The translations under genes were made by a program, and so were the position numbers. A stretch of DNA of 64,000 nt from an uncultured Oscillospiraceae bacterium (GTDB lineage: Bacteria > Bacillota > Clostridia > Oscillospirales > Acutalibacteraceae), in NCBI GenBank assembly GCA_900543215.1, contig UQQR01000005.1, positions 18,769 through 82,768 of the forward strand. Direction: 5' to 3'. This document shows positions 1-64,000 of this stretch, piece after piece. Under the pieces are notes generated by a model, which saw only the letters and a list, made by a program, of their open reading frames with translations, made no database searches and was not told the DNA's origin. Numbering within the stretch: the first letter of the stretch is position 1; each line of letters opens with the position of its first letter.

Positions 1-1020
1 GTCTCCCGCAAATATTCCGGTTATTGCCGTAAGCATATTCGGTATATTTTTATGGATAACGCAAATACGGTTTTCACCGCTTCTGGGCATTGTGATTTCG
101 GGAAGATTTACCGAGTTTACTATATTTCCGTTTTCAATATAGTCGATAAGCTCTCTTGCCGCCATTCCGGCGCAGTTTTCCTCGGATTCGGGTGTTGAAG
201 CACCGAGATGCGGTATTGCTATAACCCCGTCCACACCCAAAATATCGTCCGACGGGAAGTCCGTAACATAGGAAGCTACCTTGCCTGACTCAAGCGCCGA
301 TTTCAAAGCGGCGTTATCCACAAGTCCGCCCCTTGCAAAATTAAGAATACGCACGCCGTCCTTCATTTTTGCTATCGCTTCGGCGTTTATCAGGTTTTTG
401 GTGGAATCGGTAAGCGGAACATGCACCGTAATATAATCGCATTTCTCAAATATTTCGTTAATATCAAAGATATGAACGGTGTTATGGGTAAGGTTCCACG
501 CCGATTTCACCGAAAGGTACGGGTCGTAGCCGTATACCTTCATTCCGAGAGCATTGGCGGCATTTGCAACCATAACGCCGATTGCTCCGAGACCGATTAC
601 GCCGAGGGTCTTATTCTTAATTTCGGGACCCGCAAAAGCTCCTTTACCCTTTTCGACCATCTTACCGACCTCTGCACCGTTGCCCTTGAGCGTTTTCGCC
701 CATTCAATACCCGAGATAACACGGCGCGAGCCTATCAGAAGTCCCGCAAGTACAAGCTCCTTTACGGCGTTTGCGTTGGCACCGGGTGTATTGAAGACCA
801 CTATTCCCTTTTCGGAGCAACGGTCTATCGGAATATTGTTGGTACCGGCCCCCGCCCTTGCGATAGCCTTTAAGGTTTCGGGAAACTCTGTATCGTGAAG
901 CGAAGCGGAACGGACTATTGCGCCGTCTGCGTTTTCCACCTCGTCGCCCACGGTATATTTATCGTCAAATACATCAAGACCGACCTTTGAGATCTTGTTA
1001 TAAGTTTTGATCTTATACAT
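1..1020 (-). CDS. serA: D-3-phosphoglycerate dehydrogenase (2-hydroxyacid dehydrogenase family), 3' partial; C-terminus lies beyond window start
   Basis: Minus-strand translation from ATG at 1018-1020 gives MYKIKTYNKISKVGLDVFDD... with the NAD-binding motif GKTLGVIGLGAIG (rc of about 560-620). The start overlaps the serC stop (ATGA). The plus-strand ORFs 421-873 and 554-898 are shadow ORFs. Confidence 0.8.
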   Translation of the reverse strand, partial: MYKIKTYNKISKVGLDVFDDKYTVGDEVENADGAIVRSASLHDTEFPETLKAIARAGAGTNNIPIDRCSEKGIVVFNTPGANANAVKELVLAGLLIGSRRVISGIEWAKTLKGNGAEVGKMVEKGKGAFAGPEIKNKTLGVIGLGAIGVMVANAANALGMKVYGYDPYLSVKSAWNLTHNTVHIFDINEIFEKCDYITVHVPLTDSTKNLINAEAIAKMKDGVRILNFARGGLVDNAALKSALESGKVASYVTDFPSDDILGVDGVIAIPHLGASTPESEENCAGMAARELIDYIENGNIVNSVNLPEITMPRSGENRICVIHKNIPNMLTAITGIFAGD

Positions 1021-2117
1021 CAGGCGTTTTCCTCCTCGAATTTCTTCATAAACTCTACGAGCTTGCGAACACCCTCTGTCGGCATTGCGTTGTATATAGA
1101 AGCACGCATACCCCCGACAGTTCTGTGACCCTTAACATTCACAAAGCCTGCCTTTTTAGCTTCGGCTACAAATTTAGCGTCCAATTCTTCATTTCCCGTT
1201 ACAAACGGAACATTCATCAAAGAACGGTCCTCGGGTACTACCGTACCTTTAAACAGACGGCTTTCATCAAGAAAATCATAAAGAATTTTTGCTTTTTCTT
1301 CGTTTATCTTCTTCATGGCTTCAAGTCCGCCGATCTTTTTAAGCCACTTAAAGGTAAGTCCCGCGATATATATTGCATAGCAGGGCGGCGTATTAAACAT
1401 TGAACCGTTTTCCGCATGGGTGGCGTAGTTAAGCATAGTCGGCGTAATATCCATAGCGTTTCCGACAAGGTCTTTACGGATAATAACAATAGTTACGCCT
1501 GCCGGAGCGACATTCTTCTGTGCACCGGCGTAGAGCACGCCGAATTTTTTAACATCAATAGGCTCCGACAAAATGCAGCTTGAAATATCCGCAACAAGCG
1601 GTACATTACCCGTATCGGGAATTTCATGATACTTGGTTCCGTAAATGGTGTTGTTCATACAAATATGAACATAATCAGCCTCGGGATCAAAGTCCTCGCG
1701 CTTTGTTTTAGGTATATAAGAATAGGTCTTATCGGCGCTTGAAGCCACGGCGCGAGCCTTGCCGTAACGGGCGGCCTCCTTATATGCCTTATTTGCCCAT
1801 TGACCTGTAATTATATAATCCGCCTTGCCGTTTTTATTCATAAGATTAAGCGGCACCATAGCAAACTGCGTTGACGCTCCGCCCTGTAAAAACAGAACAT
1901 AATAATCGTCCGGTATATTCATAAGCTCGCGGAGATTGGCCTCGGCCTCATCGAAAATAGCCTGATATTCCTTTGAGCGGTGTGACATTTCCATTACCGA
2001 CTGTCCGGTAGCTCCGTATTCAAGCATTTCCGCGGCGGCGGTTTTCAATACTTCCTCGGGAAGCATTGAAGGACCTGCGCTGAAATTATAAACTCTTGCC
2101 ATTAATTTTACCCCCAT
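1020..2117 (-). CDS. serC: phosphoserine aminotransferase
   Basis: 365 aa; MARVYNFSAGPSMLPEEVL... is a typical class V aminotransferase/SerC N-terminus. It is in an operon with serA. Confidence 0.9.
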   Translation of the reverse strand: MGVKLMARVYNFSAGPSMLPEEVLKTAAAEMLEYGATGQSVMEMSHRSKEYQAIFDEAEANLRELMNIPDDYYVLFLQGGASTQFAMVPLNLMNKNGKADYIITGQWANKAYKEAARYGKARAVASSADKTYSYIPKTKREDFDPEADYVHICMNNTIYGTKYHEIPDTGNVPLVADISSCILSEPIDVKKFGVLYAGAQKNVAPAGVTIVIIRKDLVGNAMDITPTMLNYATHAENGSMFNTPPCYAIYIAGLTFKWLKKIGGLEAMKKINEEKAKILYDFLDESRLFKGTVVPEDRSLMNVPFVTGNEELDAKFVAEAKKAGFVNVKGHRTVGGMRASIYNAMPTEGVRKLVEFMKKFEEENA

Positions 2118-2242
2118 AGTACTTTCGGTTTTTACCGATATTAAGTGATATGTATTACATTATATTCGTTGAATACCGTTTTGTCAATAAGTTTGTTAAG
2201 AACTTGTCAATAAATTTACGAAATCTTGCAAAATAACGGAAA

Positions 2243-2266
2243 TGTTTGTTATTTTATTAACAAACA
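2243..2266. promoter_or_regulatory. perfect 9-bp inverted repeat TGTTTGTTA-N6-TAACAAACA upstream of serC-serA; candidate operator
   Basis: Seen directly in the sequence. It lies in the 195-bp AT-rich leader between the serC start (2117) and the kinase stop (2312). A direct repeat TTGTCAATAA occurs at 2181 and 2204, and again at 6073. Confidence 0.3.
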
Positions 2267-2311
2267 AATGTCAGATAAAGAGGAACGGGAAGCCCATTCC
2301 TCTTTAAATTA

Positions 2312-3784
2312 TTATTTATTTAAAATTTTCACAAAATCGGCATAAGCCTTTTCCCAAGCCGCATTATCCTTCGGAGTATACTTCTTAAGCTCGGTTGAAT
2401 TTGAAACGGCGCGCCTTATTTCGGACAACCCGTTAAGCTCGCCGAGGGCGGCAAGCACCACCGCGATATTACCCATAACCGTAGCCTCGGACGGCCCCGC
2501 AAGCACCTGTACATTGCATGCGTCAGACGCCATCTGACACAAAAGCTTATCCTTTATGCCGCCGCCGAGGATATTTATTCTGTGATATTCCTTGCTGCTC
2601 ATTTCGGCAAGCTTGTTAAATGCATGCTTATACTTCATAGCAAGGCTCTGATAAATACAGCGCATTATCTCGCCCCTGTTCTGCGGAACATACTGTCCTG
2701 TACGACGGCAGAATTCCACTACCCTCTTAGGGAGATTTCCGGCAGTTTCAAAGGCAGGGTCGTCAACATCTATGAAGCATTTGAACGGTTCGGCGCCGAG
2801 AGCCTCCTTTTCAAGCTGGTCAAATCCTACATCGTCGCCTTCCCGTTTCCACTGACGGCGAGATTCTTGTATAAGCCAAAGACCCATTATATTTTTAAGG
2901 AAACGGATAGTTCCGTCATAGCCGCCTTCGTTTGTAAAGTTAAGCTCCGCCGCCTGTGAAGTAAGTATCGGGTCCTTCGACTCTATACCAAGAAGGCTCC
3001 AGGTACCGCAGCTTATGTATACGAAATCGTCCGTCTCACTCGGGGTTGCAACAACGGCAGACGCCGTATCGTGTCCGCACGCCGCAACAACCGGCACCTT
3101 TTTACAGCCAAGCTCCTCACATATTTCGTCGGAAAGCATACCGTATACTTCGCCGGGTTTTATAACATCCGCAAAAATGCTTTCGGGCAGACCGAGCTTT
3201 TTAATCAGCTCTCTGGCCCAGTCCTTTCTATACGGGTCAAAGAGGTTTGAGGTGGAAGCAATGGTGGCTTCCTCCTTTATTTCACCTGTAAGCATATAAG
3301 CAACCAGGTCGGGTATCATCAACATCTTTTCAGCGTTTTTAAGCTGTTCGGGCTCGTGATTTTTAAGGTACATAAGCTGATACAGGGTGTTGATACGCAT
3401 ACACTGTATACCGGTTCTTGAATAGATTTCATCCTGCGAAACGGTTTTAAAGGTTTCCTCAAGCATACCCTCGGTACGGGTATCGCGGTAATGAACGGGA
3501 TTGCCTATAAGCTTGCCCCTTTTATCTATAAGTCCGTAATCGACGCCCCATGTGTCTATGCCGATTGCGTCAAAGCCGCCAGAATTTACCGCCTTTGTAA
3601 TCCCCGTCTTAATCTCGAAAAACAGGCGCAATATATCCCAGTACATTGTTCCGTTTACTATGACCGTATCGTTACTGAAACGGTGTATTTCCTGCATATT
3701 GATTTTGCCGTCCGAGTATTCCGCAAGCATGGCTCTGCCGCTCGAAGCGCCGAAATCGAAAGAAAGTATCTTTTTCATAAGCAC
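2312..3784 (-). CDS. FGGY-family carbohydrate kinase, rhamnulokinase-like
   Basis: 490 aa. N-terminal FDFGASSGR phosphate-1 motif, and overall length and pattern typical of RhaB-type rhamnulokinases. Confidence 0.7.
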   Translation of the reverse strand: MLMKKILSFDFGASSGRAMLAEYSDGKINMQEIHRFSNDTVIVNGTMYWDILRLFFEIKTGITKAVNSGGFDAIGIDTWGVDYGLIDKRGKLIGNPVHYRDTRTEGMLEETFKTVSQDEIYSRTGIQCMRINTLYQLMYLKNHEPEQLKNAEKMLMIPDLVAYMLTGEIKEEATIASTSNLFDPYRKDWARELIKKLGLPESIFADVIKPGEVYGMLSDEICEELGCKKVPVVAACGHDTASAVVATPSETDDFVYISCGTWSLLGIESKDPILTSQAAELNFTNEGGYDGTIRFLKNIMGLWLIQESRRQWKREGDDVGFDQLEKEALGAEPFKCFIDVDDPAFETAGNLPKRVVEFCRRTGQYVPQNRGEIMRCIYQSLAMKYKHAFNKLAEMSSKEYHRINILGGGIKDKLLCQMASDACNVQVLAGPSEATVMGNIAVVLAALGELNGLSEIRRAVSNSTELKKYTPKDNAAWEKAYADFVKILNK

Positions 3785-3901
3785 CCTCCAAGGTAAAATA
3801 TCTCTATTCGATTATATCAGATTAAAAACGCCGTGTCTATGTCCTATATTCACATAATTTGTAACTTGAATTATACATGAAAAACCAATATAATTGATAC
3901 G

Positions 3902-4933
3902 GTGATTGATTTGTGGGAATATCTTAAAACCGCCGATAAACCGATAGTGCTTTACGGAATGGGCAACGGCGCGGACAAAATCATTTCGGTGCTTGAGTCT
4001 TACGGAATAAAATACAGCGGCGTATTTGCGACAGACGGCTTTGTCCGTGATAAATACTTTCATGGCATGAAGCTTACATCATACGGTAAGCTTAAGGAAA
4101 AGTACGGGAATATGATAGTGCTTGTCTGCTTCGGCAGCGCAAGACCGGAGGTAATAGAAAATATCAAGCGTATCGCCGCGAAGCAAGAGCTGTATGCGCC
4201 CGATGTTCCTGTGTACGGCGGCGGTTTGTTCACAAAAGAGTATGCAAAAAATCACCGTGCGGAGCTTGAATATGTATACAGCCGCCTTGCTGACGAAAAA
4301 TCAAGAGAAACCTTTAAAAATGTTATAGAATACAAGATAACGGGAAAACCTGAATATCTTTTTGTCTGCGAAGCCGATACCGACGAGCCGTATAAAAGCT
4401 TTTTAAGGCTTTCGGGAAACGAGCGTTTTTTCGATTTAGGGGCATATAACGGCGACACGGTATCCGACTTTGTGGGGAGAACCGGCAGTTACGGCAGTAT
4501 CACCGCGGTTGAGCCCGACCCTAAAAATTTTAAAAAGCTTACCCGATTTGCGGAAGAATTACAGGATATACGCCTTATAAATGCCTGTATTTCTGACAAA
4601 AGCGGAGAAAAAAGCTTTTCTGTTCACGGCGGCAGAAATTCGACCGCCGGCATCGGTGAGCTTATCCGCTCCGTTACGGTAGATTCACTGTCCGAAGCCG
4701 CACCGCCCTCATACATTAAAATGGATATTGAGGGCAGCGAGCGTGAAGCGATAAAGGGGGCGGAAAATACAATTAAAGTCTATAAGCCTAAAATGCTTAT
4801 ATCCTGCTATCATCGCACCGAGGATTTGTTTAAGCTTCCTATCGAGGTCGATAAAATAAGAAATGATTATAAGCTTTATTTAAGACATTTCCCGTCAGTT
4901 CCCGCATGGGAAATGAATTATTATTTCATATAA
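3902..4933 (+). CDS. FkbM-family methyltransferase
   Basis: 343 aa. FDLGAYNGDT (SAM-binding Gly-rich loop) and IKMDIEGSE motifs characteristic of FkbM-domain methyltransferases. GTG start inferred. Confidence 0.7.
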   Translation: MIDLWEYLKTADKPIVLYGMGNGADKIISVLESYGIKYSGVFATDGFVRDKYFHGMKLTSYGKLKEKYGNMIVLVCFGSARPEVIENIKRIAAKQELYAPDVPVYGGGLFTKEYAKNHRAELEYVYSRLADEKSRETFKNVIEYKITGKPEYLFVCEADTDEPYKSFLRLSGNERFFDLGAYNGDTVSDFVGRTGSYGSITAVEPDPKNFKKLTRFAEELQDIRLINACISDKSGEKSFSVHGGRNSTAGIGELIRSVTVDSLSEAAPPSYIKMDIEGSEREAIKGAENTIKVYKPKMLISCYHRTEDLFKLPIEVDKIRNDYKLYLRHFPSVPAWEMNYYFI

Positions 4934-4962
4934 AAAAGCCCGACCTTTACGGTCGGGCTTTA
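4933..4962. terminator. bidirectional rho-independent terminator between FkbM MTase (+) and rpsR (-)
   Basis: AAAAAGCCCGACC-tttac-GGTCGGGCTTT: an 11-bp GC-rich stem flanked by A- and T-tracts. Confidence 0.6.
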
Positions 4963-4968
4963 AGCTTA

Positions 4969-5214
4969 TTAATCGTTTACATAAGGAAGCAAAGCGATCT
5001 GACGGGCACGCTTAATAGCGGTGGTAAGCTCACGCTGGTGAGCGGCGCAGGTGCCGGTTGCTCTGCGGGGGAGAATCTTTGCACGCTCTGAAATGAACTT
5101 GCGAAGACGAGCCACATCCTTATAATCAATAGCTTCAACACGCTCAACACAGAAATGGCAAACTTTCTTGCGTGCTTTTCTGTGCATCGGTCTATCGTTT
5201 CTCTCGTTTTCCAT
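4969..5214 (-). CDS. rpsR: 30S ribosomal protein S18
   Basis: 81 aa; CHFCVE...[50 protein letters not shown] is canonical S18. Confidence 0.9.
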
Positions 5215-5257
5215 GAAATAACCTCCCTATAAATGAGATTGAATAATTCAGCGATAA

Positions 5258-5680
5258 TTAAAACGGCAAATCGTCGTCCGATACATCGCCCAAATCAGCG
5301 AAATCATTAGTACCCGCATTGGTAAACGAAGCCGCAGGCTCGTTTCCTGCAGGAGCCGAGTCACGCTTCGACTCAACAAACTGGGCATTATTTACAACAA
5401 CCTCAAACGCTGTTCTGTTATTACCGTTTTTATCGGTATATTTACGGGTCTGAATAGAACCTTCTATACCTATCATATTGCCCTTTTTGAAGTATTTTGA
5501 AATAAACTCAGCGGTTTTGCGCCATGCAACGACATTAATAAAATCGGTCTGCTGTTCCTCACCTGTACGGTAGGGACGGGCAACAGCCAGCGAGAATGAA
5601 GTAACGGAAATTCCGCTTTGTGTAGTTTTAAGCTCAGGGTCGGCGGTAAGACGGCCGGTAAGAACCACTAAATTAAACAT
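5258..5680 (-). CDS. ssb: single-stranded DNA-binding protein
   Basis: 140 aa; OB-fold N-terminus (MFNLVVLTGRLTADPEL...), Gly/Asn-rich linker and acidic C-terminal tip DDDLPF. Confidence 0.9.
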   Translation of the reverse strand: MFNLVVLTGRLTADPELKTTQSGISVTSFSLAVARPYRTGEEQQTDFINVVAWRKTAEFISKYFKKGNMIGIEGSIQTRKYTDKNGNNRTAFEVVVNNAQFVESKRDSAPAGNEPAASFTNAGTNDFADLGDVSDDDLPF

Positions 5681-5691
5681 TCCTTTTCCTC

Positions 5692-5973
5692 CTACTTCTT
5701 AATTACCATGGCTCTTAAAACGCCGTCGGTAATCTTTGCGATACGCTCAAGCTCAGCAGGGAAAGCCGGTTCGCTTTCGAAAGTGAAGAACACATAGTAT
5801 CCCTCTGCCTCGTCGTTAATGAGATAAGCCAAGCGGCGCTTGCCCCAATCATCAACATTCTCGATAGTACCGTTCTTAGCGATAAGGTCATTGAACTTTT
5901 CCTTTAAAGCGGCAGTGGCATCCTCACCCTGTGCTACTGAAAGAACAATGGCTGCTTCGTACTTGTTGGTCAT
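5692..5973 (-). CDS. rpsF: 30S ribosomal protein S6
   Basis: Start reassigned to the internal Met (MTNKYEAAIVL...), which is preceded by AAAGGAGGTG at 7-nt spacing. Classic rpsF-ssb-rpsR operon order. Confidence 0.85.
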   Translation of the reverse strand: MTNKYEAAIVLSVAQGEDATAALKEKFNDLIAKNGTIENVDDWGKRRLAYLINDEAEGYYVFFTFESEPAFPAELERIAKITDGVLRAMVIKK

Positions 5974-6150
5974 TTCTTTGCACCTCCTTTTGGACTTTTG
6001 GTCCTGCAAAAATTGCAGAACAAGGAGCTAATTATTTAATCAGCATTTTGTATTATACCAGTATTTTTTTCCGTTGTCAATAAAATTGTTGATTTTATGC
6101 GCCGTTTTCAATATAATATAGGTGTAATATTTAAAAGGACGGTGTAAATA

Positions 6151-6918
6151 ATGCTGCTCACCATTGATATAGGCAACACAAATGTCACCTTAGGCGCCTT
6201 TGACGGCAACATTCTCTCGTTCACCGCCAGACTTGCGACAGATGTTGGCAAAACCGCCGACCAGTACGCGGTTGAAATCAAGGAAGTGCTCGGTCTCTAC
6301 GGTCAGAATTACGAAAATATTGAGGACTGTATTATTTCCTCGGTTGTGCCCTCCGTAGGAAACAGCATAGCAGGGGCGGTATCAAAGCTTTGTCAAATAG
6401 TTCCGCTGATGCTGGGTCCGGGTGTTAAAACCGGTCTCAATATAAAAATAGACAATCCGGCGCAGCTTGGTGCCGACCTTGTGGCAGGCGCTGTCGGTGC
6501 GCTTGAAGAGTATACAATGCCGTGTGTAATAATAGATATGGGTACTGCCACAACCCTTAGCGTGCTTGATAAAAACGGTTCGTTTTTGGGCGGAGCCATT
6601 GCGGCAGGCGTGCGGCTGACCCTTAAAGCACTTGCCGAAAACACGGCGCAGCTCACCTCTATACCCATAACCGCACCGCCGTCCGCCATCGGTTCAAACA
6701 CGGTTGAATGTATGCAGTCGGGTCTTGTTTACGGCACCGCCGCAATGCTTGACGGTATGCTTGACAAGATAAGCGATGAGCTCGGCGAAATATCCACGGT
6801 GGTTGCAACAGGCGGAATGTCAAAGGAAATAATTTCCTATTGCAGACACAGCATTATATATAATGAAAACCTCTTGCTTGAGGGCTTGCGTGTAATATAC
6901 GAAAAAAATCTGAAATAA
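6151..6918 (+). CDS. coaX: type III pantothenate kinase
   Basis: 255 aa; MLLTIDIGNTNVTLGAF... acetate/sugar-kinase fold, CoaX family. Confidence 0.9.
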   Translation: MLLTIDIGNTNVTLGAFDGNILSFTARLATDVGKTADQYAVEIKEVLGLYGQNYENIEDCIISSVVPSVGNSIAGAVSKLCQIVPLMLGPGVKTGLNIKIDNPAQLGADLVAGAVGALEEYTMPCVIIDMGTATTLSVLDKNGSFLGGAIAAGVRLTLKALAENTAQLTSIPITAPPSAIGSNTVECMQSGLVYGTAAMLDGMLDKISDELGEISTVVATGGMSKEIISYCRHSIIYNENLLLEGLRVIYEKNLK

Positions 6919-7001
6919 CCGCAGCTTTTGCGGATAACATATATTATATTATGAACTCTACCTTTAGTACGAATAATAAGGAGAGTATCGGAGGTAATCT
7001 T

Positions 7002-7595
7002 ATGTCAAAAAAGCCAAATGTCAAAAAAATCGCGGTCCTATCAATACTTTCGGCAATAACGGTGATCGTCGCCTTTATTCCGCTTAAGACACTCGGACTG
7101 GAAATCACCTTTACAATGATACCCGTAGCGGTGGGCGCTGTGCTTTACGGTCCGTCGGGCGGTGCGCTGATAGGCGGCGTGTTCGGCGCGGTCTCGTTTC
7201 TTCAGTGCCTCGGTTACAGTCCGTTCGGCGCCGCACTTCTTGCCATCAACCCGTTTTACACCTTTATTGTTTGTGTTCCCACCCGTATTTTAGCAGGTCT
7301 TTTAGCCGGTGTAATTTACAGATTGCTCAAAAAAAGCTTTAAAAGCGATATTCCGGCGCTTCTTGTTTCTTCACTTGCCACACCGGTTTTCAATACGCTT
7401 TTCTTTATGTCGTCCTTAACCCTGTTTTTCTACAAAACGGATTATCTGCAAGGCTATGTAAGCGGACTCGGCGCCGCAAATCCAGTGACCTTTATACTGC
7501 TGTTTGTAGGTATTAACGGTCTTGTTGAAATTATATGCGGCTTTGCGGTTGCTTTCCCGTGTGCAAAAGCGCTTTCAAAATATTTAAAGCTGTAA
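7002..7595 (+). CDS. ECF-transporter substrate-capture (S) component, possibly pantothenate-specific by context
   Basis: Start moved to the MSKKPNV Met, which is preceded by GGAGGT. About 6 TM helices, and the ECF-S-like N-terminal motif IAVLSILSAITVIVAFIP. It lies downstream of coaX. Confidence 0.55.
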   Translation: MSKKPNVKKIAVLSILSAITVIVAFIPLKTLGLEITFTMIPVAVGAVLYGPSGGALIGGVFGAVSFLQCLGYSPFGAALLAINPFYTFIVCVPTRILAGLLAGVIYRLLKKSFKSDIPALLVSSLATPVFNTLFFMSSLTLFFYKTDYLQGYVSGLGAANPVTFILLFVGINGLVEIICGFAVAFPCAKALSKYLKL

Positions 7596-7600
7596 AAACG

Positions 7601-7640
7601 CAGCCGTGGTCTCCGAACGGATACCACGGCTTTATTGTAT
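7601..7640 (+). terminator. rho-independent terminator of the ECF S-component gene
   Basis: GCCGTGGT-ctccgaacggat-ACCACGGC followed by TTTATTGTATT. Confidence 0.6.
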
Positions 7641-8340
7641 TGAGAAAACCACCTGCTAAGCAGGTGGTTCCAAAGAGGCTTTTGCCGATGAGCAAAAAAG
7701 AAGCTCCTATGGTATAATGCAAGCGGTCTGTCAACCACAAGCGTTAAAACATAGGAGGTCAATTATGAAAATCGACAAAAGTAGTATAGCACACACAGCA
7801 TGGAATTGCAAATATCATATAGTTTTTGCACCAAAGTATAGAAGACAAGTAATCTACGGAAAGATAAAATCAGACATAGGACAAATAATAAGGAAATTGT
7901 GCGAATGGAAGGGAGTAGAAATTATTGAAGCCGAAGCCTGTCCCGACCATATACATCTTTTAGTGTCAATACCACCAAAGATAAGTGTATCAAGTTTTAT
8001 GGGATATCTAAAAGGTAAAAGCAGTTTAATGATTTTTGACAAACACGCAAATCTAAAATACCGATACGGAAACCGAGAATTTTGGTGTAGAGGATATTAT
8101 GTAGATACCGTAGGAAAGAACAAAAAGGCAATAGCAGAATATATACGGAATCAATTACAAGAAGATTTAGCGTACGAACAAATGAGTATAAAAGAATTGG
8201 TTGACCCGTTTACGGGTGAGCCAGTTAAGGCAAGCAAAAAATAACCAACCGCTTTAGCGGTAGCTAAGAGTCCGCTTGCGGTTGGCAGATTATTCGGTGG
8301 ACTTTCAGTCCAGCCGGTAACAGCGGCTTATAGCCGCAGA
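7641..8340 (+). mobile_element. IS200/IS605-family insertion sequence (tnpA only, about 700 bp)
   Basis: Left-end perfect hairpin ACCACCTGC-taa-GCAGGTGGT (7649-7669). Right-end nested hairpins CCAACCGC..GCGGTTGG and CCGC-ttta-GCGG (8247-8282). It encodes a Y1 HUH transposase and has no tnpB. Confidence 0.7.
7765..8244 (+). CDS. tnpA: IS200/IS605 family transposase TnpA (Y1 HUH)
   Basis: MKIDKSSIAHTAWNCKYHIVFAPKYRRQV...HIHLLVSIPPK (HuH motif) ...FWCRGYYVDTVG (catalytic Tyr). RBS ATAGGAGGT 5 nt upstream of the ATG at 7765. Confidence 0.85.
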   Translation: MKIDKSSIAHTAWNCKYHIVFAPKYRRQVIYGKIKSDIGQIIRKLCEWKGVEIIEAEACPDHIHLLVSIPPKISVSSFMGYLKGKSSLMIFDKHANLKYRYGNREFWCRGYYVDTVGKNKKAIAEYIRNQLQEDLAYEQMSIKELVDPFTGEPVKASKK

Positions 8341-8374
8341 GCAAACTACCGGCTTAGCCGGTAGTTATGATTAT

Positions 8375-10051
8375 TTAAAACAGTCCTGTTATTCTGCCGT
8401 TTTCATCAACATCAATTTGTTCGGCGGCAGGTTTTTTAGGAAGTCCCGGCATTGTCATTATATCCCCCGTAAGCACGACTATAAATCCAGCTCCCGCGGA
8501 TATTTTAACATTCCTTACAGTTACGGTAAAGTCTTCGGGGGCGCCTAAAAGCGCCGGATCGTCGGAAAAGCTGTACTGCGTTTTGGCAATACACACGGGC
8601 AGTCCCGAAAAGCCGAGCCTTGAAAACTTTTCTATTTGCTTTTCAGCCGCAGGGAGAACCGTTATTCCCTTTCCGCCGTACACCTTTTTTACCACGGCGG
8701 CAATTTTTTCTTCAATGCTGTCGGAAAGCTCATAGCTGTATGTGAAATCGCCCTTTTCTTCTTCGCAAAGCCGCATGACTTCTCTTGCGAGAGCCTCGCC
8801 GCCCTTACCGCCGTCCGCCCAGACGGTCGAAAGCACCGTATTAACTCCAAGCTCCCTGCATTTCTCAATAACAAAGTTTATTTCCCTGTCGGTATCTGTC
8901 GGGAAGCGGTTTACGGCAACCGTACAGGGCAGTTTGTATACATTTTTAATATTGGAAATATGCCTTAACAAATTAGGTATGCCCTTTTCAAGCGCTTCGG
9001 TATTCTCGGTATCAAGACTTTTTTTATCAAGTCCGCCGTGCATTTTAAGCGCGCGCACGGTAGCGACCACAACCACAGCGGAGGGAGTAAGTCCGGCCGT
9101 TCTGCATTTAATATCAAGGAATTTTTCGGCTCCCAAATCCGCGCCGAAGCCTGCCTCGGTAACCGCATAGTCGGCAAGCCTTAAAGCCATTCGTGTTGCG
9201 ATTACTGAATTGCACCCGTGCGCTATATTTGCAAACGGTCCGCCGTGTACAAGTGCAGGGGTTCCCTCAAGCGTCTGCACCAGATTCGGTTTAATTGCGT
9301 CTTTAAGGAGCGCCGCCATAGCGCCCTGAGCTTTAAGGTCGGCGCAGGTGACGGGAGCATCATCATAGGTGTAGCCCACAATAATTCTCGCAAGCCTTTC
9401 TTTTAAATCGGTTACCGAATCAGCGAGGCAAAGCACCGCCATAATTTCGCTTGCTACGGTTATATCGAAACCGTCCTCCCTCGGTACTCCGTTTGCCGTG
9501 CCGCCCAAGCCGTCTACGATGTTCCTTAGCTGTCGGTCATTCATATCCACACAGCGTTTCCAGGTTATTTTGCGTACATCGATATTAAGTTCGTTGCCCT
9601 GTTTTATATGGTTGTCAAGCATAGCCGCAAGCAGATTGTTCGCCGCACCGATAGCGTGGAAATCACCCGTAAAATGAAGATTGATGTCCTCCATCGGCAC
9701 GACCTGCGCATATCCGCCGCCGGCGGCTCCGCCCTTAATGCCGAAAACCGGTCCCAAAGACGGTTCCCTAAGTGCTGCTACGGCGTTTTTGCCTATTCTG
9801 CGAAGTCCGTCCGTAAGACCTATTGTTGTGGTGGTCTTGCCCTCGCCCGCGGGCGTCGGGGTAATGGCGGTTACAAGAATAAGCTTTCCGTCATTCCGTT
9901 TGCTGTTTTTTAAAGCGGAAAGCTCAATTTTCGCCTTGTATTTTCCGTATTGCTCAATATCGTTTTCATCAATACCGGCTCTTTTTGCTATTTCGGTTAT
10001 TTTTTCAAGCTTACAGCTCTGTGCTATTTCAATATCTGACAGCTGTTTCAA
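8375..10051 (-). CDS. fhs: formate--tetrahydrofolate ligase
   Basis: [16 protein letters not shown]-loop and full-length FTHFS similarity. Probable TTG start at 10051, 8 nt downstream of AAAGAGGAG. The ORF track's GTG start at 10060 has zero SD spacing. Confidence 0.9.
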
Positions 10052-10056
10052 GAAAA

Positions 10057-11190
10057 TCACTCCTCTTTAATATTGATTTTAACTCCGTTTACCTCAACGC
10101 AGTCATCGGCACGAATCATTATATATTTAACCCCGTCTATCAGCCTTGTTTTTACAAGATTACTGCACTCCGAATCCACCTTTATGCTGACCGACGGCAT
10201 ATTGACCTCCATTTTCTTCACATCAACAAGGTTTTTGGGGTTGAATGAGGTCTTCTCGCCGAAAACGGAATCGTAATTGCTTTCAAAACTTTCTATATGC
10301 TCTTCCGTTACATCACATGAACGCAAAACCTGTGAAATATCGTTTTTCGTCACGGTAACAGGCTCTCTGTCACGGTTTTCCTTATTTTCTTCGGCTATGT
10401 CGTTTATTCTATCCTGCACCGCCTGAATAACATCAAGACTGCATTCCTCGCCAACCGAGGCTTCAAGCATTTCGCAGAACGATTCCTGCTGTCTTACCGC
10501 CGGCATAGGCATATCGGCTTTGAAAAGCTTATCGGATATTTCCGAATAATCCCGAGCCGGATTTTTGGAATAAAACATAACATCGTAAATGTTGCCAGTC
10601 CTGTCGTCAAACGACGGAAACATAAAACCGAACTCCGGTGCCGAAACAGCCGAAACAGAGGTTATGCCGTGAAACGCATTGTCAAACGCCTCAAAGCTCA
10701 AAAGCGGCTTTGTCAGCTTTACGGGGCATACGCAGCAGACAAAATATCTGAACTGCTCGGACGATTCGTCGTCCTTTTTACCGTCCGATGAATATGTAAA
10801 TACATCATAGCTGTCGAACGCCAAAAGAATAAGATAATTGGTTTCTTCCCTTACCGAAGAAATAATTGCGGAATAAATCCTTTTAAGCGCTTCCTCGTCG
10901 CAAAGCGCCGAGTCCCTTAACCGCATAAGAGTCTTATGCTCCTCCCCCTCAAGCACCTGTGCGTTTGAAAAGGGTATATCTATAAGGTTTTTATCAACCG
11001 TACCGGAAAGCGTTTTTTTAAGAATTGAAAGCAGGTTCTCAGTCTCGTCCGGCGTGAGCGCGGCAAGCGGCTGCGAAAACTCCGACATTATTTCGCCCGA
11101 CGGCGTAACATAGCATCCGCAAACCTTTGTTATATTTGTTTTTTGCGGATTAAAGCGTCTTCGTATCTCCGCAATTTCTTTTTCGTTCAT
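10057..11190 (-). CDS. DUF4317-like conserved Clostridial protein
   Basis: 377 aa, acidic, cytoplasmic. It resembles the DUF4317 family common in Clostridia, recalled from memory and not verified. Confidence 0.45.
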
Positions 11191-11274
11191 TATTAATCTC
11201 CGTTCTGTTTATATTTACTATAATATCTCATTTCACGTCCGCCGTCAAGAGAGATAAAATAAAAGAAAAAACTA

Positions 11275-11303
11275 TTGACAAATTATAAGACAGGGTTTAT
11301 AAT
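11275..11303 (+). promoter_or_regulatory. sigma-70-type promoter (TTGACA-17-TATAAT)
   Basis: A perfect -35 TTGACA (11275-11280), a 17-nt spacer and a perfect -10 TATAAT (11298-11303), directly upstream of the riboswitch leader. Confidence 0.55.
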
Positions 11304-11314
11304 AATATAAAATT

Positions 11315-11500
11315 TAAGTCAGCACTTGGTAGAGGATGCGGATATGATCAGTACCCCTTAGTATAACGCCGGTAAGCGGCTATGGGGGAAAGGCTGATCC
11401 GCCGAAGTGGTCTTACGGTTGCCGCCGTTTGATTGCTGGGGTTGCGTTTAACAGACGCTGCACTGTCACTTTTATGTGGAGAGCTATCATGGCGTTTTGT
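11315..11500 (+). ncRNA. lysine riboswitch (L-box) in the 5' leader of the amino-acid ABC transporter operon
   Basis: Conserved L-box elements in order: AGAGGATGCG (P1 / AGAGGNGC), GATCAGTACC (loop-E AGUA), GGGGGAAAGG, CCGCCGAAG and GTGGAGAGCTATC. It is followed by an intrinsic terminator, and the downstream genes form a polar amino-acid importer. Confidence 0.65.
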
Positions 11501-11514
11501 TGTGTTTTATTGCA

Positions 11515-11560
11515 AAGCCTGTGATACTACTTCGTGTCACAGGCTTATTTTTAATACTTT
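11515..11560 (+). terminator. riboswitch expression-platform terminator
   Basis: AAGCCTGTGA-loop-TCACAGGCTT followed by ATTTTTAATACTTTTTT, 17 nt before the SBP start codon region. Confidence 0.6.
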
Positions 11561-11576
11561 TTTGGGAGTGTTCAAA

Positions 11577-12428
11577 ATGAAAAGAACAGCAAGAATTTTA
11601 TCGGCAATTTTATCGGTTGCACTGACTGCGGCGGTGTTCGCGGGCTGCGGCGGCAAGACCGCCGCAAAGTCGGGCGTTGAGGACGGCGTGCTTACAATCG
11701 CTATGGAATGTGCGTATGCCCCCTATAACTGGACGCAGGCCGACGACTCAAACGGCGCCGTACCGATAAAGGATTCAAAAGACTATGCAAACGGCTACGA
11801 CATTATGATGGCAAAGAAGATCTGCGAGGCAAACAACTGGAAGCTTGAGGTTGTACGCCTTGACTGGGATTCCCTTGTTCCCGCCGTTCAGACCGGCAAG
11901 GTAGACGCTACAATAGCAGGTCAGTCTATGACCGAGAAGCGTATGAAGCAGGTTGATTTTGCGGGTCCGTACATTTACGCCAGCATTGTTTGTATGGCAA
12001 AGCAGGACAGCAAGTTTGCCTCTGCCACAAAACTTTCCGATCTCGTCGGCGGCAAATGCACCTCACAGCTCGGAACAATTTGGTATGACACCTGCCTGCC
12101 CCAGATAAAGGACGCTCAGATACAGACCGCGCAGGAAACCGCACCCTCAATGCTTATGGCACTTGAGACCGGCGCTGTTGACTTTATCTGCACAGATATG
12201 CCCACAGCACAGGGCGCGCTGCTCGCTTACAGCGACCTTAAGATACTCGACCTTGAGGATAATTCGTTCAAGGTAGACGACGGCGACATCAATATCGGCA
12301 TTGCGGTTAAGAAGGGCAACACCGAGCTTAAGGACAAAATAGACAGCGTATTAAAGGATATGACTGCCGACGATTTCAATTCGATTATGGCGGAAGCCAC
12401 AAAGATTCAGCCCCTTGCTGAAAAATAA
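11577..12428 (+). CDS. polar amino-acid ABC transporter substrate-binding lipoprotein (family 3 SBP), probably lysine-specific given the L-box
   Basis: Start reassigned to MKRTARILS (RBS GGGAGTG). The ORF-track start at 11433 would lie inside the riboswitch. Lipobox LTAAVFAGCGG; SBP_bac_3-like body. Confidence 0.85.
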   Translation: MKRTARILSAILSVALTAAVFAGCGGKTAAKSGVEDGVLTIAMECAYAPYNWTQADDSNGAVPIKDSKDYANGYDIMMAKKICEANNWKLEVVRLDWDSLVPAVQTGKVDATIAGQSMTEKRMKQVDFAGPYIYASIVCMAKQDSKFASATKLSDLVGGKCTSQLGTIWYDTCLPQIKDAQIQTAQETAPSMLMALETGAVDFICTDMPTAQGALLAYSDLKILDLEDNSFKVDDGDINIGIAVKKGNTELKDKIDSVLKDMTADDFNSIMAEATKIQPLAEK

Positions 12429-12486
12429 TTAAGGCACTGAACCCCGGCTTAAGGTCGGGGTTTAAATCAAGGAACGGAGAAAAAAT

Positions 12487-13293
12487 ATGAACAAGCTTGC
12501 AGAGCTTTGGAGCGACATAGTCACCTGTTGGGGAGAAAGCTCGTCACAGTACCTCACGGGTGCGCTTAAAACATTGGAACTTGCCGTCGTCGCAACGGCT
12601 ATCGGCTGCATTATAGGTCTTGGCTGCGGTATAATTCAAACCATACCCTGCGGCAAGAACGACAATATAGTAAAACGCATATTGCTCGGAATAGTAAAGG
12701 CAATCGTAAGAATTTATGTTGAAGTGTTCAGAGGAACACCTATGATAATTCAAGCAATCTTCATTTATTACGCCCTACCCTATTTTTCGAACGGCGCCAT
12801 AAATCTTGAAGTAACCTTTGCGGCATACCTTGTTGTATCCATAAACACCGGCGCTTATATGGCGGAAACGGTGCGCGGCGGTATAATGTCCATTGATATA
12901 GGTCAGACCGAGGGCGCAAAATCCATAGGTATGAACCATTTTAAAACAATGCTTTATGTCATTCTTCCGCAGACGATACGCAACATAATTCCGCAGATAG
13001 GCAACAACCTTATAATAAATGTAAAGGATACCTCCGTAATGTTTGTTATAGGCTACGCCGAACTTTTTGCGGCTCACAAGGCAATAGTTGGCGCAAAGTA
13101 CATTTACTTCCCGTCTGCCGTCATCACCCTTACCATTTATCTTGTCATGACGGTTATATTCTCACTGCTTTTAAGACTTTGGGAGAAGAAAATGGACGGT
13201 CCCGCTAACTTTGATGTTGCAACGACCGATACATTGGCGCACACAAGCGGTACATATTCATTTGTTAAGAAGAGCGAAAGGAGAGGTAAATAA
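12487..13293 (+). CDS. amino-acid ABC transporter permease (HisM/GlnP type)
   Basis: 268 aa polytopic protein with an EAA-like loop region. It sits between the SBP and ATPase genes. Confidence 0.85.
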
Positions 13294-14033
13294 TGTCAGA
13301 ACCGATTTTACAGGTAAACCACCTTTCCAAAACCTTCGGCAAGCACGAGGTGCTTAGGGACATTGATTTCTCGGTAAACTCAGGAGATGTCACCAGTATA
13401 ATAGGAGCGTCGGGTTCGGGTAAATCCACACTTCTCCGCTGTATAAATCTGCTTGAAACGCCGACCTCGGGCGAAGTGCTGTATCACGGCACGAACATAG
13501 ATAAGCTTAAGGGCGGCGCTAGCGCATACCGCTCCCATGTGGGAATGGTGTTCCAGTCCTTTAACCTTTTTAATAATATGACCGCGCTTAAAAATTGTAT
13601 GATAGGTCAGACAAAGGTTCTGGGCAAATCAAAGGCAGAGGCTAAAAAGGCGGCTTTACACTACCTCGGAAAGGTCGGTATGGCGCCTTACATAAACGCA
13701 AAGCCGTCCCAGCTTTCGGGCGGACAAAAGCAGCGCGTCGCAATAGCCCGCGCGCTTGCTATGAACCCTGAGGTGCTTTTGTTCGACGAGCCTACAAGCG
13801 CGCTCGATCCGCAAATGGTGGGCGAAGTGCTTGAGGTTATGCGCAATCTTGCAAAGGAAGGACTTACTATGATAGTAGTTACCCACGAAATGGCCTTTGC
13901 AAGGGATGTATCCTCAAGGGTAGTCTTTATGGCTGACGGCGTTATCTGCGAAGAGGGTGCGCCGACGGATATATTTGAAAACCCGAAAAACGAAAAAACA
14001 AAAGAATTTTTATCCCGTTTCCTTTCAAAATAA
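13293..14033 (+). CDS. amino-acid ABC transporter ATP-binding protein (GlnQ-like)
   Basis: Walker [10 protein letters not shown], signature [15 protein letters not shown], Walker [16 protein letters not shown] overlap with the permease gene. Confidence 0.9.
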
Positions 14034-14402
14034 GCAAAAACCCACACCGCAAAAGCGTAATGCTCTTAAAGGAGAATTACGCAAACCGAGTAGGAACAAA
14101 CAAAACACCGGCCATCATTACAATGGTCGGTGTCAGTCTGTCGATAAACCCCAAGTTTTATTTTTGCGGCGTTTACGCCGCATTTACGTTTTTTCGCTGA
14201 CACGTGCGGCGAAAAAACACCTTGTAAGCGAAAAACCGCTTATTCAGCGGTTTTTCAAGGGCACTGGGGTGGTATTGGCGGGGATAGAGTACAGTCCGAA
14301 AATCTCTGATTTTCGAGCGAACGGCATTCCCGTCCAAGAGCGTGTCGACTTTTTCGACACGCTCACACCGGCCATCATTACAATGGTCGGTGTTTTTGTG
14401 CA
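14034..14402. repeat. hairpin-dense intergenic block with a duplicated 29-bp palindromic unit
   Basis: ACACCGGCCATCATTACAATGGTCGGTGT occurs at 14105-14133 and 14365-14393. Additional perfect hairpins are GCGGCGTTTACGCCGC (14166), GAAAAACCGCTTATTCAGCGGTTTTTC (14231) and GAGCGTGTCGACTTTTTCGACACGCTC (14338). ORF 13957-14445 across it is low-complexity and judged spurious. Confidence 0.5.
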
Positions 14403-15257
14403 TTATTTGTTTCGCTCACCTCTAAATTCATCAATTAAGGTTTGAAATTCAGTAGCGCTCATCTTTACATACATTTTTTGAACATACTCATAAAGGAATC
14501 TCGAAACTTTTTTATAAGACAATTTACAGCAGCGCATCACCTCGAACCGATGTTTCCGTCTTAACTTTTTGTCATCAGTTTCTTTAAATCCCATGCGCAG
14601 AAAAAGGATTTCATATTTCGAATATACGGCAAAAAAATACGCAACTGGTAAATATAAGGTTGAAAGCACTATGGGTAAAGCCAAACCAACTATGATATCA
14701 ATAAATTGAATACTACCAATTGAGTTGATAGCCGATATTATTGTAAGAGCAAGTATTCCCAAACCCAAAATGCCAACAAGACCATCAATGATTTTTTTTA
14801 CTTTTTCGGTCTTTTTAATTAGTGTTGATTGGAGAATCATAAAAATTACTAAAAGGGGCTGTAGTATCAGTTCGAGTATGATATGGAATGTAAACGTACC
14901 CGTAAAAAATTCCACTAATGCTACAAATTTTAAATTATCAATTATTATATTCCTAAAATAATGCTTTTCCATTTCTCTGCTCGCCGCATTAAAGCAAACA
15001 GGAACTCCAGCAAATAGAGTCCAAAAGATAATATCCTTAATATATACCCAATCCCAAAATGGCAAAAATGTACATACCCAAGTAAAAACTGCAGCAAATG
15101 ATATTACAATCAAAAATGGAACGATAAGTTTTATTTTACACGCAGCCTTAATAACTGGTACCACGATAGATTTTGCTTTTTTGTGTATGAGCAGATAGAT
15201 TAGTAAACCTATTGCATAAACAAAAATTGCAACTTCGCGCGTTGAAAAAAACCACAT
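14403..15257 (-). CDS. multi-pass membrane protein of unknown function (about 7 TM, basic C-terminal tail), AT-rich
   Basis: 284 aa with hydrophobic segments throughout, about 30% GC versus about 50% in flanking host genes. Co-oriented with the upstream gene, separated by 10 bp. Confidence 0.6.
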   Translation of the reverse strand: MWFFSTREVAIFVYAIGLLIYLLIHKKAKSIVVPVIKAACKIKLIVPFLIVISFAAVFTWVCTFLPFWDWVYIKDIIFWTLFAGVPVCFNAASREMEKHYFRNIIIDNLKFVALVEFFTGTFTFHIILELILQPLLVIFMILQSTLIKKTEKVKKIIDGLVGILGLGILALTIISAINSIGSIQFIDIIVGLALPIVLSTLYLPVAYFFAVYSKYEILFLRMGFKETDDKKLRRKHRFEVMRCCKLSYKKVSRFLYEYVQKMYVKMSATEFQTLIDEFRGERNK

Positions 15258-15266
15258 ATTTATCTA

Positions 15267-16160
15267 TCACCCTCTTTTTTTAAGTGCGGATAATACTGCA
15301 TTGTCCGAAACGGCATCTAAATATAGTGACATTGGAAATAAAAGATGTGCCTTATTTGAATATGACGGAAAATTCATTGCAAAATTCACACTACAAGGGA
15401 CACCTACAGAAAGGCTATAATCTTTTGCTGGCAACCCCTTTATGATATCTTGTTCAATTTCTTCAAGTTCTTTTTCATATCTTTGAATTTTTAAATTCTT
15501 AAAATTACTAATGTCATTCTCCAATTTTGATATCCAGTTTTTAAATTCTCTTATAGATGGATCTTGCGACCATTCTTTTGCAATTTCTATCATTTGTTTA
15601 AATGAAGATGATTGTCTATTTATTGAAGAAAAAATAATATTTGGATTGAATGTTAAGTTTGCTTTGCGGATAGAATCATTTAAATCGGCATAATAGTTGA
15701 AAACATCTTTATCAAGTGCATGTATAGCATCATGTCGGTTGTAGTACTGTTTGAATTCGAAATATAAGTCATTTTCTTTTACAAATTTAGCTCTTTCATC
15801 AAAAGGCATATAACTTATATTGCAATGATTGGCAATATTCATATATTCCAATGCTCCCTTTGCAACCAAAGAGGTGTATTTGCTGCAGAATTCTTTATAA
15901 TAATTGAATTCTGCTTTTTGTAAAGAGTCACCAGTATTTTGAAGCGATATAGATTTTAGCAAATCCTTTATATCAATATCATCAATCATAGAATGATTTT
16001 GCCAATATGTCGAAAAGCCATTCTCGAAATAATATATATCATCCCATAACACTAAAATTTCGATAAATGCAATTACTTCAGGTGAAAAGTCTGTGCTTTC
16101 ATCGTTAATACATTGAGTAATTCTCTCTATAGTCCAATTATCAAGCAATATTCCAGTCAT
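15267..16160 (-). CDS. hypothetical cytoplasmic protein (no recognisable domain), AT-rich
   Basis: 297 aa ORF with RBS GAGGTGA upstream of the ATG at 16160. First gene of a two-gene low-GC cassette. Confidence 0.6.
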   Translation of the reverse strand: MTGILLDNWTIERITQCINDESTDFSPEVIAFIEILVLWDDIYYFENGFSTYWQNHSMIDDIDIKDLLKSISLQNTGDSLQKAEFNYYKEFCSKYTSLVAKGALEYMNIANHCNISYMPFDERAKFVKENDLYFEFKQYYNRHDAIHALDKDVFNYYADLNDSIRKANLTFNPNIIFSSINRQSSSFKQMIEIAKEWSQDPSIREFKNWISKLENDISNFKNLKIQRYEKELEEIEQDIIKGLPAKDYSLSVGVPCSVNFAMNFPSYSNKAHLLFPMSLYLDAVSDNAVLSALKKRG

Positions 16161-16590
16161 TTAATCACCTCTTCATATTTTCCTTTATTATATCATAAAA
16201 CTGCTAATGAGCAAAGTAAATTGTCGATTAATGTACGGTTTAATAGCAAAAATCAAACCACCTTAAACAGGCTGCTTTAATAAGAATTTTGTATGTCCCA
16301 TGAAAAAAGCCGATTGACGAGTGCAAAAGTAAGCAGCACAGGATCAAGAAAATCCTGTGCTGTTTGCTTTATCCGGCGTGTCCGAACAACTCAAGGCCAA
16401 TCACCAAATGGAGTGGGTTGCTCGAATGAATAACATCCACAGTAGATCACGGAAATTGTAAATAATGATTTGATACTAATATAAGCGAACAGAGCGGGCG
16501 CTCGGCCTCGCTCTGTTCGAGACTTCTTTAGATATTGTGTAAACCTCCAAGAAGGTATAAAATAGAAATAACAAATCGGAGGTTATAATT

Positions 16591-18113
16591 ATGCCAAGGT
16601 ACAAAGACAGCCCGGAGGTACGGGCAGCAAAACAGGAACGGAGAGAGAAATTGCGGGAGTTGCTCGCGCTGATGGAGGTAGAGGATGTCCGAGACCTGAA
16701 ATCCGTATTTAAGGAAATGGTCGGCGAGGTTCTCGAAAACGGACTTGAAGCGGAGCTTGACGATAAGCTAGGTTAGACAATACAATCAGGATACAATACT
16801 TTTTTGAAGAAACGGCGCCGTTATCGGCATTGTTGCCCTCCGCTCACAATACGTCAGTATTCTTCGGTCAGGCGCCGCGCCGATAAACAGCACCGTTTTT
16901 TTACAAAATCCCTGACCCATAGCGAGAAAATTTTTTTGTTTATGAAGTCGAGGAATGCAGGCATACCGGCGTATTTCAAATGACGAGGCAATATAAACAG
17001 ATAAATTTTCCGCTATGGGAAGCATTGTACCCTGATTGTATTGTCTACACCAAGTACGATTACCGAAATAAAGACACCGACAACAGCCGAAACGGTCATA
17101 GCGTAAAGACTGTTAAAACAAGTGCGGGCGAAGTGGAAATAGCCGTTCCGCGAGACAGGAAATCCGAATTTGAACCGCCGATCATCAGGAAAAACGAAAC
17201 ATCAATAAGCTGGGATATTGAAGAAAAGATCATTTCAATGTACGCCAAAGGTATGACCACCAACGATATTTCGGCACATATTGAGGATATTTACGGAATA
17301 GAGGTATCGGACAGTCTTGTAAGCCGAATAACGGATAAAATACTTCCGGTAGTGAAGGAATGGCAGCAGAGACCGCTTGAAGGCATCTATGCGGTAGTTT
17401 TTATGGACGCAATTCATTACAATGTACGCTGTGAGGGCAGAATTGTAAAGAAAGCCGTATACATAGCAATCGGCATAAATATGGACGGGAAGAAAGATGT
17501 TCTCGGTATGTATGTCGGGGAGAATGAAAGCGCAAGGTATTGGCTTTCAATACTTAACGGGCTGAAAAACAGAGGTGTTGAGGATATTTTAATTGCCTGT
17601 GTCGACGGCCTTACGGGTTTCCCCGAGGCAATATCCGCCGTATATCCGAAAACCGAAGTACAGCAATGTATTATACATTAAATCCGTAACAGCACAAAGT
17701 ATGTTTCATACAAGGATATTAAAGCTCTAATGGCGGATTTAAAGGAGGTTTACGCCGCCGTAGACGAGGAAACGGCGCTTTACGAATTAGAGCAGTTTGC
17801 GGCCAAATGGGACTCAAAATATCCTAAAATTTCGGCTTCATGGAAGGCTCATTGGTTTGAACTTTCAACCTATTTTAAGTATCCGCAATCGGTAAGAACG
17901 CTGATCTACACCACCAATTCCATTGAAAATTTTAACAGGCAGCTGCGGAAGGTTTCAAAAAACAGGTCGGTATTCCCGAACGATGACAGCCTGCTTAAAA
18001 TGCTCTACTTGGCTCAGGTAGACATTACAAGAAAATGGACCGGCAGACGCAGGGACCAAAGTGAGATTCATTCTCAGCTTGAAATATTCTTTGCCGACAG
18101 ACTGCCGGAGTAG
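16591..18113 (+). pseudogene. IS256-family transposase, disrupted by a 270-bp insertion and a CAA>TAA nonsense codon
   Basis: Three ORFs (16591-16776, 16980-17681, 17730-18113) concatenate to a full IS256 Tpase: ...LEAELDDKLG|YTKYDYRNKDTDNSRNGH... and ...QQCIIH*IRNSTKYVSYKD.... The in-frame TAA at 17682-17684 sits where family members have Gln (CIVHQIRNS). Confidence 0.8.
16776..17045. mobile_element. MITE-like 270-bp element with perfect 15-17-bp terminal inverted repeats and a TA target duplication, inserted in the transposase gene
   Basis: TIRs TAGACAATACAATCAGG (16774-16790) and CCTGATTGTATTGTCTA (17031-17047). Removing 16776-17045 and keeping one TA restores the reading frame ...GAT AAG CTA GGT TAC ACC AAG (DKLGYTK). 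Confidence 0.55.
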
Positions 18114-18308
18114 CAGAAATTCACAGCCATGTAAAGGGTAAAATGAACGGCTGCCACGACAGCCGCCCTTGACATGCCTTGCTCTTTCTGCTATTATGCA
18201 AATATGGCGTGCAAGCCGATTTTCGCCTTTCACGCCATCTATCACTTTGCTTTTTTATACCGTAATTTGGACTTTACACATAATTTGAAGAAGAACTAGG
18301 AGGAACCT

Positions 18309-20069
18309 GTGAAATATCTTAAAAATTCTTGTTGGCTTTTAGCCTTACTATGGAAACAAAATAAACCTATTTATTTTTGCTTTATTTCAGAAATACTATT
18401 AAATGTATTGCTGAATACAATAGGAATTGCAATCATTAATTATTTAATACAATATCTTTCCGACAGTGAATATCAATCGGCATTTATAGCGGTGCTGATT
18501 TTATGCTTAAGCACTCTTGTTCTAAATACATTAGTATCATTTCTTCAATACAAAAAACAGGGCTATTTAAACTCGTTTAATGTGTTTATAAAATGTATGC
18601 TGACAGACAGCACACTATCCACAAATTTCGATAACTTTGAAAAATGCGATTTCAGAGAACAGTATCAATTTGCAACAAAATGCGTCACAAGCGGTAATAT
18701 TCAAAATATAATTAATGCAGTGTGCAGCTTTGTTACATATATTCTATCGTTTATTACGCTTTCTTCAATCATTTCATATGTTGTGTGGTGGTTGTGGATT
18801 ATTATTCTTTCAAGCACTATTATTAATATAATTTGTGAATTTCATCGTGCAAACATTAATTTTGAAAGCGAGAAATCTCAAAACAGCGTTGAAATTAAAA
18901 TGCTGTATTCGAGAGATCGACTTACTTGGAAATTATTTGCCAAAGAAGTAAGACTGTTTGATATGTTCTCGTATGTTTCTAATCAAGTAAATAAGTATAT
19001 TAATTTATTGTCAAAATTGCAGGACAAGCGAGCTAATAAAATCTTTAAAGCTTTATGGTGGACATATTTGTTTAACGGTATTTTAATGTTGGCGGTATAT
19101 CTTTATGTTTCGTATAAATGCTATACTGGGGTATTTGAATTATCGCAGTTTTCAACTCTTATTTTATCAATTTTATCTATAAATCAAATGGCTTCCGGTA
19201 TTTCTGGCAGTATTCTTTCGATAAAGGAAAACGGTCTTTACATAAGCACATTTATTGATTTTATCAATAACCATAAGCAAAGTGACGAAACAAGCAGAAT
19301 TGATAAGTGCAGGTTTAATACTATCAGTTTCGAAGATGTTAGCTTTAAATATGACGGTGAAAATAATTTTGCATTAAAAAATATATCTTTGACTCTTTCG
19401 GCGGGTAAAAAGTACGGAATTGTCGGCAAAAACGGCTCAGGTAAGACCACTTTCACCAATTTATTGATGGGACTTTATTCGCCGACCGAGGGTGTTGTAA
19501 AAGTTGACGGAAAAAACATCAGCGAAATAAATCCTAATGAGTATATGAAGTATTTTTCGCCTATTTTTCAAAATTATAATATGTATGCCTATGATGTGAA
19601 AGAAAATATATCTATGAATGCTTGCTATGACATTTCAAGGGTGTGCAATTTGTTAAACAAGGTTAATTTTGCTGATAATGACTGCACTCAGTTTGCTGAT
19701 AAGTTTATAACAAAAGAGTATTCGCCGGACGGAATAGAATTTTCCGGCGGTCAGGAACAAAAAATCGCCATTGCCCGTGCATTATATAAAGATGCACCTA
19801 TCTTTGTTTTGGACGAACCATCTTCTGCTCTTTCTCCTAAAAGTGAGTTGGAGCTTTATGAATTGGTTAATAAGCAGCTAAAGGATAAAACAACATTTTT
19901 CGTTTCACACAGAATGGCAAGCTGTATATTATGCGATGAAATTTTAGTATTCGATAACGGCGAAATTGTGGAAAAAGGCAGTCACAGCGAGCTTATGTCA
20001 AATAACGGATTGTACCACAAGATGTTCACATCGCAAAGGAAGCTGTTTTCAGAGGTGAGAGAATCATGA
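18309..20069 (+). CDS. ABC exporter half-transporter (TMD-NBD fusion), subunit 1
   Basis: 586 aa; 6-TM N-terminal domain, Walker A GKNGSGKTT, signature FSGGQEQKIAIARAL, Walker B IFVLDEPSSAL. GTG start 5 nt after an AGGAGG that overlaps the IS256 right end. About 30% GC. Confidence 0.85.
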   Translation: MKYLKNSCWLLALLWKQNKPIYFCFISEILLNVLLNTIGIAIINYLIQYLSDSEYQSAFIAVLILCLSTLVLNTLVSFLQYKKQGYLNSFNVFIKCMLTDSTLSTNFDNFEKCDFREQYQFATKCVTSGNIQNIINAVCSFVTYILSFITLSSIISYVVWWLWIIILSSTIINIICEFHRANINFESEKSQNSVEIKMLYSRDRLTWKLFAKEVRLFDMFSYVSNQVNKYINLLSKLQDKRANKIFKALWWTYLFNGILMLAVYLYVSYKCYTGVFELSQFSTLILSILSINQMASGISGSILSIKENGLYISTFIDFINNHKQSDETSRIDKCRFNTISFEDVSFKYDGENNFALKNISLTLSAGKKYGIVGKNGSGKTTFTNLLMGLYSPTEGVVKVDGKNISEINPNEYMKYFSPIFQNYNMYAYDVKENISMNACYDISRVCNLLNKVNFADNDCTQFADKFITKEYSPDGIEFSGGQEQKIAIARALYKDAPIFVLDEPSSALSPKSELELYELVNKQLKDKTTFFVSHRMASCILCDEILVFDNGEIVEKGSHSELMSNNGLYHKMFTSQRKLFSEVRES

Positions 20070-21862
20070 AAAAACCTACTTTGTTTAAAAATACTTTTAA
20101 GCTTTTTAAATTGTCCTGTAAGCTTTCGCCAAAAAATGTTTTGTTTACGATACTTTCAACAGTAATCACAACCGCCAAAGATATTTTGGGAGTTTTGGCG
20201 CCCGCTTTTCTGATAGATGTTTTGACCAAAAGCAACAGTTTTTCACTTCCGGCAATGATAATAATCTTTTTTTGTGTGATCATTTCCGTCGCTAATATGA
20301 CTACCAAGTATTTTAGTTTGAAGCTGACTTCGCTCGGATACGCAATGAACAACAGAGGTGCTTTGAAAATCGGTCAAAAAGGTATGAGGCTTGATTATAA
20401 GTGCTGGGATGTTCCCGATTATATGGAGAACAACTTTAGAGCGGTGCAAGGCTCTTGGATCTTTATGGGCATTACAGACGCTTTTTTTGAAAAGCTTCTT
20501 TCGGGCTTAATTTCGTTTGTAACTATCAGCTATATCATAATGCAGGTAGATATATTTGTACTTCTGATTATTCTTTTATTGGTTGTAGTAAGCATTTTTC
20601 TTGACAAAAAATGCGCCAAAAGAATACATAAAATTGATCAGCATGAGGCAGTTGCCACAAAGAAAAAGCATTATGATGAAAGTGTATTGTTCGATATAAA
20701 ATACGGAAAAGAAATTCGTACATATAATGCAAAGGATTTTTTCAAGCAGAAGTTTCAAAAATCCTCAGATGAAGTATTGAATTTTGAAAATAAGAAAAAT
20801 AAGAATTCAATGATATTTTCAATACTTAATTATTTGGTTATCTTTTTGCAGTCTGTAACAGTATATTTGACCGCTGTTTTTAGATACGCTTCGGGCAAAA
20901 TGGCAATAAGCTATTTCTTAGTATATTATGGTGCTGTAATTAAGCTTAAAGATGCACTTTGTGCAATATTTGAATTTTATGCGGATATATCCGAGATTGA
21001 AGAATATTACATTGATATAAATAATTATCTTAATACACAAGAGTCAATGAATACTGGGAAATTAACATTGTTTGAAAATAACAGCTCTTTTTGTATTGAA
21101 TTTAAAAATGTGTATTTTAAATATCCGACTACCGAGAAATATATATTGAAAAATATCAGTTTTAAGTTGACTGGCAATGATAAGCTTTGTATCGTGGGAG
21201 AAAACGGAAGCGGAAAAACAACGCTTATTAAGCTTCTACTAAGGCTATATGATCCGACAAGCGGCGAAATCTTATTAAACGGAAATAATATCAAAGAATA
21301 TGATTATCAGCACTATCTGTCTGTTGTTGCACCTGTTTTTCAGGATTTTCAGCTTCACGCTTTCACTCTGCGTGAAAATATCTCGTTTTTGGATAAACAA
21401 AACGATGAAAAAATATTTGTTCTACTGGAAATGCTGGAAATGAAGGAAAAGGTTGAAAGCTTAGAAGATGGCCTTGACAGTATGGTTACAAAACAATTGG
21501 ACGAAAACGGCACAGATTTTTCAGGCGGCGAAAAACAGAAAATCGCAATGATTAGAGCTGGCTTTAAAGACAGCAGATTAGTTGTTTTAGATGAGCCCAC
21601 TTCAAATATTGATCCGTTAGCTGAAATTAAGTTTTATGAAAAAATCAATGAGGTTTTTAATAATAAGCCGATTGTATTTGTTTCCCACAGAATGACAAGT
21701 GCTAAAATTTCAGATTACATCATCGTAATGGATAACGGAGAAATAATTGAAAGTGGACGCTTTCCAGATTTGTTAAATCAAAACGGTACATTTTCAACAA
21801 TGTATAAAGCACAAGCGAACTTATACAAAGACAAGGGGGATTTGAATGCAAAAACAGTTTAA
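20066..21862 (+). CDS. ABC exporter half-transporter (TMD-NBD fusion), subunit 2
   Basis: 598 aa; GENGSGKTT, FSGGEKQKIAMIRAG, LVVLDEPTSNID. ATGA overlap with subunit 1, so a heterodimeric exporter. No N-terminal C39 peptidase domain. Confidence 0.85.
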   Translation: MKKPTLFKNTFKLFKLSCKLSPKNVLFTILSTVITTAKDILGVLAPAFLIDVLTKSNSFSLPAMIIIFFCVIISVANMTTKYFSLKLTSLGYAMNNRGALKIGQKGMRLDYKCWDVPDYMENNFRAVQGSWIFMGITDAFFEKLLSGLISFVTISYIIMQVDIFVLLIILLLVVVSIFLDKKCAKRIHKIDQHEAVATKKKHYDESVLFDIKYGKEIRTYNAKDFFKQKFQKSSDEVLNFENKKNKNSMIFSILNYLVIFLQSVTVYLTAVFRYASGKMAISYFLVYYGAVIKLKDALCAIFEFYADISEIEEYYIDINNYLNTQESMNTGKLTLFENNSSFCIEFKNVYFKYPTTEKYILKNISFKLTGNDKLCIVGENGSGKTTLIKLLLRLYDPTSGEILLNGNNIKEYDYQHYLSVVAPVFQDFQLHAFTLRENISFLDKQNDEKIFVLLEMLEMKEKVESLEDGLDSMVTKQLDENGTDFSGGEKQKIAMIRAGFKDSRLVVLDEPTSNIDPLAEIKFYEKINEVFNNKPIVFVSHRMTSAKISDYIIVMDNGEIIESGRFPDLLNQNGTFSTMYKAQANLYKDKGDLNAKTV

Positions 21863-22547
21863 GCCCGTTATTGCAATTATTGATTCCGGAATGTCATCTT
21901 TAAATAATTGCTTGAAAAAAGATCTATTTATAAATTATTTAGGAAATGACTTTTGCTTTTGCAATGGACAAACGGATGAAGAGGGTCACGGAACTACTAT
22001 TAACAAAATAATAAGGTGGCATAATGAAGATGCAACTTTGATTAATATAAAATTGTTGCAACAAGACGAAGTCATTATGATTAACGACTTGATTGCTGCA
22101 CTGCAGTATGTTTATGATAATATTGATTGTAATATTATAAATATCAGTATGTCATATAATGTAATAGAGGATTTTTCGCTTAAAAGAAATTTAGAAGATA
22201 TATGTAATCGTTTGGCAAATAAAAACATGATAATTGTTGCTGCGTTTGATAATCTTGGCTCAATTTCATATCCAGCAGCATTCAAATCTGTTATTGGAGT
22301 TACGAGCGGCGAGTATTGCAAAAGAAACAATGATGTTGAATATGTTTATAATGACATTGTCAATATTTGTGGAAAAGGAAACAACCAAATTATCTCAATA
22401 AACAAAGATCGAGTTAATTTAGTTTCAGGCAATAGTTTAGCTTGTGCACATGTTTCTGGGATAATTTCAACAATTCTAAATGAAAACGATAATACCGATT
22501 GTATACTAAAAAAGCTAGAACGAATGGCTATTTTCAAACATGATTGA
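21846..22547 (+). CDS. small intracellular S8 (subtilisin-like) serine peptidase lacking signal peptide and pro-domain; LanP-like leader peptidase candidate
   Basis: 233 aa. Catalytic triad in subtilase order and context: D in IAIIDSG, H in EEGHGTT, S in GNSLACAHVSG. It overlaps the preceding ABC gene by 17 nt. Confidence 0.75.
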   Translation: MQKQFKPVIAIIDSGMSSLNNCLKKDLFINYLGNDFCFCNGQTDEEGHGTTINKIIRWHNEDATLINIKLLQQDEVIMINDLIAALQYVYDNIDCNIINISMSYNVIEDFSLKRNLEDICNRLANKNMIIVAAFDNLGSISYPAAFKSVIGVTSGEYCKRNNDVEYVYNDIVNICGKGNNQIISINKDRVNLVSGNSLACAHVSGIISTILNENDNTDCILKKLERMAIFKHD

Positions 22548-22617
22548 GTCTTCTTTAGATATTGTGTAAACCTCCGAGATGGTATAAAATAGAAATAACA
22601 AATCGGAGGTTAAAATT

Positions 22618-24140
22618 ATGCCAAGGTACAAAGACAGCCCGGAGGTACGGGCAGCAAAACAGGAACGGAGAGAGAAATTGCGGGAGTTGCTCGCGCTGAT
22701 GGAGGTAGAGGATGTCCGAGACCTGAAATCCGTATTTAAGGAAATGGTCGGCGAGGTTCTCGAAAACGGACTTGAAGCGGAGCTTGACGATAAGCTAGGT
22801 TAGACAATACAATCAGGATACAATACTTTTTTGAAGAAACGGCGCCGTTATCGGCATTGTTGCCCTCCGCTCACAATACGTCAGTATTCTTCGGTCAGGC
22901 GCCGCGCCGATAAACAGCACCGTTTTTTTACAAAATCCCTGACCCATAGCGAGAAAATTTTTTTGTTTATGAAGTCGAGGAATGCAGGCATACCGGCGTA
23001 TTTCAAATGACGAGGCAATATAAACAGATAAATTTTCCGCTATGGGAAGCATTGTACCCTGATTGTATTGTCTACACCAAGTACGATTACCGAAATAAAG
23101 ACACCGACAACAGCCGAAACGGTCATAGCGTAAAGACTGTTAAAACAAGTGCGGGCGAAGTGGAAATAGCCGTTCCGCGAGACAGGAAATCCGAATTTGA
23201 ACCGCCGATCATCAGGAAAAACGAAACATCAATAAGCTGGGATATTGAAGAAAAGATCATTTCAATGTACGCCAAAGGTATGACCACCAACGATATTTCG
23301 GCACATATTGAGGATATTTACGGAATAGAGGTATCGGACAGTCTTGTAAGCCGAATAACGGATAAAATACTTCCGGTAGTGAAGGAATGGCAGCAGAGAC
23401 CGCTTGAAGGCATCTATGCGGTAGTTTTTATGGACGCAATTCATTACAATGTACGCTGTGAGGGCAGAATTGTAAAGAAAGCCGTATACATAGCAATCGG
23501 CATAAATATGGACGGGAAGAAAGATGTTCTCGGTATGTATGTCGGGGAGAATGAAAGCGCAAGGTATTGGCTTTCAATACTTAACGGGCTGAAAAACAGA
23601 GGTGTTGAGGATATTTTAATTGCCTGTGTCGACGGCCTTACGGGTTTCCCCGAGGCAATATCCGCCGTATATCCGAAAACCGAAGTACAGCAATGTATTA
23701 TACATTAAATCCGTAACAGCACAAAGTATGTTTCATACAAGGATATTAAAGCTCTAATGGCGGATTTAAAGGAGGTTTACGCCGCCGTAGACGAGGAAAC
23801 GGCGCTTTACGAATTAGAGCAGTTTGCGGCCAAATGGGACTCAAAATATCCTAAAATTTCGGCTTCATGGAAGGCTCATTGGTTTGAACTTTCAACCTAT
23901 TTTAAGTATCCGCAATCGGTAAGAACGCTGATCTACACCACCAATTCCATTGAAAATTTTAACAGGCAGCTGCGGAAGGTTTCAAAAAACAGGTCGGTAT
24001 TCCCGAACGATGACAGCCTGCTTAAAATGCTCTACTTGGCTCAGGTAGACATTACAAGAAAATGGACCGGCAGACGCAGGGACCAAAGTGAGATTCATTC
24101 TCAGCTTGAAATATTCTTTGCCGACAGACTGCCGGAGTAG
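22618..24140 (+). pseudogene. IS256-family transposase, same insertion and same nonsense codon as copy A
   Basis: ORFs 22618-22803, 23007-23708 and 23757-24140 are identical at protein level to those of copy A. Confidence 0.8.
22803..23072. mobile_element. second copy of the 270-bp MITE-like element, at the same position within the IS256 transposase gene
   Basis: TIR TAGACAATACAATCAGG at 22801-22817 and its reverse complement at 23058-23074. Confidence 0.55.
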
Positions 24141-24333
24141 CAGAAATTCACAGCCATGTAAAGGGTAAAATGAACGGCTGCCACGACAGCCGCCCTTGAC
24201 ATGCCTTGCTCTTTCTGCTATTATGCAAATATGGCGTGCAAGCCGATTTTCGCCTTTCACGCCATCTATCACTTTGCTTTTTTATACCGTAATTTGGACT
24301 TTACACATAATTTGAAGAAGAACCATAAAAATA

Positions 24334-24396
24334 CCCACTGGATGCGGCGGTTATTCACGTAACCTTGCCTCAACATCCAGTGGGAATTTTTTATTT
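24334..24396 (+). terminator. stem-loop plus T-tract immediately outside the IS256-B right end
   Basis: CCCACTGGATG-27 nt loop-CATCCAGTGGG followed by AATTTTTTATTTT. Confidence 0.45.
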
Positions 24397-24471
24397 TGGC
24401 TTTGTAGCCGTTTGTTTTATCTAAAACGGCCTACAGGTCAATAAAACTATTTCTGTTCGATTGTACGGCAA

Positions 24472-25089
24472 TCAAATCTCATCATATTCTTGAGAAAGTT
24501 TTCTATCCTTTAAAGTTACTTCAATTTTCGAAAGGATCTTAGCAGGATCTAAATCCTTATGATCGCTTGATAATTGCAGCTTTTCAGGTTTAATAAAATA
24601 CTGCGTTTTACCATCAGTACCTTTATGACCTATATAAATTACCACAATAGTATCCCCATCTTTATCGGTTTTAACTTCTGTTTTAATCCAATAATCAGAC
24701 TCTGGCTTTTCTTTGGATTTAATTTCAGGCACATACCAGTCGTCCAAGCGAATCAATTTAGCATCTTTAAACTCAGGAATATTAAGCATGCGCATACATT
24801 TGCTCTGTAAGCTCTTGAAACTATCTATCGATATTTCTTCATTGCATTTAGGACACCAAAGCGTAGGTGCAATTTTATCGGAAACAAATTCAAGTTCTAT
24901 TTCAGGGTGTTTTGTACAATGAAAGTGGATGCCATGTTGGTTGCAAAAATAATACTTGTGCCAATTTTCTTCGCGTTCAGTAAAGTTTGTGCAATCGCCG
25001 TGGAATAATTCACCACCATCATATAAAGTGCATTTTCTGAAAGAAATATTATCATCCAATCGATATATAACTTTATTTTCACTACTCAT
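24472..25089 (-). CDS. Cys/His-rich (zinc-finger-like) protein of unknown function
   Basis: 205 aa with clusters C20/H30/C33, H44/C49/H52/H55/H57/C58/H61 and a CPKC pair. No recognisable catalytic motif. About 38% GC. Confidence 0.6.
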   Translation of the reverse strand: MSSENKVIYRLDDNISFRKCTLYDGGELFHGDCTNFTEREENWHKYYFCNQHGIHFHCTKHPEIELEFVSDKIAPTLWCPKCNEEISIDSFKSLQSKCMRMLNIPEFKDAKLIRLDDWYVPEIKSKEKPESDYWIKTEVKTDKDGDTIVVIYIGHKGTDGKTQYFIKPEKLQLSSDHKDLDPAKILSKIEVTLKDRKLSQEYDEI

Positions 25090-25107
25090 AAATTACTCTC
25101 CTTGTTT

Positions 25108-26088
25108 TTAATCATTAACCTCAATAATTTTCAATGCTTCTTCCGACGTTAATTCACCGCGCAGATATTTATCTCTTGCCTCAGTGGCAGCATCGCACCA
25201 AACATAAAAATCATCATAGGTGATGCCTTTGGGGGACATATATGTTTTACCTTCATTGCGCTCATAACGGCGGTACATTTTTCGCTTTTCTCTGTCGTAT
25301 GCTTCTACAACTTTATCGGTCAGAACCATCTTTTTGTGTTTAAGACTCGGTGCCAGATCCTTACAAGTCTTATCATCTTTAAGAATGCGGTCACAATACT
25401 TGGTCGCCTTGTTGGTTTTGGGAACAAAATATCTACCGCAACATTCACATCTCACAATTTTGGGTTTTGTAGATAAGAACTGCATTAACAGGAAGATATA
25501 ATAATCAGTCAAATTGCGGAAGAAATACCGTGCAGTCAGTTCTCCGTGGAAAGTCAGTTCTTGCTGTAGCATGATTTGTGAAAGAAAATACTGTGTACCT
25601 TCTTCGTCAAGGGTGTTGCCAGTATAAATGTTGTAAAACGTGTCGTTTACAAATAAATTGAAATCAACAATTGAACAAAGCACCATAGGAATTATGGTTT
25701 TTGTAGTCTCGATACATTCGATAGAGCCGTCAAAGACGGGAACAGAATCCATAATCATAGTCTCGGAGAGCAAAGAAGCAATCGGTGAATTCTCTTCCAA
25801 CTCCTTAATCAAACTCTCAGTAGTCGAAGTGAGCCGTTCAAAATTTTTCAAATCTTCTTTGTTGGGTTTATGCTTTCCCTCGGTTTTAATGTTATTTGCA
25901 AGTTCTTGGATTAAATCCACAATCCTTGAATACGGCCAAAAATTCAATTCGGAGAACTCTATAATCTCATCCTTAATCGTGGTGACAGGTAGTTCCTGCT
26001 CACCCGATTCGGTGATGAGATTTCTTTTTATTTGACCATCTTTTTCTAAGGTTACATACAGTCCAATTTGCTGGGGTATTATCTGCAT
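25108..26088 (-). CDS. hypothetical protein with a C-terminal CxCCGRYF...KYCDR...C zinc-ribbon-like segment
   Basis: 326 aa. Acidic N-terminal half, a hydrophobic core, and a basic C-terminal tail with a C4-type cluster (RCECCGRYFVPKTNKATKYCDRILKDDKTC). Co-directional with the 205-aa gene, 18 bp apart. Confidence 0.6.
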   Translation of the reverse strand: MQIIPQQIGLYVTLEKDGQIKRNLITESGEQELPVTTIKDEIIEFSELNFWPYSRIVDLIQELANNIKTEGKHKPNKEDLKNFERLTSTTESLIKELEENSPIASLLSETMIMDSVPVFDGSIECIETTKTIIPMVLCSIVDFNLFVNDTFYNIYTGNTLDEEGTQYFLSQIMLQQELTFHGELTARYFFRNLTDYYIFLLMQFLSTKPKIVRCECCGRYFVPKTNKATKYCDRILKDDKTCKDLAPSLKHKKMVLTDKVVEAYDREKRKMYRRYERNEGKTYMSPKGITYDDFYVWCDAATEARDKYLRGELTSEEALKIIEVND

Positions 26089-26655
26089 AAATTCACCGCC
26101 TTTTGTGTAAAAGTGAACTTTGTATATTTTTCTTCAAAACACCTTCTCACCCCGAAGGTGTTGTTTTCATATTAGAATTATATCACAGACAGGCAAAAAA
26201 GAAAAGTCTGACCTTACAATTGAATGACCTGCCGATAAGATATGCGGAGGCGGCCTTTGGCGATGACAGCAGTTTGCGGGAACTGTGCTGGGAGAGAAAG
26301 ATGCACTGTGGTGTGTTCCGAAAGGACTCGGCGAGCGAAGGATCGTCTTCAACACTACACGGTCAAGAAAAGAGCGTAGGAACAACGTCGGGGAGAACAG
26401 GCTTAAATCTGCGGTGAAGCGAGGAAGGAATATGAACTTTCTCTTATAGGCAACAGTCGCCATCCGCAGTTGTGGGTGCAGCACTCCTTCGAGTTGGTGT
26501 GCTCACAGCGGGAACAAAAAAGTGTTCCTGCACAATATGAATATTGCTCCCACCTTTTAGGTGAGCGCAATAAAAATAAACTCATGAAAGGTGGGATGTA
26601 TATGATTGTTTCAATTGAAACCCCAATGCAAAAATCTACAGAAAGGAAAGAAAAA

Positions 26656-27624
26656 ATGACAACCGAAAAAACACTATCCCTTGTTCGAATGTCGGATGTG
26701 CAGCTTCAAGAAGTCAGATGGCTATGGAAACCGTATATCCCATTCGGAAAACTGACCATCATCCAAGGTGACCCCGGCGAAGGTAAAACGACCTTTGCTC
26801 TACGGCTCGCCGCCGCTTGTTCTTCGGGCGTGGCTTTGCCCGGCATGGAAATTGCAGAACCCTTCAATGTGATTTATCAAACCGCCGAAGACGGACTCGG
26901 CGACACCATCAAGCCAAGGCTTATTGAAGCAGGTGCCGATGAAAGCAGAGTGCTGAATATCTGCGAGGACACCGATCCTCTTTCTCTGTCGGATGAAAGA
27001 ATCGAACAGGCAATCAGGCAGACCGATGCCAAGCTGATGATCCTCGACCCGATTCAAGGTTATATCGGTGAGCGCATTGATATTAATCGTGCCAACGAAA
27101 TCCGCACCATTCTTAAAAAGGTTGCCGCCGTTGCCGAGCATACAGGATGCGCCATTATTATGGTCGGTCACCTTAATAAAGCTCAAGGCTCAAGCAGTGC
27201 CTACCGAGGACTTGGTTCAATAGACTTCCGTGCAGCCGCAAGAAGTGTTCTGTTAGTGGGTCGGCTTCGCAAAGAACCGAATGTCCGAGTTATTGTTCAC
27301 GATAAATCTTCGCTGACACCCGAAGGTAAATCCATCGCCTTCAACCTTGGTAATGAGGATGGTTTTTATTGGCTCGACGGTTACAGTGAAATATCCGCCG
27401 AAGAACTGCTCTGTGGTTTCTCTGCCGAAACCAAAACAGCGGTAGCAGAAGAACTGATCCGCAGTATGTTGGCTGACGGCAAAGAAGTTACGGCAGAGGA
27501 AATATTCAGAACCGCCGCCAACAAAAACATTTCCCAGCGCACCGTTAATGAAGCCAAGAAAAACATTGACGGCATCAAAAGCCGAAAGGTTGGCAAAGGC
27601 TGGGCGTGGTCGATACCCGAATAA
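26656..27624 (+). CDS. AAA_25/RecA-fold ATPase typical of integrative mobilizable elements (primase/helicase-loader-like)
   Basis: Start placed at MTTEKT. WLWKPYIPFGKLTIIQGDPGEGKT (Walker A), LMILDPIQGY (Walker B-like), and a C-terminal wHTH-like tail. Confidence 0.7.
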   Translation: MTTEKTLSLVRMSDVQLQEVRWLWKPYIPFGKLTIIQGDPGEGKTTFALRLAAACSSGVALPGMEIAEPFNVIYQTAEDGLGDTIKPRLIEAGADESRVLNICEDTDPLSLSDERIEQAIRQTDAKLMILDPIQGYIGERIDINRANEIRTILKKVAAVAEHTGCAIIMVGHLNKAQGSSSAYRGLGSIDFRAAARSVLLVGRLRKEPNVRVIVHDKSSLTPEGKSIAFNLGNEDGFYWLDGYSEISAEELLCGFSAETKTAVAEELIRSMLADGKEVTAEEIFRTAANKNISQRTVNEAKKNIDGIKSRKVGKGWAWSIPE

Positions 27625-27859
27625 AGATTGCAACATTGCAGAGTGTCCTATCTGCATTGTTAAAAGTAGATGACAATGGGAGTCCTTTGCATTGTTGCAT
27701 TCTTCTTTTTCTGCCGTATGGATTACAGCAGTAACTATCGGTAGGGCGTTTATTGCGAGTTTCGCCTTTGTGTTACGTCCACCGATTTCGGCGGCCGCAC
27801 CAAAGGCGGTCGGGCTAAGCCCATACCCCCTATATTTTTAAGAAAGGACGGTTACAACG

Positions 27860-28168
27860 ATGACTAAAACCGAAATATTAAAGTTCAGGGTAACACCTGA
27901 AGAAAAAGAAATCATCACCCACAAGGCACTATCCTCATACAGACTCGTCAGTCAGTATCTGCGTGACTGTGCCTTGGAAAAACAAATCACCGTGATAAAC
28001 GGTGCGGATAATGTTGCCGATGAGCTCAGGCGCATCGGTAATAATGTAAATCAAATCGCCCGTGCGGTAAACGCTGGCTTCGTTACCGAAACAAACCTCA
28101 CGGAAACAAGAGAGGAGTTGAAAGCGATATGGCAATCGTTAAATTCGTTACTTCGGACTGCCCGATGA
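27860..28168 (+). CDS. mobC: mobilization protein MobC (relaxosome accessory)
   Basis: 102 aa with the MobC family signature RIGNNVNQIARAVN. It overlaps the relaxase start by 40 nt. Confidence 0.75.
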   Translation: MTKTEILKFRVTPEEKEIITHKALSSYRLVSQYLRDCALEKQITVINGADNVADELRRIGNNVNQIARAVNAGFVTETNLTETREELKAIWQSLNSLLRTAR

Positions 28169-29109
28169 ATAATATCTTTCCCTATGTTATGAGGAAAGAG
28201 GCAACCGAGCAAAGACTCATAAGCGGCATTGAGTGTTCACCCAATACGGCGTTGGAAGAATTCCGTTATGTAAAACAGAAATACGGTAAAGAGGACGGCA
28301 GAACCTACTATCATATCGTGCAGTCCTTCGCTCCCGATGATGAACTGACATCCGAAACCGCACATGAAATCGGGTTAAAGTTTGCAGAACACTTTCCCGG
28401 TTATCAGATCTTGGTGGCGACCCATTACAACACCGGTCATATTCACAATCATCTTATTATGAACTCTGTCAACTACCAAAACGGTAAAAAGTTTCACCAA
28501 ACCCGCGATGAACTTTTGCAGGTGAAGGCATACTCCAACAAGCTCTGTCAGGAGTATGGGTTGAGCATTACCGAAGAAAAGTGCAGCTACGGCAGATGGC
28601 CGGAATGGAAAAAGCGACTCCGCAGTTTTGCTCTGTATGCAATAAGTAATTCCGATACAAAAGAAGAATTTATTGCGTATATGCGCGAGCACGGATACAA
28701 CGTCAAGTGGGAAGATAAATACAAATATATCACCTTCACCACACCCGACAATCACGTGTGCCGCGACAAGAGTTTGTTTGATGAGCGTCTGCTCAAAGAC
28801 AACCTCGAAGTATACTTTGCGCTTGGCGGTGCGAGCAGCGAACTATATGATGACTATAACGATTATAAAACTCCTGCGCATACACCCGAAGCAAGCATGA
28901 CAGTTACAACGGGACTCATAAGTTTACTCGGCGATCTGCTTTCAACAGCACCGCCCGAGGACGATTATGAGCCGCATCCGGCAAAAGAACTAAGCACCGC
29001 CGCGAAGCTTAGACTTGAAAAAATCCTCGGCAAGAAAATTTCACCTATGGCATACGCTTGCTATTCTACTCAGGAAGATGAAGGACAAGCGATGGGGTTT
29101 TATATGTAA
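28129..29109 (+). CDS. relaxase/mobilization nuclease (PF03432-type)
   Basis: MAIVKFV... N-terminus. The catalytic-Tyr region is YYHIVQSF, and the 3-His metal motif is HYNTGHIHNHLIMNSV. Confidence 0.8.
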   Translation: MAIVKFVTSDCPMNNIFPYVMRKEATEQRLISGIECSPNTALEEFRYVKQKYGKEDGRTYYHIVQSFAPDDELTSETAHEIGLKFAEHFPGYQILVATHYNTGHIHNHLIMNSVNYQNGKKFHQTRDELLQVKAYSNKLCQEYGLSITEEKCSYGRWPEWKKRLRSFALYAISNSDTKEEFIAYMREHGYNVKWEDKYKYITFTTPDNHVCRDKSLFDERLLKDNLEVYFALGGASSELYDDYNDYKTPAHTPEASMTVTTGLISLLGDLLSTAPPEDDYEPHPAKELSTAAKLRLEKILGKKISPMAYACYSTQEDEGQAMGFYM

Positions 29110-29120
29110 GCCAACTTGAG

Positions 29121-29333
29121 TTGGAGAAAGGATTTATTATGAGCAATATTCTTAACAACAAAATCGACACAGATGTTTTTGAAGAAAACCGCCGTCATTA
29201 TTATTTTGCACAGACGATAGAGATAGACGGCAGACGATATCCTGTGATTTCAGTAATTCCCTTGGCACAAGAAGATCACTTCGAAACCGCAGAAGACAAA
29301 CTGAAATATTTAATAATCGGCACAAAAAATTAA
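29121..29333 (+). CDS. small hypothetical protein in mobilization module
   Basis: A 70-aa ORF immediately after the relaxase. No motif found. Confidence 0.35.
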   Translation: MEKGFIMSNILNNKIDTDVFEENRRHYYFAQTIEIDGRRYPVISVIPLAQEDHFETAEDKLKYLIIGTKN

Positions 29334-29442
29334 CAGCATTGTCGCTGGACTTTCAAACCGAATAGTGATATGTTGTTGATGTATCCTATTCGGTTTGATT
29401 TAACAGAGCTGAACACAGCTCGGAAAGGATATGAGAAATATA

Positions 29443-31125
29443 ATGAAATCAACCGAAAATACAATTAATTTAATAACCGCCCTTTATTGACGACTCTCGC
29501 AAGAGGATATGCTGCAAGGGGAATCCAACAGTATCAAAAACCAAAAGCTAATACTGCAAAAGTATGCCGATGATCACGGCTTCCGTAATTGTAAGTTCTA
29601 TATTGATGACGGGTATAGTGGTGCCAACTTTGACCGCCCTGCCTTCAAGGAAATGATGGCAGATATTGAAAGCGGTAAAATAGGTGTGCTGATTGTTAAA
29701 GACCAGTCCCGTCTCGGCAGAGATTATTTACAAACAGGAATGCTAATGGAAATCAAATTTCCCGAATACGATGTTAGATTTATTGCAATCAACGATGGAG
29801 TTGATAGTGCCAACGGCATAAATGATTTTTCAGGCATAAAAAACTATTTTAACGATCTGTATGCAAAAGACACAAGCAATAAAATACGCGCCGTCCTAAA
29901 AGCAAAGGGCGAGCGCGGAGAAAGAGTTGGGAGTTCAATTCCGTATGGTTTCTTGAAAAATCCAGATTACAACGGAAACCAAAAAGAAGAACCATATATG
30001 ATAATTGACCCCGAAACAGCACCGATCGTTAAGCGCATATTTGAAATGTGTGCAGCAGGGCTTGGCGTTGTTAAAATCTGCGATACGCTGGCAAAAGAAA
30101 AAATCATTTCTCCAAGCGTATACGCCTTTCAAAGAACCGGTCGCCGAAGCGGCAATCCCGATTTGAGTCGCCCATATCATTGGGCACAGACAACCGTTCG
30201 CTCAATTCTATCCCGACAAGAATATTGCGGAGATACAGTGAACTTCAAAACCTATTCTAAGTCTAATAAGCTCAAGAAAAGGCTTAGTAATTCACCCGAA
30301 AACATCCGCATATTTGAGAACACGCATGAACCTATCGTAGACCGTAAGACTTTCGAACTTGTGCAAAAGAGATTTGAAGGTCGTAGAAAACCCGACAAGC
30401 AAGGCGAGGTTGATAAGTTTGCCGGATACCTCTTCTGTGGTGAGTGCGGACATCGACTGTATCTTCACCGAGGCAAGACCGTAAAAACCGAAAACAATGC
30501 ATTTCAGTGTGGTGGTTTTCAGCGAAGGGTTGCTGAGTGTACAGCACATTACATTCGGGAACAGGTTATAGAGCAAATTGTTCTCGAAAGCTTAAAAAGG
30601 ATGACTGCGCTGGCAAGAGAGAAACCCGATAAGTTTTATGAGATGGCTACGCAAAACGGCAAGGCAGAAGCACAGAAATTCTACGCAATTGCCGAAAAAC
30701 AGCAGCAACAGATAGAGGGGCGCATCAAAGAGCTCGACAGAATTATTCGGGTTCTCTATGAGGACAGAGTAGTAGGCCGCATAACACCCGAACGATATGA
30801 TGAAATGGCAAGTTCCTATGAGCAAGAACAAGCAGAGCTTAAACAGGAATTGCAAAGCATCAATGATCGCATCAGCGAAATGGATATGACCGAAACTTGC
30901 ATTAGAGATTTTATCGAAAAGGCAAAGCAGTATATAGAGATGCCAAAGTTGACTCCCGAATTGCTACGGATATTTATTCGCAAAATCGTGGTGCATGAAA
31001 AAGCCGAGAAATATTCTCGTACCTGTGGTAATGCAGTTGTAATCTATTACACCTTCCAAATCCCCAAAAGTGAATTATTGAGAAGGATGATGGGTGAAGA
31101 TATTATCATAGAAAAATCCGCCTAA
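29443..31125 (+). pseudogene. large serine recombinase with an in-frame TGA two codons upstream of the catalytic Ser
   Basis: The reading frame from ATG 29443 gives MKSTENTINLITALY*RLSQEDMLQGESNSIKNQK.... The TGA at 29488-29490 replaces the Cys (TGC) seen in the two ICE paralogs in this window (AAYCRVS). The rest of the protein (recombinase domain, zinc ribbon, coiled coil) is intact. Confidence 0.75.
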
Positions 31126-31132
31126 AAAGCAG

Positions 31133-31162
31133 TAACCGGAAGGCATTAAGCCTTCCGGTTAC
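31133..31162 (+). terminator. GC-rich perfect hairpin just after the recombinase stop (terminator or attachment-site-associated)
   Basis: GTAACCGGAAGGC-atta-GCCTTCCGGTTAC, with no T-tract. Confidence 0.4.
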
Positions 31163-31221
31163 ATAGCCCCTCGAATTTTCCGTTAAGAACATAACGGTAA
31201 ACGGTGTGGGTTTTTTGTGCA

Positions 31222-31262
31222 TAAAAAAGCTTTCCGAAATTTATATTTCGGAAAGCTTTTAA
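31222..31262. terminator. bidirectional terminator downstream of ispH-rpsA
   Basis: AAAAAGCTTTCCGAAAT-ttat-ATTTCGGAAAGCTTTT. Confidence 0.6.
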
Positions 31263-31264
31263 TA

Positions 31265-33307
31265 TTATTCCTCTGTTGCCGCGGTTTCGTCAGATGATTC
31301 GAAAACTACCTCGTCCTCAGCGGATGCGGGAGCTTCCTCTTCCTTCTGCTCCGGCTCAAGCAAAGCACGGATAGAAAGGCTTACACGCTTCTTGTCAAGG
31401 TCGATAGCAATAATCTTTGCGTCAACTTCCTGACCTACCGTAAGCTCGTCCTGCGGCTTGGCGACATGCTTATCGGCAATCTGCGATATATGGATAAGAC
31501 CGTCAATTCCGGGGATTATGCGGGCAAAAGCGCCGTATGTAGTCATACTTACGATAGTTACCTTCACGGTATCGCCTACATTGTAGTTGTTCTCAAAGAT
31601 AACCCACGGATTTTCCTCGGGTTTCTTGTAGCCGAGGGAGATCTTTTTCTTCTCGGTATCGAGAGCCTTAACATAAACCTCAACGGTATCTCCTACAAGA
31701 ACTACCTCCGACGGATTCTTGATTCTCTGCCAAGAAAGCTCGGAAATGTGAATCATACCGTCAACGCCGCCGATGTCTACGAAAGCGCCGTAGCTTGTAA
31801 GTGACTTAACAACGCCTGTGAAGCGGTCGCCCACTGCAATGTTTTCCCAAATCTTATCCTCGGCAGCCTTGCGCTGTTCCTTAAGCACGCTGCGGATAGA
31901 GCCTACCGCTCTGTGACCTCTGCCTATCTCGATAATTCTGAAGGAAACTTCCTTGCCCTTTAAATCCTCAAGCGGTTCGCCCCTTGAAGCTGTTGCCTGA
32001 GAAGCGGGAATGAATACTCTTACATTATTTGAATAAGCAACTACGCCGCCTTTGATAATGTCTCTGACAACACCGGTAACAATTTCACCGGACTCCTTGG
32101 CTGCGACTATATTGTCCCAACCGGCAATAGCATCGTAACGGCGCTTGGAGAGCATTGCGGTTCCTTCCTGGTCATTTATCTTCATAATGATAAGATTAAG
32201 CTTATCGCCCGCCTTGACTTCGTCCATAAGCTTTACATCAGCATCCGAAGAAAACTCGTCAGCGGTTACATAGCCTGTAACACCTCTGCCGATATCCACC
32301 GTTACCTCGGTGGGATTAACGGCAACTACCGTACCGCAGACCTTCTGATCTCCGGTTAATCCGCTGAGCGAAGCCTCAAATGCTTCTTCGTCCGTCATTT
32401 CGTCGAAGCTTTTTTGAACAGATTCTTTAACCTCCGTCTGTTCTTCGACCGGTTGTAAATTTTCCGACATGGTTTTAATAACCTCCTTTATTATACCTGC
32501 AGGTGTAGACGCACCCGCAACGACTCCGACCGAACCGCAGTTTTCAAAAGACAGACCGGACAGCTCGTCCGCCGTCTCTATCAAAAAGGTTCTGCCGCAG
32601 TTTTCACGGCACACGGAAAAAAGCTTCGCCGTGTTTGAGCTGTGCCTGCCGCCAATAACAATCATTACATCGTTATTGCGTGACAGCTCCCGTGCCTCCT
32701 GCTGGCGCATAGAAGTCGCATTACATATTGTATCAAATATTTTCGCATTTGTATATACTTTTTTTAATTTTTTTTCGCAAACTTTGAAAATTTCTGCGTT
32801 AAAAGTGGTTTGAGATACCAAAATTACGGGTCTTTCGCCTATTTTTTCCTTATTTTCCAGTATTTCTTCCAGCTCGTCGGGTCCCGAAAAGACAAATACA
32901 TCCCCCGTGCAATGCCCGACTATGCCTATTACCTCCTGATGATCAGCGTCGCCCGCTATTAAGGTGACATACCCGTCATTGCCCATTTCGGCTGCTATTT
33001 TATGTATTTTGGAAACAAACGGGCAGGTGGCGTCCACGGTTTTAACGTCTAATTCGGCACATTCGTCCATAACCGCCTTTGTAACCCCGTGCGAGCGGAT
33101 AACAAGAGTTTCCCCGTCTTTAACCTCAGAGGGGGATTTCACTATCCTTACGCCCTTATTACTAAGCTCCTCCACTATTTGGGGGTTGTGAATAATAGGT
33201 CCTAAGGTGCAGACCCTTTCGCCCTTGCCTACAAGCTCGTATACCGTATTTACGGCGCGGTCAACACCAAAACAAAAGCCTGCGGTCTTTGCCACGGTAA
33301 TTTTCAA
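31265..33307 (-). CDS. ispH: bifunctional 4-hydroxy-3-methylbut-2-enyl diphosphate reductase / ribosomal protein S1
   Basis: 680 aa. N-terminal IspH/LytB (MKITVAKTAGFCFGVDRAV...), and a C-terminal series of S1 RNA-binding repeats. This is the known Clostridial fusion architecture. Confidence 0.85.
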   Translation of the reverse strand: MKITVAKTAGFCFGVDRAVNTVYELVGKGERVCTLGPIIHNPQIVEELSNKGVRIVKSPSEVKDGETLVIRSHGVTKAVMDECAELDVKTVDATCPFVSKIHKIAAEMGNDGYVTLIAGDADHQEVIGIVGHCTGDVFVFSGPDELEEILENKEKIGERPVILVSQTTFNAEIFKVCEKKLKKVYTNAKIFDTICNATSMRQQEARELSRNNDVMIVIGGRHSSNTAKLFSVCRENCGRTFLIETADELSGLSFENCGSVGVVAGASTPAGIIKEVIKTMSENLQPVEEQTEVKESVQKSFDEMTDEEAFEASLSGLTGDQKVCGTVVAVNPTEVTVDIGRGVTGYVTADEFSSDADVKLMDEVKAGDKLNLIIMKINDQEGTAMLSKRRYDAIAGWDNIVAAKESGEIVTGVVRDIIKGGVVAYSNNVRVFIPASQATASRGEPLEDLKGKEVSFRIIEIGRGHRAVGSIRSVLKEQRKAAEDKIWENIAVGDRFTGVVKSLTSYGAFVDIGGVDGMIHISELSWQRIKNPSEVVLVGDTVEVYVKALDTEKKKISLGYKKPEENPWVIFENNYNVGDTVKVTIVSMTTYGAFARIIPGIDGLIHISQIADKHVAKPQDELTVGQEVDAKIIAIDLDKKRVSLSIRALLEPEQKEEEAPASAEDEVVFESSDETAATEE

Positions 33308-33308
33308 G

Positions 33309-33974
33309 CTATCCTACCCTTTCCTTTATGATCTTGACTATAAGCTCTACCGATTCGTCAAAGCCGCAATCGGAGGTGTCCGCCAAAACCGCGTCCTCCG
33401 CTTTTTTAAGCGGCGCTATTTCACGGTTCATATCTGCGCTGTCACGGCTTATTATATCGGCAAGCACAGTTTCATAGCTTACGCTTGTCCCCTTTTCGGC
33501 AAGCTCCTTAAACCGCCTTTCGGCACGAACCTCGGGAGAAGCCGTAAGATATATTTTCACATCGGCGTCGGTCAAAACAACCGTTCCTATATCCCTGCCG
33601 TCCATAATCACATTACTGTCCGCGGCGGCTTTACGCTGCATTTCAAGCAAAAACGCCCTTACCTCCGGCTTTGCCGAAACCGCCGACGCCATTTTTGAAG
33701 CCTCAGGCGTGCGTATATCATCCGAAACATCACAGCCGTCAAGCAAAACCCTCTGCTCGCCGTTTATAAACTTGATTTCCACAACGGTACTTTTAAGAAC
33801 GGCGGATATATCGCAGTCAAGCGCCGTATCCGCTCCCGATTTTAAAAATTTAAGTCCCACCGCTCTGTAAAGAGCGCCGGTATCCACATAAATATAACCG
33901 AGCTTTTTCGCCGCCGCTCTCGCTACCGAGCTTTTTCCGGCGCCTGCCGGTCCGTCTATCGCTACTGCAACCAT
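33309..33974 (-). CDS. cmk: cytidylate kinase
   Basis: MVAVAIDGPAGAGKSSVAR P-loop, 221 aa. Confidence 0.9.
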   Translation of the reverse strand: MVAVAIDGPAGAGKSSVARAAAKKLGYIYVDTGALYRAVGLKFLKSGADTALDCDISAVLKSTVVEIKFINGEQRVLLDGCDVSDDIRTPEASKMASAVSAKPEVRAFLLEMQRKAAADSNVIMDGRDIGTVVLTDADVKIYLTASPEVRAERRFKELAEKGTSVSYETVLADIISRDSADMNREIAPLKKAEDAVLADTSDCGFDESVELIVKIIKERVG

Positions 33975-33988
33975 TTGTTTTTCCCCTT

Positions 33989-35224
33989 TTATATGCTGTT
34001 TCCGGCGGTGTAGCCGGTTGAAAACGCTATCTGCAAATTAAATCCGCCCGTGTAAGCGTCCACATCTATTACCTCGCCCGCTAAATACAGTCCCTTTATA
34101 ATTTTCGATTCCATTGTGGACGGATTTATTTCCTTGACCGATATGCCACCGCCCGTTATTATGGCTTCTTCAATGGGTCTCGTCCCCGTAATATGAAGTG
34201 TAAGGTTCTTTATAACGCCGCACAGCCTTTCCCTCTGCTCACGGCTTATCTGGTTCACCTTTTCATCACTCGGTATACCCGAAAGCGATATTATAACGGG
34301 TATAATGCTTTTCGGCAAAAGCTTATCGAGCGAATTCGCAAAATCACGGTTTTTAGCGCCGTCAAAATCACGCAACAGCCGTGAGTCAAGCTGTTCGTGG
34401 CTGAGTCCCGGTTTTAAATCCAGGTGAGCAGTATATTGCTTTTCCCCTATTTTACGCATATGAGCCGACGCGCTTAACACAAGCGGTCCCGAAATACCGA
34501 AGTGAGTAAAAAGCATTTCACCGAGCTCCGAAAAAATCGGCTTTTTCTTTCCCTCTTCAAAAACCGAAAGCACCGTGTTTTTAAGCGAGAGACCCGAAAG
34601 CCTTTCACAAAATCCCTCGTGTACGGTAAGCGGAACAAGCGAAGGCTTTATGGGCGTTACGGTATGGCCAAGTTCCTTTGCGATTTTATAACCGTCGCCC
34701 ACAGAGCCCGTAAGCGGATATGACATACCGCCGGTAGCTATTATAACGCCGTCGGCGTCTATGATTTCGCCGTCAGAAAGCTCTACTCCCGTTACCGTCC
34801 CGTTTTCGGTTTTTACAGCTGCCGCTCTGCCGTTTATGATACGCGCTCCTCTTTTTTTTGCGCATCTCACCAAAGCGTCCACTATATCCGAAGCCTTGTC
34901 GGACACGGGGAACACCCTGTTCCCCCGCTCGGTCTTAAGCGGAACGCCCAGAGTTTCAAAAAATTCCATTGTGTCGGAAGAATCAAACTCCGAAAAGGCG
35001 GAAAATAAAAATTTGCCGTTTTTCGGTACATTTGCAATCAGCGTATCGGTACCGCAGTTGTTTGTAACATTGCATCTGCCCTTACCCGTTATCATTACCT
35101 TACGGGCAGGGCGTTCGTTTCTTTCAATGATTATTACATCCGCCGAGGCTCCGTATCTCTCTGCCGCGCGGCAAGCCGCCATAAGTCCTGCGGCGCCGCC
35201 GCCTATTATAACAATTTTTTTCAT
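33989..35224 (-). CDS. HI0933-like NAD(P)/FAD-binding flavoprotein (aminoacetone-oxidase family)
   Basis: Start at MKKIVIIGGGAAGLMAA (Rossmann GxGxxG), with C-terminal YTGGFNLQIAFSTGYTAGN. Confidence 0.75.
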   Translation of the reverse strand: MKKIVIIGGGAAGLMAACRAAERYGASADVIIIERNERPARKVMITGKGRCNVTNNCGTDTLIANVPKNGKFLFSAFSEFDSSDTMEFFETLGVPLKTERGNRVFPVSDKASDIVDALVRCAKKRGARIINGRAAAVKTENGTVTGVELSDGEIIDADGVIIATGGMSYPLTGSVGDGYKIAKELGHTVTPIKPSLVPLTVHEGFCERLSGLSLKNTVLSVFEEGKKKPIFSELGEMLFTHFGISGPLVLSASAHMRKIGEKQYTAHLDLKPGLSHEQLDSRLLRDFDGAKNRDFANSLDKLLPKSIIPVIISLSGIPSDEKVNQISREQRERLCGVIKNLTLHITGTRPIEEAIITGGGISVKEINPSTMESKIIKGLYLAGEVIDVDAYTGGFNLQIAFSTGYTAGNSI

Positions 35225-35401
35225 AGCGTCACCAAATGCTATTTTACAACAAAACAAAAAAAAAGTAAATAAAAACCGAGTTTATCACATATCTTTCTAT
35301 GGGACAAGCAGGATTTTAACCCTTTTGTTACTTGTTTGTTATGCATATCGGTTGTATAATGAATAAAATGTCATTTTATGCGTTTTTGAGGAGTTGGTCT
35401 G

Positions 35402-37552
35402 ATGACGGACAATATCTTTGTCATAATCCCCTCGCTTAATCCGGATGAGCGGCTTATAAATACGGTAGAGGGAATGCTTGACATTGGGTTCAAAAAAATC
35501 ATTCTTGTAAATGACGGAAGCGACGCCGAGCATTTGCGGTATTTTCCGAAGGCTACGGAAAATATCACGGTCATACACCGCAAGGCAAATCACGGCAAGG
35601 GTGCGGCACTCAAGGTTGCCTTTAGGCATATTTTGAAAAATTTCCCCGACGCCGAGGGCGTAGTTACCGTAGACGGAGACGGTCAGCACGAGCCGTCCGA
35701 TGTGCTTGCCTGCGCTGAAGCGCTTGACGGCATAGGCAAGGGTGCTGTGCTCGGATGCCGTGACTTTTCTGGCGAGGATGTGCCAAAACGCAGCCGTATG
35801 GGCAACCGTATAACCTCGGCTGTTTTTAAGGTTGTGTGCGGAATGAAAATTTCCGACACTCAAACAGGGCTTCGAGCGTTCCCTGCCTCGCTTTTACCTT
35901 TGCTTCTTACTGTAAAGGGCGACCGATTTGATTATGAGACAAATATGCTTCTTAAATTCAAGCAGTGCGGCGTGAAGATAAGGGAGGTAAAAATTCAAAC
36001 GGTATACCTTGACGAAAATTCATCCTCTCACTTCAGACCTGTAATAGACTCGCTTAAAATATACCGGTTTATTTTGGCTTACATTTTAAGCTCCGCCGTC
36101 TCTTTCATAATAGACATACTGCTTTTTTACATAGCCTCAAAGCTTTTAAAATCAGCGCTTGGTATGGCTACAGCGTTGGTTGCCACCGTTATAGCGCGCG
36201 CGGTATCCTCGTTTGTAAATTACAGTATTAACAGAACCACCGTTTTTGACTCGAAAAAGAAAAAGCGCAATTCTCTTATAAGGTACTATATTTTAGCGGT
36301 TCCGCAAATGCTTGTATCAGCCCTTTTGGTTTCGGTCATAGGCGCGGTATTCAAGGCGGCACCCGGTGTTTCCACCGTTATAAAAATTATAGTTGATACG
36401 GTTCTGTTCTTTATAAGCTACCGTATACAGCAGGGCTGGGTGTTTTCGGAAAAGGACGGCACAGAAAAATCCGTACCGAAGAAAAGGCTCGGCATTAAAA
36501 CAATAGTCGGCAGAACACTCCTTTCCTTAGGTACGGCAATAGTTATGCTTATAGTCACTGTCTTTTCGGCAGGGTTTATGATCTGCTACGGACCGAGTAA
36601 AAGCCTTCGCAATATGCTTGTTATAATGGCTAAGGAGGCCAGCGCAACCAAATGGGCGCCGACTCTGTTTCTTCCAAAATCAAAGGTAGACGAAATAATA
36701 GCCGAAAGCGAAAAGCTCAACACAGATGTCATTGATGTAGGCAACTATGTGTCGGACGCAGCCGCAGACGAATGGAAGGACGCCAAAAACGGTATGAAGC
36801 TTACCTTTTTGAGCAAGCCTAAGTATAAGGGCTATTTACTGCTTATAAAGGACCCGAAGCGTGTGTCCGTCGGTATTTCTTCCGAAAACTTCGCCGCCGC
36901 CACAGAGGGTATGCGTATTTTTGACATTGCCGCAAAATATAACGCCGCCGCCGCAATAAACGCGGGCGAATTTTTAGACACGGGCGGTCAGGGCAAGGGC
37001 TCCGCGCCTATGGGTCTTACCTACTCGGGCGGAAAAAATGTGTGGAATGATGGGCTTAAGCGTACATTTATAGGCTTTGATAAGAACGACAGACTTATCT
37101 GCCGCGAATCAATGACCAAAAAAGAGGCGGATGAATTAGGCATACGCGACGCCGTTTCATTCCAGAACGGCAATGTGCTTATAGAACAGTCAGGCAATGA
37201 TGTTAAGCTTTATAAGGCGGATAACGATACCGGTACGGCACAGCGCACGGCGATAGGTCAGCGGGCGGACGGAACGGTTATAATGCTTGTTACGGACGGT
37301 CGCTCGGTAGACAGCATAGGAGCTACGAGAAACGATGTAATAGAGCTTATGGTCGCAAACGGAGCGGTGAACGCCGCAATGCTTGACGGCGGTTCCTCGG
37401 CAATGATGTACTACCGCAATTATTACGATGTTTATTCGGTAGATAAGTCACAGCTTGACCAGTATCAGCTTCAGGGTCTTGTAAACCGATATAAGGCATT
37501 TACAAAGCCGCGCCGCATACCGACCTATTTTATAGTAACGGAGGAAAAGTGA
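35402..37552 (+). CDS. three-domain fusion: GT2 glycosyltransferase + GtrA-like membrane domain + phosphodiester glycosidase (NAGPA-like)
   Basis: 716 aa. The N-terminus is a DPM1-like GT2 (IPSLNPDE...VTVDGDGQHEP). Residues 240-330 are GtrA-like with 4 TM helices. The C-terminal ~300 aa are an extracytoplasmic phosphodiester-glycosidase-like domain. Confidence 0.65.
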   Translation: MTDNIFVIIPSLNPDERLINTVEGMLDIGFKKIILVNDGSDAEHLRYFPKATENITVIHRKANHGKGAALKVAFRHILKNFPDAEGVVTVDGDGQHEPSDVLACAEALDGIGKGAVLGCRDFSGEDVPKRSRMGNRITSAVFKVVCGMKISDTQTGLRAFPASLLPLLLTVKGDRFDYETNMLLKFKQCGVKIREVKIQTVYLDENSSSHFRPVIDSLKIYRFILAYILSSAVSFIIDILLFYIASKLLKSALGMATALVATVIARAVSSFVNYSINRTTVFDSKKKKRNSLIRYYILAVPQMLVSALLVSVIGAVFKAAPGVSTVIKIIVDTVLFFISYRIQQGWVFSEKDGTEKSVPKKRLGIKTIVGRTLLSLGTAIVMLIVTVFSAGFMICYGPSKSLRNMLVIMAKEASATKWAPTLFLPKSKVDEIIAESEKLNTDVIDVGNYVSDAAADEWKDAKNGMKLTFLSKPKYKGYLLLIKDPKRVSVGISSENFAAATEGMRIFDIAAKYNAAAAINAGEFLDTGGQGKGSAPMGLTYSGGKNVWNDGLKRTFIGFDKNDRLICRESMTKKEADELGIRDAVSFQNGNVLIEQSGNDVKLYKADNDTGTAQRTAIGQRADGTVIMLVTDGRSVDSIGATRNDVIELMVANGAVNAAMLDGGSSAMMYYRNYYDVYSVDKSQLDQYQLQGLVNRYKAFTKPRRIPTYFIVTEEK

Positions 37553-38604
37553 TGAAACCGAAATCTGTGTTTTATAAAGCTTACTTCACGGTTATCGCTT
37601 TGTTTTTCGTCGCCCTTATAATAGGGCTTTTGGTATTCAGAGGCTGGCTTGCCGACTATGAAGCGGCACAGCCGGAGCCTATTGTAAACAAGCTTATCGA
37701 AAGCCATATTAAAACCGGAGACCTGTATTCGGTCAAAGACAAATACAATTTAAAAATTTCAGACTATGAAACAAAAAGCAATTTTGACAGCTTTCTTAAA
37801 AGCCTTACCGACGGCAAGGAGCTTACAGGCACAACCTCGGCGGTAAAGCCCGATGGTTGTGACGCCGCTTATCAAATAAAAGCCGACGGTGAGAAAATAC
37901 TTAATGTTTATTTAAAAAAAGACGGCAAGACAAAAAGATATTTTGTTTCCGGCTGTGAGTTTGACAGCTCCGTTTACAAGACCTTGAAAATAACCGCGGC
38001 GTCGGACGCCGAAATCAAAGTCAACGGCGTTGCCGTAAAGGCGGAAGACCGTAAGGACGAGCCGTTGCCCGATATTAAAAGCGACCTTCTGAAATCCGAC
38101 AAACTGATAAAAAAACAAATTATAAGTATAACCGACCTTTTAAACGAACCTGAAAGCGTAACGGCGACATCAGGTAAGAAAGCGCTGACGGTCGAAAACG
38201 ATTCGGGCGTTTATAGTGTTGCGGAGGATTTCCCCGAAAAATCGGCAGTGGGGGATTTTGCGGGCAAGGCAGCCTCAACCTACGCCGAATATATGCAGAA
38301 CGATTCCAACCTTACAAACATAAAGAAATACATAGACGACACAACAGAGCTTTACAAAAACATAAAATCAAGTCTTGTAATTTTTTCGCTCGACCATGAG
38401 GGGCACACTATTAAAGACATAAAAACAACCGATTTCCATAAATATAACGACAGTCTTTTCAGTTGCCGTGTACGGCTTACAAACGCTTTAAAGCGAAACG
38501 GTGCGATTTATGAGGACAAATTTGATAAATATGTGTATCTCAAAAAGGACGGAGACACCTATAAGGCGATTGACATGCAAAACACGGGGGATTCGGTAAA
38601 ATGA
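37549..38604 (+). CDS. N-terminally membrane-anchored extracytoplasmic protein, unknown function
   Basis: 351 aa with a single N-terminal TM helix. It overlaps the upstream and downstream genes by 4 nt, so it is operonic. Confidence 0.55.
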   Translation: MMKPKSVFYKAYFTVIALFFVALIIGLLVFRGWLADYEAAQPEPIVNKLIESHIKTGDLYSVKDKYNLKISDYETKSNFDSFLKSLTDGKELTGTTSAVKPDGCDAAYQIKADGEKILNVYLKKDGKTKRYFVSGCEFDSSVYKTLKITAASDAEIKVNGVAVKAEDRKDEPLPDIKSDLLKSDKLIKKQIISITDLLNEPESVTATSGKKALTVENDSGVYSVAEDFPEKSAVGDFAGKAASTYAEYMQNDSNLTNIKKYIDDTTELYKNIKSSLVIFSLDHEGHTIKDIKTTDFHKYNDSLFSCRVRLTNALKRNGAIYEDKFDKYVYLKKDGDTYKAIDMQNTGDSVK

Positions 38605-39158
38605 ATGAATATGAACTTAAAATACTTGACTTTATCCACGAACACCTCACCTGCCGTTTTCTTGACGCGGTAATGCCGATAATTACTAAATTCGGTGACG
38701 GCGGAATTTTTTGGATAGCCGTAGCATTAGCGTTTATAATTATTAAGAAAACGCGCAAGACGGGAATTTCGATGGGTACGGCTCTGCTTATAGGTCTTAT
38801 TATCGGAAACCTTATACTGAAAAATTCCTTTGCGAGAATAAGGCCGTATGACCTTAACACCGCAATAAGACCCGACCTGCTTGTGAAAGCGCTTTCGGAT
38901 TATTCCTTCCCGTCGGGGCATACTCTGGCTTCATTTGAGGCGGCAACGGTGCTTCTTATACGGGATAAGCGATTCGGAATACCTGCTGTTATTTTGGCGG
39001 TTCTTATAGCGTTTTCAAGGCTTTATCTGTATGTGCATTACCCGTCGGATGTTTTGGCAGGGGCAGTGCTCGGAGTATTTATAGGCTTCTTATCCTGCAA
39101 GCTGATAGATAGGCTCTTTGAAAAGTTCGAAGAACATAAACGGCTTAAAACAAAATAA
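38601..39158 (+). CDS. PAP2-family phosphatase (undecaprenyl-diphosphatase-like)
   Basis: The KX6RP (ARIRPYDL), PSGH and SRLYLYVHYPSD motifs are all present. Confidence 0.75.
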   Translation: MNEYELKILDFIHEHLTCRFLDAVMPIITKFGDGGIFWIAVALAFIIIKKTRKTGISMGTALLIGLIIGNLILKNSFARIRPYDLNTAIRPDLLVKALSDYSFPSGHTLASFEAATVLLIRDKRFGIPAVILAVLIAFSRLYLYVHYPSDVLAGAVLGVFIGFLSCKLIDRLFEKFEEHKRLKTK

Positions 39159-39203
39159 AAAACGGTTGTTACAGTAAAAAACTGTAACAACCGTTTTTTG
39201 ATA

Positions 39204-40268
39204 TTATTTCAAGAGATGCGTCCAACCGTGCGTATCCTCAAGCTTACCCCACTGAATACCGGTAAGCGTATCGTAAAGATGCTGTGTTACCTCGCCTATC
39301 TTGCCGTCGTTAATGGTGTACTTAACGCCCTTATAGCAAAGCTCGCCTATCGGGGAGACAACCGCGGCTGTACCGCAGCCCCACGCTTCCTCAAGCTTGC
39401 CGTTTTTAAGCGCCTCGCCGAGCTCGTCTACGCTTAAAAGCCTTTCGCTTACATTATATCCCTTTTCCCTGAGCACTTCAATGCAGGATTTCCTTGTAAT
39501 ACCGGGGAGAATGGAACCTGTAAGCTCTGGGGTGACTATTTCGCCGTCAATCTTGAACATAACATTCATAGCGCCGACTTCCTCGATGTACTTGCGCTCC
39601 ACACCGTCAAGCCAAAGCACCTGTGAATATCCCATTTCTTCCGCTTTTTCGCCGGCTCTGTTGCTTGCGGCATAGTTTCCGCCGCATTTTGCATACCCCG
39701 TGCCGCCTCTTACAGCTCTTACATCCTTATCCTCAATCATAATCTTTACCGGATTAAGACCCTCGGCATAGTAACTGCCGACAGGCGAAAGAATGATTAC
39801 AAATGTAGCGTGATGAACGGCGTGAACGCCCAAATTTTCATCGTTTCCGAACATAAACGGACGGATGTAAAGCGATGTGCCCTCCTCGGACGGAGTCCAG
39901 TCCTTTTCAAGACCTACAAATGTATCGAGTATCTGCAAAAAGTCCTCCTCGGGTATCTGCGGAAGACAAAGCCTTTCGGCTGAATTGTTCATTCTGCGTA
40001 CATTCTCTATCGGGCGGAAAAGCTGAACCTCGCCGTCCGCGCGGCGGTACGCCTTAAGTCCCTCGAATATTTCGGAGCCGTAATGCAAAACGGTAGAAGC
40101 CGGATGAAGCGAAATATTACCGAACGGTATGATTCTTGCGTCATGCCATCCGTCCTCACGGGAATAATCCATCATAAACATATGGTCGGTGAATATTTTA
40201 CCGAAGCCGAGCTTACTGCTTTCCGGCTTTGCCTTCGGGGACGAAGTTTTTGTTATTTTGATTTCCAT
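39204..40268 (-). CDS. ilvE: branched-chain amino-acid aminotransferase
   Basis: Start reassigned to MEIKITK, which is preceded by AAGGAAGTG. It aligns with the IlvK/YbgE N-terminus (KLGFGKIFTDHMFMMDY). Confidence 0.85.
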   Translation of the reverse strand: MEIKITKTSSPKAKPESSKLGFGKIFTDHMFMMDYSREDGWHDARIIPFGNISLHPASTVLHYGSEIFEGLKAYRRADGEVQLFRPIENVRRMNNSAERLCLPQIPEEDFLQILDTFVGLEKDWTPSEEGTSLYIRPFMFGNDENLGVHAVHHATFVIILSPVGSYYAEGLNPVKIMIEDKDVRAVRGGTGYAKCGGNYAASNRAGEKAEEMGYSQVLWLDGVERKYIEEVGAMNVMFKIDGEIVTPELTGSILPGITRKSCIEVLREKGYNVSERLLSVDELGEALKNGKLEEAWGCGTAAVVSPIGELCYKGVKYTINDGKIGEVTQHLYDTLTGIQWGKLEDTHGWTHLLK

Positions 40269-40423
40269 TTTTAAGACACTTCCTTGGGTGCGCCTACTGC
40301 AAGTAATATTGCACAAGCGCTTTAGAATATATTTAATAATACTGCCAAAAAAACGGTTTTTCAAGTGTTAAATTGCAAAAATAACAAATTGTTAATTTTT
40401 TATACAAATTCGGTGCTTTTCCT

Positions 40424-40615
40424 TTATATAAATAGAGTACAACCCTGTAATTTGAAGTATTCTATTTTTTTATTTATAAGCTCCTCGGAAACACCCAGCT
40501 CCTTTGCAAGGCATTTGCGGCACATAAACCGTGTGCTTCCCCTGTTTATGAATTTTTTATATGCCCCTATATCGTTATGCTCAAGCTCTTTTCCGCAATT
40601 AATACAGGCAGACAT
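40424..40615 (-). CDS. small zinc-ribbon protein (CxxC...CxxC)
   Basis: 63 aa. CINCGK...CRKCLAKEL. Its start overlaps the GH27 stop. Confidence 0.45.
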   Translation of the reverse strand: MSACINCGKELEHNDIGAYKKFINRGSTRFMCRKCLAKELGVSEELINKKIEYFKLQGCTLFI

Positions 40616-41760
40616 TATTTTTTCACGACCTTACATCTGTAAACAAGGCAGCCGTACGGCTCTATATCGTGAATAAACGCGCCGTTCGTAACCGTTACCG
40701 TCTCATCATCCCAAACATTTTCAAGCTTAAGAGTTCTGTCTGTGCTTTCGGGAATACCAAGCTCGTCTATAGTCATACGAACCGCAGCCTTTTCTCCGCC
40801 GAAATTAAACATACCCACTGCTATATCACCGTTTTCAAGATTGCGCGCGTAAATTTTTACATTATCGTTCCAGAAGTTGGGGAGCTTAAATACCTGACGG
40901 CAATCCTTATCCTGGTTAATTTTTATAAGCTCCTTATTGGTAAGAATACGGTGGGTTTCCTCATTCATATTTCTTATATCGCAGCCTATCATAAGCGGCG
41001 ATCCCATTAAAGCCCATATTGAGAAATGGGTCTTATACTGCACATCGTTAAGTCCTTCAAGACCGACATTGCCCTTGCCGTACATTCCCACAACCAGCAT
41101 ATCCATATCGTTAAAGCAACCCGCTCCGCCGTAAGGAAGTATGGCATCCTGCTCCTCGGTAAGCTTTTTAATAGATTCCCAGGTATCAAAAATATCGCCT
41201 GTTGAGCGCCACATATTCGCACCCGTTTCACGCATCCACTCGGCTGTGTTGTCCGCTCCCCACGAGCAGGCGCTGAAGAGAATATCCCTGCCGCAGTTCT
41301 TAAGCGCAAGACCCATACGGCGGTAAAGATATTTGCCGTGTATAATATTGCTGTGATAGCAATAATCGTATTTAAGGAAATCCACGCCCCATTCAGCGAA
41401 GGTTTCCGCGTCTGTAAATTCGTGTTCAAAGCTTCCGGGGTATCCGGCACAGGTAAGATTTCCGGCACAGGAATACATACCGAACTTAAGACCCTTTGAA
41501 TGAACATAATCGGCAACGGATTTCATACCGTGCGGGAATTTTTCGGGATCGGCAACCAATCTGCCGTCCTTGTCTCTTTCTTTAAGCGACCAGCAGTCAT
41601 CAATAACCAAATAGTCGTAACCGGCGTCCAAAAGACCTGTTTCGACCATTTTATCCGCTGTTTCAAAAATCAGCTTTTCGTTTATATCGGCTCCGAATGT
41701 GTTCCAGGAATTCCAACCCATAGGTGGCGTATTTTTTATCATTTTCTTGACCTCCGACAA
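40615..41760 (-). CDS. GH27 alpha-galactosidase
   Basis: PPMGWNSWNTFG and DYLVIDDCW motifs of the melibiase/GH27 TIM barrel. Confidence 0.8.
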   Translation of the reverse strand: MSEVKKMIKNTPPMGWNSWNTFGADINEKLIFETADKMVETGLLDAGYDYLVIDDCWSLKERDKDGRLVADPEKFPHGMKSVADYVHSKGLKFGMYSCAGNLTCAGYPGSFEHEFTDAETFAEWGVDFLKYDYCYHSNIIHGKYLYRRMGLALKNCGRDILFSACSWGADNTAEWMRETGANMWRSTGDIFDTWESIKKLTEEQDAILPYGGAGCFNDMDMLVVGMYGKGNVGLEGLNDVQYKTHFSIWALMGSPLMIGCDIRNMNEETHRILTNKELIKINQDKDCRQVFKLPNFWNDNVKIYARNLENGDIAVGMFNFGGEKAAVRMTIDELGIPESTDRTLKLENVWDDETVTVTNGAFIHDIEPYGCLVYRCKVVKK

Positions 41761-41859
41761 TAAATATTGTAAAATAAGTATATTGCAAAAAAATGTTATT
41801 TTCTATAACCTTTTATTGCATTTATATGGATTTTTGTTTCAAAAAAGGAGTGTGGTTGG

Positions 41860-42654
41860 GTGACCGTAGATTCCGAGTTCATATCTGCCGGCCGCAGGGA
41901 CTGCTCCGATATGCACTCTTGGGGACCGGGCACCAGAACCTGTTATGTGGTGCATTACATAATTAAGGGTAAGGGAACTTTTTTAAAAAACGGTAAGGCT
42001 TACCTTGCTGAGTGCGGGGAAAGCTTTGTTATACGGCCGTTTGATAATATTGCGTACTTCCCCGATGAAAACGACCCTTGGGAATACACCTGGATTGACT
42101 TTTCGGGCGAGCAGTATGCTTCTCTTTTTAAAAATATCAATTACCTAAGAGGAGATTGCATTATAGGAGGTATACCGAAAAAAAGGCTTCTCCCCTTTTT
42201 TGAAATGCTGTGCGGTATGGACCCGTACCCGTCAGACATTAATACCGCAAGGGGACTTTTGCTCACAGTTTTGGGAATATATGCGGACACCTTTCCGAAA
42301 ATTACCGAAAACAGCCGTGAAAGCTATTTTGATACCGCCTGCCGCTTAATTCAGCAAAACTTTTACAAGGACGAGCTTGACCTTGGCGTTATGTGCGATT
42401 TCCTCGGTGTGAGCCGCTCCACTTTGCACAGATGCTTTATGAATATGTGCGGAATTTCACCGGGGGCGTATCTTACAAAATACAGGGCCGCCAGAGCAAA
42501 AGAACTTTTGGAGCACGGCGTATCGGTAAAATCAACCGCGCTTTCCTGCGGCTTCAGCGATCCGCTGTATTTTTCAAAATCGTTTAAAAAAGCCTTCGGA
42601 ATATCACCGAACGAATACAGAAAAAAGTTTTTAATCAAAAATAAGGAACAATAA
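41860..42654 (+). CDS. AraC-family transcriptional regulator (cupin + HTH)
   Basis: C-terminal AraC HTH (LGVSRSTLHRCFMNMCGISPGAYLTKYRAARAKELL). It is divergent from the GH27 gene. Confidence 0.8.
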   Translation: MTVDSEFISAGRRDCSDMHSWGPGTRTCYVVHYIIKGKGTFLKNGKAYLAECGESFVIRPFDNIAYFPDENDPWEYTWIDFSGEQYASLFKNINYLRGDCIIGGIPKKRLLPFFEMLCGMDPYPSDINTARGLLLTVLGIYADTFPKITENSRESYFDTACRLIQQNFYKDELDLGVMCDFLGVSRSTLHRCFMNMCGISPGAYLTKYRAARAKELLEHGVSVKSTALSCGFSDPLYFSKSFKKAFGISPNEYRKKFLIKNKEQ

Positions 42655-42655
42655 A

Positions 42656-43996
42656 ATGGAAAAAAATCTTACCGACGGCAGTGTTTTTAAAAACCTGGCA
42701 TTTTTTTCACTGCCGTATCTGCTGTCTTATTTTCTTCAGACCCTTTACGGTATGGCAGACCTTTTTATTATAGGCAGCTTTGACGGCACAGCCGCAACCA
42801 CATCCGTTTCGGTAGGCTCGCAGGTTATGCATATGCTTACCGTAATTATAGTGGGACTTGCCATGGGTTCTACCGTAAGCATAGGCAACGCCGTTGGTGC
42901 CGGCGACCGTAAAAAAGCGGCAATATATATCGGCAACACCGTTACGCTTTTTATGGCGCTTTCTTTGGTTCTTACGGCGGTATTGGTTATAGTTGTAAAG
43001 CCTATTGTAAACGCTGTTTCCACCCCCGCGGAGGCGGTGGACGGCGCCGTTAAATATCTTACAATCTGCTTTCTCGGAATACCGTTTATCACAGCATACA
43101 ATATAATAAGCTCGATTTTCAGGGGTTTGGGCGACAGTAAAAGTCCTATGTATTTTATCGCCGTTGCCTGCGCCTCAAATATTGTTCTTGACTATTTGTT
43201 TATCGGCGCTTTTGATATGGGACCTGCCGGCGCCGCGCTCGGAACAACGCTTTCACAAGGGCTTAGCGTTGCCGTATCGCTTTTTGTTATATTAAAACGC
43301 CGTTTGGGAATAGCGCTTAAAAGAACCGCTCTTAAGCCGCTTGGCTCCGTTACGGGAAAAATACTTAAAATCGGCGTACCGATAAGCCTTCAGGACGGTT
43401 TTATTCAAATATCCTTTATACTTATTACCGCAATTGCCAACCGCAGGGGTCTAACCGACGCCGCCGCGGTCGGAATAGTTGAAAAAATAATCGGTTTTGT
43501 GTTTTTGGTGCCCTCCTCAATGCTGTCCGCGGTATCGGCGATCGGGGCGCAAAATATCGGTGCCGGCAAACCGAAAAGAGCGATATCCACACTCGGTTAT
43601 GCCATAATAATCTCCTCGGTATTTTCGATAACGGCGGCGGTTACGGTTCAGTTTGCCGCAAACGGCATGGTAGATCTTTTTACGGACGACAATGCCGTAA
43701 TCCTGTCTGGCGGTCAGTATTTAAAGGGTTATATATGGGATTGCTTTTTCGCCGGTATACATTTCAGCTGCAGCGGTTATTTCTGTGCGGCGGGTAAGTC
43801 CGGATTTTCGTTTTTACACAATCTGATTTCAATAATTCTTGTCCGTATACCCGGCGCCTATATTACTTCAAAGCTGTTTAAAACTACTCTTTTGCCGATG
43901 GGACTTTCCTCAGCAGCAGGCTCGCTTTTTTCCGTTATTATATGTGCTGTCATAATGGCTGTTATGCTCAAAAAAGGTAATTACAAATCAGCTTGA
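42656..43996 (+). CDS. MATE-family efflux transporter
   Basis: 446 aa, 12 TM helices, with a typical MATE N-terminus (LAFFSLPYLLSYFLQTLYGMADLFIIG). Confidence 0.85.
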   Translation: MEKNLTDGSVFKNLAFFSLPYLLSYFLQTLYGMADLFIIGSFDGTAATTSVSVGSQVMHMLTVIIVGLAMGSTVSIGNAVGAGDRKKAAIYIGNTVTLFMALSLVLTAVLVIVVKPIVNAVSTPAEAVDGAVKYLTICFLGIPFITAYNIISSIFRGLGDSKSPMYFIAVACASNIVLDYLFIGAFDMGPAGAALGTTLSQGLSVAVSLFVILKRRLGIALKRTALKPLGSVTGKILKIGVPISLQDGFIQISFILITAIANRRGLTDAAAVGIVEKIIGFVFLVPSSMLSAVSAIGAQNIGAGKPKRAISTLGYAIIISSVFSITAAVTVQFAANGMVDLFTDDNAVILSGGQYLKGYIWDCFFAGIHFSCSGYFCAAGKSGFSFLHNLISIILVRIPGAYITSKLFKTTLLPMGLSSAAGSLFSVIICAVIMAVMLKKGNYKSA

Positions 43997-44316
43997 AAAT
44001 ATCGGTACCAAAAAATTTTAGCTTAATTTGTTGATAAAAAGTGTTATGATTTTCCGTATATATCTCAATAAAAAAATGCCTCAACCATGCGCTTGCATTT
44101 TGAGACACTCAAATATCAAAACAATTCACTCGTCCCGCAGGAACGAATTACATTAAAAAAAATCAAAAATCCGAACGCGTCACCATTGATGACAATGTTC
44201 GGATAATTTGACTTTGTGAAGACAGGACAATAGAGATGTTTTTGCGTTTTCACTGTCTTGATTTGAACACTCGTCACAATCATTCTACATCACTCCGTTT
44301 CTGTTTTCAAGGCTGT

Positions 44317-45954
44317 TTACAGCGTCATCTCGATTTCGGTGCCGCCGATAAAGACCACCTTGATTTTCTCTTTTGATTCCACCACTATGCATTCGATGAT
44401 CTGACGGACGAGCTTATCGTCATATTCCATTGGGTGATTTTGCAGTCCGTCAAGTATGGTAAAAATTTCATCGAGTCGGGATTTTGCGCTTTCTCTTTTT
44501 TGGCGCACGGCTGCATACTGTTCGAGCTGTACTGTCAATCTTTGCTTTTCATTCATCAGCTCGGTGATGCGTTCCTCATCGATGCCGTCTGCATTGTCGG
44601 CAGATACCGCCTTGAGCATTTTCTGAAACTCGGCGTCGATTTCGGCAATGCGTATCTGAATATCGAGGGTTTTATCCTCGGTGACTTCATCCGTAAGCCC
44701 CATGCCGATATGAATTTTCAGTGTTTTCAGCACCTCGACATTTTGTTTTGCCGTCTGCATGATGGCTCTCATAACAGCGTCTTGCAGCAGGGTTTCCTCA
44801 ATGCTCGGCGAGTGGTGGCAGTATTTCTTGCCGTAGTCAAGTCGGTTAATGCATCGCCATACGATTTTTCTCTTGCCCTTGGCAGTCCATGTGCATCGGC
44901 GGTAAGGCGTTCGGCATTCGCCGCATATCAGCAGTTCGCTCAGCGCATATCTGCTTGAATAGCGGCTCAGTTCGGTTTTCGTGCCTTTTTGCTTGACCTT
45001 CGGCTTGCCGGAGCGCCGTGCTATTTCCTCCTGGACTCTTGCGAAGGTGCCTGCGTCGATAATCGCAGGGTGGTTGTTCTCAATATAGTATTTGGTCCTC
45101 TCGCCGTTGTTTGCCTTGACTCTCTTGCTGATGCAGTCGGACACATAGGTTTTGTTTATGATGGCGTCGCCTTTGTATTTCTCGTTTGTGAGGATAGAGC
45201 GAATGGTTTCCTGCCGCCATACACTGCATCCGGCAGGCGTCGGGATCTCTTTTGCTTCGAGATAGCATTTGATTCCGTACAGGCTCTCGCCGGATAGGTA
45301 TTGCTCATATATTTCTCGTATAATCTCGGCTTCTTCGGGGACGATTTCGATTTCGCCGTCTGCGTTTTTAGAGTAGCCGAGGAAGTGTTTGCATTGGAAT
45401 GGCACATTGCCTTGCTTGGCGCTCTGTGCTTTGCCCCATTTGACATTGGCACTGATGTTCTCTGATTCGCTTTGGGCTATCGAGCCGTATATGGTGATGT
45501 AAAATTCCGATGCAGGATCGATGCTGTGAATACCTTGTTCCTCGAAGTACACATCCACATTGATCTCTCGGAGCTTCCTCGTTATCTTGATAACATCGAG
45601 GGTGTTTCGGGCGAATCGGCTGATAGATTTTACGATAATCATGTCAATCTTGCCCTTGTAGCAGAGACGGAGCATTTTATTGAATTCGTCACGCTTTTTC
45701 ATGCTTGTTCCCGTAATGCCCTTGTCAGCGAATATACCCACAAGTGACCATTTCGGCTCGGTGCGTATGCGCTCCTCGTAATGGGTACGCTGTACCTCGT
45801 AGCTGTTTAGCTGCTCATCCTGTTTGGTGGATACTCGGCAGTAGGCGGCAACTCGAAGCTGTCGGTAGCTCTGCGTGATAGCCGCTTTAGTGTCTATCGT
45901 TGCTGGAATAATGCGGACGGTTTTTTGGGGCTGTACGCTTGTTGCTTGCATCAT
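44317..45954 (-). CDS. large serine recombinase
   Basis: LRVAAYCRVSTKQDEQ catalytic-Ser motif, with resolvase, recombinase and zinc-ribbon domains. 545 aa. Confidence 0.85.
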   Translation of the reverse strand: MMQATSVQPQKTVRIIPATIDTKAAITQSYRQLRVAAYCRVSTKQDEQLNSYEVQRTHYEERIRTEPKWSLVGIFADKGITGTSMKKRDEFNKMLRLCYKGKIDMIIVKSISRFARNTLDVIKITRKLREINVDVYFEEQGIHSIDPASEFYITIYGSIAQSESENISANVKWGKAQSAKQGNVPFQCKHFLGYSKNADGEIEIVPEEAEIIREIYEQYLSGESLYGIKCYLEAKEIPTPAGCSVWRQETIRSILTNEKYKGDAIINKTYVSDCISKRVKANNGERTKYYIENNHPAIIDAGTFARVQEEIARRSGKPKVKQKGTKTELSRYSSRYALSELLICGECRTPYRRCTWTAKGKRKIVWRCINRLDYGKKYCHHSPSIEETLLQDAVMRAIMQTAKQNVEVLKTLKIHIGMGLTDEVTEDKTLDIQIRIAEIDAEFQKMLKAVSADNADGIDEERITELMNEKQRLTVQLEQYAAVRQKRESAKSRLDEIFTILDGLQNHPMEYDDKLVRQIIECIVVESKEKIKVVFIGGTEIEMTL

Positions 45955-46817
45955 GCTGATTTCTCCTTTCCGATCCTCTGACCGTTTATAAGTACAAGGC
46001 TTATCGTGCCGTTTCCTTTCAGGTGGATCTCGCTGACTGCCTGGTCTGTTAAGTCGCTATCATAGGCTGTCAGCGGCGACACAGTCTTGAATATATCTTT
46101 TAGGCTTTGAGCCGTGATTTCTTCCGTGCCAAGGCTCGTGTATTTTTCGCTCACGCAAGTGAGCATTTTTTGCTTTATGGCTTCCTTATCGAAGCTGACA
46201 GTGTTGAGTGCCTTTGATATCTCTGCGTTTAGCCGCTCTATCTCTTGACTTTCCTCATGGTCGGACTTCGGTATCTGAATGCTTTCGGGATCGGCAATGA
46301 CTTCGTTGAGCAGCTCGGTAATGCCGTCAAGCATATCCTCATCGCTTATATTGACCGAGGCTTTGCATTCGGGGCATTGCCACCATGTAGTTGCCTTGCG
46401 GCGTCTGTCAAAGCGCCTATGCATTCTGCCGCCGCAGTTGGGGCAGACGACCGGAGCGTTCAGCGTGAAGATGCCCTCACTATAATTTACATCCTTTTGG
46501 GTATTTTTCTTTGCTTTGATGCTCTGCATGGCTGCATATTCTTGCTCGGTCAGTATCGGCGCATAGCCGCCATCGCCTATATAGCGCTTATCCTCAACAA
46601 TTCGCTTTATGCGCGACCTGTTCCAATCGGTCTTGCCGGACATATACTCAATGTGTTTTGCGGTCAGCATTTCGGCGATAGATTTCAGCGACTTGCCGCT
46701 GAGATATTGCTCGGCAATCTCTCTGACGGTGTCGGCTTCAGCTTCGTTGATGATTATGATGCCGCCGCTTAAGGCATAGCCAAGTGGTATGTTTCGATGA
46801 TTCATGCTTGGTAGCAC
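45951..46817 (-). CDS. serine-recombinase paralog lacking the N-terminal catalytic (resolvase) domain
   Basis: 288 aa. It begins directly in the recombinase domain (GYALSGGIIIINEAEADTVREIAEQYLSG) and has a zinc ribbon (CPNCGG...CPEC). It is flanked by overlapping full-length paralogs, so there is no room for a missing N-terminus. Confidence 0.7.
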   Translation of the reverse strand: MLPSMNHRNIPLGYALSGGIIIINEAEADTVREIAEQYLSGKSLKSIAEMLTAKHIEYMSGKTDWNRSRIKRIVEDKRYIGDGGYAPILTEQEYAAMQSIKAKKNTQKDVNYSEGIFTLNAPVVCPNCGGRMHRRFDRRRKATTWWQCPECKASVNISDEDMLDGITELLNEVIADPESIQIPKSDHEESQEIERLNAEISKALNTVSFDKEAIKQKMLTCVSEKYTSLGTEEITAQSLKDIFKTVSPLTAYDSDLTDQAVSEIHLKGNGTISLVLINGQRIGKEKSA

Positions 46818-48361
46818 CGTCCTTTCTCACGGATTTTTTCGGACAGGCTGATACCGCCTACAAGGTGGAAGGTCAGCAGTTCACTGCTTTCCACCGTGAT
46901 GCTGTCAACCGTTTGCTCGAAGAGTTCGGCATCGAAGCCTATGCCGATTTCGACTCCCTTGAGAATGTCGTTCAGCATTTTCAGTTCATCCAACATCTCA
47001 TTCTCATCGCTGTCGGTAATTTTTGCTCGGCGTTCGATCCGCAGCTCGGTTATCTTGTTTTCAAGCACATCGGATTGTGCCGTGTAGTCTGCGGCGTTCA
47101 GCACTCCTTTGCCATGCAGACGGGAGAGTACGAGGTTCTGTGCCGTAAGGTCTGCAATCTCACGGTCGATTTCCTTTATCCGCTGCTGACTGCCCGTGGT
47201 GCGGTATTGCAGTTCTTCAAGCTGCCGTATAAGTGTTCCGAGCAGGTATTCTCGATTAGCTTGCACCTTTCTTATCATAAGGCTAAAAGTGGCGTACACC
47301 TCGTCCTCTTTTACTCTGCGCCAAGCACAATCTGTCTTGTTGGTTGCTTTTGCTGCACATAGCCAATATGCTGTACCGTTTACAACCTGACGGCGGAAGG
47401 TGTGACCGCAATCGGGGCAGAGAAGCGTTCTTGTAAGCGGATAGTTTTTGGCTTTCCGCTTGCAGCTCGGCTGTCGGCTTTTAATAAGAGCCTGCACCGC
47501 CTCATAGGTTTCTCGGCTCACGATGGCAGGGTTGCTGTTTTCTACATAGTACATAGGCTGTTCACCGTGGTTGAGCTGCTTTTTGAACGGCAGGGTTTGT
47601 GTGGTGATCTGCTTTTGAAGTAAGGCATCGCCCTTATACCTTTCGTTGTTTAGGACATAGTTCACGGTGGTGTGATGCCATTTTTCACGGCCGTACTGTC
47701 TGCGTACACCCTCGTTATTGAGAATGTTTGCTATGGTCTGCATACCGACGCCTTGCAGGTAGAGATCAAAAATCCGGCGAATGACAGCCGCTTCCGTTTC
47801 GTTGATTACAAGCTTGCCGTTGATAAGGTCGAAGCCGTAAGCCGGAGCGCAGCAGTTGAATTCGCCGGATTCCATTCTCTTTTTATAACTCCACCGCATA
47901 TTCTGCGATATGGACACGCTTTCCTGTTGGGCAACCATGCCGGGGAAGGTAGCGAACATCTCGCTGTTCATTGACTTGGTATCAAGCCCCTGTTCCTCGA
48001 AATATACGCTGACTTCCATTTGTTCAAGCGCTCGGAGTGCCGTCAGCATTTCCTCGGTGTTTCGGGCGAAGCGTGACATGGATTTTACGATGATGCGGTC
48101 TATCAGACCTTTTTTGCAGTCCCGCAGCATTCGGCGGAAGTCATCTCGCTTTTCCATGCTTGTGCCTGTTATACCTTCGTCCGCATAAATGTCTACGAAT
48201 TTGTATTCGGGATGCCGTTTACAGTATTCGGAGTAGTATTTGATTTGTGCGGCGAAGGAGTGAAGCTGATCGCTTGAGTCGCTCGATACTCGGCAGTAAG
48301 CCGCAAGCCGTATTTGTGGCGGCGCCGGTTTTTGCCGTGTGATTTCGGTTATTGTTTTCAT
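46802..48361 (-). CDS. large serine recombinase
   Basis: Start at MKTITEI (RBS AAAGGAG, 9-nt spacing). IRLAAYCRVSSDSSDQ catalytic motif. Confidence 0.85.
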   Translation of the reverse strand: MKTITEITRQKPAPPQIRLAAYCRVSSDSSDQLHSFAAQIKYYSEYCKRHPEYKFVDIYADEGITGTSMEKRDDFRRMLRDCKKGLIDRIIVKSMSRFARNTEEMLTALRALEQMEVSVYFEEQGLDTKSMNSEMFATFPGMVAQQESVSISQNMRWSYKKRMESGEFNCCAPAYGFDLINGKLVINETEAAVIRRIFDLYLQGVGMQTIANILNNEGVRRQYGREKWHHTTVNYVLNNERYKGDALLQKQITTQTLPFKKQLNHGEQPMYYVENSNPAIVSRETYEAVQALIKSRQPSCKRKAKNYPLTRTLLCPDCGHTFRRQVVNGTAYWLCAAKATNKTDCAWRRVKEDEVYATFSLMIRKVQANREYLLGTLIRQLEELQYRTTGSQQRIKEIDREIADLTAQNLVLSRLHGKGVLNAADYTAQSDVLENKITELRIERRAKITDSDENEMLDELKMLNDILKGVEIGIGFDAELFEQTVDSITVESSELLTFHLVGGISLSEKIREKGRCYQA

Positions 48362-48481
48362 CTGCGTTTTCTCCTTTCCGCAAGGGGTTTCCTTGCTGTT
48401 CTGCCTTTTGGCAACACAAACAATACCACAGGAGTTCGAATACATCCAGCACTATTTTTCGGAAATTTGCGAATTAAGATT

Positions 48482-48638
48482 TCAGACACAAACGACCTCG
48501 GTGTCATAGTATTCCGCGCTGATTCGGGTGATCCTTTCGTACTCGTCCTCGGTTATCAAATTCATATCAAGCAGCATTCGCAGAAGGTTTACGCCGTAGG
48601 CAAATGATGCGTTGTTGATGTCGGTTCTTTTATCCATT
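48482..48638 (-). CDS. 52-aa ORF overlapping the 3' end of the mazF-like gene (possible cognate partner)
   Basis: Own translation: MDKRTDINNASFAYGVNLLRMLLDMNLITEDEYERITRISAEYYDTEVVCV. It overlaps the toxin stop by 9 nt. It is not in the ORF track because it is under 60 aa. Confidence 0.3.
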
Positions 48639-48995
48639 GAGCAGCCTCTCCAAGTATTTGATGCCGAGGCTTACCACAATGGCACGGTCAACGGCGGCGA
48701 GGGTCTTGCTGTCGAGCCTGCCGATATACTCGCCGAGCCGTGCTTTGTCTATCGTTCGGATTTGTTCGAGCAGGACGGTGGATTCGGTTTTAAGCCCTTT
48801 CGCCATGATTTTCACATGGGTGGGCAGAGCTGTTTTTGTCTTTCTGCCTGTGATCGCCGCCACGATGGTGGTGGGGCTGTGCTTATTGCCTGTATTATTC
48901 TGTAAAATCAAAATAGGGCGGATTCCGCCTTGCTCACTACCGAAGCCTGCGCCGAAGTCGGCGGAATAGATTTCACCTCGTTTAATCTCTTTCAT
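48630..48995 (-). CDS. MazF/PemK-family endoribonuclease toxin
   Basis: Start at MKEIKRGEIYSADFG (RBS ACGGAGGT). PemK fold signature ...GSEQGGIRPILILQNNTGNKHSPTTIVAAIT. Confidence 0.7.
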   Translation of the reverse strand: MKEIKRGEIYSADFGAGFGSEQGGIRPILILQNNTGNKHSPTTIVAAITGRKTKTALPTHVKIMAKGLKTESTVLLEQIRTIDKARLGEYIGRLDSKTLAAVDRAIVVSLGIKYLERLLNG

Positions 48996-49440
48996 AGTTG
49001 ACCTCCGTTTAAGTAAAAGGCGGCCGAGTGTTTTTGGGCAAACGACCGCCTTGGTATTTGTATCAATCGTTCTTGGTTCTGTCCGTATTTGTCCACGACG
49101 CCCCGAACAAGGGAACACATCCTCCGGTCATGCATTTGACCTCATTGGAATCCCACCACTCCCAGGATCTCTGCGAGGCGCCCTCATTGGCTGCGACGGT
49201 TTTATCACGCTCGGCCTGTGACTGGACGCAAGTATCTTTAATGCTTCTGCCTGTCATGGCCTTCGGTGCGGATGCGCCGCACCGTCCGAGAAAATCCCGT
49301 GTGGCTCATCGGTTTCCCGACAGCAGAAGGAAGGTAAAGGATGCGCTGTACTATTCGGTTTTCAAAGAACGGGCGGAGGCTATAGAGAAAGCCCCCTCAC
49401 TTTCCATGCCGAAAAGTTGAGGGGGCTACAACCAATTATT

Positions 49441-49950
49441 TTAATTTTCTAAAAGATTTTTGAGCTTTGCTCTGATTTTGGCGATCCGCTTGCTGATTGC
49501 CTGCTGTGATACGCCGTAAATTTCGGCAAGGTCTGTGCCTGAAATGCCGGCGTAATAGTGGCGGTAGATGAGGAGTTGTTCCTCATCGGTTAGCTTGAGG
49601 ATGGCTTTTCTGAGCTTGTCCGTCATAATGCTTTCCACTACGGTATCGCACACATCCGGCTGATCGGCGATGAGGATGTCCTCGCCGCTGAATTCATCGG
49701 TGGTCAGCATATCGTAGGAGAAGTCACCGTTGTCGGCAGAGCGTTCGTCCAGATATTTCTGCCGGCGCTTTGCTCGGTAGAATTCCGCGTAATCCTCTTT
49801 GGATACCTCCATAAGCCTGCCGTAGAGGGGCAGGAACAGCTTGTCCGCATATAACGGGCAGATTTGCTCACGGCGACGGAATTCATCATAGGTCAGTTCC
49901 GTGTACCCGCCGTTTTCTATGATATAAACCGCTTTGGGTTGTTTTTTCAA
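49441..49950 (-). CDS. ICE-type sigma-70 family factor (region-4 HTH only)
   Basis: 169 aa, with a C-terminal LAEIYGVSQQAISKRIAKIRAKLK helix-turn-helix. It resembles the Tn916 Orf7-like activators. Confidence 0.7.
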   Translation of the reverse strand: MKKQPKAVYIIENGGYTELTYDEFRRREQICPLYADKLFLPLYGRLMEVSKEDYAEFYRAKRRQKYLDERSADNGDFSYDMLTTDEFSGEDILIADQPDVCDTVVESIMTDKLRKAILKLTDEEQLLIYRHYYAGISGTDLAEIYGVSQQAISKRIAKIRAKLKNLLEN

Positions 49951-50049
49951 GTTTATGTACCTCCGTTCAATCGTTTTTTTGTTAGGTCAAAAACGATTGA
50001 TACGGAGGGCTTCGACAGCCTACCGCAAAATTTGACAGTACGCTGCCGT

Positions 50050-50307
50050 TTATACAAACGCAGAAAGCCAAGCCAATTTGAAATTCCGAAATAACAGATT
50101 TATTGTTGGTTTTTTGCAGATATCGTCCATGCGGATCGTTAAAAAGCCGTAGCACAACACAGCCACGGCCGGTAAGAAAATATGCAGCTGCACAAGGGCG
50201 AGAACCGACAACAGTGCGGCTACCGCCAAAATTACAAAGTCCCGCAAGCTCCAAAGCCACAGATTGGCGGTAGCTTTTAAGTTCTGCGGATAGATATATT
50301 GCGTCAT
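50050..50307 (-). CDS. small two-TM membrane protein (PrgI-like?)
   Basis: 85 aa with two hydrophobic helices. Conjugation-module context. Confidence 0.4.
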   Translation of the reverse strand: MTQYIYPQNLKATANLWLWSLRDFVILAVAALLSVLALVQLHIFLPAVAVLCYGFLTIRMDDICKKPTINLLFRNFKLAWLSAFV

Positions 50308-51029
50308 TGCGTCATTCCTCCGATCTCTATGCCGCCGACATCCTCGCAGAATTCCTTGGGCGTCTGCCCGTATTCCTCACGGAGCTTCTCGGCGATCATT
50401 TCCTTGATAAGCTGCGACTCCGCAACGGTCGGTACATATTCGCCTTCCTCGCAGGAATCGGCGGTCGTGACGGTAAATTCAAGCCGGAGCGTGTCGGCGA
50501 ACGGGTCGTACTTGGCGTACAGGTTCAGCCATTTGTCATCGTCCGCCGCCGTGTTCGTTCCGAATTTCTTGTCCACATCAAACCATGTTTCGAGATAACA
50601 GGTAATCTGATGCCCGATGTCGCAGTCGATTTCCATATCTCGGTCGACCACAAGCATATCCCTTGTGAGTTCCGGCGTATCCATTTTAGTTATAACGGAT
50701 GCCGGACGGTATTCGGCGTCGGCATTGTGCCGTCCGAGCTGCTCACGGATATGCTCTGCAAGCTGTTCCGAGAGGAATCGACTGCACACTGCTTTTGCTT
50801 GCTCATGGATAATACCGAGATATTTAAGCCCTGCCTTGTAACGGGAGAGGAGCTTGTCATAGGTCATTTCCTCATTTAATGACGGCTCGAATATACCGTA
50901 ATCGCCGCACCAATTTGCATATCGCTCGGTTGGCGGAATGTCTGCCGCTTCCTCATAGGCGGCAATGATTTTAAATGCGTCCGAGCCGTACTTCTGAAAA
51001 AATCTGTTTGCCTGCGTATAGTATTTCAT
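50304..51029 (-). CDS. hypothetical ICE protein
   Basis: 241 aa, acidic. 4-nt overlap with the downstream gene. Confidence 0.5.
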   Translation of the reverse strand: MKYYTQANRFFQKYGSDAFKIIAAYEEAADIPPTERYANWCGDYGIFEPSLNEEMTYDKLLSRYKAGLKYLGIIHEQAKAVCSRFLSEQLAEHIREQLGRHNADAEYRPASVITKMDTPELTRDMLVVDRDMEIDCDIGHQITCYLETWFDVDKKFGTNTAADDDKWLNLYAKYDPFADTLRLEFTVTTADSCEEGEYVPTVAESQLIKEMIAEKLREEYGQTPKEFCEDVGGIEIGGMTQ

Positions 51030-51040
51030 AGCGCACCTCC

Positions 51041-51919
51041 TTATTTGCCCGCGGCTTTTGCTACACTGCGAGAGAGATTGACCGCTGTAGTTGTGGCATG
51101 AACAACGCTCATCATGTTTACTCTGACACTCGAATCAAGTCCGAACTGCTGCGCAATTCTTGGTACCTCATTGGCCGCCAGCATAATGCCGAGTCCGAGG
51201 AGCATATTCTGCGGAAAGGTCAGAAGCCCCAAGAAAAGCAATGTTGTCTGCATAAATGCGGTAAGGCAGATTGCGATGACCTGCTTGCACCATTGGTTGA
51301 AGCCGTCGGCATAGCCCCTCGGTACGCTGAACATATATAACGCACCGACAGACATCTGCACAAGAAGAATTCCGCCTCTTTTGATATTCTGAAAGAATAT
51401 TTTAATAATGCAGTAGGCAAAGGCGATCATCGCAAGCAGATTAAAGAGCTTGTATTCTGCGGTGGCTGCCACCATAAACGAGCCCTGCAGCACCGAAGTG
51501 CTTTGTCCTGCGAGGTCGAGGGACTGCGTTCCTGCAAAAATACGGGCAAGGTCGTGGGAAAAGGTGTTTTGCAGGCTGATGCAAAACTTGTATAATTCTA
51601 TCGGCACGACTCCGATGAGAGAGCAGGCAAAGAAGCCTTTTATGATGTTGAGAGCCGTTGTTTTCACATTGGCTCTGCCGCATTGGTACTCGATGGCAAC
51701 ATCAAATATTGCCACAACCGTTCCGGCTACAAACAAGCCCCAGCCGAACAGTGTAAACAGCTTTACGGTTGCCTTTACCCATTCAAGGTTAAACACATCC
51801 GCGCCCATATTGCCCATCATCTCGAAGAAGTCGGCGATAGCGCCGTAGATGATTTCATAAAACCATTTGAGCATTGCATCCCAAATGGCATTGGATATTT
51901 GTGTTCCGAGGAAGTCCAT
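51041..51919 (-). CDS. VirB6/TrbL-like polytopic T4SS channel protein
   Basis: 292 aa, about 6-7 TM helices. Position and topology like Tn916 Orf15. Confidence 0.6.
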   Translation of the reverse strand: MDFLGTQISNAIWDAMLKWFYEIIYGAIADFFEMMGNMGADVFNLEWVKATVKLFTLFGWGLFVAGTVVAIFDVAIEYQCGRANVKTTALNIIKGFFACSLIGVVPIELYKFCISLQNTFSHDLARIFAGTQSLDLAGQSTSVLQGSFMVAATAEYKLFNLLAMIAFAYCIIKIFFQNIKRGGILLVQMSVGALYMFSVPRGYADGFNQWCKQVIAICLTAFMQTTLLFLGLLTFPQNMLLGLGIMLAANEVPRIAQQFGLDSSVRVNMMSVVHATTTAVNLSRSVAKAAGK

Positions 51920-52008
51920 AGCGTCGCCGATGGCGTTGCCGATCCCCGAAAAGATATCGCCTAACCAGTCAAAGATAAGTCATCACCTCCGTTTCGTAAC
52001 CGGTTGTA

Positions 52009-52350
52009 TCAAATTATCGACCAGATATACAGCGGTGCGGTCAGCGTGAAAATAAGGCAGGCAAAAAGAATACACGGAGCGGCAAATTCAAACTGTCCGT
52101 GCTTTCTGTAGTCGAAGTAAGCCGTGCCGACCTTCACGAAGAAAAGAATGGCGAGGATCATATCGCACACGGGAAAAACAACATTGTTGACGACTGTCTG
52201 AATTTGGCTTTTTGCAGCGTTCCATGTGTTTTCGATCGCACCCGCCACATCGCCTGCGGCAAAGGCAGTCATAGAGAAAGCCGACACAAGGACGGCCACA
52301 AGCAGAACACAGAAAAGGATTCTGACAGTTTTCTTTTTCATAGGATTCAT
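52009..52350 (-). CDS. Maff2-family / VirB2-like conjugative pilin
   Basis: 113 aa; signal peptide ending SMTAFAAG, then two hydrophobic helices. Confidence 0.6.
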   Translation of the reverse strand: MNPMKKKTVRILFCVLLVAVLVSAFSMTAFAAGDVAGAIENTWNAAKSQIQTVVNNVVFPVCDMILAILFFVKVGTAYFDYRKHGQFEFAAPCILFACLIFTLTAPLYIWSII

Positions 52351-52688
52351 AAGGGATTACCTCCAATCGCTTTTTGGATTTCTTTTTCGGTTATCTTTCG
52401 GACTCGGATGTTGAGGTTCTTGCAAAATTTCAATTCGGCACTCATGCCGTCCGTAATGGTATCTCCGAATACCCAAACCTCATCGCAAAGCCACAACAGT
52501 GACATTCCCGCCGCCAGGCCGACTTCACGGTCTTTGGGATTGTTATCGTCAAGACATTCCGCATAGAAATGCGGCACGACCGGAGCCGTGCCGCACCTCA
52601 GTGAGTATTCGGTATATGTCTTAACCTTTTTGAGATTTTCCTCAATATTCCCTCCGAGGGGAGCGCAGACATACACCTTTTTCATCAC
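52347..52688 (-). CDS. DUF4406/DUF7768-like small Rossmann-like protein (nucleoside deoxyribosyltransferase-like fold)
   Basis: VYVCAPLGG...PVVPHFY...LWLCDEVWVFGD pattern, recalled from family knowledge. Confidence 0.45.
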   Translation of the reverse strand: MMKKVYVCAPLGGNIEENLKKVKTYTEYSLRCGTAPVVPHFYAECLDDNNPKDREVGLAAGMSLLWLCDEVWVFGDTITDGMSAELKFCKNLNIRVRKITEKEIQKAIGGNPL

Positions 52689-55600
52689 TCATCATCCTCA
52701 TCATTTCGGGATTTCATACGGATGATGACCACGGCGATGATACCGCCGAGTGCCACAGCACCGAGTCCGATCCAGAAACCGAGGTTAGAGTTGTCGCCCG
52801 TCTGCGGAACGGGAGGAGCAGGAGGTGTGAGCGTTACGGTCTGACCGTCATCCTTGATGTCTGCATGAGCTGCGATTTCCACGCCGTCACGGTAGAGCGT
52901 TTCAAACACCACAATGTCTGTCTGCTTGGTGACATTACTGCCGTCAAAGGTAAAGCGGACTGTAATCTCTCCGCCTTTTTTCTCTGCCGTAAAGGTGACC
53001 TCGGAGGTCACTTCCTTGCCGTTTACGAGGAATGGCTTGCCTGTTGCCTTGTCCATAAGGATACCCTTGACGGTGTATTCCTTACCAACTGTAAGGTTCT
53101 TGTAGGAAACGGTGTCCTCAATGGTGATGTCGTCCTTGGTAGTTACGGACTTTTCACCGTTTACGGTTGCCTTTGTTCCGATTTTGGGAACGGTAACCCT
53201 GACGGTCTGATCCTCGTCCTCAATGTCTGCGTGTACGGCAAGCTCTTTGCCGTCCTTATACAGCGTTTCAAATACCACAAGGCTTGTGTTTTCCTTGATG
53301 AGCCTTGAATCGAAGGTAAAGGATGCCGTAACCGTTCCGTTCGGAACTTCGGGCGTGAAGACGGTTTCGGCTGTTACAGCTTTATCGTTTTCGGTAAAGA
53401 CCTTGCCCGTGTTCTTATCCATAAGCGTCCCTTTGAGTACATACTCCTTGCCGGGGATGAGATGGCTGTAGGATACGGTATCGGTCAGCGTGAACACCTC
53501 GGTTGCACAGACTTCCTTTTCGCCGTCAACCGCAGCGGTGGTCTTGATTTCGGGAATGCGGTCATTGACCACGGTAATTTCTACCGTCTGCTCGTTTTTC
53601 GCAATGCTCACAGGATAGATTTCCTCATTGGCAAGGTATCCGTCGGCAGACTGCAATTCCTTAATGAGCCAATCGCCGTAAGGGATGTTCTTAAAAGTGA
53701 ATACGCCGTTCTCGCCGGATTCAGCTGTAAGGATAGCGTTTTCGGCAGTAAACTCGGTTTCGCCGCTGCGGAAGAGTCCGAATTTTGCGCCGACGATAGG
53801 CTTTTCGGTTTCACGGTCGATTTTCAAGCCCTTAACCGAGCCGTAGAGGATGTCATTCTTGATGGCTTCGCCGCTGTTTGCTTTGATCTCCACAATGGCG
53901 GTATCCTGTCCGGCGTAGTCAAAAGTTACGGGGTGTTTTTCGTCCGAGAGGATATAGTGGCTGTCGGTCGCAATTTCCTTTACATACAGCTTTGCGCCTA
54001 CGGGAATGTCGGTCTTAAAGGTGATATTGCCGTTTTCATTACAGTTGGCAATTTCAAGCAGTCCGTCCTTTGGAATGACCGTGCCGTCAGCGGCGGTCAA
54101 GTCCTCGGCGGCATACAGCCCGAACTGCACCGAGAGGATTTCTCCGTTATTCCCGATGCCGAAGGTTTCGTCCTTACCGAGAATTTTGGAGAGCGACACC
54201 TCTGCCTTTTGGCGTTCGTTATAGAACTCGGCGGAGGTTTCGGTGACCTCGACGGTTTCGCCTGCATAGGTCAGTTCAACCGACTTTGCCTCATCGTTCA
54301 GTACCATGCCGTAAGGTGCTTTTGTTTCTCTGACCGTATATTTGCCGAGGTACAACGGTTTGCTTGCGGCATTGCCGCTTTCATCGGTGGTTACAGTGTC
54401 GACAACCGTACCCTTGGCATAGCGGAGTGTGCCGTCCGGCGTGATAATGTCCTCGGCGGCGGTAATCTCATAGACCGCACCTGCGAGACCTTTATCTGCA
54501 AAAACAAAGCTGTACACGCCGTCCGATTCCACCGCGGAGAAGAAGACCTCGCCGCTTTTTGAAATGTTGACGATGCCTTTCTGCGGCATATTGTGCTTTT
54601 CTACGGTTACAACCGTCTTGCTGCCGTCCACCTTGAATGCGATGGGAGAAGAGTCGAGAACATATCCGTATGCCGTACACTGCTCGATGATCTTATAATT
54701 GCCGTAAGGCAGCTTTTCGGGCATCATGAGCTTGCCCGTTACATCGGTGTAATAGGTGTCGATGTCCACAGGCGTCGGGTAGTTGATATGCTGCACGATA
54801 TATTCACCCGTGTCGGTGTTGCGTACCTTAAAGCCAATACCCGCCGCAGGGATAATTTTACCCGTTTCGGCGTCCTTTTTAACAATCTCAATGAGTGCCT
54901 CAAAGGTTGCGTTGTTGATGAGGAAGCGATAGGTTTCGCCGTTTTCCTTAACAAAGACATTGAAAGGTGCAAGCAATTCCTTGCCCTCCCAGCCATTGGT
55001 CTGCTTCACGGTGTATTCGCCGTAAGGCAGACCCTTGGTTTCGGCAAAGCCGTTCTCATCGCACACAAGGATATCTCGCTCGGTTTCCTTGGCGTTTTCA
55101 TAGCTGCCGGAGGCGGCAAGGTATACCTCAAACTCTGCACCTTTTTCGGGTGTTTCGATCTTGGTGCTGCCGTCATCGCAATGCTTGATTACGGCGATTT
55201 TTCCCTTGATAACATTTTCGAGGGAGTCGAGAGGCTTTGCGAGGTTGTATTCTACGGTATAGAGCTTGGCCTCAGCACCGATGTGCTGACTTTCTGTGTT
55301 AAGAAGGTATCCTTCGGACGGGCTGATTTCTTTCAGCGACCAATCATCGCCGCAGATATAATACTTGGTGGTAAACTGACCGTTTGCGTCGGTGGTGTAG
55401 GTGTCGATGAGCTGATTGCCCTTATAGATGCCGTACTTTGCGCCTGCAAGAGATGCGTCGCCCTGCGGCAAGCCCTTTTCGCTGTCGCTCTTGGTTACAG
55501 TAACATTAAACTTCTTGAGGACATTGTCAAAGGACTTGTTCGTTACCTTATTCCACTCGATTGTGGCAGTCTGCTTGTCGGGTACGACATAGCGAGTCGG

Positions 55601-57097
55601 AGTGTCGACTTCTTCGAGGGTATATCCCGTGCCGATAAGCACATTCTTGAATTTTGCAATGCCGTTTTTATCGGTCACAGCATACTCGTTGACCTCAATG
55701 CCGGAGATCGATGTTCCGTAGAGGCGGAACTTCATGCCCTCGGTCAGCCCGTCCTCGGCAGTCTTTTTGACTGTAAGGTCGCCGCGGCGGAGCTTGTTGC
55801 TGAAGTTGACGGTAGACACCTGACCGCTGACTACGGTGACGCGGCGTGTTTCCTGCGGAATATATTTGTCATATTCGGTTTCGGTCACGGTGTAAACTCC
55901 TGGCTTGAGATTGTCTACCTGAATCACACCGCCGTTTGCAGTTTTAACGGTCTTGTCGATGCCGTTGCCCTGAATGCGGAATGTGATACCATCCACCTTG
56001 CCGTCCTCGCTGACCTTGACGATTTTGGCACTGCCGGGGATCAGCTCGTTGACAGCCTTAATGGTAATCGTGGCGTTCGGGGTGTTCTTGTTGAGTGTGA
56101 CTGTCCATTCGGATTTTCCGTAGGCGCGGTAGTCCTTCGGGAACACGGTTTCCTTGACGGTATAAGTGCCGAACGGGATCGGATCGGCAGCCTTGGCATA
56201 GCCGGAGGCATTGGTCGGGCCGATCTTGTATGCTTTACCCGTCTTTTGATTTGTGGCAACGAATACGGCTCCGGCAAGCGCCTTACCGTTTTCATCGGTC
56301 TTTTTAACCTCCATGAAGCCGTTTTCGATAAAGAGTTCGTCCGGCAGATGATAATATCCGTTCGGGGTGGACGCCTTATCTCCGTTGGAGGAGTGTGCCA
56401 TACCTTCGGTGGTGTTGATTTCGGGGCCTCTCTCATTACCTACATGGATAATGAAGTGCTTGCCGTTATACACGCCTGCAAAAATAGCCGCATGGACATG
56501 GCTGCTTGAGCTGTTGCCGAAGATGATAATGTCGCCGGGAGTGAGCTTGGAATAGTCCACATTGCTCGGACTCGTGCCGACCTTTTCGACCTTACCCTGC
56601 GAGGCAAGCTTATTCAGCGCGTTCTGCCAAGTCACAACGGCCTGCGAATTCGTTCCCGTAGCGTTGATGGCGTCGGTAATAAACTGCGTATCCACACCCT
56701 CAATGTTAGGCAGATAGTTGCAAATATAGTAGGTCACGAAGCTTGCACAGCAGAGACCGTACTGTTCGAACCTTGCAATATTCGGTGCTTTTCCCGTCAC
56801 GGTCGAGGAATCGGAAACCGTTTCCTTACCCGTAAGCGAAGTGCTGTAATGAATATCCGAGAGGATACTCGGTGCATTTCGTTTCAATGCGCCGCCGTAG
56901 TGTCCGGTCTGATAGATCGTGCCGTTATCCTTTTGCTTCTGTACATTGTAGCCCGTATAGGCAAGCGCTCTGACAATGGGGTTGTCGAGCATTTTGTCGG
57001 GAATGTCCGAGGCAGGTGCCGCAAACGCCGAAATCGGGAAAGCGCTGAGTACCATTACCAATGCAAGGAACAAGGATAACAATTTCTTTCTGTTCAT
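52685..57097 (-). CDS. 1470-aa sortase-anchored surface protein: N-terminal papain/CHAP-like Cys-His domain + tandem Cna-B/SpaA-type Ig-fold repeats
   Basis: Signal peptide MNRKKLLSLFLALVMVLSAFPISAFA. Cys in GLCCASFVTYY and His in SSHVHAAIFAG. Many repeats of the GxYTVxET / KVDxxxGKxLAGAxF type. C-terminal VPQTGD sorting motif, TM helix and KSRNDEDDE tail. Confidence 0.8.
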   Translation of the reverse strand: MNRKKLLSLFLALVMVLSAFPISAFAAPASDIPDKMLDNPIVRALAYTGYNVQKQKDNGTIYQTGHYGGALKRNAPSILSDIHYSTSLTGKETVSDSSTVTGKAPNIARFEQYGLCCASFVTYYICNYLPNIEGVDTQFITDAINATGTNSQAVVTWQNALNKLASQGKVEKVGTSPSNVDYSKLTPGDIIIFGNSSSSHVHAAIFAGVYNGKHFIIHVGNERGPEINTTEGMAHSSNGDKASTPNGYYHLPDELFIENGFMEVKKTDENGKALAGAVFVATNQKTGKAYKIGPTNASGYAKAADPIPFGTYTVKETVFPKDYRAYGKSEWTVTLNKNTPNATITIKAVNELIPGSAKIVKVSEDGKVDGITFRIQGNGIDKTVKTANGGVIQVDNLKPGVYTVTETEYDKYIPQETRRVTVVSGQVSTVNFSNKLRRGDLTVKKTAEDGLTEGMKFRLYGTSISGIEVNEYAVTDKNGIAKFKNVLIGTGYTLEEVDTPTRYVVPDKQTATIEWNKVTNKSFDNVLKKFNVTVTKSDSEKGLPQGDASLAGAKYGIYKGNQLIDTYTTDANGQFTTKYYICGDDWSLKEISPSEGYLLNTESQHIGAEAKLYTVEYNLAKPLDSLENVIKGKIAVIKHCDDGSTKIETPEKGAEFEVYLAASGSYENAKETERDILVCDENGFAETKGLPYGEYTVKQTNGWEGKELLAPFNVFVKENGETYRFLINNATFEALIEIVKKDAETGKIIPAAGIGFKVRNTDTGEYIVQHINYPTPVDIDTYYTDVTGKLMMPEKLPYGNYKIIEQCTAYGYVLDSSPIAFKVDGSKTVVTVEKHNMPQKGIVNISKSGEVFFSAVESDGVYSFVFADKGLAGAVYEITAAEDIITPDGTLRYAKGTVVDTVTTDESGNAASKPLYLGKYTVRETKAPYGMVLNDEAKSVELTYAGETVEVTETSAEFYNERQKAEVSLSKILGKDETFGIGNNGEILSVQFGLYAAEDLTAADGTVIPKDGLLEIANCNENGNITFKTDIPVGAKLYVKEIATDSHYILSDEKHPVTFDYAGQDTAIVEIKANSGEAIKNDILYGSVKGLKIDRETEKPIVGAKFGLFRSGETEFTAENAILTAESGENGVFTFKNIPYGDWLIKELQSADGYLANEEIYPVSIAKNEQTVEITVVNDRIPEIKTTAAVDGEKEVCATEVFTLTDTVSYSHLIPGKEYVLKGTLMDKNTGKVFTENDKAVTAETVFTPEVPNGTVTASFTFDSRLIKENTSLVVFETLYKDGKELAVHADIEDEDQTVRVTVPKIGTKATVNGEKSVTTKDDITIEDTVSYKNLTVGKEYTVKGILMDKATGKPFLVNGKEVTSEVTFTAEKKGGEITVRFTFDGSNVTKQTDIVVFETLYRDGVEIAAHADIKDDGQTVTLTPPAPPVPQTGDNSNLGFWIGLGAVALGGIIAVVIIRMKSRNDEDDE

Positions 57098-57181
57098 ATT
57101 GACTCATCCTTTCAAGTTTGATTGTATAAAAAAAGAACGCCTGATTTTATCAAGCGTTCGTGATGGGAGTATATCGGGCGG

Positions 57182-58021
57182 TTATCCGCCGTAGTTTTGG
57201 CTGCTTACGCATACGCAGCAGTACCATGTGCCGCCTTTGTAGGTGATGCCGACTGCCATGTAGGTGTATTCGGCACTTCCCACATAGCGCCAATGGCCGG
57301 CACTGTTCTTGAAGCCGTTTGCTATTTTATCGGCTATCTCGTCGGCCGTACCCGTCCAATTTCCTTTGGCGGCGGCTTCGGCATTGTATCCTCGGTAGTA
57401 GCTCGCTTCGGGCATTCCGCAGTCCGACATATCTACATATTCTCCGTATTTCAATACGGTGCAGGCGTCGGGACTTGATTCATGCGAGAAGTTTGTTATA
57501 AGCTGCTCGGAGCGATAGGTTGCGACCTTGCCGAGTCCGGGCAGGATGGTTGCAGCCGGTGAGCCTTGTGCTTGCCTGAGTGCATTTATCTTTTCTGCCG
57601 TTTTCCTTGCCACATCATTGGCGGTAGGTGTTGCGGCAGGAGCTTCGGGCTTTTCTGTGGGTGCAGGCGTCTGCGGTTTTTCCTCGGCAGGCTTCGGAGC
57701 TTCCGTCTGCTTGGACGGCGTCTTGGTCTGCTGATTTGATTCGGCAGGCTTTTTGGTGTCTGCCTTACTGTCGCTGTCGGCAGGGGCAGTGCTTTCGGCC
57801 TTTTCTTTTTCTGCCTTAGATTCGTCTTGCTTTATTTCGTTTTCCGCAGGCAGGCTGCTCTCGGCGGTCGGGTCGGAAGCGTTGTCCGTTACCGTTGCCG
57901 TGATACCGCTTTCTGTGCTTGCAGGATCGCTGCCTGTATTTTCCGTCTTATCCGCACCGCATCCCGCAAGGCTCAGTGTTATCAGTCCTGCAAGGAGGAC
58001 TGCGGGCATTTTCCGTTTCAT
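57182..58021 (-). CDS. CAP/SCP/PR-1 domain lipoprotein with low-complexity Pro/Glu/Lys-rich linker
   Basis: Lipobox LSLAGCG. C-terminal CAP motifs (GHWRYVGSAEYTYMAVGI, HESSPDACT). Confidence 0.7.
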   Translation of the reverse strand: MKRKMPAVLLAGLITLSLAGCGADKTENTGSDPASTESGITATVTDNASDPTAESSLPAENEIKQDESKAEKEKAESTAPADSDSKADTKKPAESNQQTKTPSKQTEAPKPAEEKPQTPAPTEKPEAPAATPTANDVARKTAEKINALRQAQGSPAATILPGLGKVATYRSEQLITNFSHESSPDACTVLKYGEYVDMSDCGMPEASYYRGYNAEAAAKGNWTGTADEIADKIANGFKNSAGHWRYVGSAEYTYMAVGITYKGGTWYCCVCVSSQNYGG

Positions 58022-58098
58022 CATCATGATCACCTCTACTTACACAATACCGAAAAACACGCAAAAGTCCAGCGAAATCGAAAGATTTCGAGAAAAAG

Positions 58099-58461
58099 TT
58101 ACATACTTTGTGCCGGACTCTCGTCCTCATCGGGTAATTCGTCCTCGGATTCCTCCAAAGCCTCACGGTAAGCGCCGAGGACGGCTTCGTTGAGGCTCTG
58201 CCGCGCCTCATCGGTGAGGGCGAAGGCAATGTCGGAATATTTTGTTTCGCCGCTGCCGGTTTTGTAGGAGCGAAAGGGCATTCGGGCGAACATTCCTTTC
58301 TGACCGTCCACCACGGCGATGTCCTTGATAACGAACGCGCCGCCGATATTCACACTTGCATACGCCTTGACCGTTGCATTCTCACGCTCGATCATACGGT
58401 CGATTTTAGCGGTCAACGAAAGATTGGATTTTTCTGTGTGATTGGTTTTCTTGGTTGCCAT
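58099..58461 (-). CDS. spoVG: SpoVG-family nucleic-acid-binding protein
   Basis: SLTAKIDRMIERENATVKAYASVNIGGAFVIKDIAVVDGQKGMFARMP matches the SpoVG core. Confidence 0.7.
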   Translation of the reverse strand: MATKKTNHTEKSNLSLTAKIDRMIERENATVKAYASVNIGGAFVIKDIAVVDGQKGMFARMPFRSYKTGSGETKYSDIAFALTDEARQSLNEAVLGAYREALEESEDELPDEDESPAQSM

Positions 58462-58478
58462 AGTAAAATTCCTCCTGA

Positions 58479-59219
58479 TTACAGATTCATTGTCATGCCG
58501 CCGTCCTCATCGGGTTCGTCGGCAAGGTCGTCGGCTTCAAGATATTTCTGTGTGTTTTCTTGCGCCCATTCGGGGATGAGTTCCTCTTTCAGTGCGCCCA
58601 CAAATTCCGTGCGGCGGTAATAGGTCTTTTCGCCGTCCGTCACATGAAATCCAAACACCTTCGTGCCGAGGGAATCGGGGCGGCAGCCGTTGCCGTGGGT
58701 GGCGTAAAAAAGCTGATCCTGCGGCGTTTTGCACTCGTCCTTGAGAACGGACGGATTCAGTACAAGTATGCGATCGGTATAGTCGAGCTGTCCGCTGCGC
58801 TCACTGTCGCACTGACTGCCGTCATATAATCCGAGTTTATCCCACTGCTGCCTTGTGTCGGAGACAAAGAGATTGACAAGCCCCGGATGGCTGCGCACAC
58901 AGTATTGCCATGTGTTTTCCTTGTCCATTACAGAGAATCGCCGCGCCCATTTCTTGTTGTCCTCGGAATATCTGCCGTCCTCGATTGATTGGCGGAGGGT
59001 GCTTGCCAGCACAAAATTCACACGCTCAAAGCCGTAGCGGACGATGATTTCTTTGGCGCAGGGATCAAGGCGCATACCGTCATAGTGTTCGTCAATGGCT
59101 CTCTCGATAGCACGGGCGCAGTCGCAGTTTTCGAGGTAGCTCTCACGCCATTCGTCCTTTTCATCCCATTCCGCAGCTTCCTTGAGGGAATAGAGATATA
59201 ACGGCTTATGCTCCGGCAT
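58479..59219 (-). CDS. hypothetical ICE protein (DUF3849-like)
   Basis: Start at MPEHKPLYLY (RBS AGGTGGA, 5 nt). The family assignment is recalled from memory and tentative. Confidence 0.45.
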   Translation of the reverse strand: MPEHKPLYLYSLKEAAEWDEKDEWRESYLENCDCARAIERAIDEHYDGMRLDPCAKEIIVRYGFERVNFVLASTLRQSIEDGRYSEDNKKWARRFSVMDKENTWQYCVRSHPGLVNLFVSDTRQQWDKLGLYDGSQCDSERSGQLDYTDRILVLNPSVLKDECKTPQDQLFYATHGNGCRPDSLGTKVFGFHVTDGEKTYYRRTEFVGALKEELIPEWAQENTQKYLEADDLADEPDEDGGMTMNL

Positions 59220-59517
59220 TTTGTCCACCTGCTTTCTGTTCAGCCCATTTGACGGACAAATGGACAAGTGCTACACGCTGCTGTTCGGCGGAGAGACTGT
59301 CGAGGAAATCCTCAAGCGTCATCTCGGCTTCCTTGTCGGCAGTCTTGGCGCCGGAGCAGTTATCGCAGATTTTCTCGCGCTTTACGGTCACGGTTCTGCC
59401 GTCCGGTGATTCGGTGAAGGACAGCACATCGTTATAGGTGAAGCCCACACGCTGTCTGATCTCAAACGGGATAGTGATGCGCCCTCTTTTGCCGAGAACA
59501 CGGTATAACTTTGTCAT
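59206..59517 (-). CDS. AbrB/MazE/SpoVT-type swapped-hairpin DNA-binding protein
   Basis: Start at MTKLYRVLGKRGRITIPFEIRQRVGF, which is the looped-hinge helix motif. Confidence 0.55.
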   Translation of the reverse strand: MTKLYRVLGKRGRITIPFEIRQRVGFTYNDVLSFTESPDGRTVTVKREKICDNCSGAKTADKEAEMTLEDFLDSLSAEQQRVALVHLSVKWAEQKAGGQNAGA

Positions 59518-59518
59518 A

Positions 59519-59779
59519 TCAGTTCGCCTCGCTTTCATCACAATTATCGCTGCAGGGGCAGTCCTCACAGTCGCCGTCACAGTCAATATCGGCAATGGGA
59601 CAATTTTCGCAGTCACCGTCGCAGACGATATCCTTCGGATCGTCGATGTTCTCAATGACGATTTTGTGTCCGTCTGTGTACATCTGCATGGGGTCGCCCT
59701 CGAACATTCCGGCTTCGAGGAACAGCTCAGCAGGTACGGGAAGCATAATGATTTCTGTTTTTATCTTTTTATTCGGCAT
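59519..59779 (-). CDS. AbrB-like DNA-binding domain fused to a Cys/Asp-rich tail
   Basis: PVPAELFLEAGMFEGDPMQMYTDGHKIVIENI core, followed by CDGDCENCPIADIDCDGDCEDCPCSDNCDE. Confidence 0.5.
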   Translation of the reverse strand: MPNKKIKTEIIMLPVPAELFLEAGMFEGDPMQMYTDGHKIVIENIDDPKDIVCDGDCENCPIADIDCDGDCEDCPCSDNCDESEAN

Positions 59780-60744
59780 ACAATGTTCTCCTTTAATATT
59801 TTTTCGTAGTCGAGTGGCTTGTCGATGGAATCGAACAAGGTGAGTTGGTGGGGCTGCTGCCGTTCACGCTCAAAGAGGTCGTAATTGGCTATGAGCAGTT
59901 CGGGAAATTCTTTGCCGGCCTCGTATTTCTGCGCCATACTATGCACGCGCTTGAAGTCGAAAAAGTTATATTCCTTATATAACTCCCGGATTTCGGGGCA
60001 ATCGTTATACGACAGCAGGAATTTGCCTTTCATACCCGCAAGGGCATGGTAGAGCCGCAGATGATCCTCCCATGTGAAGCCGCAGTCATACACATATTCG
60101 CTTGTGAAGTATGGCGGATCGCAATAGGTGAAGGTCGTCGGACGGTCATAGTGCTTTATAAGGGTTTCAAAGTCCTGGTTTTCTATCACCACATTCTCGC
60201 AGCGCTTGGCAAAGTCCTGCACGAGTGAAAACAGCGTTCTGAGGGAAAACGGCTGACAGGCAAAGGACTTGCATCCGCTGGAATAACTGTAGCGGATGAG
60301 CTTCAGAAACATAGCGGCTCTGCGCAGGTCGTGGTCGTTCCGTGCCGCCGAATACAGCGTCCGTACTTCCTTTGCGGTTACTTCCGGCAGCAGTATTTCC
60401 GTGAGGTCAAGCTGTGCCTTTAGGTAGTCCTCATTAAATTCCTCTTTTTCAAAGAACTTTTTCAGCACGGCAAAATCGTCACGGGAATTCAGGCTTAAAA
60501 AGCCCAGCTCTCGGATGAATTCCATAGGGCGGTCGCGCATACAGCGGAACAGATTGACGAGGTTGTGGTTGTAATCGTTGAACACCTCGAATTTGTCCGG
60601 CACGGGCTTCCCAAGCAGTACCGCACCGGAGCCGCCGAACGGCTCAACATAGCGGTCACAGCCTATGGGGAACAGAGCGTACAGGATATGCAGGATCGAG
60701 GTTTTGTTGCCGATCCATGTTACGGGGGATTTTATTTTGATCAC
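59761..60744 (-). CDS. orphan Dam-family N6-adenine DNA methyltransferase
   Basis: Motif I PFGGSGAVLL and motif IV DPPY. No adjacent restriction endonuclease. Confidence 0.8.
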   Translation of the reverse strand: MIKIKSPVTWIGNKTSILHILYALFPIGCDRYVEPFGGSGAVLLGKPVPDKFEVFNDYNHNLVNLFRCMRDRPMEFIRELGFLSLNSRDDFAVLKKFFEKEEFNEDYLKAQLDLTEILLPEVTAKEVRTLYSAARNDHDLRRAAMFLKLIRYSYSSGCKSFACQPFSLRTLFSLVQDFAKRCENVVIENQDFETLIKHYDRPTTFTYCDPPYFTSEYVYDCGFTWEDHLRLYHALAGMKGKFLLSYNDCPEIRELYKEYNFFDFKRVHSMAQKYEAGKEFPELLIANYDLFERERQQPHQLTLFDSIDKPLDYEKILKENIVCRIKR

Positions 60745-60980
60745 CTCACTTTGAGGCGGTCAACCGTTCCGAAAACAAAAAAAGCGGTATCTTTCGTTCT
60801 CAAAACGATCGATACCGCCGTGGATTTATTGCTTATTCTGTTTTAGTTCTCTCTTTGGCACGGAGCCTGCGTATCTCGTCCTCGTACTCGTTGATGCGGT
60901 TGATTTGCATACATTCGAGAATACAAAAACTAACGCACCCGCCGAGGAGCAGGCCGATCATGAGCATGGCAATTTCCATT

Positions 60981-61325
60981 TTACATTCCTCCCATCGTGA
61001 TTTCTTCGTCTTCATCGGGAAACAGCTCGGCAGACTGCACTGCGTCCTCTCCGAGTCCTTGCAACAGTGCGTTAAACTGCTCGATGTCGCAGCATTGGCG
61101 AATACCGTATGCGGCGCACAGATCTCGGTAATAGCCGAGCTCCATATCATCTCTGTCCATAAGGAGATTTTCATTCAGTTCAAGCCAAGCCTTGCTTTGC
61201 TCCCAACATACGCAAAGGGAGGTCGGGAAGCCGCCTGTTTGGTCGCACTGAAAATCCGGCGAAGTATATACCTCGCCGGATGCGTAAAGCTCTGCGGTTT
61301 TCTTTTGCAGTTCGTCATAGGTCAT
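60981..61325 (-). CDS. acidic hypothetical ICE protein
   Basis: 114 aa. It overlaps spurious ORF 60833-61174, and a 45-aa single-TM peptide (MEIAMLMIGLLLGG...) may be encoded at 60833-60970. Confidence 0.45.
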   Translation of the reverse strand: MTYDELQKKTAELYASGEVYTSPDFQCDQTGGFPTSLCVCWEQSKAWLELNENLLMDRDDMELGYYRDLCAAYGIRQCCDIEQFNALLQGLGEDAVQSAELFPDEDEEITMGGM

Positions 61326-61900
61326 AAGCGCATACCCATCCCTTCGTCCTCGGATTCATCCTCGCCGCCCGTTATATTAACATATTCTCTGATAATACCG
61401 AGAGCTTCGTCATAGCTGCCGCAGCCGGTGATGCGCCCGGTCATTTCCGATGCCTGTTCCGCAAGTCCGTTATGGCGGAGAGTTCGGGCGGCAAGCCCCA
61501 TAAGGTTGAAGATGTTTCCGTCCTCGCCGATGAGCCTGCAGTCGGGCTTTTCCTGTTCGGGCGCGGCTTCATCAACAAAGCCGCCGAGCTTGTTCGGCAC
61601 ATAGTCCGACAGCCATGTACCGCCGAACTGCTCATGGGAACGCAACCGCCACATGGCGAGCTTGCCCATGTCGATTTCCAACCCGTCCTCAAAGGGAAAG
61701 AGGATATTGGTGAGTTCACCGTTTTGGAATACCGAGATGTTTTCAAATCTGCTGTCGTTTTTCAATATACCCTCATCGGTGAGCAGACCGTTGATGCCGT
61801 CAAGCCACTCCTGCGGGTCGCCGCCGCAGCCCTGTAAAATAAGTCCTTCCTTACCGTTCATCCGGCGTAATTCCTCTGTTTTTACGGTTTTAATGCTCAT
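61322..61900 (-). CDS. hypothetical ICE protein
   Basis: Start at MSIKTVKTEEL, with a 4-nt overlap with the upstream gene stop. Confidence 0.5.
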   Translation of the reverse strand: MSIKTVKTEELRRMNGKEGLILQGCGGDPQEWLDGINGLLTDEGILKNDSRFENISVFQNGELTNILFPFEDGLEIDMGKLAMWRLRSHEQFGGTWLSDYVPNKLGGFVDEAAPEQEKPDCRLIGEDGNIFNLMGLAARTLRHNGLAEQASEMTGRITGCGSYDEALGIIREYVNITGGEDESEDEGMGMRL

Positions 61901-63465
61901 AACTGCATACCTCCCATCTGCATGGTTTCGTCCTGGGCTTCTTCCTCGGCAAATTCCTCTGCCGTCATTTCTTCTCCCAAGAAGTTTGGCTCGGTGTCCT
62001 CGTCCAGTGAGATATATCCGCACTCTCCGAAGTCCAGTGCTTCTTTCAGAAGCACCGTGCCACCGTGGTTAACGCCCACTCTCGGCTCTACCGAACAAAA
62101 GCGGCCGCCGTCGTCGCTGTGGCGGAGGTCATAGGCATACAAGCCTTCGGGGATCTGTTCGGGCATGAGCCGTCCGTTGCTGAACAGCGCTCTGCGGTCA
62201 AGCACCTCAATGACATCCAGCTTTTCCTCGGTCATCGCCTGCGTTTTCAGTTCCTTTGCCTCCGGCTTGTCATACGGAACGGGCTTGAACAGATGGCCGT
62301 TTCGGGCGGAAATAACGCCGTAATCCGTAACGGCTGCACCGAGGCGACCGAGCAGCTTATCCGCCTCATTTCTCGGAAGCAGATTTTCAAGCCACCTGCT
62401 GTCGAACTCCGTGCTTGTGTTTTCAAGAATATACTTCTTGAAGAAGACATCCGCAGTGTCAGGTTCGGCAGTAAATTCATAACGCCACAGATTTTGTGCT
62501 ACATTCAGTGCGTCATAAATACTTGCCGTGTTTTCGGCATCCAAAACGGCTTTGAATTTAACCTGTTCGGCTTCGCTCATGATGCTGATTCCCGCAGCAA
62601 GCTTATTGAGCGTTTGGACATCGCTCATGCTGCCAAACATCTCCGAGGTGATCTGCGGAATTACCGAGTCAAAGCCATAGTACACGCAATCGCCGATGTC
62701 TGCTTCATTAAATGCCGCAGCATAATTGGCGAGTATGTCGTTTGCCATTGGAAGGTCAAGCCAAATAGCCCTATCTACAGGATCACCCTTGATATGCTCC
62801 GGCGTACCCGATACGAGCAGGCGAATGACAAAGTCGGATGATTCGGATTCCTCGTCCGGCAAGGTCACTCCGTCATATACTTCCGGTCGGTCATAATGGA
62901 CGGTGGGGATATACAATCTGCCCTCAAATACGCCGTTATCGTTTTTCTGCTGCACTCTGCCGATCTGTTCTGCATTCAAAAACGGAACGGCACTTTCGGG
63001 GATATCTTCGAGGTCGGAGAGCAGTTCATTTTCGAAGGCAAACCGACCGAGCTCGGAAAGATTGCTCACATTATGAGCAACGGGAACGGTGTCCAAGCCG
63101 TAGGTGCAGTTGATGAGGTCTTTGATGCTGACGGGGTTTTCGTCTGCGTCGTTGAATATCTGCTCGGTCACGGCGTAAAACACGGGCAGTTCCTCGTCGG
63201 GGAGAGAAGCAAGCCGCTTGGCAAAGAAGTTCAGCTCGTCCAAGCTGAATGTGTCCAAGCGAATGTCCTGCAGCTCCGGCAGGATATCGCATTCAAGGAT
63301 GCTCACTTCAACCGTATTTTCTCTGCCGACGGCACGAGTTCTCTGCATAGCGTCTTTGGCCTCATAGTCCGCCGCAGGCAGCAGTAATTCGGCATAATAA
63401 TATCCGCCGTTAAGTGCTTTTTCGGCGGACAGCTCCAATCTCATGATTTTTCTGTTATAGTTCAT
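61897..63465 (-). CDS. 522-aa highly acidic protein (possible ArdA-like DNA-mimic anti-restriction factor with extensions)
   Basis: Strongly acidic composition, with Asp/Glu clusters (LPDEESESSDF, EEMTAEEFAEEEAQDE). It sits next to orphan MTases in the ICE leading region. Confidence 0.45.
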   Translation of the reverse strand: MNYNRKIMRLELSAEKALNGGYYYAELLLPAADYEAKDAMQRTRAVGRENTVEVSILECDILPELQDIRLDTFSLDELNFFAKRLASLPDEELPVFYAVTEQIFNDADENPVSIKDLINCTYGLDTVPVAHNVSNLSELGRFAFENELLSDLEDIPESAVPFLNAEQIGRVQQKNDNGVFEGRLYIPTVHYDRPEVYDGVTLPDEESESSDFVIRLLVSGTPEHIKGDPVDRAIWLDLPMANDILANYAAAFNEADIGDCVYYGFDSVIPQITSEMFGSMSDVQTLNKLAAGISIMSEAEQVKFKAVLDAENTASIYDALNVAQNLWRYEFTAEPDTADVFFKKYILENTSTEFDSRWLENLLPRNEADKLLGRLGAAVTDYGVISARNGHLFKPVPYDKPEAKELKTQAMTEEKLDVIEVLDRRALFSNGRLMPEQIPEGLYAYDLRHSDDGGRFCSVEPRVGVNHGGTVLLKEALDFGECGYISLDEDTEPNFLGEEMTAEEFAEEEAQDETMQMGGMQL

Positions 63466-63471
63466 TCTCGT

Positions 63472-64000
63472 TTATCCTTTCTGAAGTTGCTCTTGGTAGA
63501 TTCGCTTAATAACAGCACCGACAGCAGAAACGACAGGCACGCTTACGGCATTGCCTGCCATTTTATACAGCCTGCCGTCGCTCAGTCCCGTGGCGACTGC
63601 CTTATCGAATTGTTCATCCGCAAAGCCCTGCAAGCGCCAGCATTCTCTCGGCGTGAGCTTTCGCACTCTGCCGTAACGGAGGATACCGTGCCGGTCCTGC
63701 ACCGTAAGGGTGAACATCGGCTCGTTAGGCTCTTTGATCCAACGGCCCTGCTGACGGATGGTTTTCTTATCGGGCGTCACAACGGCTCTCGGCTCGTCCT
63801 CAATAAACACGGCGGAGTGTTCGCCCTTGTGCTTGCTGATGCCGCTGTCCTGTCGGGCAGTAATGCACCGAGCCGTTTCGGTAAGCTGCGGATCAGCGTT
63901 CATGTCGATAAAAAAATAGCCCTGCGTATTGCCGGGCGTTACGGTATGGGCGATCTTTTCTCCGACTCGGCCTCGCCGTGTATTCATTGTCGGGTAGGCA
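63472..64000 (-). CDS. C5-cytosine DNA methyltransferase, C-terminal part (N-terminus beyond window end)
   Basis: ENV-type TLTVQDRHG, RKLTPRECWRLQGF (motif IX) and MAGNAVSVPVV (motif X). The frame stays open to position 64000. Confidence 0.7.
   Translation of the reverse strand, partial: AYPTMNTRRGRVGEKIAHTVTPGNTQGYFFIDMNADPQLTETARCITARQDSGISKHKGEHSAVFIEDEPRAVVTPDKKTIRQQGRWIKEPNEPMFTLTVQDRHGILRYGRVRKLTPRECWRLQGFADEQFDKAVATGLSDGRLYKMAGNAVSVPVVSAVGAVIKRIYQEQLQKG

Follow-up and report, generated by a model that had tools for sequence, protein, structure and literature searches.

A probable decayed IS256-family composite transposon carrying a piece of a radical-SAM peptide cluster inside an integrative mobilisable element of a gut bacterium

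Introduction

Tn4001 carries a resistance gene between inverted, functional copies of IS256. Like the related IS256-flanked compound transposons of staphylococci and enterococci, it resembles the locus described here, where IS256-family elements also surround captured cargo and where, as in Tn4001, the IS ends can probably drive adjoining genes. In contrast to Tn4001, the two copies at our locus are direct and both dead, and what they carry is part of a RiPP cluster. Our IS belongs to a subfamily of gut Clostridia and has only the Pfam family in common with IS256 itself.

Direct repeats around cargo, as found here, are also the arrangement of IS26 pseudo-compound transposons or translocatable units and of unconventional circularizable structures (PMC5024762; PMC7986276). 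In these, a circle of one repeat plus the cargo re-integrates beside another copy, and no new target duplication arises (PMC5024762; PMC7986276). IS26, an IS6-family element, carries out these reactions with its own transposase, whereas the transposase genes of our unit are of the PF00872 type and inactive, so that the unit would depend on RecA or on a transposase acting in trans; our only hint of a circular form is one looped contig. PMC9330008 cites Prudhomme et al. 2002 (its reference 64) for circles and tandem dimers of IS256.

Two further precedents bear on the locus. Gene conversion of non-functional IS copies, a subject that enters through the reference list of PMC3205602 (Cordaux 2009, Mol Biol Evol 26:1679), lets dead copies stay or become identical without transposition. 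That case reportedly concerns many dispersed copies in an endosymbiont, whereas ours concerns two copies 4.2 kb apart in metagenome contigs. Radical-SAM/SPASM clusters for Cys-rich (ranthipeptide-like) peptides contain, by their NCBIfam names, a QhpE-like protease, a TIGR04066 protein and paired ABC exporters. From such a cluster our cargo retains the two exporter genes together with the protease domain, and the window has no gene for the maturase, carrier protein, precursor or regulators.

Results

The carrier element

The window, as we call the whole stretch analysed, is one strand of 64,000 nt from an uncultured Oscillospiraceae bacterium (GCA_900543215.1 UQQR01000005.1:18769-82768), and coordinates count from its start. 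The comparison loci (L-numbers) are short-read metagenome contigs, in which wrong threading through repeats is possible; mixed flanks around MITE copies indicate that such mis-threading does occur. The carrier host is a Ruminococcus-like human gut bacterium. We found that the whole structure lies in an integrative mobilisable element (IME):

14050..31201 (left boundary approximate), IME of ~17 kb that carries the whole structure, from Pfam and relatives
14403..16160, minus strand, two low-GC IME genes of 284 and 297 aa, left without family assignment by profile searches
24472..26088, minus strand, IME backbone genes for a 205-aa protein and a DUF6076 protein, from Pfam and IME relatives
26470..31125, plus strand, mobility module identified by Pfam: AAA_25 ATPase, NikA/MobC, relaxase and large serine recombinase (29509-31125)

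The element has a site-specific recombinase, a relaxase and an accessory protein, and occurs at two chromosomal sites, as expected of an IME. In the window it sits between a host amino-acid ABC ATPase gene, which ends at 14033, and the host ispH-S1 gene (31265-33307). The backbone of the IS-free relatives L019-L024 is located at another chromosomal site, with homology stopping at window position 31201. In these relatives, window homology also ends at 16518 and restarts at 24325, and 8,190 bp of other genes lie between the equivalent positions. Thus, the IS-cargo unit occupies the accessory region of the IME, where it substitutes for 8.19 kb of other genes.

The genes of 14403..16160 are also present in the IS-free relatives, and are backbone rather than cargo. 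Low GC extends beyond the IS copies (31% at 14403-16160 and 36% at 24472-26088, against ~45-48% for the host). Rfam and tRNA scans of 14-27 kb gave no matches, and PADLOC gave no hits on the unassigned IME genes. The sole PADLOC match was a partial PDC-S60, located in the segment that the transposon replaced.

Two inactive IS256-family copies

Two copies of one IS bound the unit:

16519..18296, plus strand, upstream IS256-family copy of 1,778 bp (1,506 bp without the MITE and duplicated TA), from the repeat, PF00872 and the stop of IME homology
22546..24324, plus strand, downstream IS256-family copy of 1,779 bp, from the repeat and the resumption of IME homology at 24325

The copies are directly repeated at an offset of 6027 bp (16519-18296 versus 22546-24323). 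A preliminary description of this DNA, made from the sequence alone, had reported two identical, direct, doubly lesioned IS256 copies, and our alignment confirms the pair: both lesions are present in each copy, and the only mismatches are at 16522, 16549, 16553 and 16586, all four inside the first 68 bp. The downstream copy alone has an extra terminal C at 24324. Relatives place this base within the IS, and it is missing from the upstream copy.

The assignment to the IS256 family is based on both ends and protein. The imperfect terminal inverted repeat CTTCTTyAaATwTTGTGTAAA has exactly 4 occurrences in the window, where chance alone predicts 0.03. With imperfect terminal repeats of ~26 bp and a length of 1,506-1,507 bp without the MITE, the element fits the family size (~1.3-1.5 kb). 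The transposase fragments match PF00872 (Transposase_mut type), and the reconstructed 416-aa transposase retrieves thousands of PF00872 proteins, one of which, at 77% identity, bears the NCBI name 'IS256 family transposase'. Relatives with an intact 416-aa protein are abundant: at 96% identity, they fall in protein clusters of 415 and 944 members.

Relatives of the IS have 8-bp target duplications (L038, L043, L040, L110 and L243), and among the MITE-bearing copies, which occur at many loci, one has a clean 8-bp duplication. None of the four IS junctions in the window pair up. The 8 bases flanking the outer ends are unlike, CTCTGTTC on the left and ATAAAAAT on the right. The 8.19-kb replacement, together with donor-derived inner ends, would account for these unpaired junctions.

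The right end of each copy contains an outward promoter-like site:

18169..18197, plus strand, site in the right end of the upstream IS, TTGACA, 17 nt, TATTAT, with TG before TATTAT, from the consensus match
24196..24224, plus strand, the same sequence in the downstream copy

The site matches 11/12 consensus positions. Across 25 related IS copies, whose proteins are as little as 70% identical, the hexamers are kept and the spacer varies. From this pattern, the putative promoter of the upstream copy probably drives the exporter genes.

A nested MITE and a nonsense codon

The transposase gene is broken at the same two places in both copies:

16591..16776, plus strand, transposase codons 1-61, the frame closed by a TAG arising at the MITE end
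16776..17045, plus strand, nested 270-bp MITE of the upstream copy, with 19-bp terminal inverted repeats GACAATACAATCAGGrTAC and a TA duplication at 16774-5 / 17046-7
22803..23072, plus strand, the identical MITE in the downstream copy
17679..17681, plus strand, TAA nonsense codon of the upstream copy, codon 273 of 416, CAG in relatives
23706..23708, plus strand, TAA nonsense codon of the downstream copy, codon 273, CAG in relatives

The 270-bp insertion flanked by inverted repeats that had been noted in codon 62 is thus a MITE (16776-17045 and 22803-23072), and it interrupts the Tyr codon 62 of the 416-codon transposase. The second lesion had been described as CAA to TAA; the stop is there, but relatives read CAG instead of CAA. 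TAA is the commonest stop in the window (29/45 genes), so the TAA at codon 273 is a real stop, which rules out an alternative genetic code or readthrough. With the MITE in codon 62 and the TAA at codon 273, neither copy is an autonomous IS256-family element. Differing lesions would have spoken against the preliminary description, and the window copies are alike at both.

We take the 270-bp element to be comparable to the TA-duplicating MITEs of the IS630/Tc1-mariner type. It shares with them a short non-coding sequence, terminal inverted repeats, TA duplication, a high copy number and a strong hairpin fold (-59 kcal/mol as single-stranded DNA, z = -8.8). It differs from other such MITEs in being nested in a transposase gene, where host IS and MITE together form a multi-copy unit. 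The 19-bp terminal repeat has 4 matches in the window (0.01 expected) and is present in at least 119 metagenome stretches. We found 29 full copies of 80-96% identity in 80 loci; 28 are flanked by TA on both sides, and the most divergent (L161, 80%) has TA and TG. Precise empty sites were found in eight other IS copies. No autonomous partner with the same ends was found among the 80 loci, and loci with a single terminal repeat share only ~65 bp.

The exact 61-aa product of the disrupted transposase is indexed in 299 blocks of the contig collection. In this widespread derivative, an ATG inside the MITE opens an N-terminally truncated transposase; exact look-up of the 233-aa fragment starting inside the MITE returned no record. 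The Tn5 inhibitor protein is a trans-acting inhibitor, and by analogy the truncated transposase could act in the same way.

The cargo and its native cluster

Between the copies lies a piece of a radical-SAM RiPP cluster:

18297..22545, plus strand, cargo of 4,249 bp with 32.3% GC, from matching IS-free loci
18309..20069, plus strand, ABC exporter subunit 1, 586 aa, complete, GTG start, from Pfam and NCBIfam
20066..21862, plus strand, ABC exporter subunit 2, 598 aa, complete, from Pfam and NCBIfam
21846..22547, plus strand, truncated S8 protease gene, the first 233/603 codons with the QhpE-like protease domain only, from native-locus comparison

A search of metagenomes for the cargo with or without flanking IS256 had been suggested earlier, and we found loci of both kinds. 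The IS-free loci L231 and L233-L235 match the cargo at 99.93-99.95% identity over exactly 18297-22545, from IS end to IS end. In L028, a relative of 95% identity, homology likewise breaks off precisely at the IS end. The cargo is identical in seven IS-flanked contigs that come from different samples, and these 0 differences over 4,249 bp point to a single recent origin of the IS-flanked cargo. No relatives were found in GTDB representative genomes, where a scan with a 3-sequence S8 alignment gave 116 pattern matches, none of which encodes one.

The native locus is an agr-type, quorum-sensing-linked radical-SAM/SPASM RiPP cluster on an ICE-like element. Its order begins with a response regulator, histidine kinase, AgrB, a 49-aa peptide and an HTH protein, and continues with the radical-SAM protein, an ACP-like protein, a Cys-rich precursor of 37-40 aa (MKKIFIKPKHNNYSKKLVLCSCPSNKDECKAAQGCYC), a terminator, two ABC genes and an S8-TIGR04066 fusion. 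The left breakpoint of the cargo falls beyond the precursor gene and terminator, with the IS end 1-2 nt 5' of the RBS of the first ABC gene. This RBS (AGGAGG, 18298-18303) is native to the cargo; it had been thought to overlap the right end of the IS, but it begins 2 nt beyond the IS end at 18296. The right breakpoint is in codon 233 of the 603-codon fusion gene, and the stop TGA of the fragment takes its T from the cargo and its GA from the downstream IS.

The S8 gene of the cargo consequently lacks the TIGR04066-type C-terminal domain and is not a complete short QhpE-like protease, since the native fusion has 603 codons and the window keeps 233. The maturase and precursor genes are just beyond the captured piece in the native locus and missing from the window; with the maturase, carrier protein, precursor and regulators absent, the cargo is unable to make the peptide. 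Judged from these comparisons, the cargo is a captured cluster fragment and not a complete operon. The ABC, ABC and S8-peptidase genes of the 4.25-kb operon first described are thus confirmed, but the operon is not intact, as its S8 gene is truncated by the downstream IS. Its limits and composition, given as 18297-22548 and ~30% GC in a host of ~50%, become 18297-22545 and 32.3% in a host of ~45-48%.

The presence of the same genes without IS in other contigs might suggest that two IS copies simply entered a resident operon and that nothing moved. But in the IS-free contigs, the radical-SAM, ACP and precursor genes precede these genes and the remainder of the S8 fusion follows them, whereas the neighbours in the window are IME backbone genes, which in IS-free IMEs are contiguous with a different 8.19-kb segment. 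The comparisons with IME relatives and native clusters refute insertion in place, and we give it almost no weight. An uninterrupted operon elsewhere without IS256, which would have counted against the preliminary description, literally exists in the native cluster, yet its flanks are unlike those in the window; it therefore supports capture and transport.

Probable homogenisation of the copies

The preliminary description held that the copies were duplicated after the transposase was dead: one IS gained the MITE and the TAA, was then duplicated, and the pair is identical by descent. Both lesions are indeed the same in the two window copies. The TAA is also found in both MITE-less flanking copies (L009/L010 upstream, L026 downstream), so at least the TAA may predate the pair. 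However, in four other samples a cargo of 100% identity, joined at the same positions, is flanked by MITE-less copies, and there the upstream and downstream copies differ at 24/555 sites (~4%). Precise MITE excision is ruled out as the source of these copies, as the MITE is linked to a distinct flanking SNP haplotype. The MITE-less copies also carry the copy-specific end SNPs of the window, and therefore the ends already differed before the interiors became alike. Four differences confined to the first 68 bp have P = 2e-6 if they are independent point mutations in an otherwise identical pair.

We also found that the window copies are three-part mosaics of a copy-specific end, a widespread MITE-bearing segment and a locally derived right half with the TAA. 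Compared with L002_up and L003_dn, the window IS shows 0-1 differences over 845 bp including the MITE, and in L003_dn the tract ends between 17111 and 17163. Its right half differs from the MITE-less upstream copy of L010 at 1/457 and 2/237 sites. The MITE-bearing segment is widespread (299 index blocks), whereas the TAA-carrying right half is rare (3 blocks). The mosaic, the diverged MITE-less pairs at the same junctions and the end-clustered SNPs speak against duplication after transposase death, and identity of the whole pair by descent is improbable.

The two window copies appear instead to have been homogenised, either by gene conversion or by assembly collapse. In the case of gene conversion, a MITE-bearing segment from the widespread MITE-carrying subfamily would have been copied into one flanking IS, which would then have overwritten the other copy and spared that copy's first 68 bp.

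In the case of collapse, an assembler would have passed two times through one collapsed repeat (flank, IS, cargo, IS, flank), and the true copies may differ in the MITE or right half. The window is probably from a metagenome-assembled genome, so the identity of its IS copies could be of this kind. The surviving differences are only within 68 bp of a unique junction, where a de Bruijn graph cannot collapse, and chimeric flanks surround MITE copies in other contigs. L001 (sample ERZ773178, a SPAdes contig), which represents the same locus, has two identical copies with a patchwork of upstream-type and downstream-type alleles. On the other hand, the dense SNPs of the MITE-less types (<127 bp apart) would hold the paths separate, as they do in four other assemblies, and where one copy has the 270 bp and the other does not, an assembler would normally break the contig and not smooth the difference over. 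L003_dn independently places a MITE-bearing copy downstream of the cargo, though over a link > k. We regard an assembly artefact as a real but minority possibility.

Origin and movement of the unit

Two copies of one IS flank cargo foreign to its surroundings, as in a composite transposon. We propose, with a probability of roughly 0.7, that the unit is a decayed IS256-family composite transposon with a captured piece of the cluster, carried in a serine-recombinase IME, and that its copies were secondarily homogenised. No target duplication is present around the whole unit between its outer flanks, so transposition of the unit is inferred, not demonstrated. All clear occurrences of the unit share one position in the IME. 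In L002, the only second context and perhaps a chimeric contig, the left flank consists instead of a redoxin gene and an IS3-family remnant. On the proposed reading, transposition would have brought the unit in, and an IS-mediated adjacent deletion would have followed.

Alternatively, a 6,027-bp circle of one IS and the cargo could have joined, by homologous recombination, a single IS already resident in the IME, with no composite transposition. The direct orientation of the copies and the lack of target duplication fit this route. IS copies are common in such IMEs (L251), and a resident IS with an adjacent deletion would account for the 8.19-kb replacement. A looped contig of the expected size also exists: in the MEGAHIT contig L003 (sample ERZ27262704), the opening 119 bases recur at the end (119 = k), giving a period of 6,027 bp. 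This loop hints at circles or tandem amplification, two forms that are indistinguishable from the contig, and a tandem array would explain it equally well. We saw no IME in which a single IS occupies this position. Moreover, the MITE-less flanking copies are ~4% apart and thus were not identical at formation, a divergence that is nevertheless compatible with recombination near one end. Integration of a circle is a less likely origin than composite transposition, though one with some claim.

Neither IS copy can make a transposase, and movement therefore needs a trans transposase, repeat recombination or the carrier element. Today the unit would have only three routes: a related transposase acting in trans, RecA recombination across the 1.78-kb repeats, and passive carriage with the IME. 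RecA recombination between the direct repeats would result in deletion, a 6,027-bp circle or tandem amplification. The preliminary description had proposed either a composite transposon mobilised in trans or a unit that amplifies or deletes by recombination; the composite-like unit with foreign cargo stands, and the intact operon does not.

Discussion

The unit is a clear but ordinary example of mobile elements shuffling genes, and none of the principles illustrated by the locus is new. It gives a base-pair view, in the human gut microbiome, of IS elements carving a functional sub-module from a biosynthetic cluster onto another mobile element. It also shows that identical lesions in two repeats need not signify identity by descent.

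In their new position, the exporters would be transcribed from the conserved outward IS promoter, uncoupled from their native regulators. They may have been kept for the export of, or immunity to, the peptide from strains with the full cluster. A more speculative possibility, which we hold only tentatively, is an 'immunity-only' cassette, in which an exporter pair without producer genes, under a constitutive IS promoter and amplifying or circularising via dead IS repeats, would give peptide resistance to non-producing Ruminococcus-like strains.

Taken together, dead IS copies are still able to shape genomes via their promoters and homology, and the orphan exporter pair becomes a candidate for conferring resistance or immunity to an as yet uncharacterised Cys-rich radical-SAM peptide.

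Two IS256-family copies with the same pair of lesions

We identified a direct repeat with an offset of 6,027 bp, whose arms (16519-18296 and 22546-24323) differ only at positions 16522, 16549, 16553 and 16586. The ends of the arms form an imperfect inverted repeat that occurs 4 times in the window (0.03 expected), and each arm contains an IS256-family transposase gene (PF00872) of 416 codons after removal of a 270-bp insert. Related IS copies show 8-bp target duplications and the terminus ...AACC. Since these relatives end in this way, the downstream copy extends to 24324; the upstream copy lacks the terminal C. The features of the region are as follows.

Features of the window
11322-11494: lysine riboswitch, upstream of the amino-acid ABC transporter operon bordering the integrative mobilisable element (IME)
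~14.05 kb to 31.2 kb: IME with AAA_25 ATPase, NikA/MobC, relaxase and large serine recombinase
16776-17045 and 22803-23072: MITE, the 270-bp insert, with 19-bp terminal inverted repeats and a duplicated TA at its flanks, splitting codon 62
18309-20069, plus strand: ABC1, ABC exporter subunit 1
21846-22547, plus strand: S8', truncated S8 protease
49142-49241, minus strand: pemK RNA motif

The preliminary description had reported two identical, doubly inactivated IS256 copies bracketing a low-GC operon of two ABC genes and an S8 peptidase gene, and this observation was confirmed with small corrections to its details. The same two lesions, the MITE in codon 62 and TAA at codon 273, were found in each arm. 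The nonsense codon, described as a CAA to TAA change, is real, but the codon in relatives is CAG. Because TAA ends 29 of the window's 45 genes, more than any other stop, this codon is a true nonsense codon. The cargo is indeed low in GC (32.3%), but the host flanks have 45-48% GC rather than about 50%. Strong terminator-like hairpins of the IME backbone directly adjoin both outer IS ends (16486-16519 and 24333-24385), which may reflect a target preference or just intergenic insertion.

The cargo is a fragment of a native cluster

The cargo (18297-22545) encodes two ABC exporters and an S8 peptidase, and IS256-free contigs encode an identical ABC1 protein. Four of these metagenome contigs (L231 and L233-L235) share 99.93-99.95% nucleotide identity with the window precisely across 18297-22545, with no other match in the vicinity. 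The native cluster is carried by an ICE-like element that also encodes MobL, a coupling protein and a Toprim protein. The cluster genes are ordered as follows.

Native cluster
Regulatory part: LytTR response regulator, histidine kinase, AgrB, 49-aa peptide, then HTH regulator
Maturation part: radical-SAM/SPASM maturase, acyl-carrier-like protein, then Cys-rich 37-40-aa precursor, hairpin and T-run
L231 9810-9932: candidate Cys-rich precursor, MKKIFIKPKHNNYSKKLVLCSCPSNKDECKAAQGCYC, then terminator-like hairpin
3' part: two ABC genes, then 603-aa fusion protein

The maturase is best matched by TIGR04463, at a score under that family's cut-off, and the precursor candidate of L231 had no NCBIfam match. 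The 603-aa fusion combines a QhpE-like S8 protease, which takes up its N-terminal 230 residues, with a match to the TIGR04066 'peptide maturation system' family over residues 249-598.

The upstream IS end meets native sequence 1-2 nt 5' of the AGGAGG of ABC1, right after the precursor's terminator. The downstream IS breaks the fusion gene after codon 233 and supplies, as its first two bases, the GA of a TGA stop; the protease domain of S8' keeps D13, H48, N136 and S197. The maturase, precursor and regulators are absent from the cargo. As both IS junctions lie inside the native cluster, the cargo is a fragment that consists of two complete exporter genes and the protease domain alone. An uninterrupted operon in genomes lacking IS256, which the preliminary description would have counted against itself, is literally what the IS-free contigs contain. 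However, the operon has different neighbours there than in the window, and its IS-free occurrence therefore supports capture and transport.

Two additional contigs, L236 and L237, carry further rearranged native clusters, in which cargo homology reaches only to window position 21920 and S8 is cut after ~130 codons. AgrB lies directly upstream of ABC1 in L237, and L236 also matches window 24317-24468 at 84%.

The IS-cargo-IS block replaces a segment of an IME

The IME is bordered by the lysine-riboswitch-controlled amino-acid ABC transporter operon on one side and ispH-S1 on the other. The low-GC genes bordering the IS copies on their outer sides, encoding 284-aa and 297-aa proteins on one side and a 205-aa and a DUF6076 protein on the other, belong to the IME backbone. 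This backbone is present with 99.6% identity in six contigs (L019-L024) at another chromosomal site. These contigs have neither IS nor cargo, and their match to the window ends exactly at 16518 and restarts at 24325. The gap is filled by other genes:

L019 10770-18959: 8,190-bp IME segment at the IS-cargo-IS position, with DUF4062, tyrosine recombinase, Band_7/zinc-ribbon and four unassigned proteins

Therefore, the IS-cargo-IS block replaces 8.19 kb of the IME. No target duplication was present at the outer ends of the block. The DUF4062 protein partially matches the PADLOC candidate PDC-S60, and the replaced segment may be a defence-type accessory module. All related contigs originate from human gut samples. 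A pilin of the window falls in a protein cluster (90% identity) with one member named as Ruminococcus sp.

The IS copies are mosaic

In seven IS-flanked contigs from different samples, the cargo has no differences from the window (0/4,249 bp) and the junctions are identical. Unlike the cargo, the flanking IS copies vary widely. In four samples both copies are MITE-less with precise TA empty sites, and the upstream copy adjoins the 297-aa gene. The MITE-less upstream and downstream copies differ at 24/555 compared sites; TAA is found in both, with an extra stop in each (W167* upstream, Trp-to-stop near the C-terminus downstream). Within the first 68 bp, these samples and the window have copy-specific bases in common (A, A, A, T upstream; T, G, T, A downstream).

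We found that the window IS is a three-part mosaic. The copy-specific 68 bp are followed by ~850 bp including the MITE, with 0-1 differences from the upstream copy of L002 and the downstream copy of L003, and then by the TAA-bearing right half, with 1/457 and 2/237 differences from the MITE-less upstream copy. Four random differences in 1,778 bp would all fall within the first 68 bp with p = 2e-6; the IS ends diverged before the interiors became alike. The proposal that the copies were duplicated after both lesions had arisen is not supported, in view of these older end differences, the mosaic, and the same cargo and junctions occurring with divergent MITE-less copies. In the simplest account, a MITE-bearing tract would have been copied into the upstream IS, which would then have overwritten the downstream IS except its outermost 68 bp. 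An apparent tract end lies between 17111 and 17163 in the downstream copy of L003. At this locus in another sample (L001), the two copies also match each other fully, but they have blocks of downstream-type alleles. Gene conversion reportedly homogenises dead IS copies, as described by Cordaux in 2009 (cited in PMC3205602).

The comparison sequences are short-read metagenome contigs throughout, and the window probably is as well. The identity of the two copies could thus come from a collapsed repeat traversed twice, since an assembler can output two identical copies in this way. Differences left only within 68 bp of a unique junction are what collapse would leave, and mixed flanks around MITE copies indicate that chimeric joins do occur in these data sets. 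However, the MITE-less haplotypes were reproduced in four independent assemblies, and an assembler would not merge them with a MITE-bearing path. We consider real homogenisation more likely than assembly collapse, and the conclusion of a captured fragment in an IME is independent of this choice. As a caution, shared lesions in repeats may stem from conversion or assembly, not descent.

In the contig collection, 299 blocks contain the exact 61-aa peptide of the MITE-bearing left part, which lies at no fewer than 6 distinct loci, whereas only three blocks contain the exact 127-aa product after the TAA. Therefore, the histories of the two lesions differ. The MITE is part of a widespread multi-copy non-autonomous IS-plus-MITE lineage, and the TAA is a local feature of this transposon. 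Independent premature stops in the IS population (n = 4; L009/L010, L004, L026/L027 and the window) comprise W167*, Q273*, a C-terminal Trp-to-stop and a TAG at the MITE end. Many haplotype differences among IS copies are G-to-A or C-to-T changes.

The nested MITE

MITE ends were found in at least 119 stretches of gut metagenomes. The 80 loci examined contained 29 full copies; of these, 28 are flanked by TA...TA, and the most divergent copy (L161) by TA and TG. The MITE folds into a strong hairpin (z = -8.8), and by its sequence features the nested 270-bp element fits the definition of a TA-duplicating MITE. A search for its autonomous partner among the 80 loci found none.

Within the MITE, an ATG opens a reading frame that continues into the transposase from codon 62 onward (window 16980-17681 and 23007-23708; L002 952-2085; L251 5390-6523), and in TAA-less copies this ORF encodes a 377-aa N-terminally truncated transposase. 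No good ribosome-binding site precedes this ATG. The ORF could be due to chance or could yield an inhibitor-like product.

The IS256-plus-MITE chimera is a multi-copy element in its own right (L243-L252), and in L243 it is flanked by a perfect 8-bp duplication, ATAAATTT. Several copies have one flank in common and the other different, suggesting recombination or chimeric assembly. An IS3-family transposase remnant (...LGYMSPVEYRHSLGLAV*) adjoins MITE-bearing copies in L002 (1-489) and in the left flanks of L246 and L252; in L002, it is adjacent to a low-GC TlpA-like redoxin gene.

Predicted expression and mobility

A candidate outward promoter (TTGACA, 17 nt, TATTAT, upstream TG; 11/12 matches) is located in the IS right end, ~110 nt before the ABC1 start. 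Across 25 related IS copies, which reach down to 70% protein identity, its hexamers are conserved and its spacer is variable. Such a right-end element, as found in IS256 and other families, drives the transposase across the circle junction and can also switch on adjacent genes (PMC9330008). Here, the IS promoter would express the exporters constitutively, freed from the native regulators. The selective value would likely be export of, or immunity to, the peptide of full-cluster carriers.

Neither IS can make transposase. The outer ends are intact, and gut metagenomes abound in intact 416-aa transposase relatives with 96% identity (in protein clusters with 415 and 944 members, and on contig L031). 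The 1.78-kb direct repeats would also be RecA substrates. L003, a MEGAHIT contig, begins and ends with the same 119 bases (119 = k), which closes it into a 6,027-bp cycle made up of one IS and the cargo. Such a cycle is expected only if flank junctions are absent or at far lower depth, indicating a circle or tandem array. A third route would be the IME itself, which occurs at two chromosomal sites.

Comparison with known systems

The whole locus is within known categories. Like Tn4001, it is an IS256-family compound transposon, but its IS copies are direct and dead. Its expected behaviour is nearer to IS26 translocatable units and 'unconventional circularizable structures' (PMC5024762), although it is no member of these, as its transposase is of another family and inactive. 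The preliminary observation is thus real and well supported, and its interpretation partly right. The main value of the locus is as an example, resolved to the base pair, of how IS elements in the gut microbiome capture sub-clusters.

Follow-up and report, generated by a model that had tools for sequence, protein, structure and literature searches.

A TA-duplicating miniature element nested within an IS256-family transposase gene in uncultured human-gut Clostridia

In the window, the 64,000-nucleotide stretch of DNA that was analysed, a 270-bp segment lying at a TA within an IS256-family transposase gene is very probably a non-autonomous cut-and-paste DNA transposon, that is, a miniature element (MITE). 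The MITE inserted at this TA and duplicated it. The segment is small, has no transposase gene, carries terminal inverted repeats (TIRs), shows a TA duplication when compared with empty sites and belongs to a set of dispersed copies, as a MITE does. The family is apparently undescribed so far; its TIR string had no match in the literature searched. The original prediction of a mobile element nested within a mobile element was correct, as shown by empty IS256 sites and by many copies of the MITE elsewhere.

The original prediction also described perfect 17-bp inverted ends and a TA duplication, and both are present (Table 1). The sequence TAGACAATACAATCAGG at 16774-16790 is repeated as its exact reverse complement at 17031-17047, and the arms proved to be even longer, reaching 28 nt. 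When the 17-mer was searched for with up to three mismatches, four occurrences were found in the window, compared to 0.06 expected from shuffles; two of the four are the ends of a second MITE copy, B, which was absent from the original prediction. The left TIR is near-invariant across 37 copies, and TAGACAATACAATCAGGGTACAATGCTT serves as the reference sequence for the terminal 28 nt or so. In agreement with the predicted interior of imperfect palindromes, two of these were seen in the MFE fold. The TIR-like sequence in the right arm of palindrome 2 corresponds to the left end of 63-bp mini-elements (family consensus).

Table 1. Positions in the window of the two MITE copies and of the IS256-family elements that carry them
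Feature	Position	Strand	Remarks
MITE copy A with flanking TAs	16774-17047	+	270-bp core 16776-17045; TA at 16774-16775 and at 17046-17047
Left TIR of MITE	16774-16801	+	28 nt including TA; first 17 nt perfect; two ACAATAC-type motifs
Right TIR of MITE	17020-17047	-	93% complementary to left TIR
MITE palindrome 1, imperfect, GC-rich	16805-16903	.	Tip CAATACGTCAGTATT, then T7 on + strand; MFE fold
MITE palindrome 2, imperfect	16916-17019	.	Tip CATACCGGCGTAT; right arm holds TIR-like sequence; repeat search and MFE fold
IS256-family element copy A	16519-18297	+	About 1507 bp native plus 272-bp insertion; ends set from the 8-bp duplication in L243
Transposase gene, 5' part	16591-16775	+	61 codons; stop TAG formed by target TA and first G of MITE
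Transposase gene, 3' part	17048-18113	+	355 codons; premature TAA 17679-17681; GAC CAA AGT (DQS for DWG) 18054-18062
IS256-family element copy B	22546-24324	+	99.8% identical to copy A; same MITE, same TAA
MITE copy B	22801-23074	+	100% identical to MITE copy A; same position in second IS copy

The MITE splits the transposase gene after codon 61 and shifts its frame. Removal of 272 nt (the 270-bp core and one TA) joins ...DDKLG to YTKYDYR... in a 416-codon frame. The DDKLG-YTKYDYR junction was therefore regained as predicted, but this frame is still not open throughout, since an in-frame TAA lies at 17679-17681 and again at 23706-23708 in the second copy. The reconstructed 416-aa protein matched Pfam PF00872 (Transposase_mut) with E = 8.8e-116 and 387 bits (cutoff 21), the match covering 373 of 379 profile positions, and the frame was 97-98% identical to intact 416-aa proteins. 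Like other members of the IS256 family (PF00872), the host element encodes Transposase_mut and has imperfect terminal inverted repeats (GAGACTTCTTTAGATATTGTGTAAAC and GTTCTTCTTCAAATTATGTGTAAAG in copy A) together with an 8-bp target duplication. The family's 8-9-bp duplication was seen around a homologous copy in locus L243, and neither window copy is flanked by matching duplications. The window copies differ from the family in being dead, each carrying the MITE interruption, the premature TAA and the DWG-to-DQS change. Copies A and B differ from each other at four positions, all within the first 70 bp or so. The two copies bracket an ABC-exporter/peptidase gene block.

Evidence for the insertion event came from sites that lack the MITE. 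In the DNA of 11 intact IS256 relatives the site reads GGTTACACC, with a single TA, and the insert therefore consists of 270 bp plus one duplicated TA. At two other loci, host ORFs (187 codons in L098, 417 in L047) were regained only when exactly one TA was kept. No direct repeats longer than TA were found flanking any of at least 57 MITE copies. TIR-bounded copies were searched for with a TA-containing pattern, so the constancy of the TA at the end used for searching follows in part from the method; this bias does not touch the empty-site or ORF-restoration tests. Across 52 target sites a G was present at -3 in 53%, compared to a background of 21%, the flanks were AT-rich and position -1 was A/T, not C. 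The preference is close to G-N-N-TA-N-N-C, which the site in the IS256 gene fits. The flanks share only the TA and this weak G at -3, with no fixed 4-5-nt motif, and the TA duplication and true 28-bp TIRs set the MITE apart from REP/REPIN and IS200/IS605-derived palindromic elements. That the segment might be native coding sequence of IS256 transposase genes, a condition raised in the original prediction, or a chance inverted repeat, has nothing in its favour except the position within a gene. This explanation was ruled out: the 11 intact homologues lack the segment, an insert of 272 nt is no multiple of three, the TIR exceeds its expectation from shuffles and more than 100 copies lie elsewhere.

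The original prediction proposed a search for other copies, and this search returned a large family at unrelated sites. The MITE family occupies at least 118 genome loci, mostly from about ten related MAGs among the matches listed, one MAG alone contributing at least 19, and at least 119 metagenome loci, mostly from human gut among the matches listed. TIR-bounded copies numbered at least 57 in the genome loci, at no fewer than 52 distinct sites, and at least about 60 more were found in the metagenome loci. The hosts are uncultured gut Ruminococcaceae/'Eubacteriales', in addition to the human-gut metagenomes. Lineages rich in the MITE include those of CAKSDI01, URFG01/UMGS949, URPQ01/UMGS1222 and CADBQU01/RUG14213. 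Among the matches listed, members were 63-282 bp in length, most of them exactly 274 bp, all bounded by TA and mostly intergenic. They fall into size classes of 63, 68, 80, 141, 147, 160, 176, 199 and 266-282 bp, and the deletion derivatives of 63-199 bp retain the MITE ends. The 37 distinct full-length copies (266-274 bp) had a mean column identity of 94%. Copies from separate loci are 0-2 nt apart, and 2 nt separate an intergenic copy (L223/L151) from an IS-borne one, which suggests recent mobility.

The MITE had been described as having no ORF. Stop-free stretches of 59-86 codons do exist, but pN/pS was 0.71-1.12 in all six frames and thus there was no coding signal. An 86-codon minus-strand frame that is kept in 31 of the 37 copies was rejected as a gene (pN/pS 0.88). 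Shorter IS256 homologues (374-392 aa) were considered as MITE-initiated ORFs and rejected, being ordinary start-site variants; an exact search for the window's 233-aa ORF that starts in the MITE gave no record. A single hybrid promoter-like match was found at the MITE junction, which does not exceed the number that chance would give. Folding of the interior, as had been suggested, revealed two long hairpins, and both strands were very stable (z about -11; -11.0 for the MFE fold with the palindromes). An Rfam search of the MITE at E ≤ 10 gave only two chance snoRNA matches; a group I/II ribozyme core, as expected of a self-splicing intron or IStron, had no Rfam match.

The stability of both strands raises another explanation, that the insert is not selfish DNA and acts as a functional structured RNA or serves the IS as a regulatory module, be it an intron-like one, a riboswitch-like attenuator or the source of a new start codon. 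In the 37 copies 98.3% of predicted pairs were kept, with a covariation score unmatched by any shuffle, but related sequences exceed shuffles even without any structure, and compensatory change was seen in only 5 of 81 pairs, mostly as one inherited event. The two-hairpin architecture, with its ATAC-N4-6-GTAT tips, is kept in sub-families whose interiors are 65-70% identical; palindromic interiors are, however, usual in bacterial MITEs, and Rfam gave no match. In-frame ATG/TTG codons within the MITE, one of them the ATG at 16980 of the window, start a frame that runs into the transposase gene's 3' part, and in L251 a -1/+1 indel pair keeps the MITE-initiated ORF. Against this, stops or frameshifts lie downstream in nearly all IS-borne copies, the MITE ATG has no Shine-Dalgarno sequence and is lost in L246 and L252, and most copies of the family are intergenic, in either orientation. 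A functional RNA or regulatory module is, on this balance, highly improbable.

Movement of the MITE would depend on a DDE transposase supplied in trans, which would bind the TIRs and cut at TA with a 2-bp stagger. An enzyme of the IS630/Tc1-mariner type would be the most likely mobiliser, an assignment made only from the TA duplication. The original prediction had made the same assignment; the TA duplication was confirmed, but the enzyme type we can only infer, a transposase with matching ends not having been found. Pfam analysis of 20 ORFs in the window revealed neither an autonomous parent nor a DDE_3/IS630-type transposase, and the gene tables of L243-L252 list no IS630-type transposase. 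No TIR pair 0.7-3.5 kb apart and enclosing a transposase was present in about 1.8 Mb of loci examined, which came from the matches listed; with MAG assemblies usually lacking IS copies, this absence is weak evidence. Self-BLAST, in which inverted repeats of any kind at a spacing of 0.7-3.5 kb were sought, returned nothing relevant, and intra-MAG repeats of at least 400 bp yielded nothing relevant to a parent. In metagenomes, the 28-nt TIR was also sought with a next base other than that of the MITE, and no such case was among the matches listed. Phage, plasmid and viral-contig collections contained neither a parent nor a real MITE copy, and four viral matches were rejected as 17-19-nt chance matches. 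Screening of the loci examined for TIR pairs with up to four mismatches, 0.4-4 kb apart, gave three candidate parents, all of which were rejected: L163 (1741 bp) consists of two separate 277-bp MITEs that flank ordinary genes, and L153 and L168 have no transposase inside. The IS256 transposase was also rejected as the mobiliser, given that its ends differ and that its duplication is 8 bp rather than 2 bp.

These results leave room for a different parent: possibly an element of the IS5 family (IS427/ISL2 groups), IS30 or an undescribed transposase, with the MITE itself an orphan like Correia. This alternative is less probable than not, and we hold it tentatively. IS5 (IS427/ISL2 groups) and IS30 are DDE families with 2-3-bp duplications, and the MITE starts with GA after the TA, which is typical of IS5-family ends in ISfinder. 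IS630 itself prefers CTAG targets, and the A/T at -1 in the target logo is not consistent with CTAG; the window and the loci examined yielded neither an IS630-type gene nor an autonomous element that matches. However, the duplication was strictly TA at every tested site. Such strictness for TA characterises the IS630/Tc1-mariner superfamily, and duplications of IS30 and the IS5 groups are not restricted to TA.

The IS256::MITE chimera was found in many other assemblies. In public assemblies, 299 blocks have a record of its identical 61-aa product. In all ten other places found by means of the 61-aa ORF the MITE lies at the same TA in the same orientation, and the neighbourhoods of these ten places differ. 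In L243 the whole chimera is enclosed by an 8-bp duplication, ATAAATTT. The DWG-to-DQS change, a 5-nt cluster about 1 kb from the MITE, was present in seven of seven full-length MITE-bearing copies and in none of eight intact copies, and was absent from the outgroup. Since all seven copies share this marker, the chimera probably arose once; the comparison further suggests that it probably spread with help in trans and then decayed. With its own transposase lost, the chimera would have spread through gut bacteria on transposase from intact sister copies, a route proposed because the IS ends are intact. Chimeras and intact copies have 47 variants in common, and the chimera may have recombined with intact copies while gaining different inactivating mutations in each lineage; the inactivating lesions observed are lineage-specific. 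The chimeras are separated by a pS of 0.12-0.16, with pN/pS of about 0.1. A gene long dead would not be expected to show so low a pN/pS, which would be explained by recombination; with pN/pS at about 0.1, a long-dead chimera decaying in isolation was rejected as it stands and kept only in combination with recombination.

Repeated origin was also considered, in which the TA in the transposase gene is a hot spot that was hit independently in different IS256 variants. In an NJ tree whose backbone was not resolved, the MITE-bearing copies formed no supported clade and some chimeras were closer to intact copies, L246 being 2.2% from the intact copy L255 and 3.7-4.0% from other chimeras; with 47 shared polymorphisms, however, recombination can yield the same distance pattern. 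The pN/pS of about 0.1 between chimeras looks as if each had been functional until recently, the IS-borne MITEs have diverged by 1-4% compared to 12-16% at synonymous sites, the site matches the target preference and a preference for IS elements has been reported for RUP. Against a hot spot, all insertions have the same orientation and the chimera moves as a unit, as shown by the duplication in L243 and by the near-identical IS copies of the window with their identical MITE. The finding that the DQS cluster is shared by all chimeras, and by neither intact copies nor outgroup, demoted repeated insertion to an unlikely explanation. A very unlikely further possibility, put forward by analogy, is that the chimera is a selected unit, its N-terminally truncated transposase acting as a trans-dominant inhibitor of intact IS256 copies. 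The Inh protein of Tn5 is an analogous inhibitor. The suggestion arises from the effect of the MITE on the gene, which loses its first 61 codons and gains in-frame ATG/TTG starts; the pN/pS of about 0.1-0.2 among chimeras, the indel pair in L251 and the 416-codon frame of L246, which is fully open apart from the MITE, are in its favour. On the other side, most copies have stops or frameshifts, the ATG is lost in L246 and L252, no ribosome-binding site is present and the signal of selection is explained by recombination with intact copies. A single origin followed by spread in trans remains the preferred explanation.

The closest comparison is with RUP of Streptococcus pneumoniae, a TA-duplicating element that inserts into and inactivates IS transposase genes and is thought to be mobilised by IS630-Spn1 (PMC2229807). 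The original description of such elements as rarely documented in Clostridia overstates the novelty, since TA-duplicating, IS-inactivating MITEs are known in RUP (PMC2229807). Both elements are small and non-coding, have TIRs, duplicate TA, reach high copy number, are mostly intergenic and have a Firmicute host. The two are set apart by description: RUP has 107 bp and 9-bp TIRs, compared to 270 bp, 28-bp TIRs and two long palindromes in the gut MITE, and RUP has a candidate parent with similar ends, whereas none was found for the gut MITE. Only in the gut system did an IS::MITE chimera become a widespread lineage. Correia/NEMIS elements of Neisseria resemble the gut MITE in their TIRs of about 24-26 bp, terminal TA, TA duplication, internal-block size variants, stable stem-loop, occasional insertion in transposase genes and absence of a known transposase. 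They come from another phylum, are unlike it in sequence and measure 107/155 bp, and Correia elements have IHF sites and promoter elements, to which the gut MITE shows nothing comparable. Stowaway and other Tc1/mariner-derived MITEs share the TA duplication, short TIRs, foldback potential and end-sharing deletion derivatives, but they are eukaryotic and, unlike the gut MITE, are tied to known mariner-like transposases.

The nested IS256::MITE is genuine, but as nested mobile DNA it is of an ordinary kind, and it leaves the understanding of how such elements work unchanged. MITEs are little studied in gut Clostridia, and a well-delimited family is added here for uncultured members of this group in the human gut. 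Its clean filled and empty sites and its graded deletion derivatives could help in tracing the missing transposase. Annotation is affected, the split transposase being called as ORFs of 61 aa and of roughly 130-377 aa, as are repeat-induced assembly breaks in gut metagenomes. The chimera indicates that a miniature element can turn an autonomous IS into a non-autonomous one that is still spreading.

Deletion of 272 nt from the interrupted transposase gene gave a frame of 416 codons that matched the Pfam family Transposase_mut (PF00872, E = 9e-116) and whose product was 97-98% identical to two intact 416-aa proteins (P0002 and P0003). The original prediction that removal of the 270-bp miniature element (the MITE) restores the transposase frame was upheld, except that this frame is not uninterrupted: it contains an in-frame TAA codon (CIIH*IRNS) where intact relatives have CAA (Q). 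In another public protein, P0001 (686 aa), residues 1-260 were repeated ahead of a full copy, as if a related IS256-family transposase had been partly duplicated in tandem.

The junctions in the window read ...GAT AAG CTA GGT TA/GACAATACAATCAGG...CCTGATTGTATTGTC/TA C ACC AAG TAC GAT..., and for the empty site the DNA of 11 intact copies of the same IS was compared. Eight copies, at 2-5% nucleotide distance, read GCT[A/C]GGTTACACCAAG with one TA; the remaining three, a remoter variant that was approximately 20% different, likewise had a single TA. The insertion therefore consists of a 270-bp core and one duplicated TA, as expected of a MITE rather than of a segment native to the IS256 gene. Since the search pattern used for other copies itself contains TA, pattern-independent tests (empty sites and ORF restoration) were relied upon. 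Consistent with the empty IS sites and with the TA target duplication proposed originally, a 187-codon flavin-reductase-like ORF (locus L098) and a 417-codon ORF (locus L047) were restored only when exactly one TA was kept, and there was no direct repeat beyond TA around any of the at least 57 copies listed. Across 52 distinct sites, the majority of insertions were intergenic, the flanks were AT-rich and G occupied the -3 position on both sides in 53% of cases (background 21%), giving roughly G-N-N-TA-N-N-C, with which the IS256 site, GGT TA CAC, agrees.

The perfect 17-bp terminal inverted repeat (TIR) claimed for the element was present (TAGACAATACAATCAGG and its exact reverse complement) and continued into longer arms. 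With up to three mismatches this 17-mer occurred four times in the 64-kb window, compared to 0.06 expected from shuffles; two of the four matches belong to the second MITE, copy B, which had been absent from the original account.

Features of the window discussed in the text
Feature	Position	Remarks
Region upstream of IS copy A	16290-16520	230 bp; GC above neighbouring genes
Terminator-like hairpin	16486-16519	strong, 13 pairs; stops exactly at start of IS copy A
IS copy A, IS256-family	16519-18297	
Hybrid -35/-10 promoter match	16757-16786	left MITE junction
MITE copy A	16774-17047	counting both flanking TA
Perfect TIR	16774-16790 / 17031-17047	17 bp
Extended TIR arms	16774-16801 / 17020-17047	28 nt, 93% complementary
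Stop-free minus-strand frame	16786-17043	86 codons
Palindromes 1 and 2	16805-16903, 16916-17019	
Hairpin-tip dyads	16846-16862, 16956-16972	ATAC-N4-6-GTAT
In-frame TAA	17679-17681, 23706-23708	IS copies A and B
DQS codons	18054-18062, 24081-24089	GAC CAA AGT; IS copies A and B
ABC-exporter gene 1	18309-20069	between chimeras
ABC-exporter gene 2	20066-21862	between chimeras
S8-peptidase-like ORF	21846-22547	233 aa; between chimeras
IS copy B, IS256-family	22546-24324	four differences from copy A, all within first ~70 bp (99.8% identical)
MITE copy B	22801-23074	100% identical to copy A across 334 aligned bases including flanks
ORFs without Pfam match	14403-16160, 24472-25089	in low-GC island
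DUF6076 protein		in low-GC island
AAA_25 ATPase	26470-27624	adjoins island, normal GC
MobA/VirD2 relaxase	28129-29109	adjoins island, normal GC

The fold of the 274-nt MITE was very stable on either strand (MFE -110 and -116 kcal/mol, z about -11) and was predicted to comprise a TIR stem and two long hairpins, in agreement with the imperfect palindromes described for the interior. Each hairpin was tipped by a small dyad, with equivalents in loci L078, L037 and L163, that resembles the ACAATAC repeats of the TIR and may be a protein-binding site. An alignment of 37 distinct full-length copies, with a mean column identity of 94%, kept 98.3% of predicted pairs; both-sided change was seen in only 5 of 81 pairs, and most of this signal traces to a single inherited change of UA to CG, present in 14 copies. 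Sub-families with interiors only 65-70% identical retained the TIR stem and both tipped hairpins, and we infer that selection probably acts on this architecture as DNA, binding sites for the transposase or for host factors being one possible basis. An Rfam search with the MITE returned nothing. The minus-strand frame that spans nearly the whole element was kept in 31 of 37 copies; its pN/pS against the consensus was 0.88 (0.71-1.12 in the other five frames), which gave no sign of coding, and it was rejected as a gene. The single promoter match was not above chance expectation.

Other copies, as anticipated by the original prediction, were found both in the window and elsewhere. In 185,579 species-representative genomes (both strands, 2 x 596 Gb) the 17-mer occurred at at least 118 loci. 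About a dozen of those listed were lone matches in unrelated phyla, which fits chance, since some 70 chance matches are expected in a search of this size; the others belonged to roughly ten uncultured Ruminococcaceae/'Eubacteriales' gut MAGs, one of which held at least 19 loci. At least 57 TIR-bounded copies were present among the loci listed: 36 of these 57 measured 266-274 bp (mostly exactly 274), 11 measured 63 bp, sizes of 68, 80, 141, 147, 160, 176 and 199 bp had one or two copies each, and two copies (276 and 282 bp) had the same ends with interiors 65-70% identical. Truncated solo ends were also numerous in these loci. The short forms are internal-deletion derivatives; the 63-bp form is delimited by a TIR-like sequence inside palindrome 2 and by the right end. 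At least 119 metagenome loci, mostly human gut, had the same size classes. There was no real copy in phage, plasmid or viral-contig collections, and the TIR string did not occur in the literature searched.

A sister sub-family is represented in L163 by a pair of 277-bp MITEs (3128-3404 and 4593-4868) in direct orientation, 1.2 kb apart; they enclose genes for membrane proteins together with the 3' end of a TetR-like gene, and could be a MITE-bounded composite. In a metagenome contig (L236, 882-1155) the sequence to the left of an intergenic MITE site was joined across the MITE to the 3' part of IS256, and in L198 (8667-8940) such a flank was joined to a third sequence (compare L223 and L151); these joins reflect either MITE-mediated homologous recombination or repeat-induced assembly chimeras.

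No IS630-type gene or other candidate mobilising transposase was found by Pfam among 20 window ORFs scanned, no TIR pair 0.4-4 kb apart enclosed a transposase in approximately 1.8 Mb of fetched loci, no relevant intra-MAG repeats of at least 400 bp were detected, and none of the metagenome matches listed ran from the TIR into non-MITE sequence. IS copies are generally missing from MAGs, so this failure is weak evidence of absence. The L223/L151 copy and the IS-borne copy in L160/L245 lie at different loci and differ by 0-2 nt, which argues that a transposase was recently active. The strict TA duplication points to a parent of the IS630/Tc1-mariner superfamily; TA duplication is also the only one of three characters of the IS630-derived subclass that is established for the element, and the parent may instead be of the IS5-group or IS30 type.

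In the window, two directly oriented IS256-family elements carrying the MITE (chimeras) bracket 18309-22547 in a composite-transposon-like arrangement (16519-24324), with no target duplication common to the four IS flanks. The TAA codon was common to both copies, and no other MITE-bearing lineage examined had it; this mutation therefore predates the duplication that produced the two window copies. IS copy A appears to have been inserted at the foot of the terminator. The chimeras sit in a low-GC island (approximately 14000-26500; 30-39% GC versus 43-53% elsewhere in the window) that, with its adjoining genes, resembles a mobilisable element that has integrated. Over its housekeeping stretches the window was 72-79% identical to loci of MITE-rich MAGs, making the host a relative of those lineages.

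The truncated N-terminal product of the chimera (61 aa) ends at a TAG formed by the target TA and the first G of the MITE, and was recorded in 299 blocks of public assemblies. The ten places fetched represented several gene neighbourhoods, and all of them had the MITE at this TA in one and the same orientation. An 8-bp duplication (ATAAATTT) flanked the complete 1777-bp chimera of L243, which shows that it has transposed as a unit. Lesions differed between lineages: TAA at codon 273 in the window copies, a 2-bp deletion in L245, L247 and L248, a stop at codon 114 in L252, a 1-bp deletion near the 3' end in L243, and in L251 (4390-5523) a 1-nt deletion (-1) within the MITE plus a 1-nt insertion (+1) in the 3' part of the gene, 45 nt beyond the MITE; L246 had none.

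Recurrent insertion of the MITE at a hot spot in the IS256 gene was first suggested by the failure of the chimeras to group by distances or in an NJ tree. Between chimera lineages pS was 0.12-0.16 and pN/pS 0.07-0.16, values no different from those obtained against intact copies, and their MITEs differed at merely 3-12 of 274 positions, which also fits separate insertions. However, a DWG to DQS change approximately 1 kb from the MITE, a 5-nt cluster, was found in all seven full-length chimeras compared; the outgroup and each of the eight intact copies had GAT TGG GGC, and DWG was conserved in all homologues retrieved. In addition, 47 variants were common to chimeras and intact copies. The simplest reading of these sequences would be a single origin of the chimera, spread in trans by transposase from intact sister copies, frequent recombination with those copies and slow decay. 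Recombination would import already-purified synonymous variation, explaining the synonymous pattern, and would leave the MITE unhomogenised because intact copies lack it. Among private variants the N/S count was higher in chimeras (28/34) than in intact copies (16/32), in keeping with relaxed constraint. The -1/+1 pair of L251 jointly keeps open a 377-codon ORF from a MITE-internal ATG to the normal stop; expression from such a start of an N-terminally truncated, inhibitor-like transposase is very improbable, given the downstream lesions in most copies.

The element has every structural feature of a bacterial MITE, and the original observation was confirmed and its interpretation supported. 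Among known systems, RUP of Streptococcus pneumoniae comes closest: it also duplicates TA, is mainly intergenic, has IS630-Spn1 as its presumed mobiliser, and is reported to insert in more than six IS families, inactivating their transposase genes (PMC2229807). The Correia elements of Neisseria are similar in having TA at their termini, TIRs of about 24 bp and size variants; they sometimes insert into transposase genes and have no known transposase (PMC2229807). The main gain is the recognition of a MITE family widespread in gut Clostridia and of an IS256::MITE chimera that would have a single origin and still be spreading.

What the first reader, a model, noticed from the sequence alone, without database searches (positions are those of the whole stretch)
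18309..22547. Orphan peptide export/maturation-like module: heterodimeric ABC exporter plus a 233-aa pro-domain-less S8 subtilase
Two overlapping TMD-NBD half-transporters without C39 domains are immediately followed by a minimal cytoplasmic subtilase. The three genes are translationally coupled. The subtilase has its D-H-S triad but no signal peptide, pro-peptide or P-domain. This is the LanT/LanP-type architecture of class I lanthipeptide and other RiPP loci. No precursor peptide or modification enzyme is present between the IS copies. So it is either an IS-truncated remnant, an immunity or export unit, or it partners with an unrecognised neighbour such as the AT-rich pair at 14403-16160.
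Basis: partly seen in the sequence, partly recalled or inferred. Interest (0 to 1): 0.55.

Follow-up and report, generated by a model that had tools for sequence, protein, structure and literature searches.

The report
IS-cut fragment of a peptide gene cluster
The three genes are real, but they are a 4.25-kb piece that two insertion-sequence copies cut out of a larger, already known kind of radical-SAM peptide-antibiotic gene cluster, and the "minimal" protease is only the first 233 of 603 residues of its parent protein, so this is an ordinary remnant and not a new system.

Summary
Two overlapping ABC half-transporters (18309-20069, 20066-21862) and a 233-aa S8 ORF (21846-22547) lie between two direct 1778-bp IS256-family copies.

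The identical ABC proteins also occur in an intact cluster on a conjugative element in many gut metagenomes. That cluster reads: agr quorum-sensing genes, radical-SAM/SPASM maturase, ACP-like protein, a 37-aa Cys-rich precursor, ABC1, ABC2, and a 603-aa S8-TIGR04066 fusion.

The intact cluster matches the window at 99.9% over exactly 18297-22545, and the match stops at both IS ends. The right IS cuts the fusion in its interdomain linker and completes the stop codon. The left IS sits 12 nt before ABC1 and removes the precursor and maturase.

In 56 of 60 related genome loci the S8 domain is fused to the TIGR04066/DUF1611-like domain, and 46 of the 60 carry a radical-SAM gene. The S8 domain is closest to QhpE, not to LanP.

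The unit cannot make a peptide. Whether the exporter still serves as immunity is untested. Interest is low.

The parts
16519..18296 (+). Left IS256-family copy (1778 bp). It has imperfect terminal inverted repeats (GAGACTTCTTTAGATATTGTGTAAA ... TTTACACATAATTTGAAGAAGAAC). Its transposase is broken by a nested 270-bp element and a TAA stop at 17679-17681.
   Evidence: Self-BLAST gives 99.8% identity to 22546-24323. Transposase_mut scores 252.8 and 82.4 bits. Ends were read. The stop and the nested insert are shown.
18169..18197 (+). Outward-facing promoter-like site inside the right end of the left IS (TTGACA-17-TATTAT with an upstream TG), 112 nt before the ABC1 start. It is a candidate driver of the cargo genes.
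   Evidence: It is the best consensus match in 16400-24500 (11 of 12), with no terminator-like site between it and ABC1. This is a consensus match only; function is inferred.
18297..22545 (+). Cargo: an internal 4.25-kb segment of a conjugative-element-borne radical-SAM RiPP cluster.
   Evidence: It is 99.88-99.98% identical to L093/L095/L098-L102, and homology ends exactly at 18297 and 22545. It is 100% identical in 7 other metagenome contigs that span it. GC is 33-34% against 43-51% in the flanks.
18297..18308 (+). Retained 12-nt leader with the ribosome-binding site (TAGGAGGAACCT) of ABC1. The left IS inserted just after the precursor gene's terminator hairpin.
   Evidence: Window sequence read; compared with L093 7990-8260 and L075.
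18309..20069 (+). ABC1, a TMD-NBD half-transporter of 586 aa. It is intact.
   Evidence: ABC_tran E=1.7e-29. It is 100% identical to L093 8244-10004, and its N-terminus matches L075.
20066..21862 (+). ABC2, a TMD-NBD half-transporter of 598 aa. It is intact.
   Evidence: ABC_tran E=1.5e-29 with a weak ABC_membrane hit. It is 100% identical to L093 10001-11797. The exact protein is listed in 56 blocks of the collection; 9 of the 10 places shown are intact clusters.
21846..22547 (+). S8 (QhpE-like) catalytic domain. This is residues 1-233 of a 603-aa S8-TIGR04066 fusion, cut in the interdomain linker. Its stop codon is completed by the IS.
   Evidence: QhpE profile 110.3 bits, positions 2-213 of 219. 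In the parent, QhpE-like covers residues 9-230 and TIGR04066 covers 249-598. Identity over the 233 residues is 100%. L014 homology ends at 22545.
22546..24323 (+). Right IS256-family copy, in direct orientation, with the same nested insert (22803-23072) and the same in-frame stop as the left copy.

Best explanation
**What it is (shown).** The segment 18297-22545 is an internal fragment of an agr-regulated radical-SAM/SPASM RiPP biosynthetic cluster. That cluster normally sits on a conjugative element of human-gut Clostridia.

The intact cluster reads, in order:
- LytTR response regulator, histidine kinase, AgrB and an AgrD-like peptide
- an HTH regulator
- a radical-SAM/SPASM maturase
- an ACP-like protein
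- a 37-aa precursor, MKKIFIKPKHNNYSKKLVLCSCPSNKDECKAAQGCYC, followed by a terminator hairpin
- ABC1 and ABC2
- a 603-aa protein made of a QhpE-like S8 domain fused to a TIGR04066/DUF1611-like domain

**How the intact system most likely works (inferred).** This follows the QhpD/QhpE/QhpF pathway and related Cys-rich peptide clusters.
1. The maturase cross-links the Cys-rich core in the cytoplasm.
2. The S8 domain removes the basic leader in the cytoplasm.
3. The heterodimeric ABC exporter secretes the product.

**What happened in the window (shown).** Two direct copies of one IS256-family element bracket only ABC1, ABC2 and the first 233 codons of the fusion gene. The left IS lies 12 nt upstream of ABC1. 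It leaves the ribosome-binding site intact but removes the precursor, the maturase and the agr control. The right IS lies in the linker between the S8 and TIGR04066 domains and supplies two bases of the stop codon.

**Consequence (inferred).** The locus cannot make a peptide. The exporter genes are intact and may be transcribed from an outward promoter-like site in the IS. The stand-alone S8 domain is structurally complete but has no encoded substrate. I judge the unit to be a very recent by-product of IS activity, and most probably neutral. Exporter-based immunity is the main functional alternative.
For: - **Breakpoints.** L093 8231-12480 matches window 18297-22545 at 99.93%, and L094, L095 and L098-L102 do likewise. 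Homology ends exactly at both IS junctions.
- **Protein identity.** ABC1 and ABC2 are 100% identical to those of the intact cluster. The 233-aa ORF equals residues 1-233 of the 603-aa protein. The junction changes CAT GAT TTT TTA to CAT GAT TGA.
- **Cluster membership.** The 90%-identity cluster that holds the 233-aa protein has a 603-aa representative and four more 603-aa members.
- **Parent gene content** is listed. Its family assignments are: TIGR04463 at 174 bits is the best radical-SAM match, QhpE-like covers residues 9-230 and TIGR04066 covers 249-598.
- **Synteny in 60 genome loci.** S8 and the DUF1611-like domain share one ORF in 56 (median 613 aa). A radical-SAM gene is present in 46, an ACP-like gene in 35, and at least one ABC half-transporter in 47. 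Cys-rich precursors with MKK..KPK-type leaders occur in many of these loci.
- **A more distant intact relative.** L075 (ABC1 81% identical) has the same gene order plus a SAM synthetase.
- **The IS is active on this cluster elsewhere.** The same IS is inserted in the radical-SAM gene in L099-L101.
- **Functional analogy.** QhpE cleaves the leader of radical-SAM-cross-linked QhpC in the cytoplasm before export by the ABC transporter QhpF (PMC7876137).
- **Related clusters in the literature.** TIGR04068/04066/04069 + subtilase + ABC clusters are described in Roseburia intestinalis (PMC4573289). The SacP23 cluster gave antimicrobial activity on heterologous expression (PMC10731318).
Against: - No target-site duplication flanks either IS copy or the whole unit. 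The route is therefore unresolved: composite transposition, IS-IS recombination or adjacent rearrangement.
- No empty site was recovered. IS-free relatives of the neighbouring mobilizable element diverge within 2 nt of the outer end of the right IS.
- The chemistry of the parent peptide, the role of the ACP-like and TIGR04066 proteins, and the leader-cleavage site are all inferred and not shown.
- Expression of the cargo from the IS promoter-like site rests on a consensus match only.
Confidence: 0.9

Rival explanations
1. Mobile immunity ("cheater") cassette. The IS-bounded exporter pair is kept because it pumps out, or excludes, the Cys-rich peptide made by neighbouring bacteria that carry the intact cluster. 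The IS promoter makes expression constitutive and independent of agr quorum sensing. This rival accepts the origin given above and differs only on present function.
For: - Both ABC genes are intact and 100% identical to the producer's.
- The left breakpoint spares the ribosome-binding site and start codon by 12 nt.
- A strong outward promoter-like site lies in the IS end, with no terminator before ABC1.
- The intact cluster is common in the same kind of samples.
- ABC pairs 51% identical occur without any maturase or S8 gene, next to two-component and MacB/FtsX-type modules (L076-L078).
- One contig shows a different left flank, an AhpC/TSA gene in L002.
Against: - The cargo shows zero substitutions among the copies, so there is no signal of selection since capture.
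- All contigs that extend outward, except L002, show the same locus. The many sightings therefore probably reflect one strain lineage and not spread.
- L002 could be an assembly join through a 1.8-kb repeat.
- Dedicated RiPP exporters do not always confer immunity (general knowledge).
- Both IS copies in the window are defective.
Confidence: 0.25
2. One reading: a self-contained LanT/LanP-type export and maturation unit of a class I lanthipeptide (or other RiPP), with a natively minimal 233-aa cytoplasmic subtilase. It would serve a precursor encoded elsewhere or partner with the AT-rich pair at 14403-16160.
For: - An S8 protease sits next to ABC exporters without a C39 domain.
- Some class I LanP enzymes, such as ElxP, are cytoplasmic (PMC10885120).
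- In related clusters the subtilase is a separate gene (PMC4573289, PMC10731318). A free S8 domain is therefore not implausible in itself.
Against: - The ORF is residues 1-233 of a 603-aa protein, and its stop codon is created by the IS.
- The best protease family is QhpE, and no LanP-type model was hit.
- The parent and the three more distant loci with Pfam lists carry radical-SAM plus ACP-like genes and list no LanB/LanC/LanM domains.
- The AT-rich pair has no homologue in 63 related loci.
- No Cys-rich precursor-like ORF with the family's leader exists in the 64 kb.
Confidence: 0.03
3. A generic multidrug-efflux ABC pair that merely happens to lie beside an unrelated protease gene.
For: The top NCBIfam hits of both ABC proteins are generic (MsbA, CydC and Tet(46)-like), and all fall far below their cut-offs.
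Against: The ABC1-ABC2-S8 order, with overlapping or abutting genes, recurs with a radical-SAM maturase and precursor in L075, L093 and L016-L020 among others. ABC half-transporters accompany the S8 fusion in 47 of 60 loci.
Confidence: 0.04

Closest known systems
Cys-rich peptide radical-SAM maturation systems (CLI_3235 / CcpM type: TIGR04068 maturase, TIGR04066 protein, TIGR04069 ACP-related protein, subtilase, ABC transporter). Examples are the SacP23 cluster of Paenibacillus polymyxa and the five-gene cluster of Roseburia intestinalis L1-82.
   Same: The parent cluster has the same set of parts: a radical-SAM/SPASM maturase, a small ACP-like protein, a TIGR04066-like domain, an S8 protease, ABC exporter(s) and a short Cys-rich precursor (PMC4573289; PMC10731318).
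   Different: All curated models score below their cut-offs: TIGR04068 at 101 bits against 500, and TIGR04066 at 91.6 against 200. Here the S8 and TIGR04066 parts are one roughly 610-aa protein, not two genes. The exporter is a pair of half-transporters. The window itself keeps only the exporter and the S8 domain.
QhpE / QhpF of the quinohemoprotein amine dehydrogenase (qhp) operon
   Same: QhpE is a small (about 219-aa) cytoplasmic subtilisin-like protease without a pro-domain. It acts on a radical-SAM thioether-cross-linked peptide before export by an ABC transporter (PMC7876137). QhpE is the best-scoring family for the window's S8 domain and covers nearly the whole profile.
   Different: The score of 110 bits is below the 165-bit cut-off. 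There are no qhpA/B/C/G genes. The radical-SAM enzyme is not QhpD-like (64 bits against 453). The substrate is a short secreted peptide and not an enzyme subunit. The hosts are Gram-positive.
LanT / LanP of class I lanthipeptide clusters (NisT / NisP)
   Same: An S8 leader peptidase works together with a C39-less ABC exporter.
   Different: There is no dehydratase or cyclase. LanT is a single gene acting as a homodimer, and NisP is a secreted, anchored pre-pro-enzyme (PMC10885120). The protease here groups with QhpE and not with LanP.
IS256-family composite, transposon-like structures
   Same: Two direct copies of a Transposase_mut element with terminal inverted repeats bracket a cargo segment.
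   Different: No 8-9-bp target duplications were found. Both copies are defective, with a shared stop codon and a shared nested insert. Movement as a unit is not demonstrated.

Membership tests
Class I lanthipeptide LanT/LanP module | The protease belongs to the LanP/NisP/EpiP group of S8 enzymes | tested here: not met
   The NCBIfam hits of the S8 ORF are QhpE (110.3 bits), mycosin and PatA. No LanP-type model was hit.
Class I lanthipeptide LanT/LanP module | LanB dehydratase and LanC cyclase (or LanM), plus a LanA precursor, in the cluster | tested here: not met
   The intact parent (L093-L102) and the relatives L009, L010, L013 and L075 list Radical_SAM, Fer4_12 and PP-binding but no lanthipeptide enzyme domains. 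The 60 genome loci were screened only with my own queries, not with LanB/LanC models.
QhpE subtilisin-like protease (NF049966) | Score at or above the curated cut-off (165 bits) | tested here: not met
   110.3 bits, E=8.5e-32, profile positions 2-213 of 219. The full-length parent scores 106.7 bits.
QhpE subtilisin-like protease (NF049966) | qhp operon context (QhpA/B/C, QhpD radical SAM, QhpG) | tested here: not met
   The parent radical-SAM enzyme scores 64 bits against a 453-bit cut-off for the QhpD model. No qhp structural genes appear.
CcpM-type Cys-rich peptide maturation system (TIGR04068/04066/04069) | Radical-SAM maturase reaching the TIGR04068 cut-off (500 bits) | tested here: not met
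   L093 maturase: 101 bits for TIGR04068. Its best model is TIGR04463 at 174.1 bits against a 525-bit cut-off. No maturase is present in the window.
CcpM-type Cys-rich peptide maturation system (TIGR04068/04066/04069) | TIGR04066 peptide maturation system protein (cut-off 200 bits) | tested here: not met
   Parent fusion residues 249-598 align to profile positions 1-360 of 361, but at 91.6 bits. L075 scores 101.5 bits. This domain is entirely deleted in the window.
CcpM-type Cys-rich peptide maturation system (TIGR04068/04066/04069) | ACP-related small protein | tested here: inconclusive
   The L075 protein passes Pfam PP-binding (30.7 bits against a 20.8-bit cut-off). No TIGR04069 hit was returned by NCBIfam. 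The gene is absent from the window.
CcpM-type Cys-rich peptide maturation system (TIGR04068/04066/04069) | Short Cys-rich precursor next to the maturase | tested here: met
   This holds for the parent and its relatives only: a 37-aa precursor with 5 Cys in L093 and L075, and similar ORFs in many of the 60 loci. No curated precursor model was hit. No such ORF exists in the window.
IS256 family insertion sequence | Mutator-type (Transposase_mut) transposase | tested here: met
   PF00872 scores 252.8 and 82.4 bits on the two ORF pieces.
IS256 family insertion sequence | Imperfect terminal inverted repeats | tested here: met
   About 17 of 25 positions match between the ends at 16520 and 18296. 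This was read by eye.
IS256 family insertion sequence | 8-9-bp target-site duplication | tested here: not met
   The flanks are CTCTGTTC / TAGGAGGA for the left copy and ACATGATT / CATAAAAA for the right copy. The outer pair does not match either.
Composite transposon | The same IS-cargo-IS unit in independent genomic contexts | tested here: inconclusive
   L002 has an AhpC/TSA gene at the left flank. All other extending contigs show the window's own locus. L002 may be a repeat-mediated misjoin.
Heterodimeric type-I ABC exporter (TMD-NBD half-transporters) | N-terminal membrane domain plus a C-terminal NBD with Walker A, signature, Walker B and H-loop. No C39 peptidase domain. | tested here: met
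   Heterodimer formation itself is inferred from the paired, overlapping genes.

The most novel reading that the evidence does not exclude
The IS-bounded exporter (with its orphan S8 domain) is a selected immunity cassette and possibly a mobile one. By cutting the exporter out of an agr-controlled, conjugative-element-borne radical-SAM peptide cluster and placing it behind an IS promoter, a non-producing Acutalibacteraceae strain becomes constitutively resistant to a peptide made by its gut neighbours.
Probability: 0.2. Interest if true: 0.5.

Novelty: new member of a known kind. Interest (0 to 1): 0.22.

Why it matters
**For annotation.** This is a caution. The "orphan minimal subtilase" is an artefact of an IS insertion, and the trio should be labelled as a truncated piece of a radical-SAM RiPP cluster, not as a lanthipeptide-type module.

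**Useful by-product.** The work identifies the intact parent. It is a poorly characterised but widespread family, seen in 60 genome loci across Clostridia, Paenibacillus and Enterococcus. In this family a QhpE-like protease is fused to a TIGR04066/DUF1611-like domain and works with an ACP-like protein and a SPASM maturase on short Cys-rich peptides. In the parent the cluster is under agr quorum sensing and sits on a conjugative element. That family, rather than this remnant, is the worthwhile experimental target.

**If the exporter remnant confers immunity.** It would be a small, clean example of insertion sequences turning a biosynthetic cluster into a resistance gene.

Tried and rejected
- **PADLOC defence models.** Nothing for the S8 ORF, and only generic ATPase hits for the ABC proteins.
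- **Plasmid collection.** No match to the IS. The cargo gave only short matches of 60-80% identity to ABC genes.
- **Leftover cluster parts in the window.** A tblastn search of the 64 kb found no maturase, ACP-like, DUF1611-like or BtrH-like remnants.
- **Cys-rich small ORFs in the window.** Eight chance ORFs turned up, and none has the family's basic MKK..KPK leader.
- **AT-rich pair as partner.** No homologue in 63 related loci.
- **Target-site duplications.** None for either IS or for the whole unit.
- **Empty site.**
  - Relatives of the neighbouring mobilizable element diverge at 24325.
  - Every contig with the exact 297-aa neighbour that extends far enough upstream already has the IS beside it.
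- **dN/dS among copies of the unit.** Not possible, because the cargo is invariant. Against the 95%-identical L014, the ratio is 0.125 for ABC2 and 0.32 for S8. This reflects history before capture.
- **An early misreading.** From L009, L010 and L013, the S8 and DUF1611 parts looked like separate or overlapping genes. The 60 genome loci show a single ORF of about 613 aa in 56 cases, so the split versions are probably frameshifted or degraded copies.
- **Literature on DUF1611.** Nothing relevant to this domain's function.

Full report
**1. Observation**

They overlap by 4 and 17 nt, and each downstream start has a Shine-Dalgarno-like run before it.

Pfam finds ABC_tran in both transporters (E about 1e-29), no C39 peptidase, and Peptidase_S8 in the third ORF (E=2.5e-10). 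Both ABC proteins have canonical Walker A, signature, Walker B and H-loop motifs and N-terminal hydrophobic segments. The S8 ORF has no hydrophobic N-terminus.

The flanking repeats are two direct copies of 1778 bp, at 16519-18296 and 22546-24323, with 4 mismatches. Each encodes a Mutator-type (IS256-family) transposase. The 4249 bp between them is completely filled by the three genes. The segment is 33-34% G+C, against 43-51% in the flanks.

**2. The protease ORF is truncated**

The right IS copy begins at 22546, inside the TGA stop codon (22545-22547) of the S8 ORF.

The first homology search gave few relatives, and nearly all were longer. After "...AIFKH" they continue with a conserved "PFNKEMHSLIRF..." segment. 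The closest IS-free DNA, L014 (95.3% identical), aligns up to 22545 and then continues as coding sequence where the window switches into the IS.

A scan of one genome per species returned 60 loci. In 56 of them the S8 domain is the N-terminus of a single ORF that also holds a DUF1611/TIGR04066-like domain (median 613 aa, range 586-655). A radical-SAM/SPASM gene lies within the flank in 46, an ACP-like gene in 35, at least one ABC half-transporter in 47, and two or more in 29.

**3. The intact parent**

The 90%-identity cluster that contains the window's 233-aa protein has a 603-aa representative and four more 603-aa members.

A look-up of the window's exact ABC2 protein returned ten places, nine of which are intact clusters (L093-L096, L098-L102). 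Their gene order is:
- conjugation genes (TraG-type coupling protein, Toprim primase)
- LytTR response regulator, histidine kinase, AgrB and a 49-aa AgrD-like peptide
- an HTH regulator
- radical-SAM/SPASM maturase (445 aa)
- ACP-like protein (82 aa)
- a 37-aa precursor, MKKIFIKPKHNNYSKKLVLCSCPSNKDECKAAQGCYC, followed by a terminator hairpin
- ABC1 (586 aa), ABC2 (598 aa) and the S8 fusion (603 aa)
- two unknown genes, a helicase and three large serine recombinases

L093 8231-12480 matches window 18297-22545 at 99.93%, and the match ends exactly at both IS junctions. The same is true of seven other contigs. ABC1 and ABC2 are 100% identical at the protein level, and the 233-aa ORF equals residues 1-233 of the 603-aa protein. 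At the junction the parent's CAT GAT TTT TTA becomes CAT GAT TGA.

In the parent, the QhpE-like S8 domain spans residues 9-230 and the TIGR04066 domain spans 249-598. The cut therefore lies in the interdomain linker.

At the left junction the IS ends 12 nt before the ABC1 start. It sits just after the precursor's terminator and leaves TAGGAGGAACCT, the ribosome-binding site.

A more distant intact relative, L075 (ABC1 81% identical), has the same order plus a SAM synthetase gene.

**4. What the parts are**

- **S8 domain.** Its best curated family is QhpE (110 bits, nearly full profile coverage, below the 165-bit cut-off). QhpE is a small cytoplasmic subtilisin-like protease. It removes the 28-residue leader from radical-SAM-cross-linked QhpC before export by the ABC transporter QhpF (PMC7876137). 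The 233 residues model confidently as a complete subtilisin core (pLDDT 89.4, pTM 0.90; TMq about 0.75 to subtilisin BPN'). The remnant is thus a whole catalytic domain and not a broken one.
- **Maturase.** The parent enzyme is a SPASM-type enzyme closest to TIGR04463, Clo7bot, CefB, PapB (ranthipeptide) and CcpM models. All score far below their cut-offs.
- **Gene set.** Maturase, ACP-related protein, TIGR04066 protein, subtilase and ABC transporter is the known "CLI_3235 / CcpM" kind. It has been described bioinformatically in Roseburia intestinalis (PMC4573289). In Paenibacillus polymyxa (SacP23) heterologous expression gave antimicrobial activity (PMC10731318). In those clusters the subtilase and the TIGR04066 protein are separate genes. 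Here they are fused.
- **Precursors.** Across the 60 loci, candidate precursors share a basic leader (MKK..KPK...) and a Cys-rich core.

**5. Mechanism**

- Shown: the origin and the exact breakpoints of the fragment.
- Inferred for the intact system: the maturase cross-links the Cys-rich core, the S8 domain removes the leader in the cytoplasm, and the ABC pair exports the product under agr control.
- Inferred for the window: no peptide can be made, because no precursor, maturase, ACP-like or TIGR04066 sequence exists anywhere in the 64 kb.

The exporter genes are intact. The right end of the left IS carries the best promoter-like site of the region (TTGACA-17-TATTAT with TG, at 18169-18197), reading outward, with no terminator-like site before ABC1. 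Expression is therefore plausible but untested.

**6. How it got there**

No target duplications flank either IS or the whole unit. Both IS copies share an in-frame TAA (17679-17681; CAG in L002) and a nested 270-bp insert, so neither is autonomous.

The same IS, in the opposite orientation, interrupts the radical-SAM gene of the intact cluster in L099-L101. The IS has therefore hit this cluster more than once.

The unit lies at the edge of an integrative mobilizable element (24.3-31.1 kb: DUF6076, AAA_25, MobC, relaxase, serine recombinase). IS-free relatives of that element diverge from the window within 2 nt of the outer end of the right IS.

Host genes cluster at 90% identity or more with proteins named Acutalibacteraceae.

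The cargo is invariant in all 8 contigs that carry the truncated version, while their IS copies vary. Those contigs that extend outward show the same locus, except L002, whose left flank is an AhpC/TSA gene. L002 could be a misjoin through the repeat. I therefore treat the many sightings as one strain lineage seen in many people, not as proven transposition.

**7. Rivals**

- The lanthipeptide LanT/LanP reading fails on the protease family, on the absence of LanB/LanC and on the truncation.
- The AT-rich pair is unrelated.
- A generic drug pump beside an unrelated protease is contradicted by the conserved synteny.
- The only live alternative concerns present function. An exporter-only immunity cassette is compatible with the spared ribosome-binding site, the IS promoter-like site and the existence of orphan related ABC pairs. 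No evidence of selection supports it.

**8. Verdict**

It is a new member of known kinds, namely an IS256-bounded remnant of a CcpM-like radical-SAM RiPP cluster. Interest is low for the window itself. The intact S8-TIGR04066 family is the more interesting lead.

Noticed in passing
window 16776-17045 and 22803-23072: A 270-bp element with roughly 17-28-nt terminal inverted repeats (GACAATACAATCAGG...) and an apparent TA duplication is nested in the transposase gene of both IS copies. It separates the N-terminal 61 codons from the rest. It is absent from the right IS copy of L002, L005 and L006, so it behaves like a MITE that has invaded the IS.
   Followed up: partly
window 17679-17681 and 23706-23708: Both IS copies share an in-frame TAA where L002 has CAG. 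All 4 differences between the two window copies lie in the first 70 bp (16522-16586). This suggests duplication or gene conversion of an already defective copy.
   Followed up: partly
window 14105-14133 and 14365-14393: Two perfect 29-nt direct repeats (ACACCGGCCATCATTACAATGGTCGGTGT), each nearly palindromic, lie 260 nt apart. They sit at the boundary between the amino-acid ABC transporter operon and the AT-rich gene pair. They could be an attachment site or a REP-like element.
   Followed up: no
window 14403-16160 (- strand): An AT-rich (30-38% G+C) gene pair: a 297-aa soluble protein and a 284-aa protein that looks multi-pass membrane. Neither has a Pfam or NCBIfam hit. The only PADLOC hit is weak (SAVED_TM effector, E=0.0017). 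Every contig that extends far enough has the IS beside the pair. It could be an unclassified defence or abortive-infection pair.
   Followed up: partly
window 24324-31125: An integrative mobilizable element: a 205-aa unknown protein, DUF6076, an AAA_25 ATPase, MobC/NikA-like, a relaxase and a large serine recombinase (538 aa here, 564 aa in relatives). Relatives without the IS (L079-L082) match 31089 down to 24325 and then carry different genes (DUF4062, a tyrosine integrase).
   Followed up: partly
window 44317-48445 (- strand): Three consecutive large serine recombinase genes (545, 288 and 547 aa) resemble the triple-recombinase end of the conjugative element that carries the intact peptide cluster (L093 19064-21797; weak DNA match at 48169-48312). 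A related conjugative element may lie in the window at about 44-64 kb. That region also has a strong negative AT skew (45-50 and 53-58 kb).
   Followed up: no
L099-L101 (start of each locus), L098 3904-5322, L102 9564-11114: The intact cluster is decaying in several samples. The same IS256-family element is inserted in the radical-SAM gene (at L093 position 6678). A DDE_Tnp_1 IS lies next to the agr genes. One copy of the S8 fusion is shortened to 516 aa.
   Followed up: partly
L076-L078 (10001-13533): ABC half-transporter pairs 51% identical to ABC1 occur in a conserved chromosomal context without any maturase or S8 gene. They lie next to a two-component system and a MacB/FtsX-type ABC module. 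These may be stand-alone peptide-resistance exporters.
   Followed up: no
window 59519-59779 (- strand): An 86-aa ORF with an acidic, Cys-rich C-terminal tail (CDGDCENCPIADIDCDGDCEDCPCSDNCDESEAN). It came up in the Cys-rich ORF screen. It is 37 kb from the finding and lacks the precursor family's leader.
   Followed up: no
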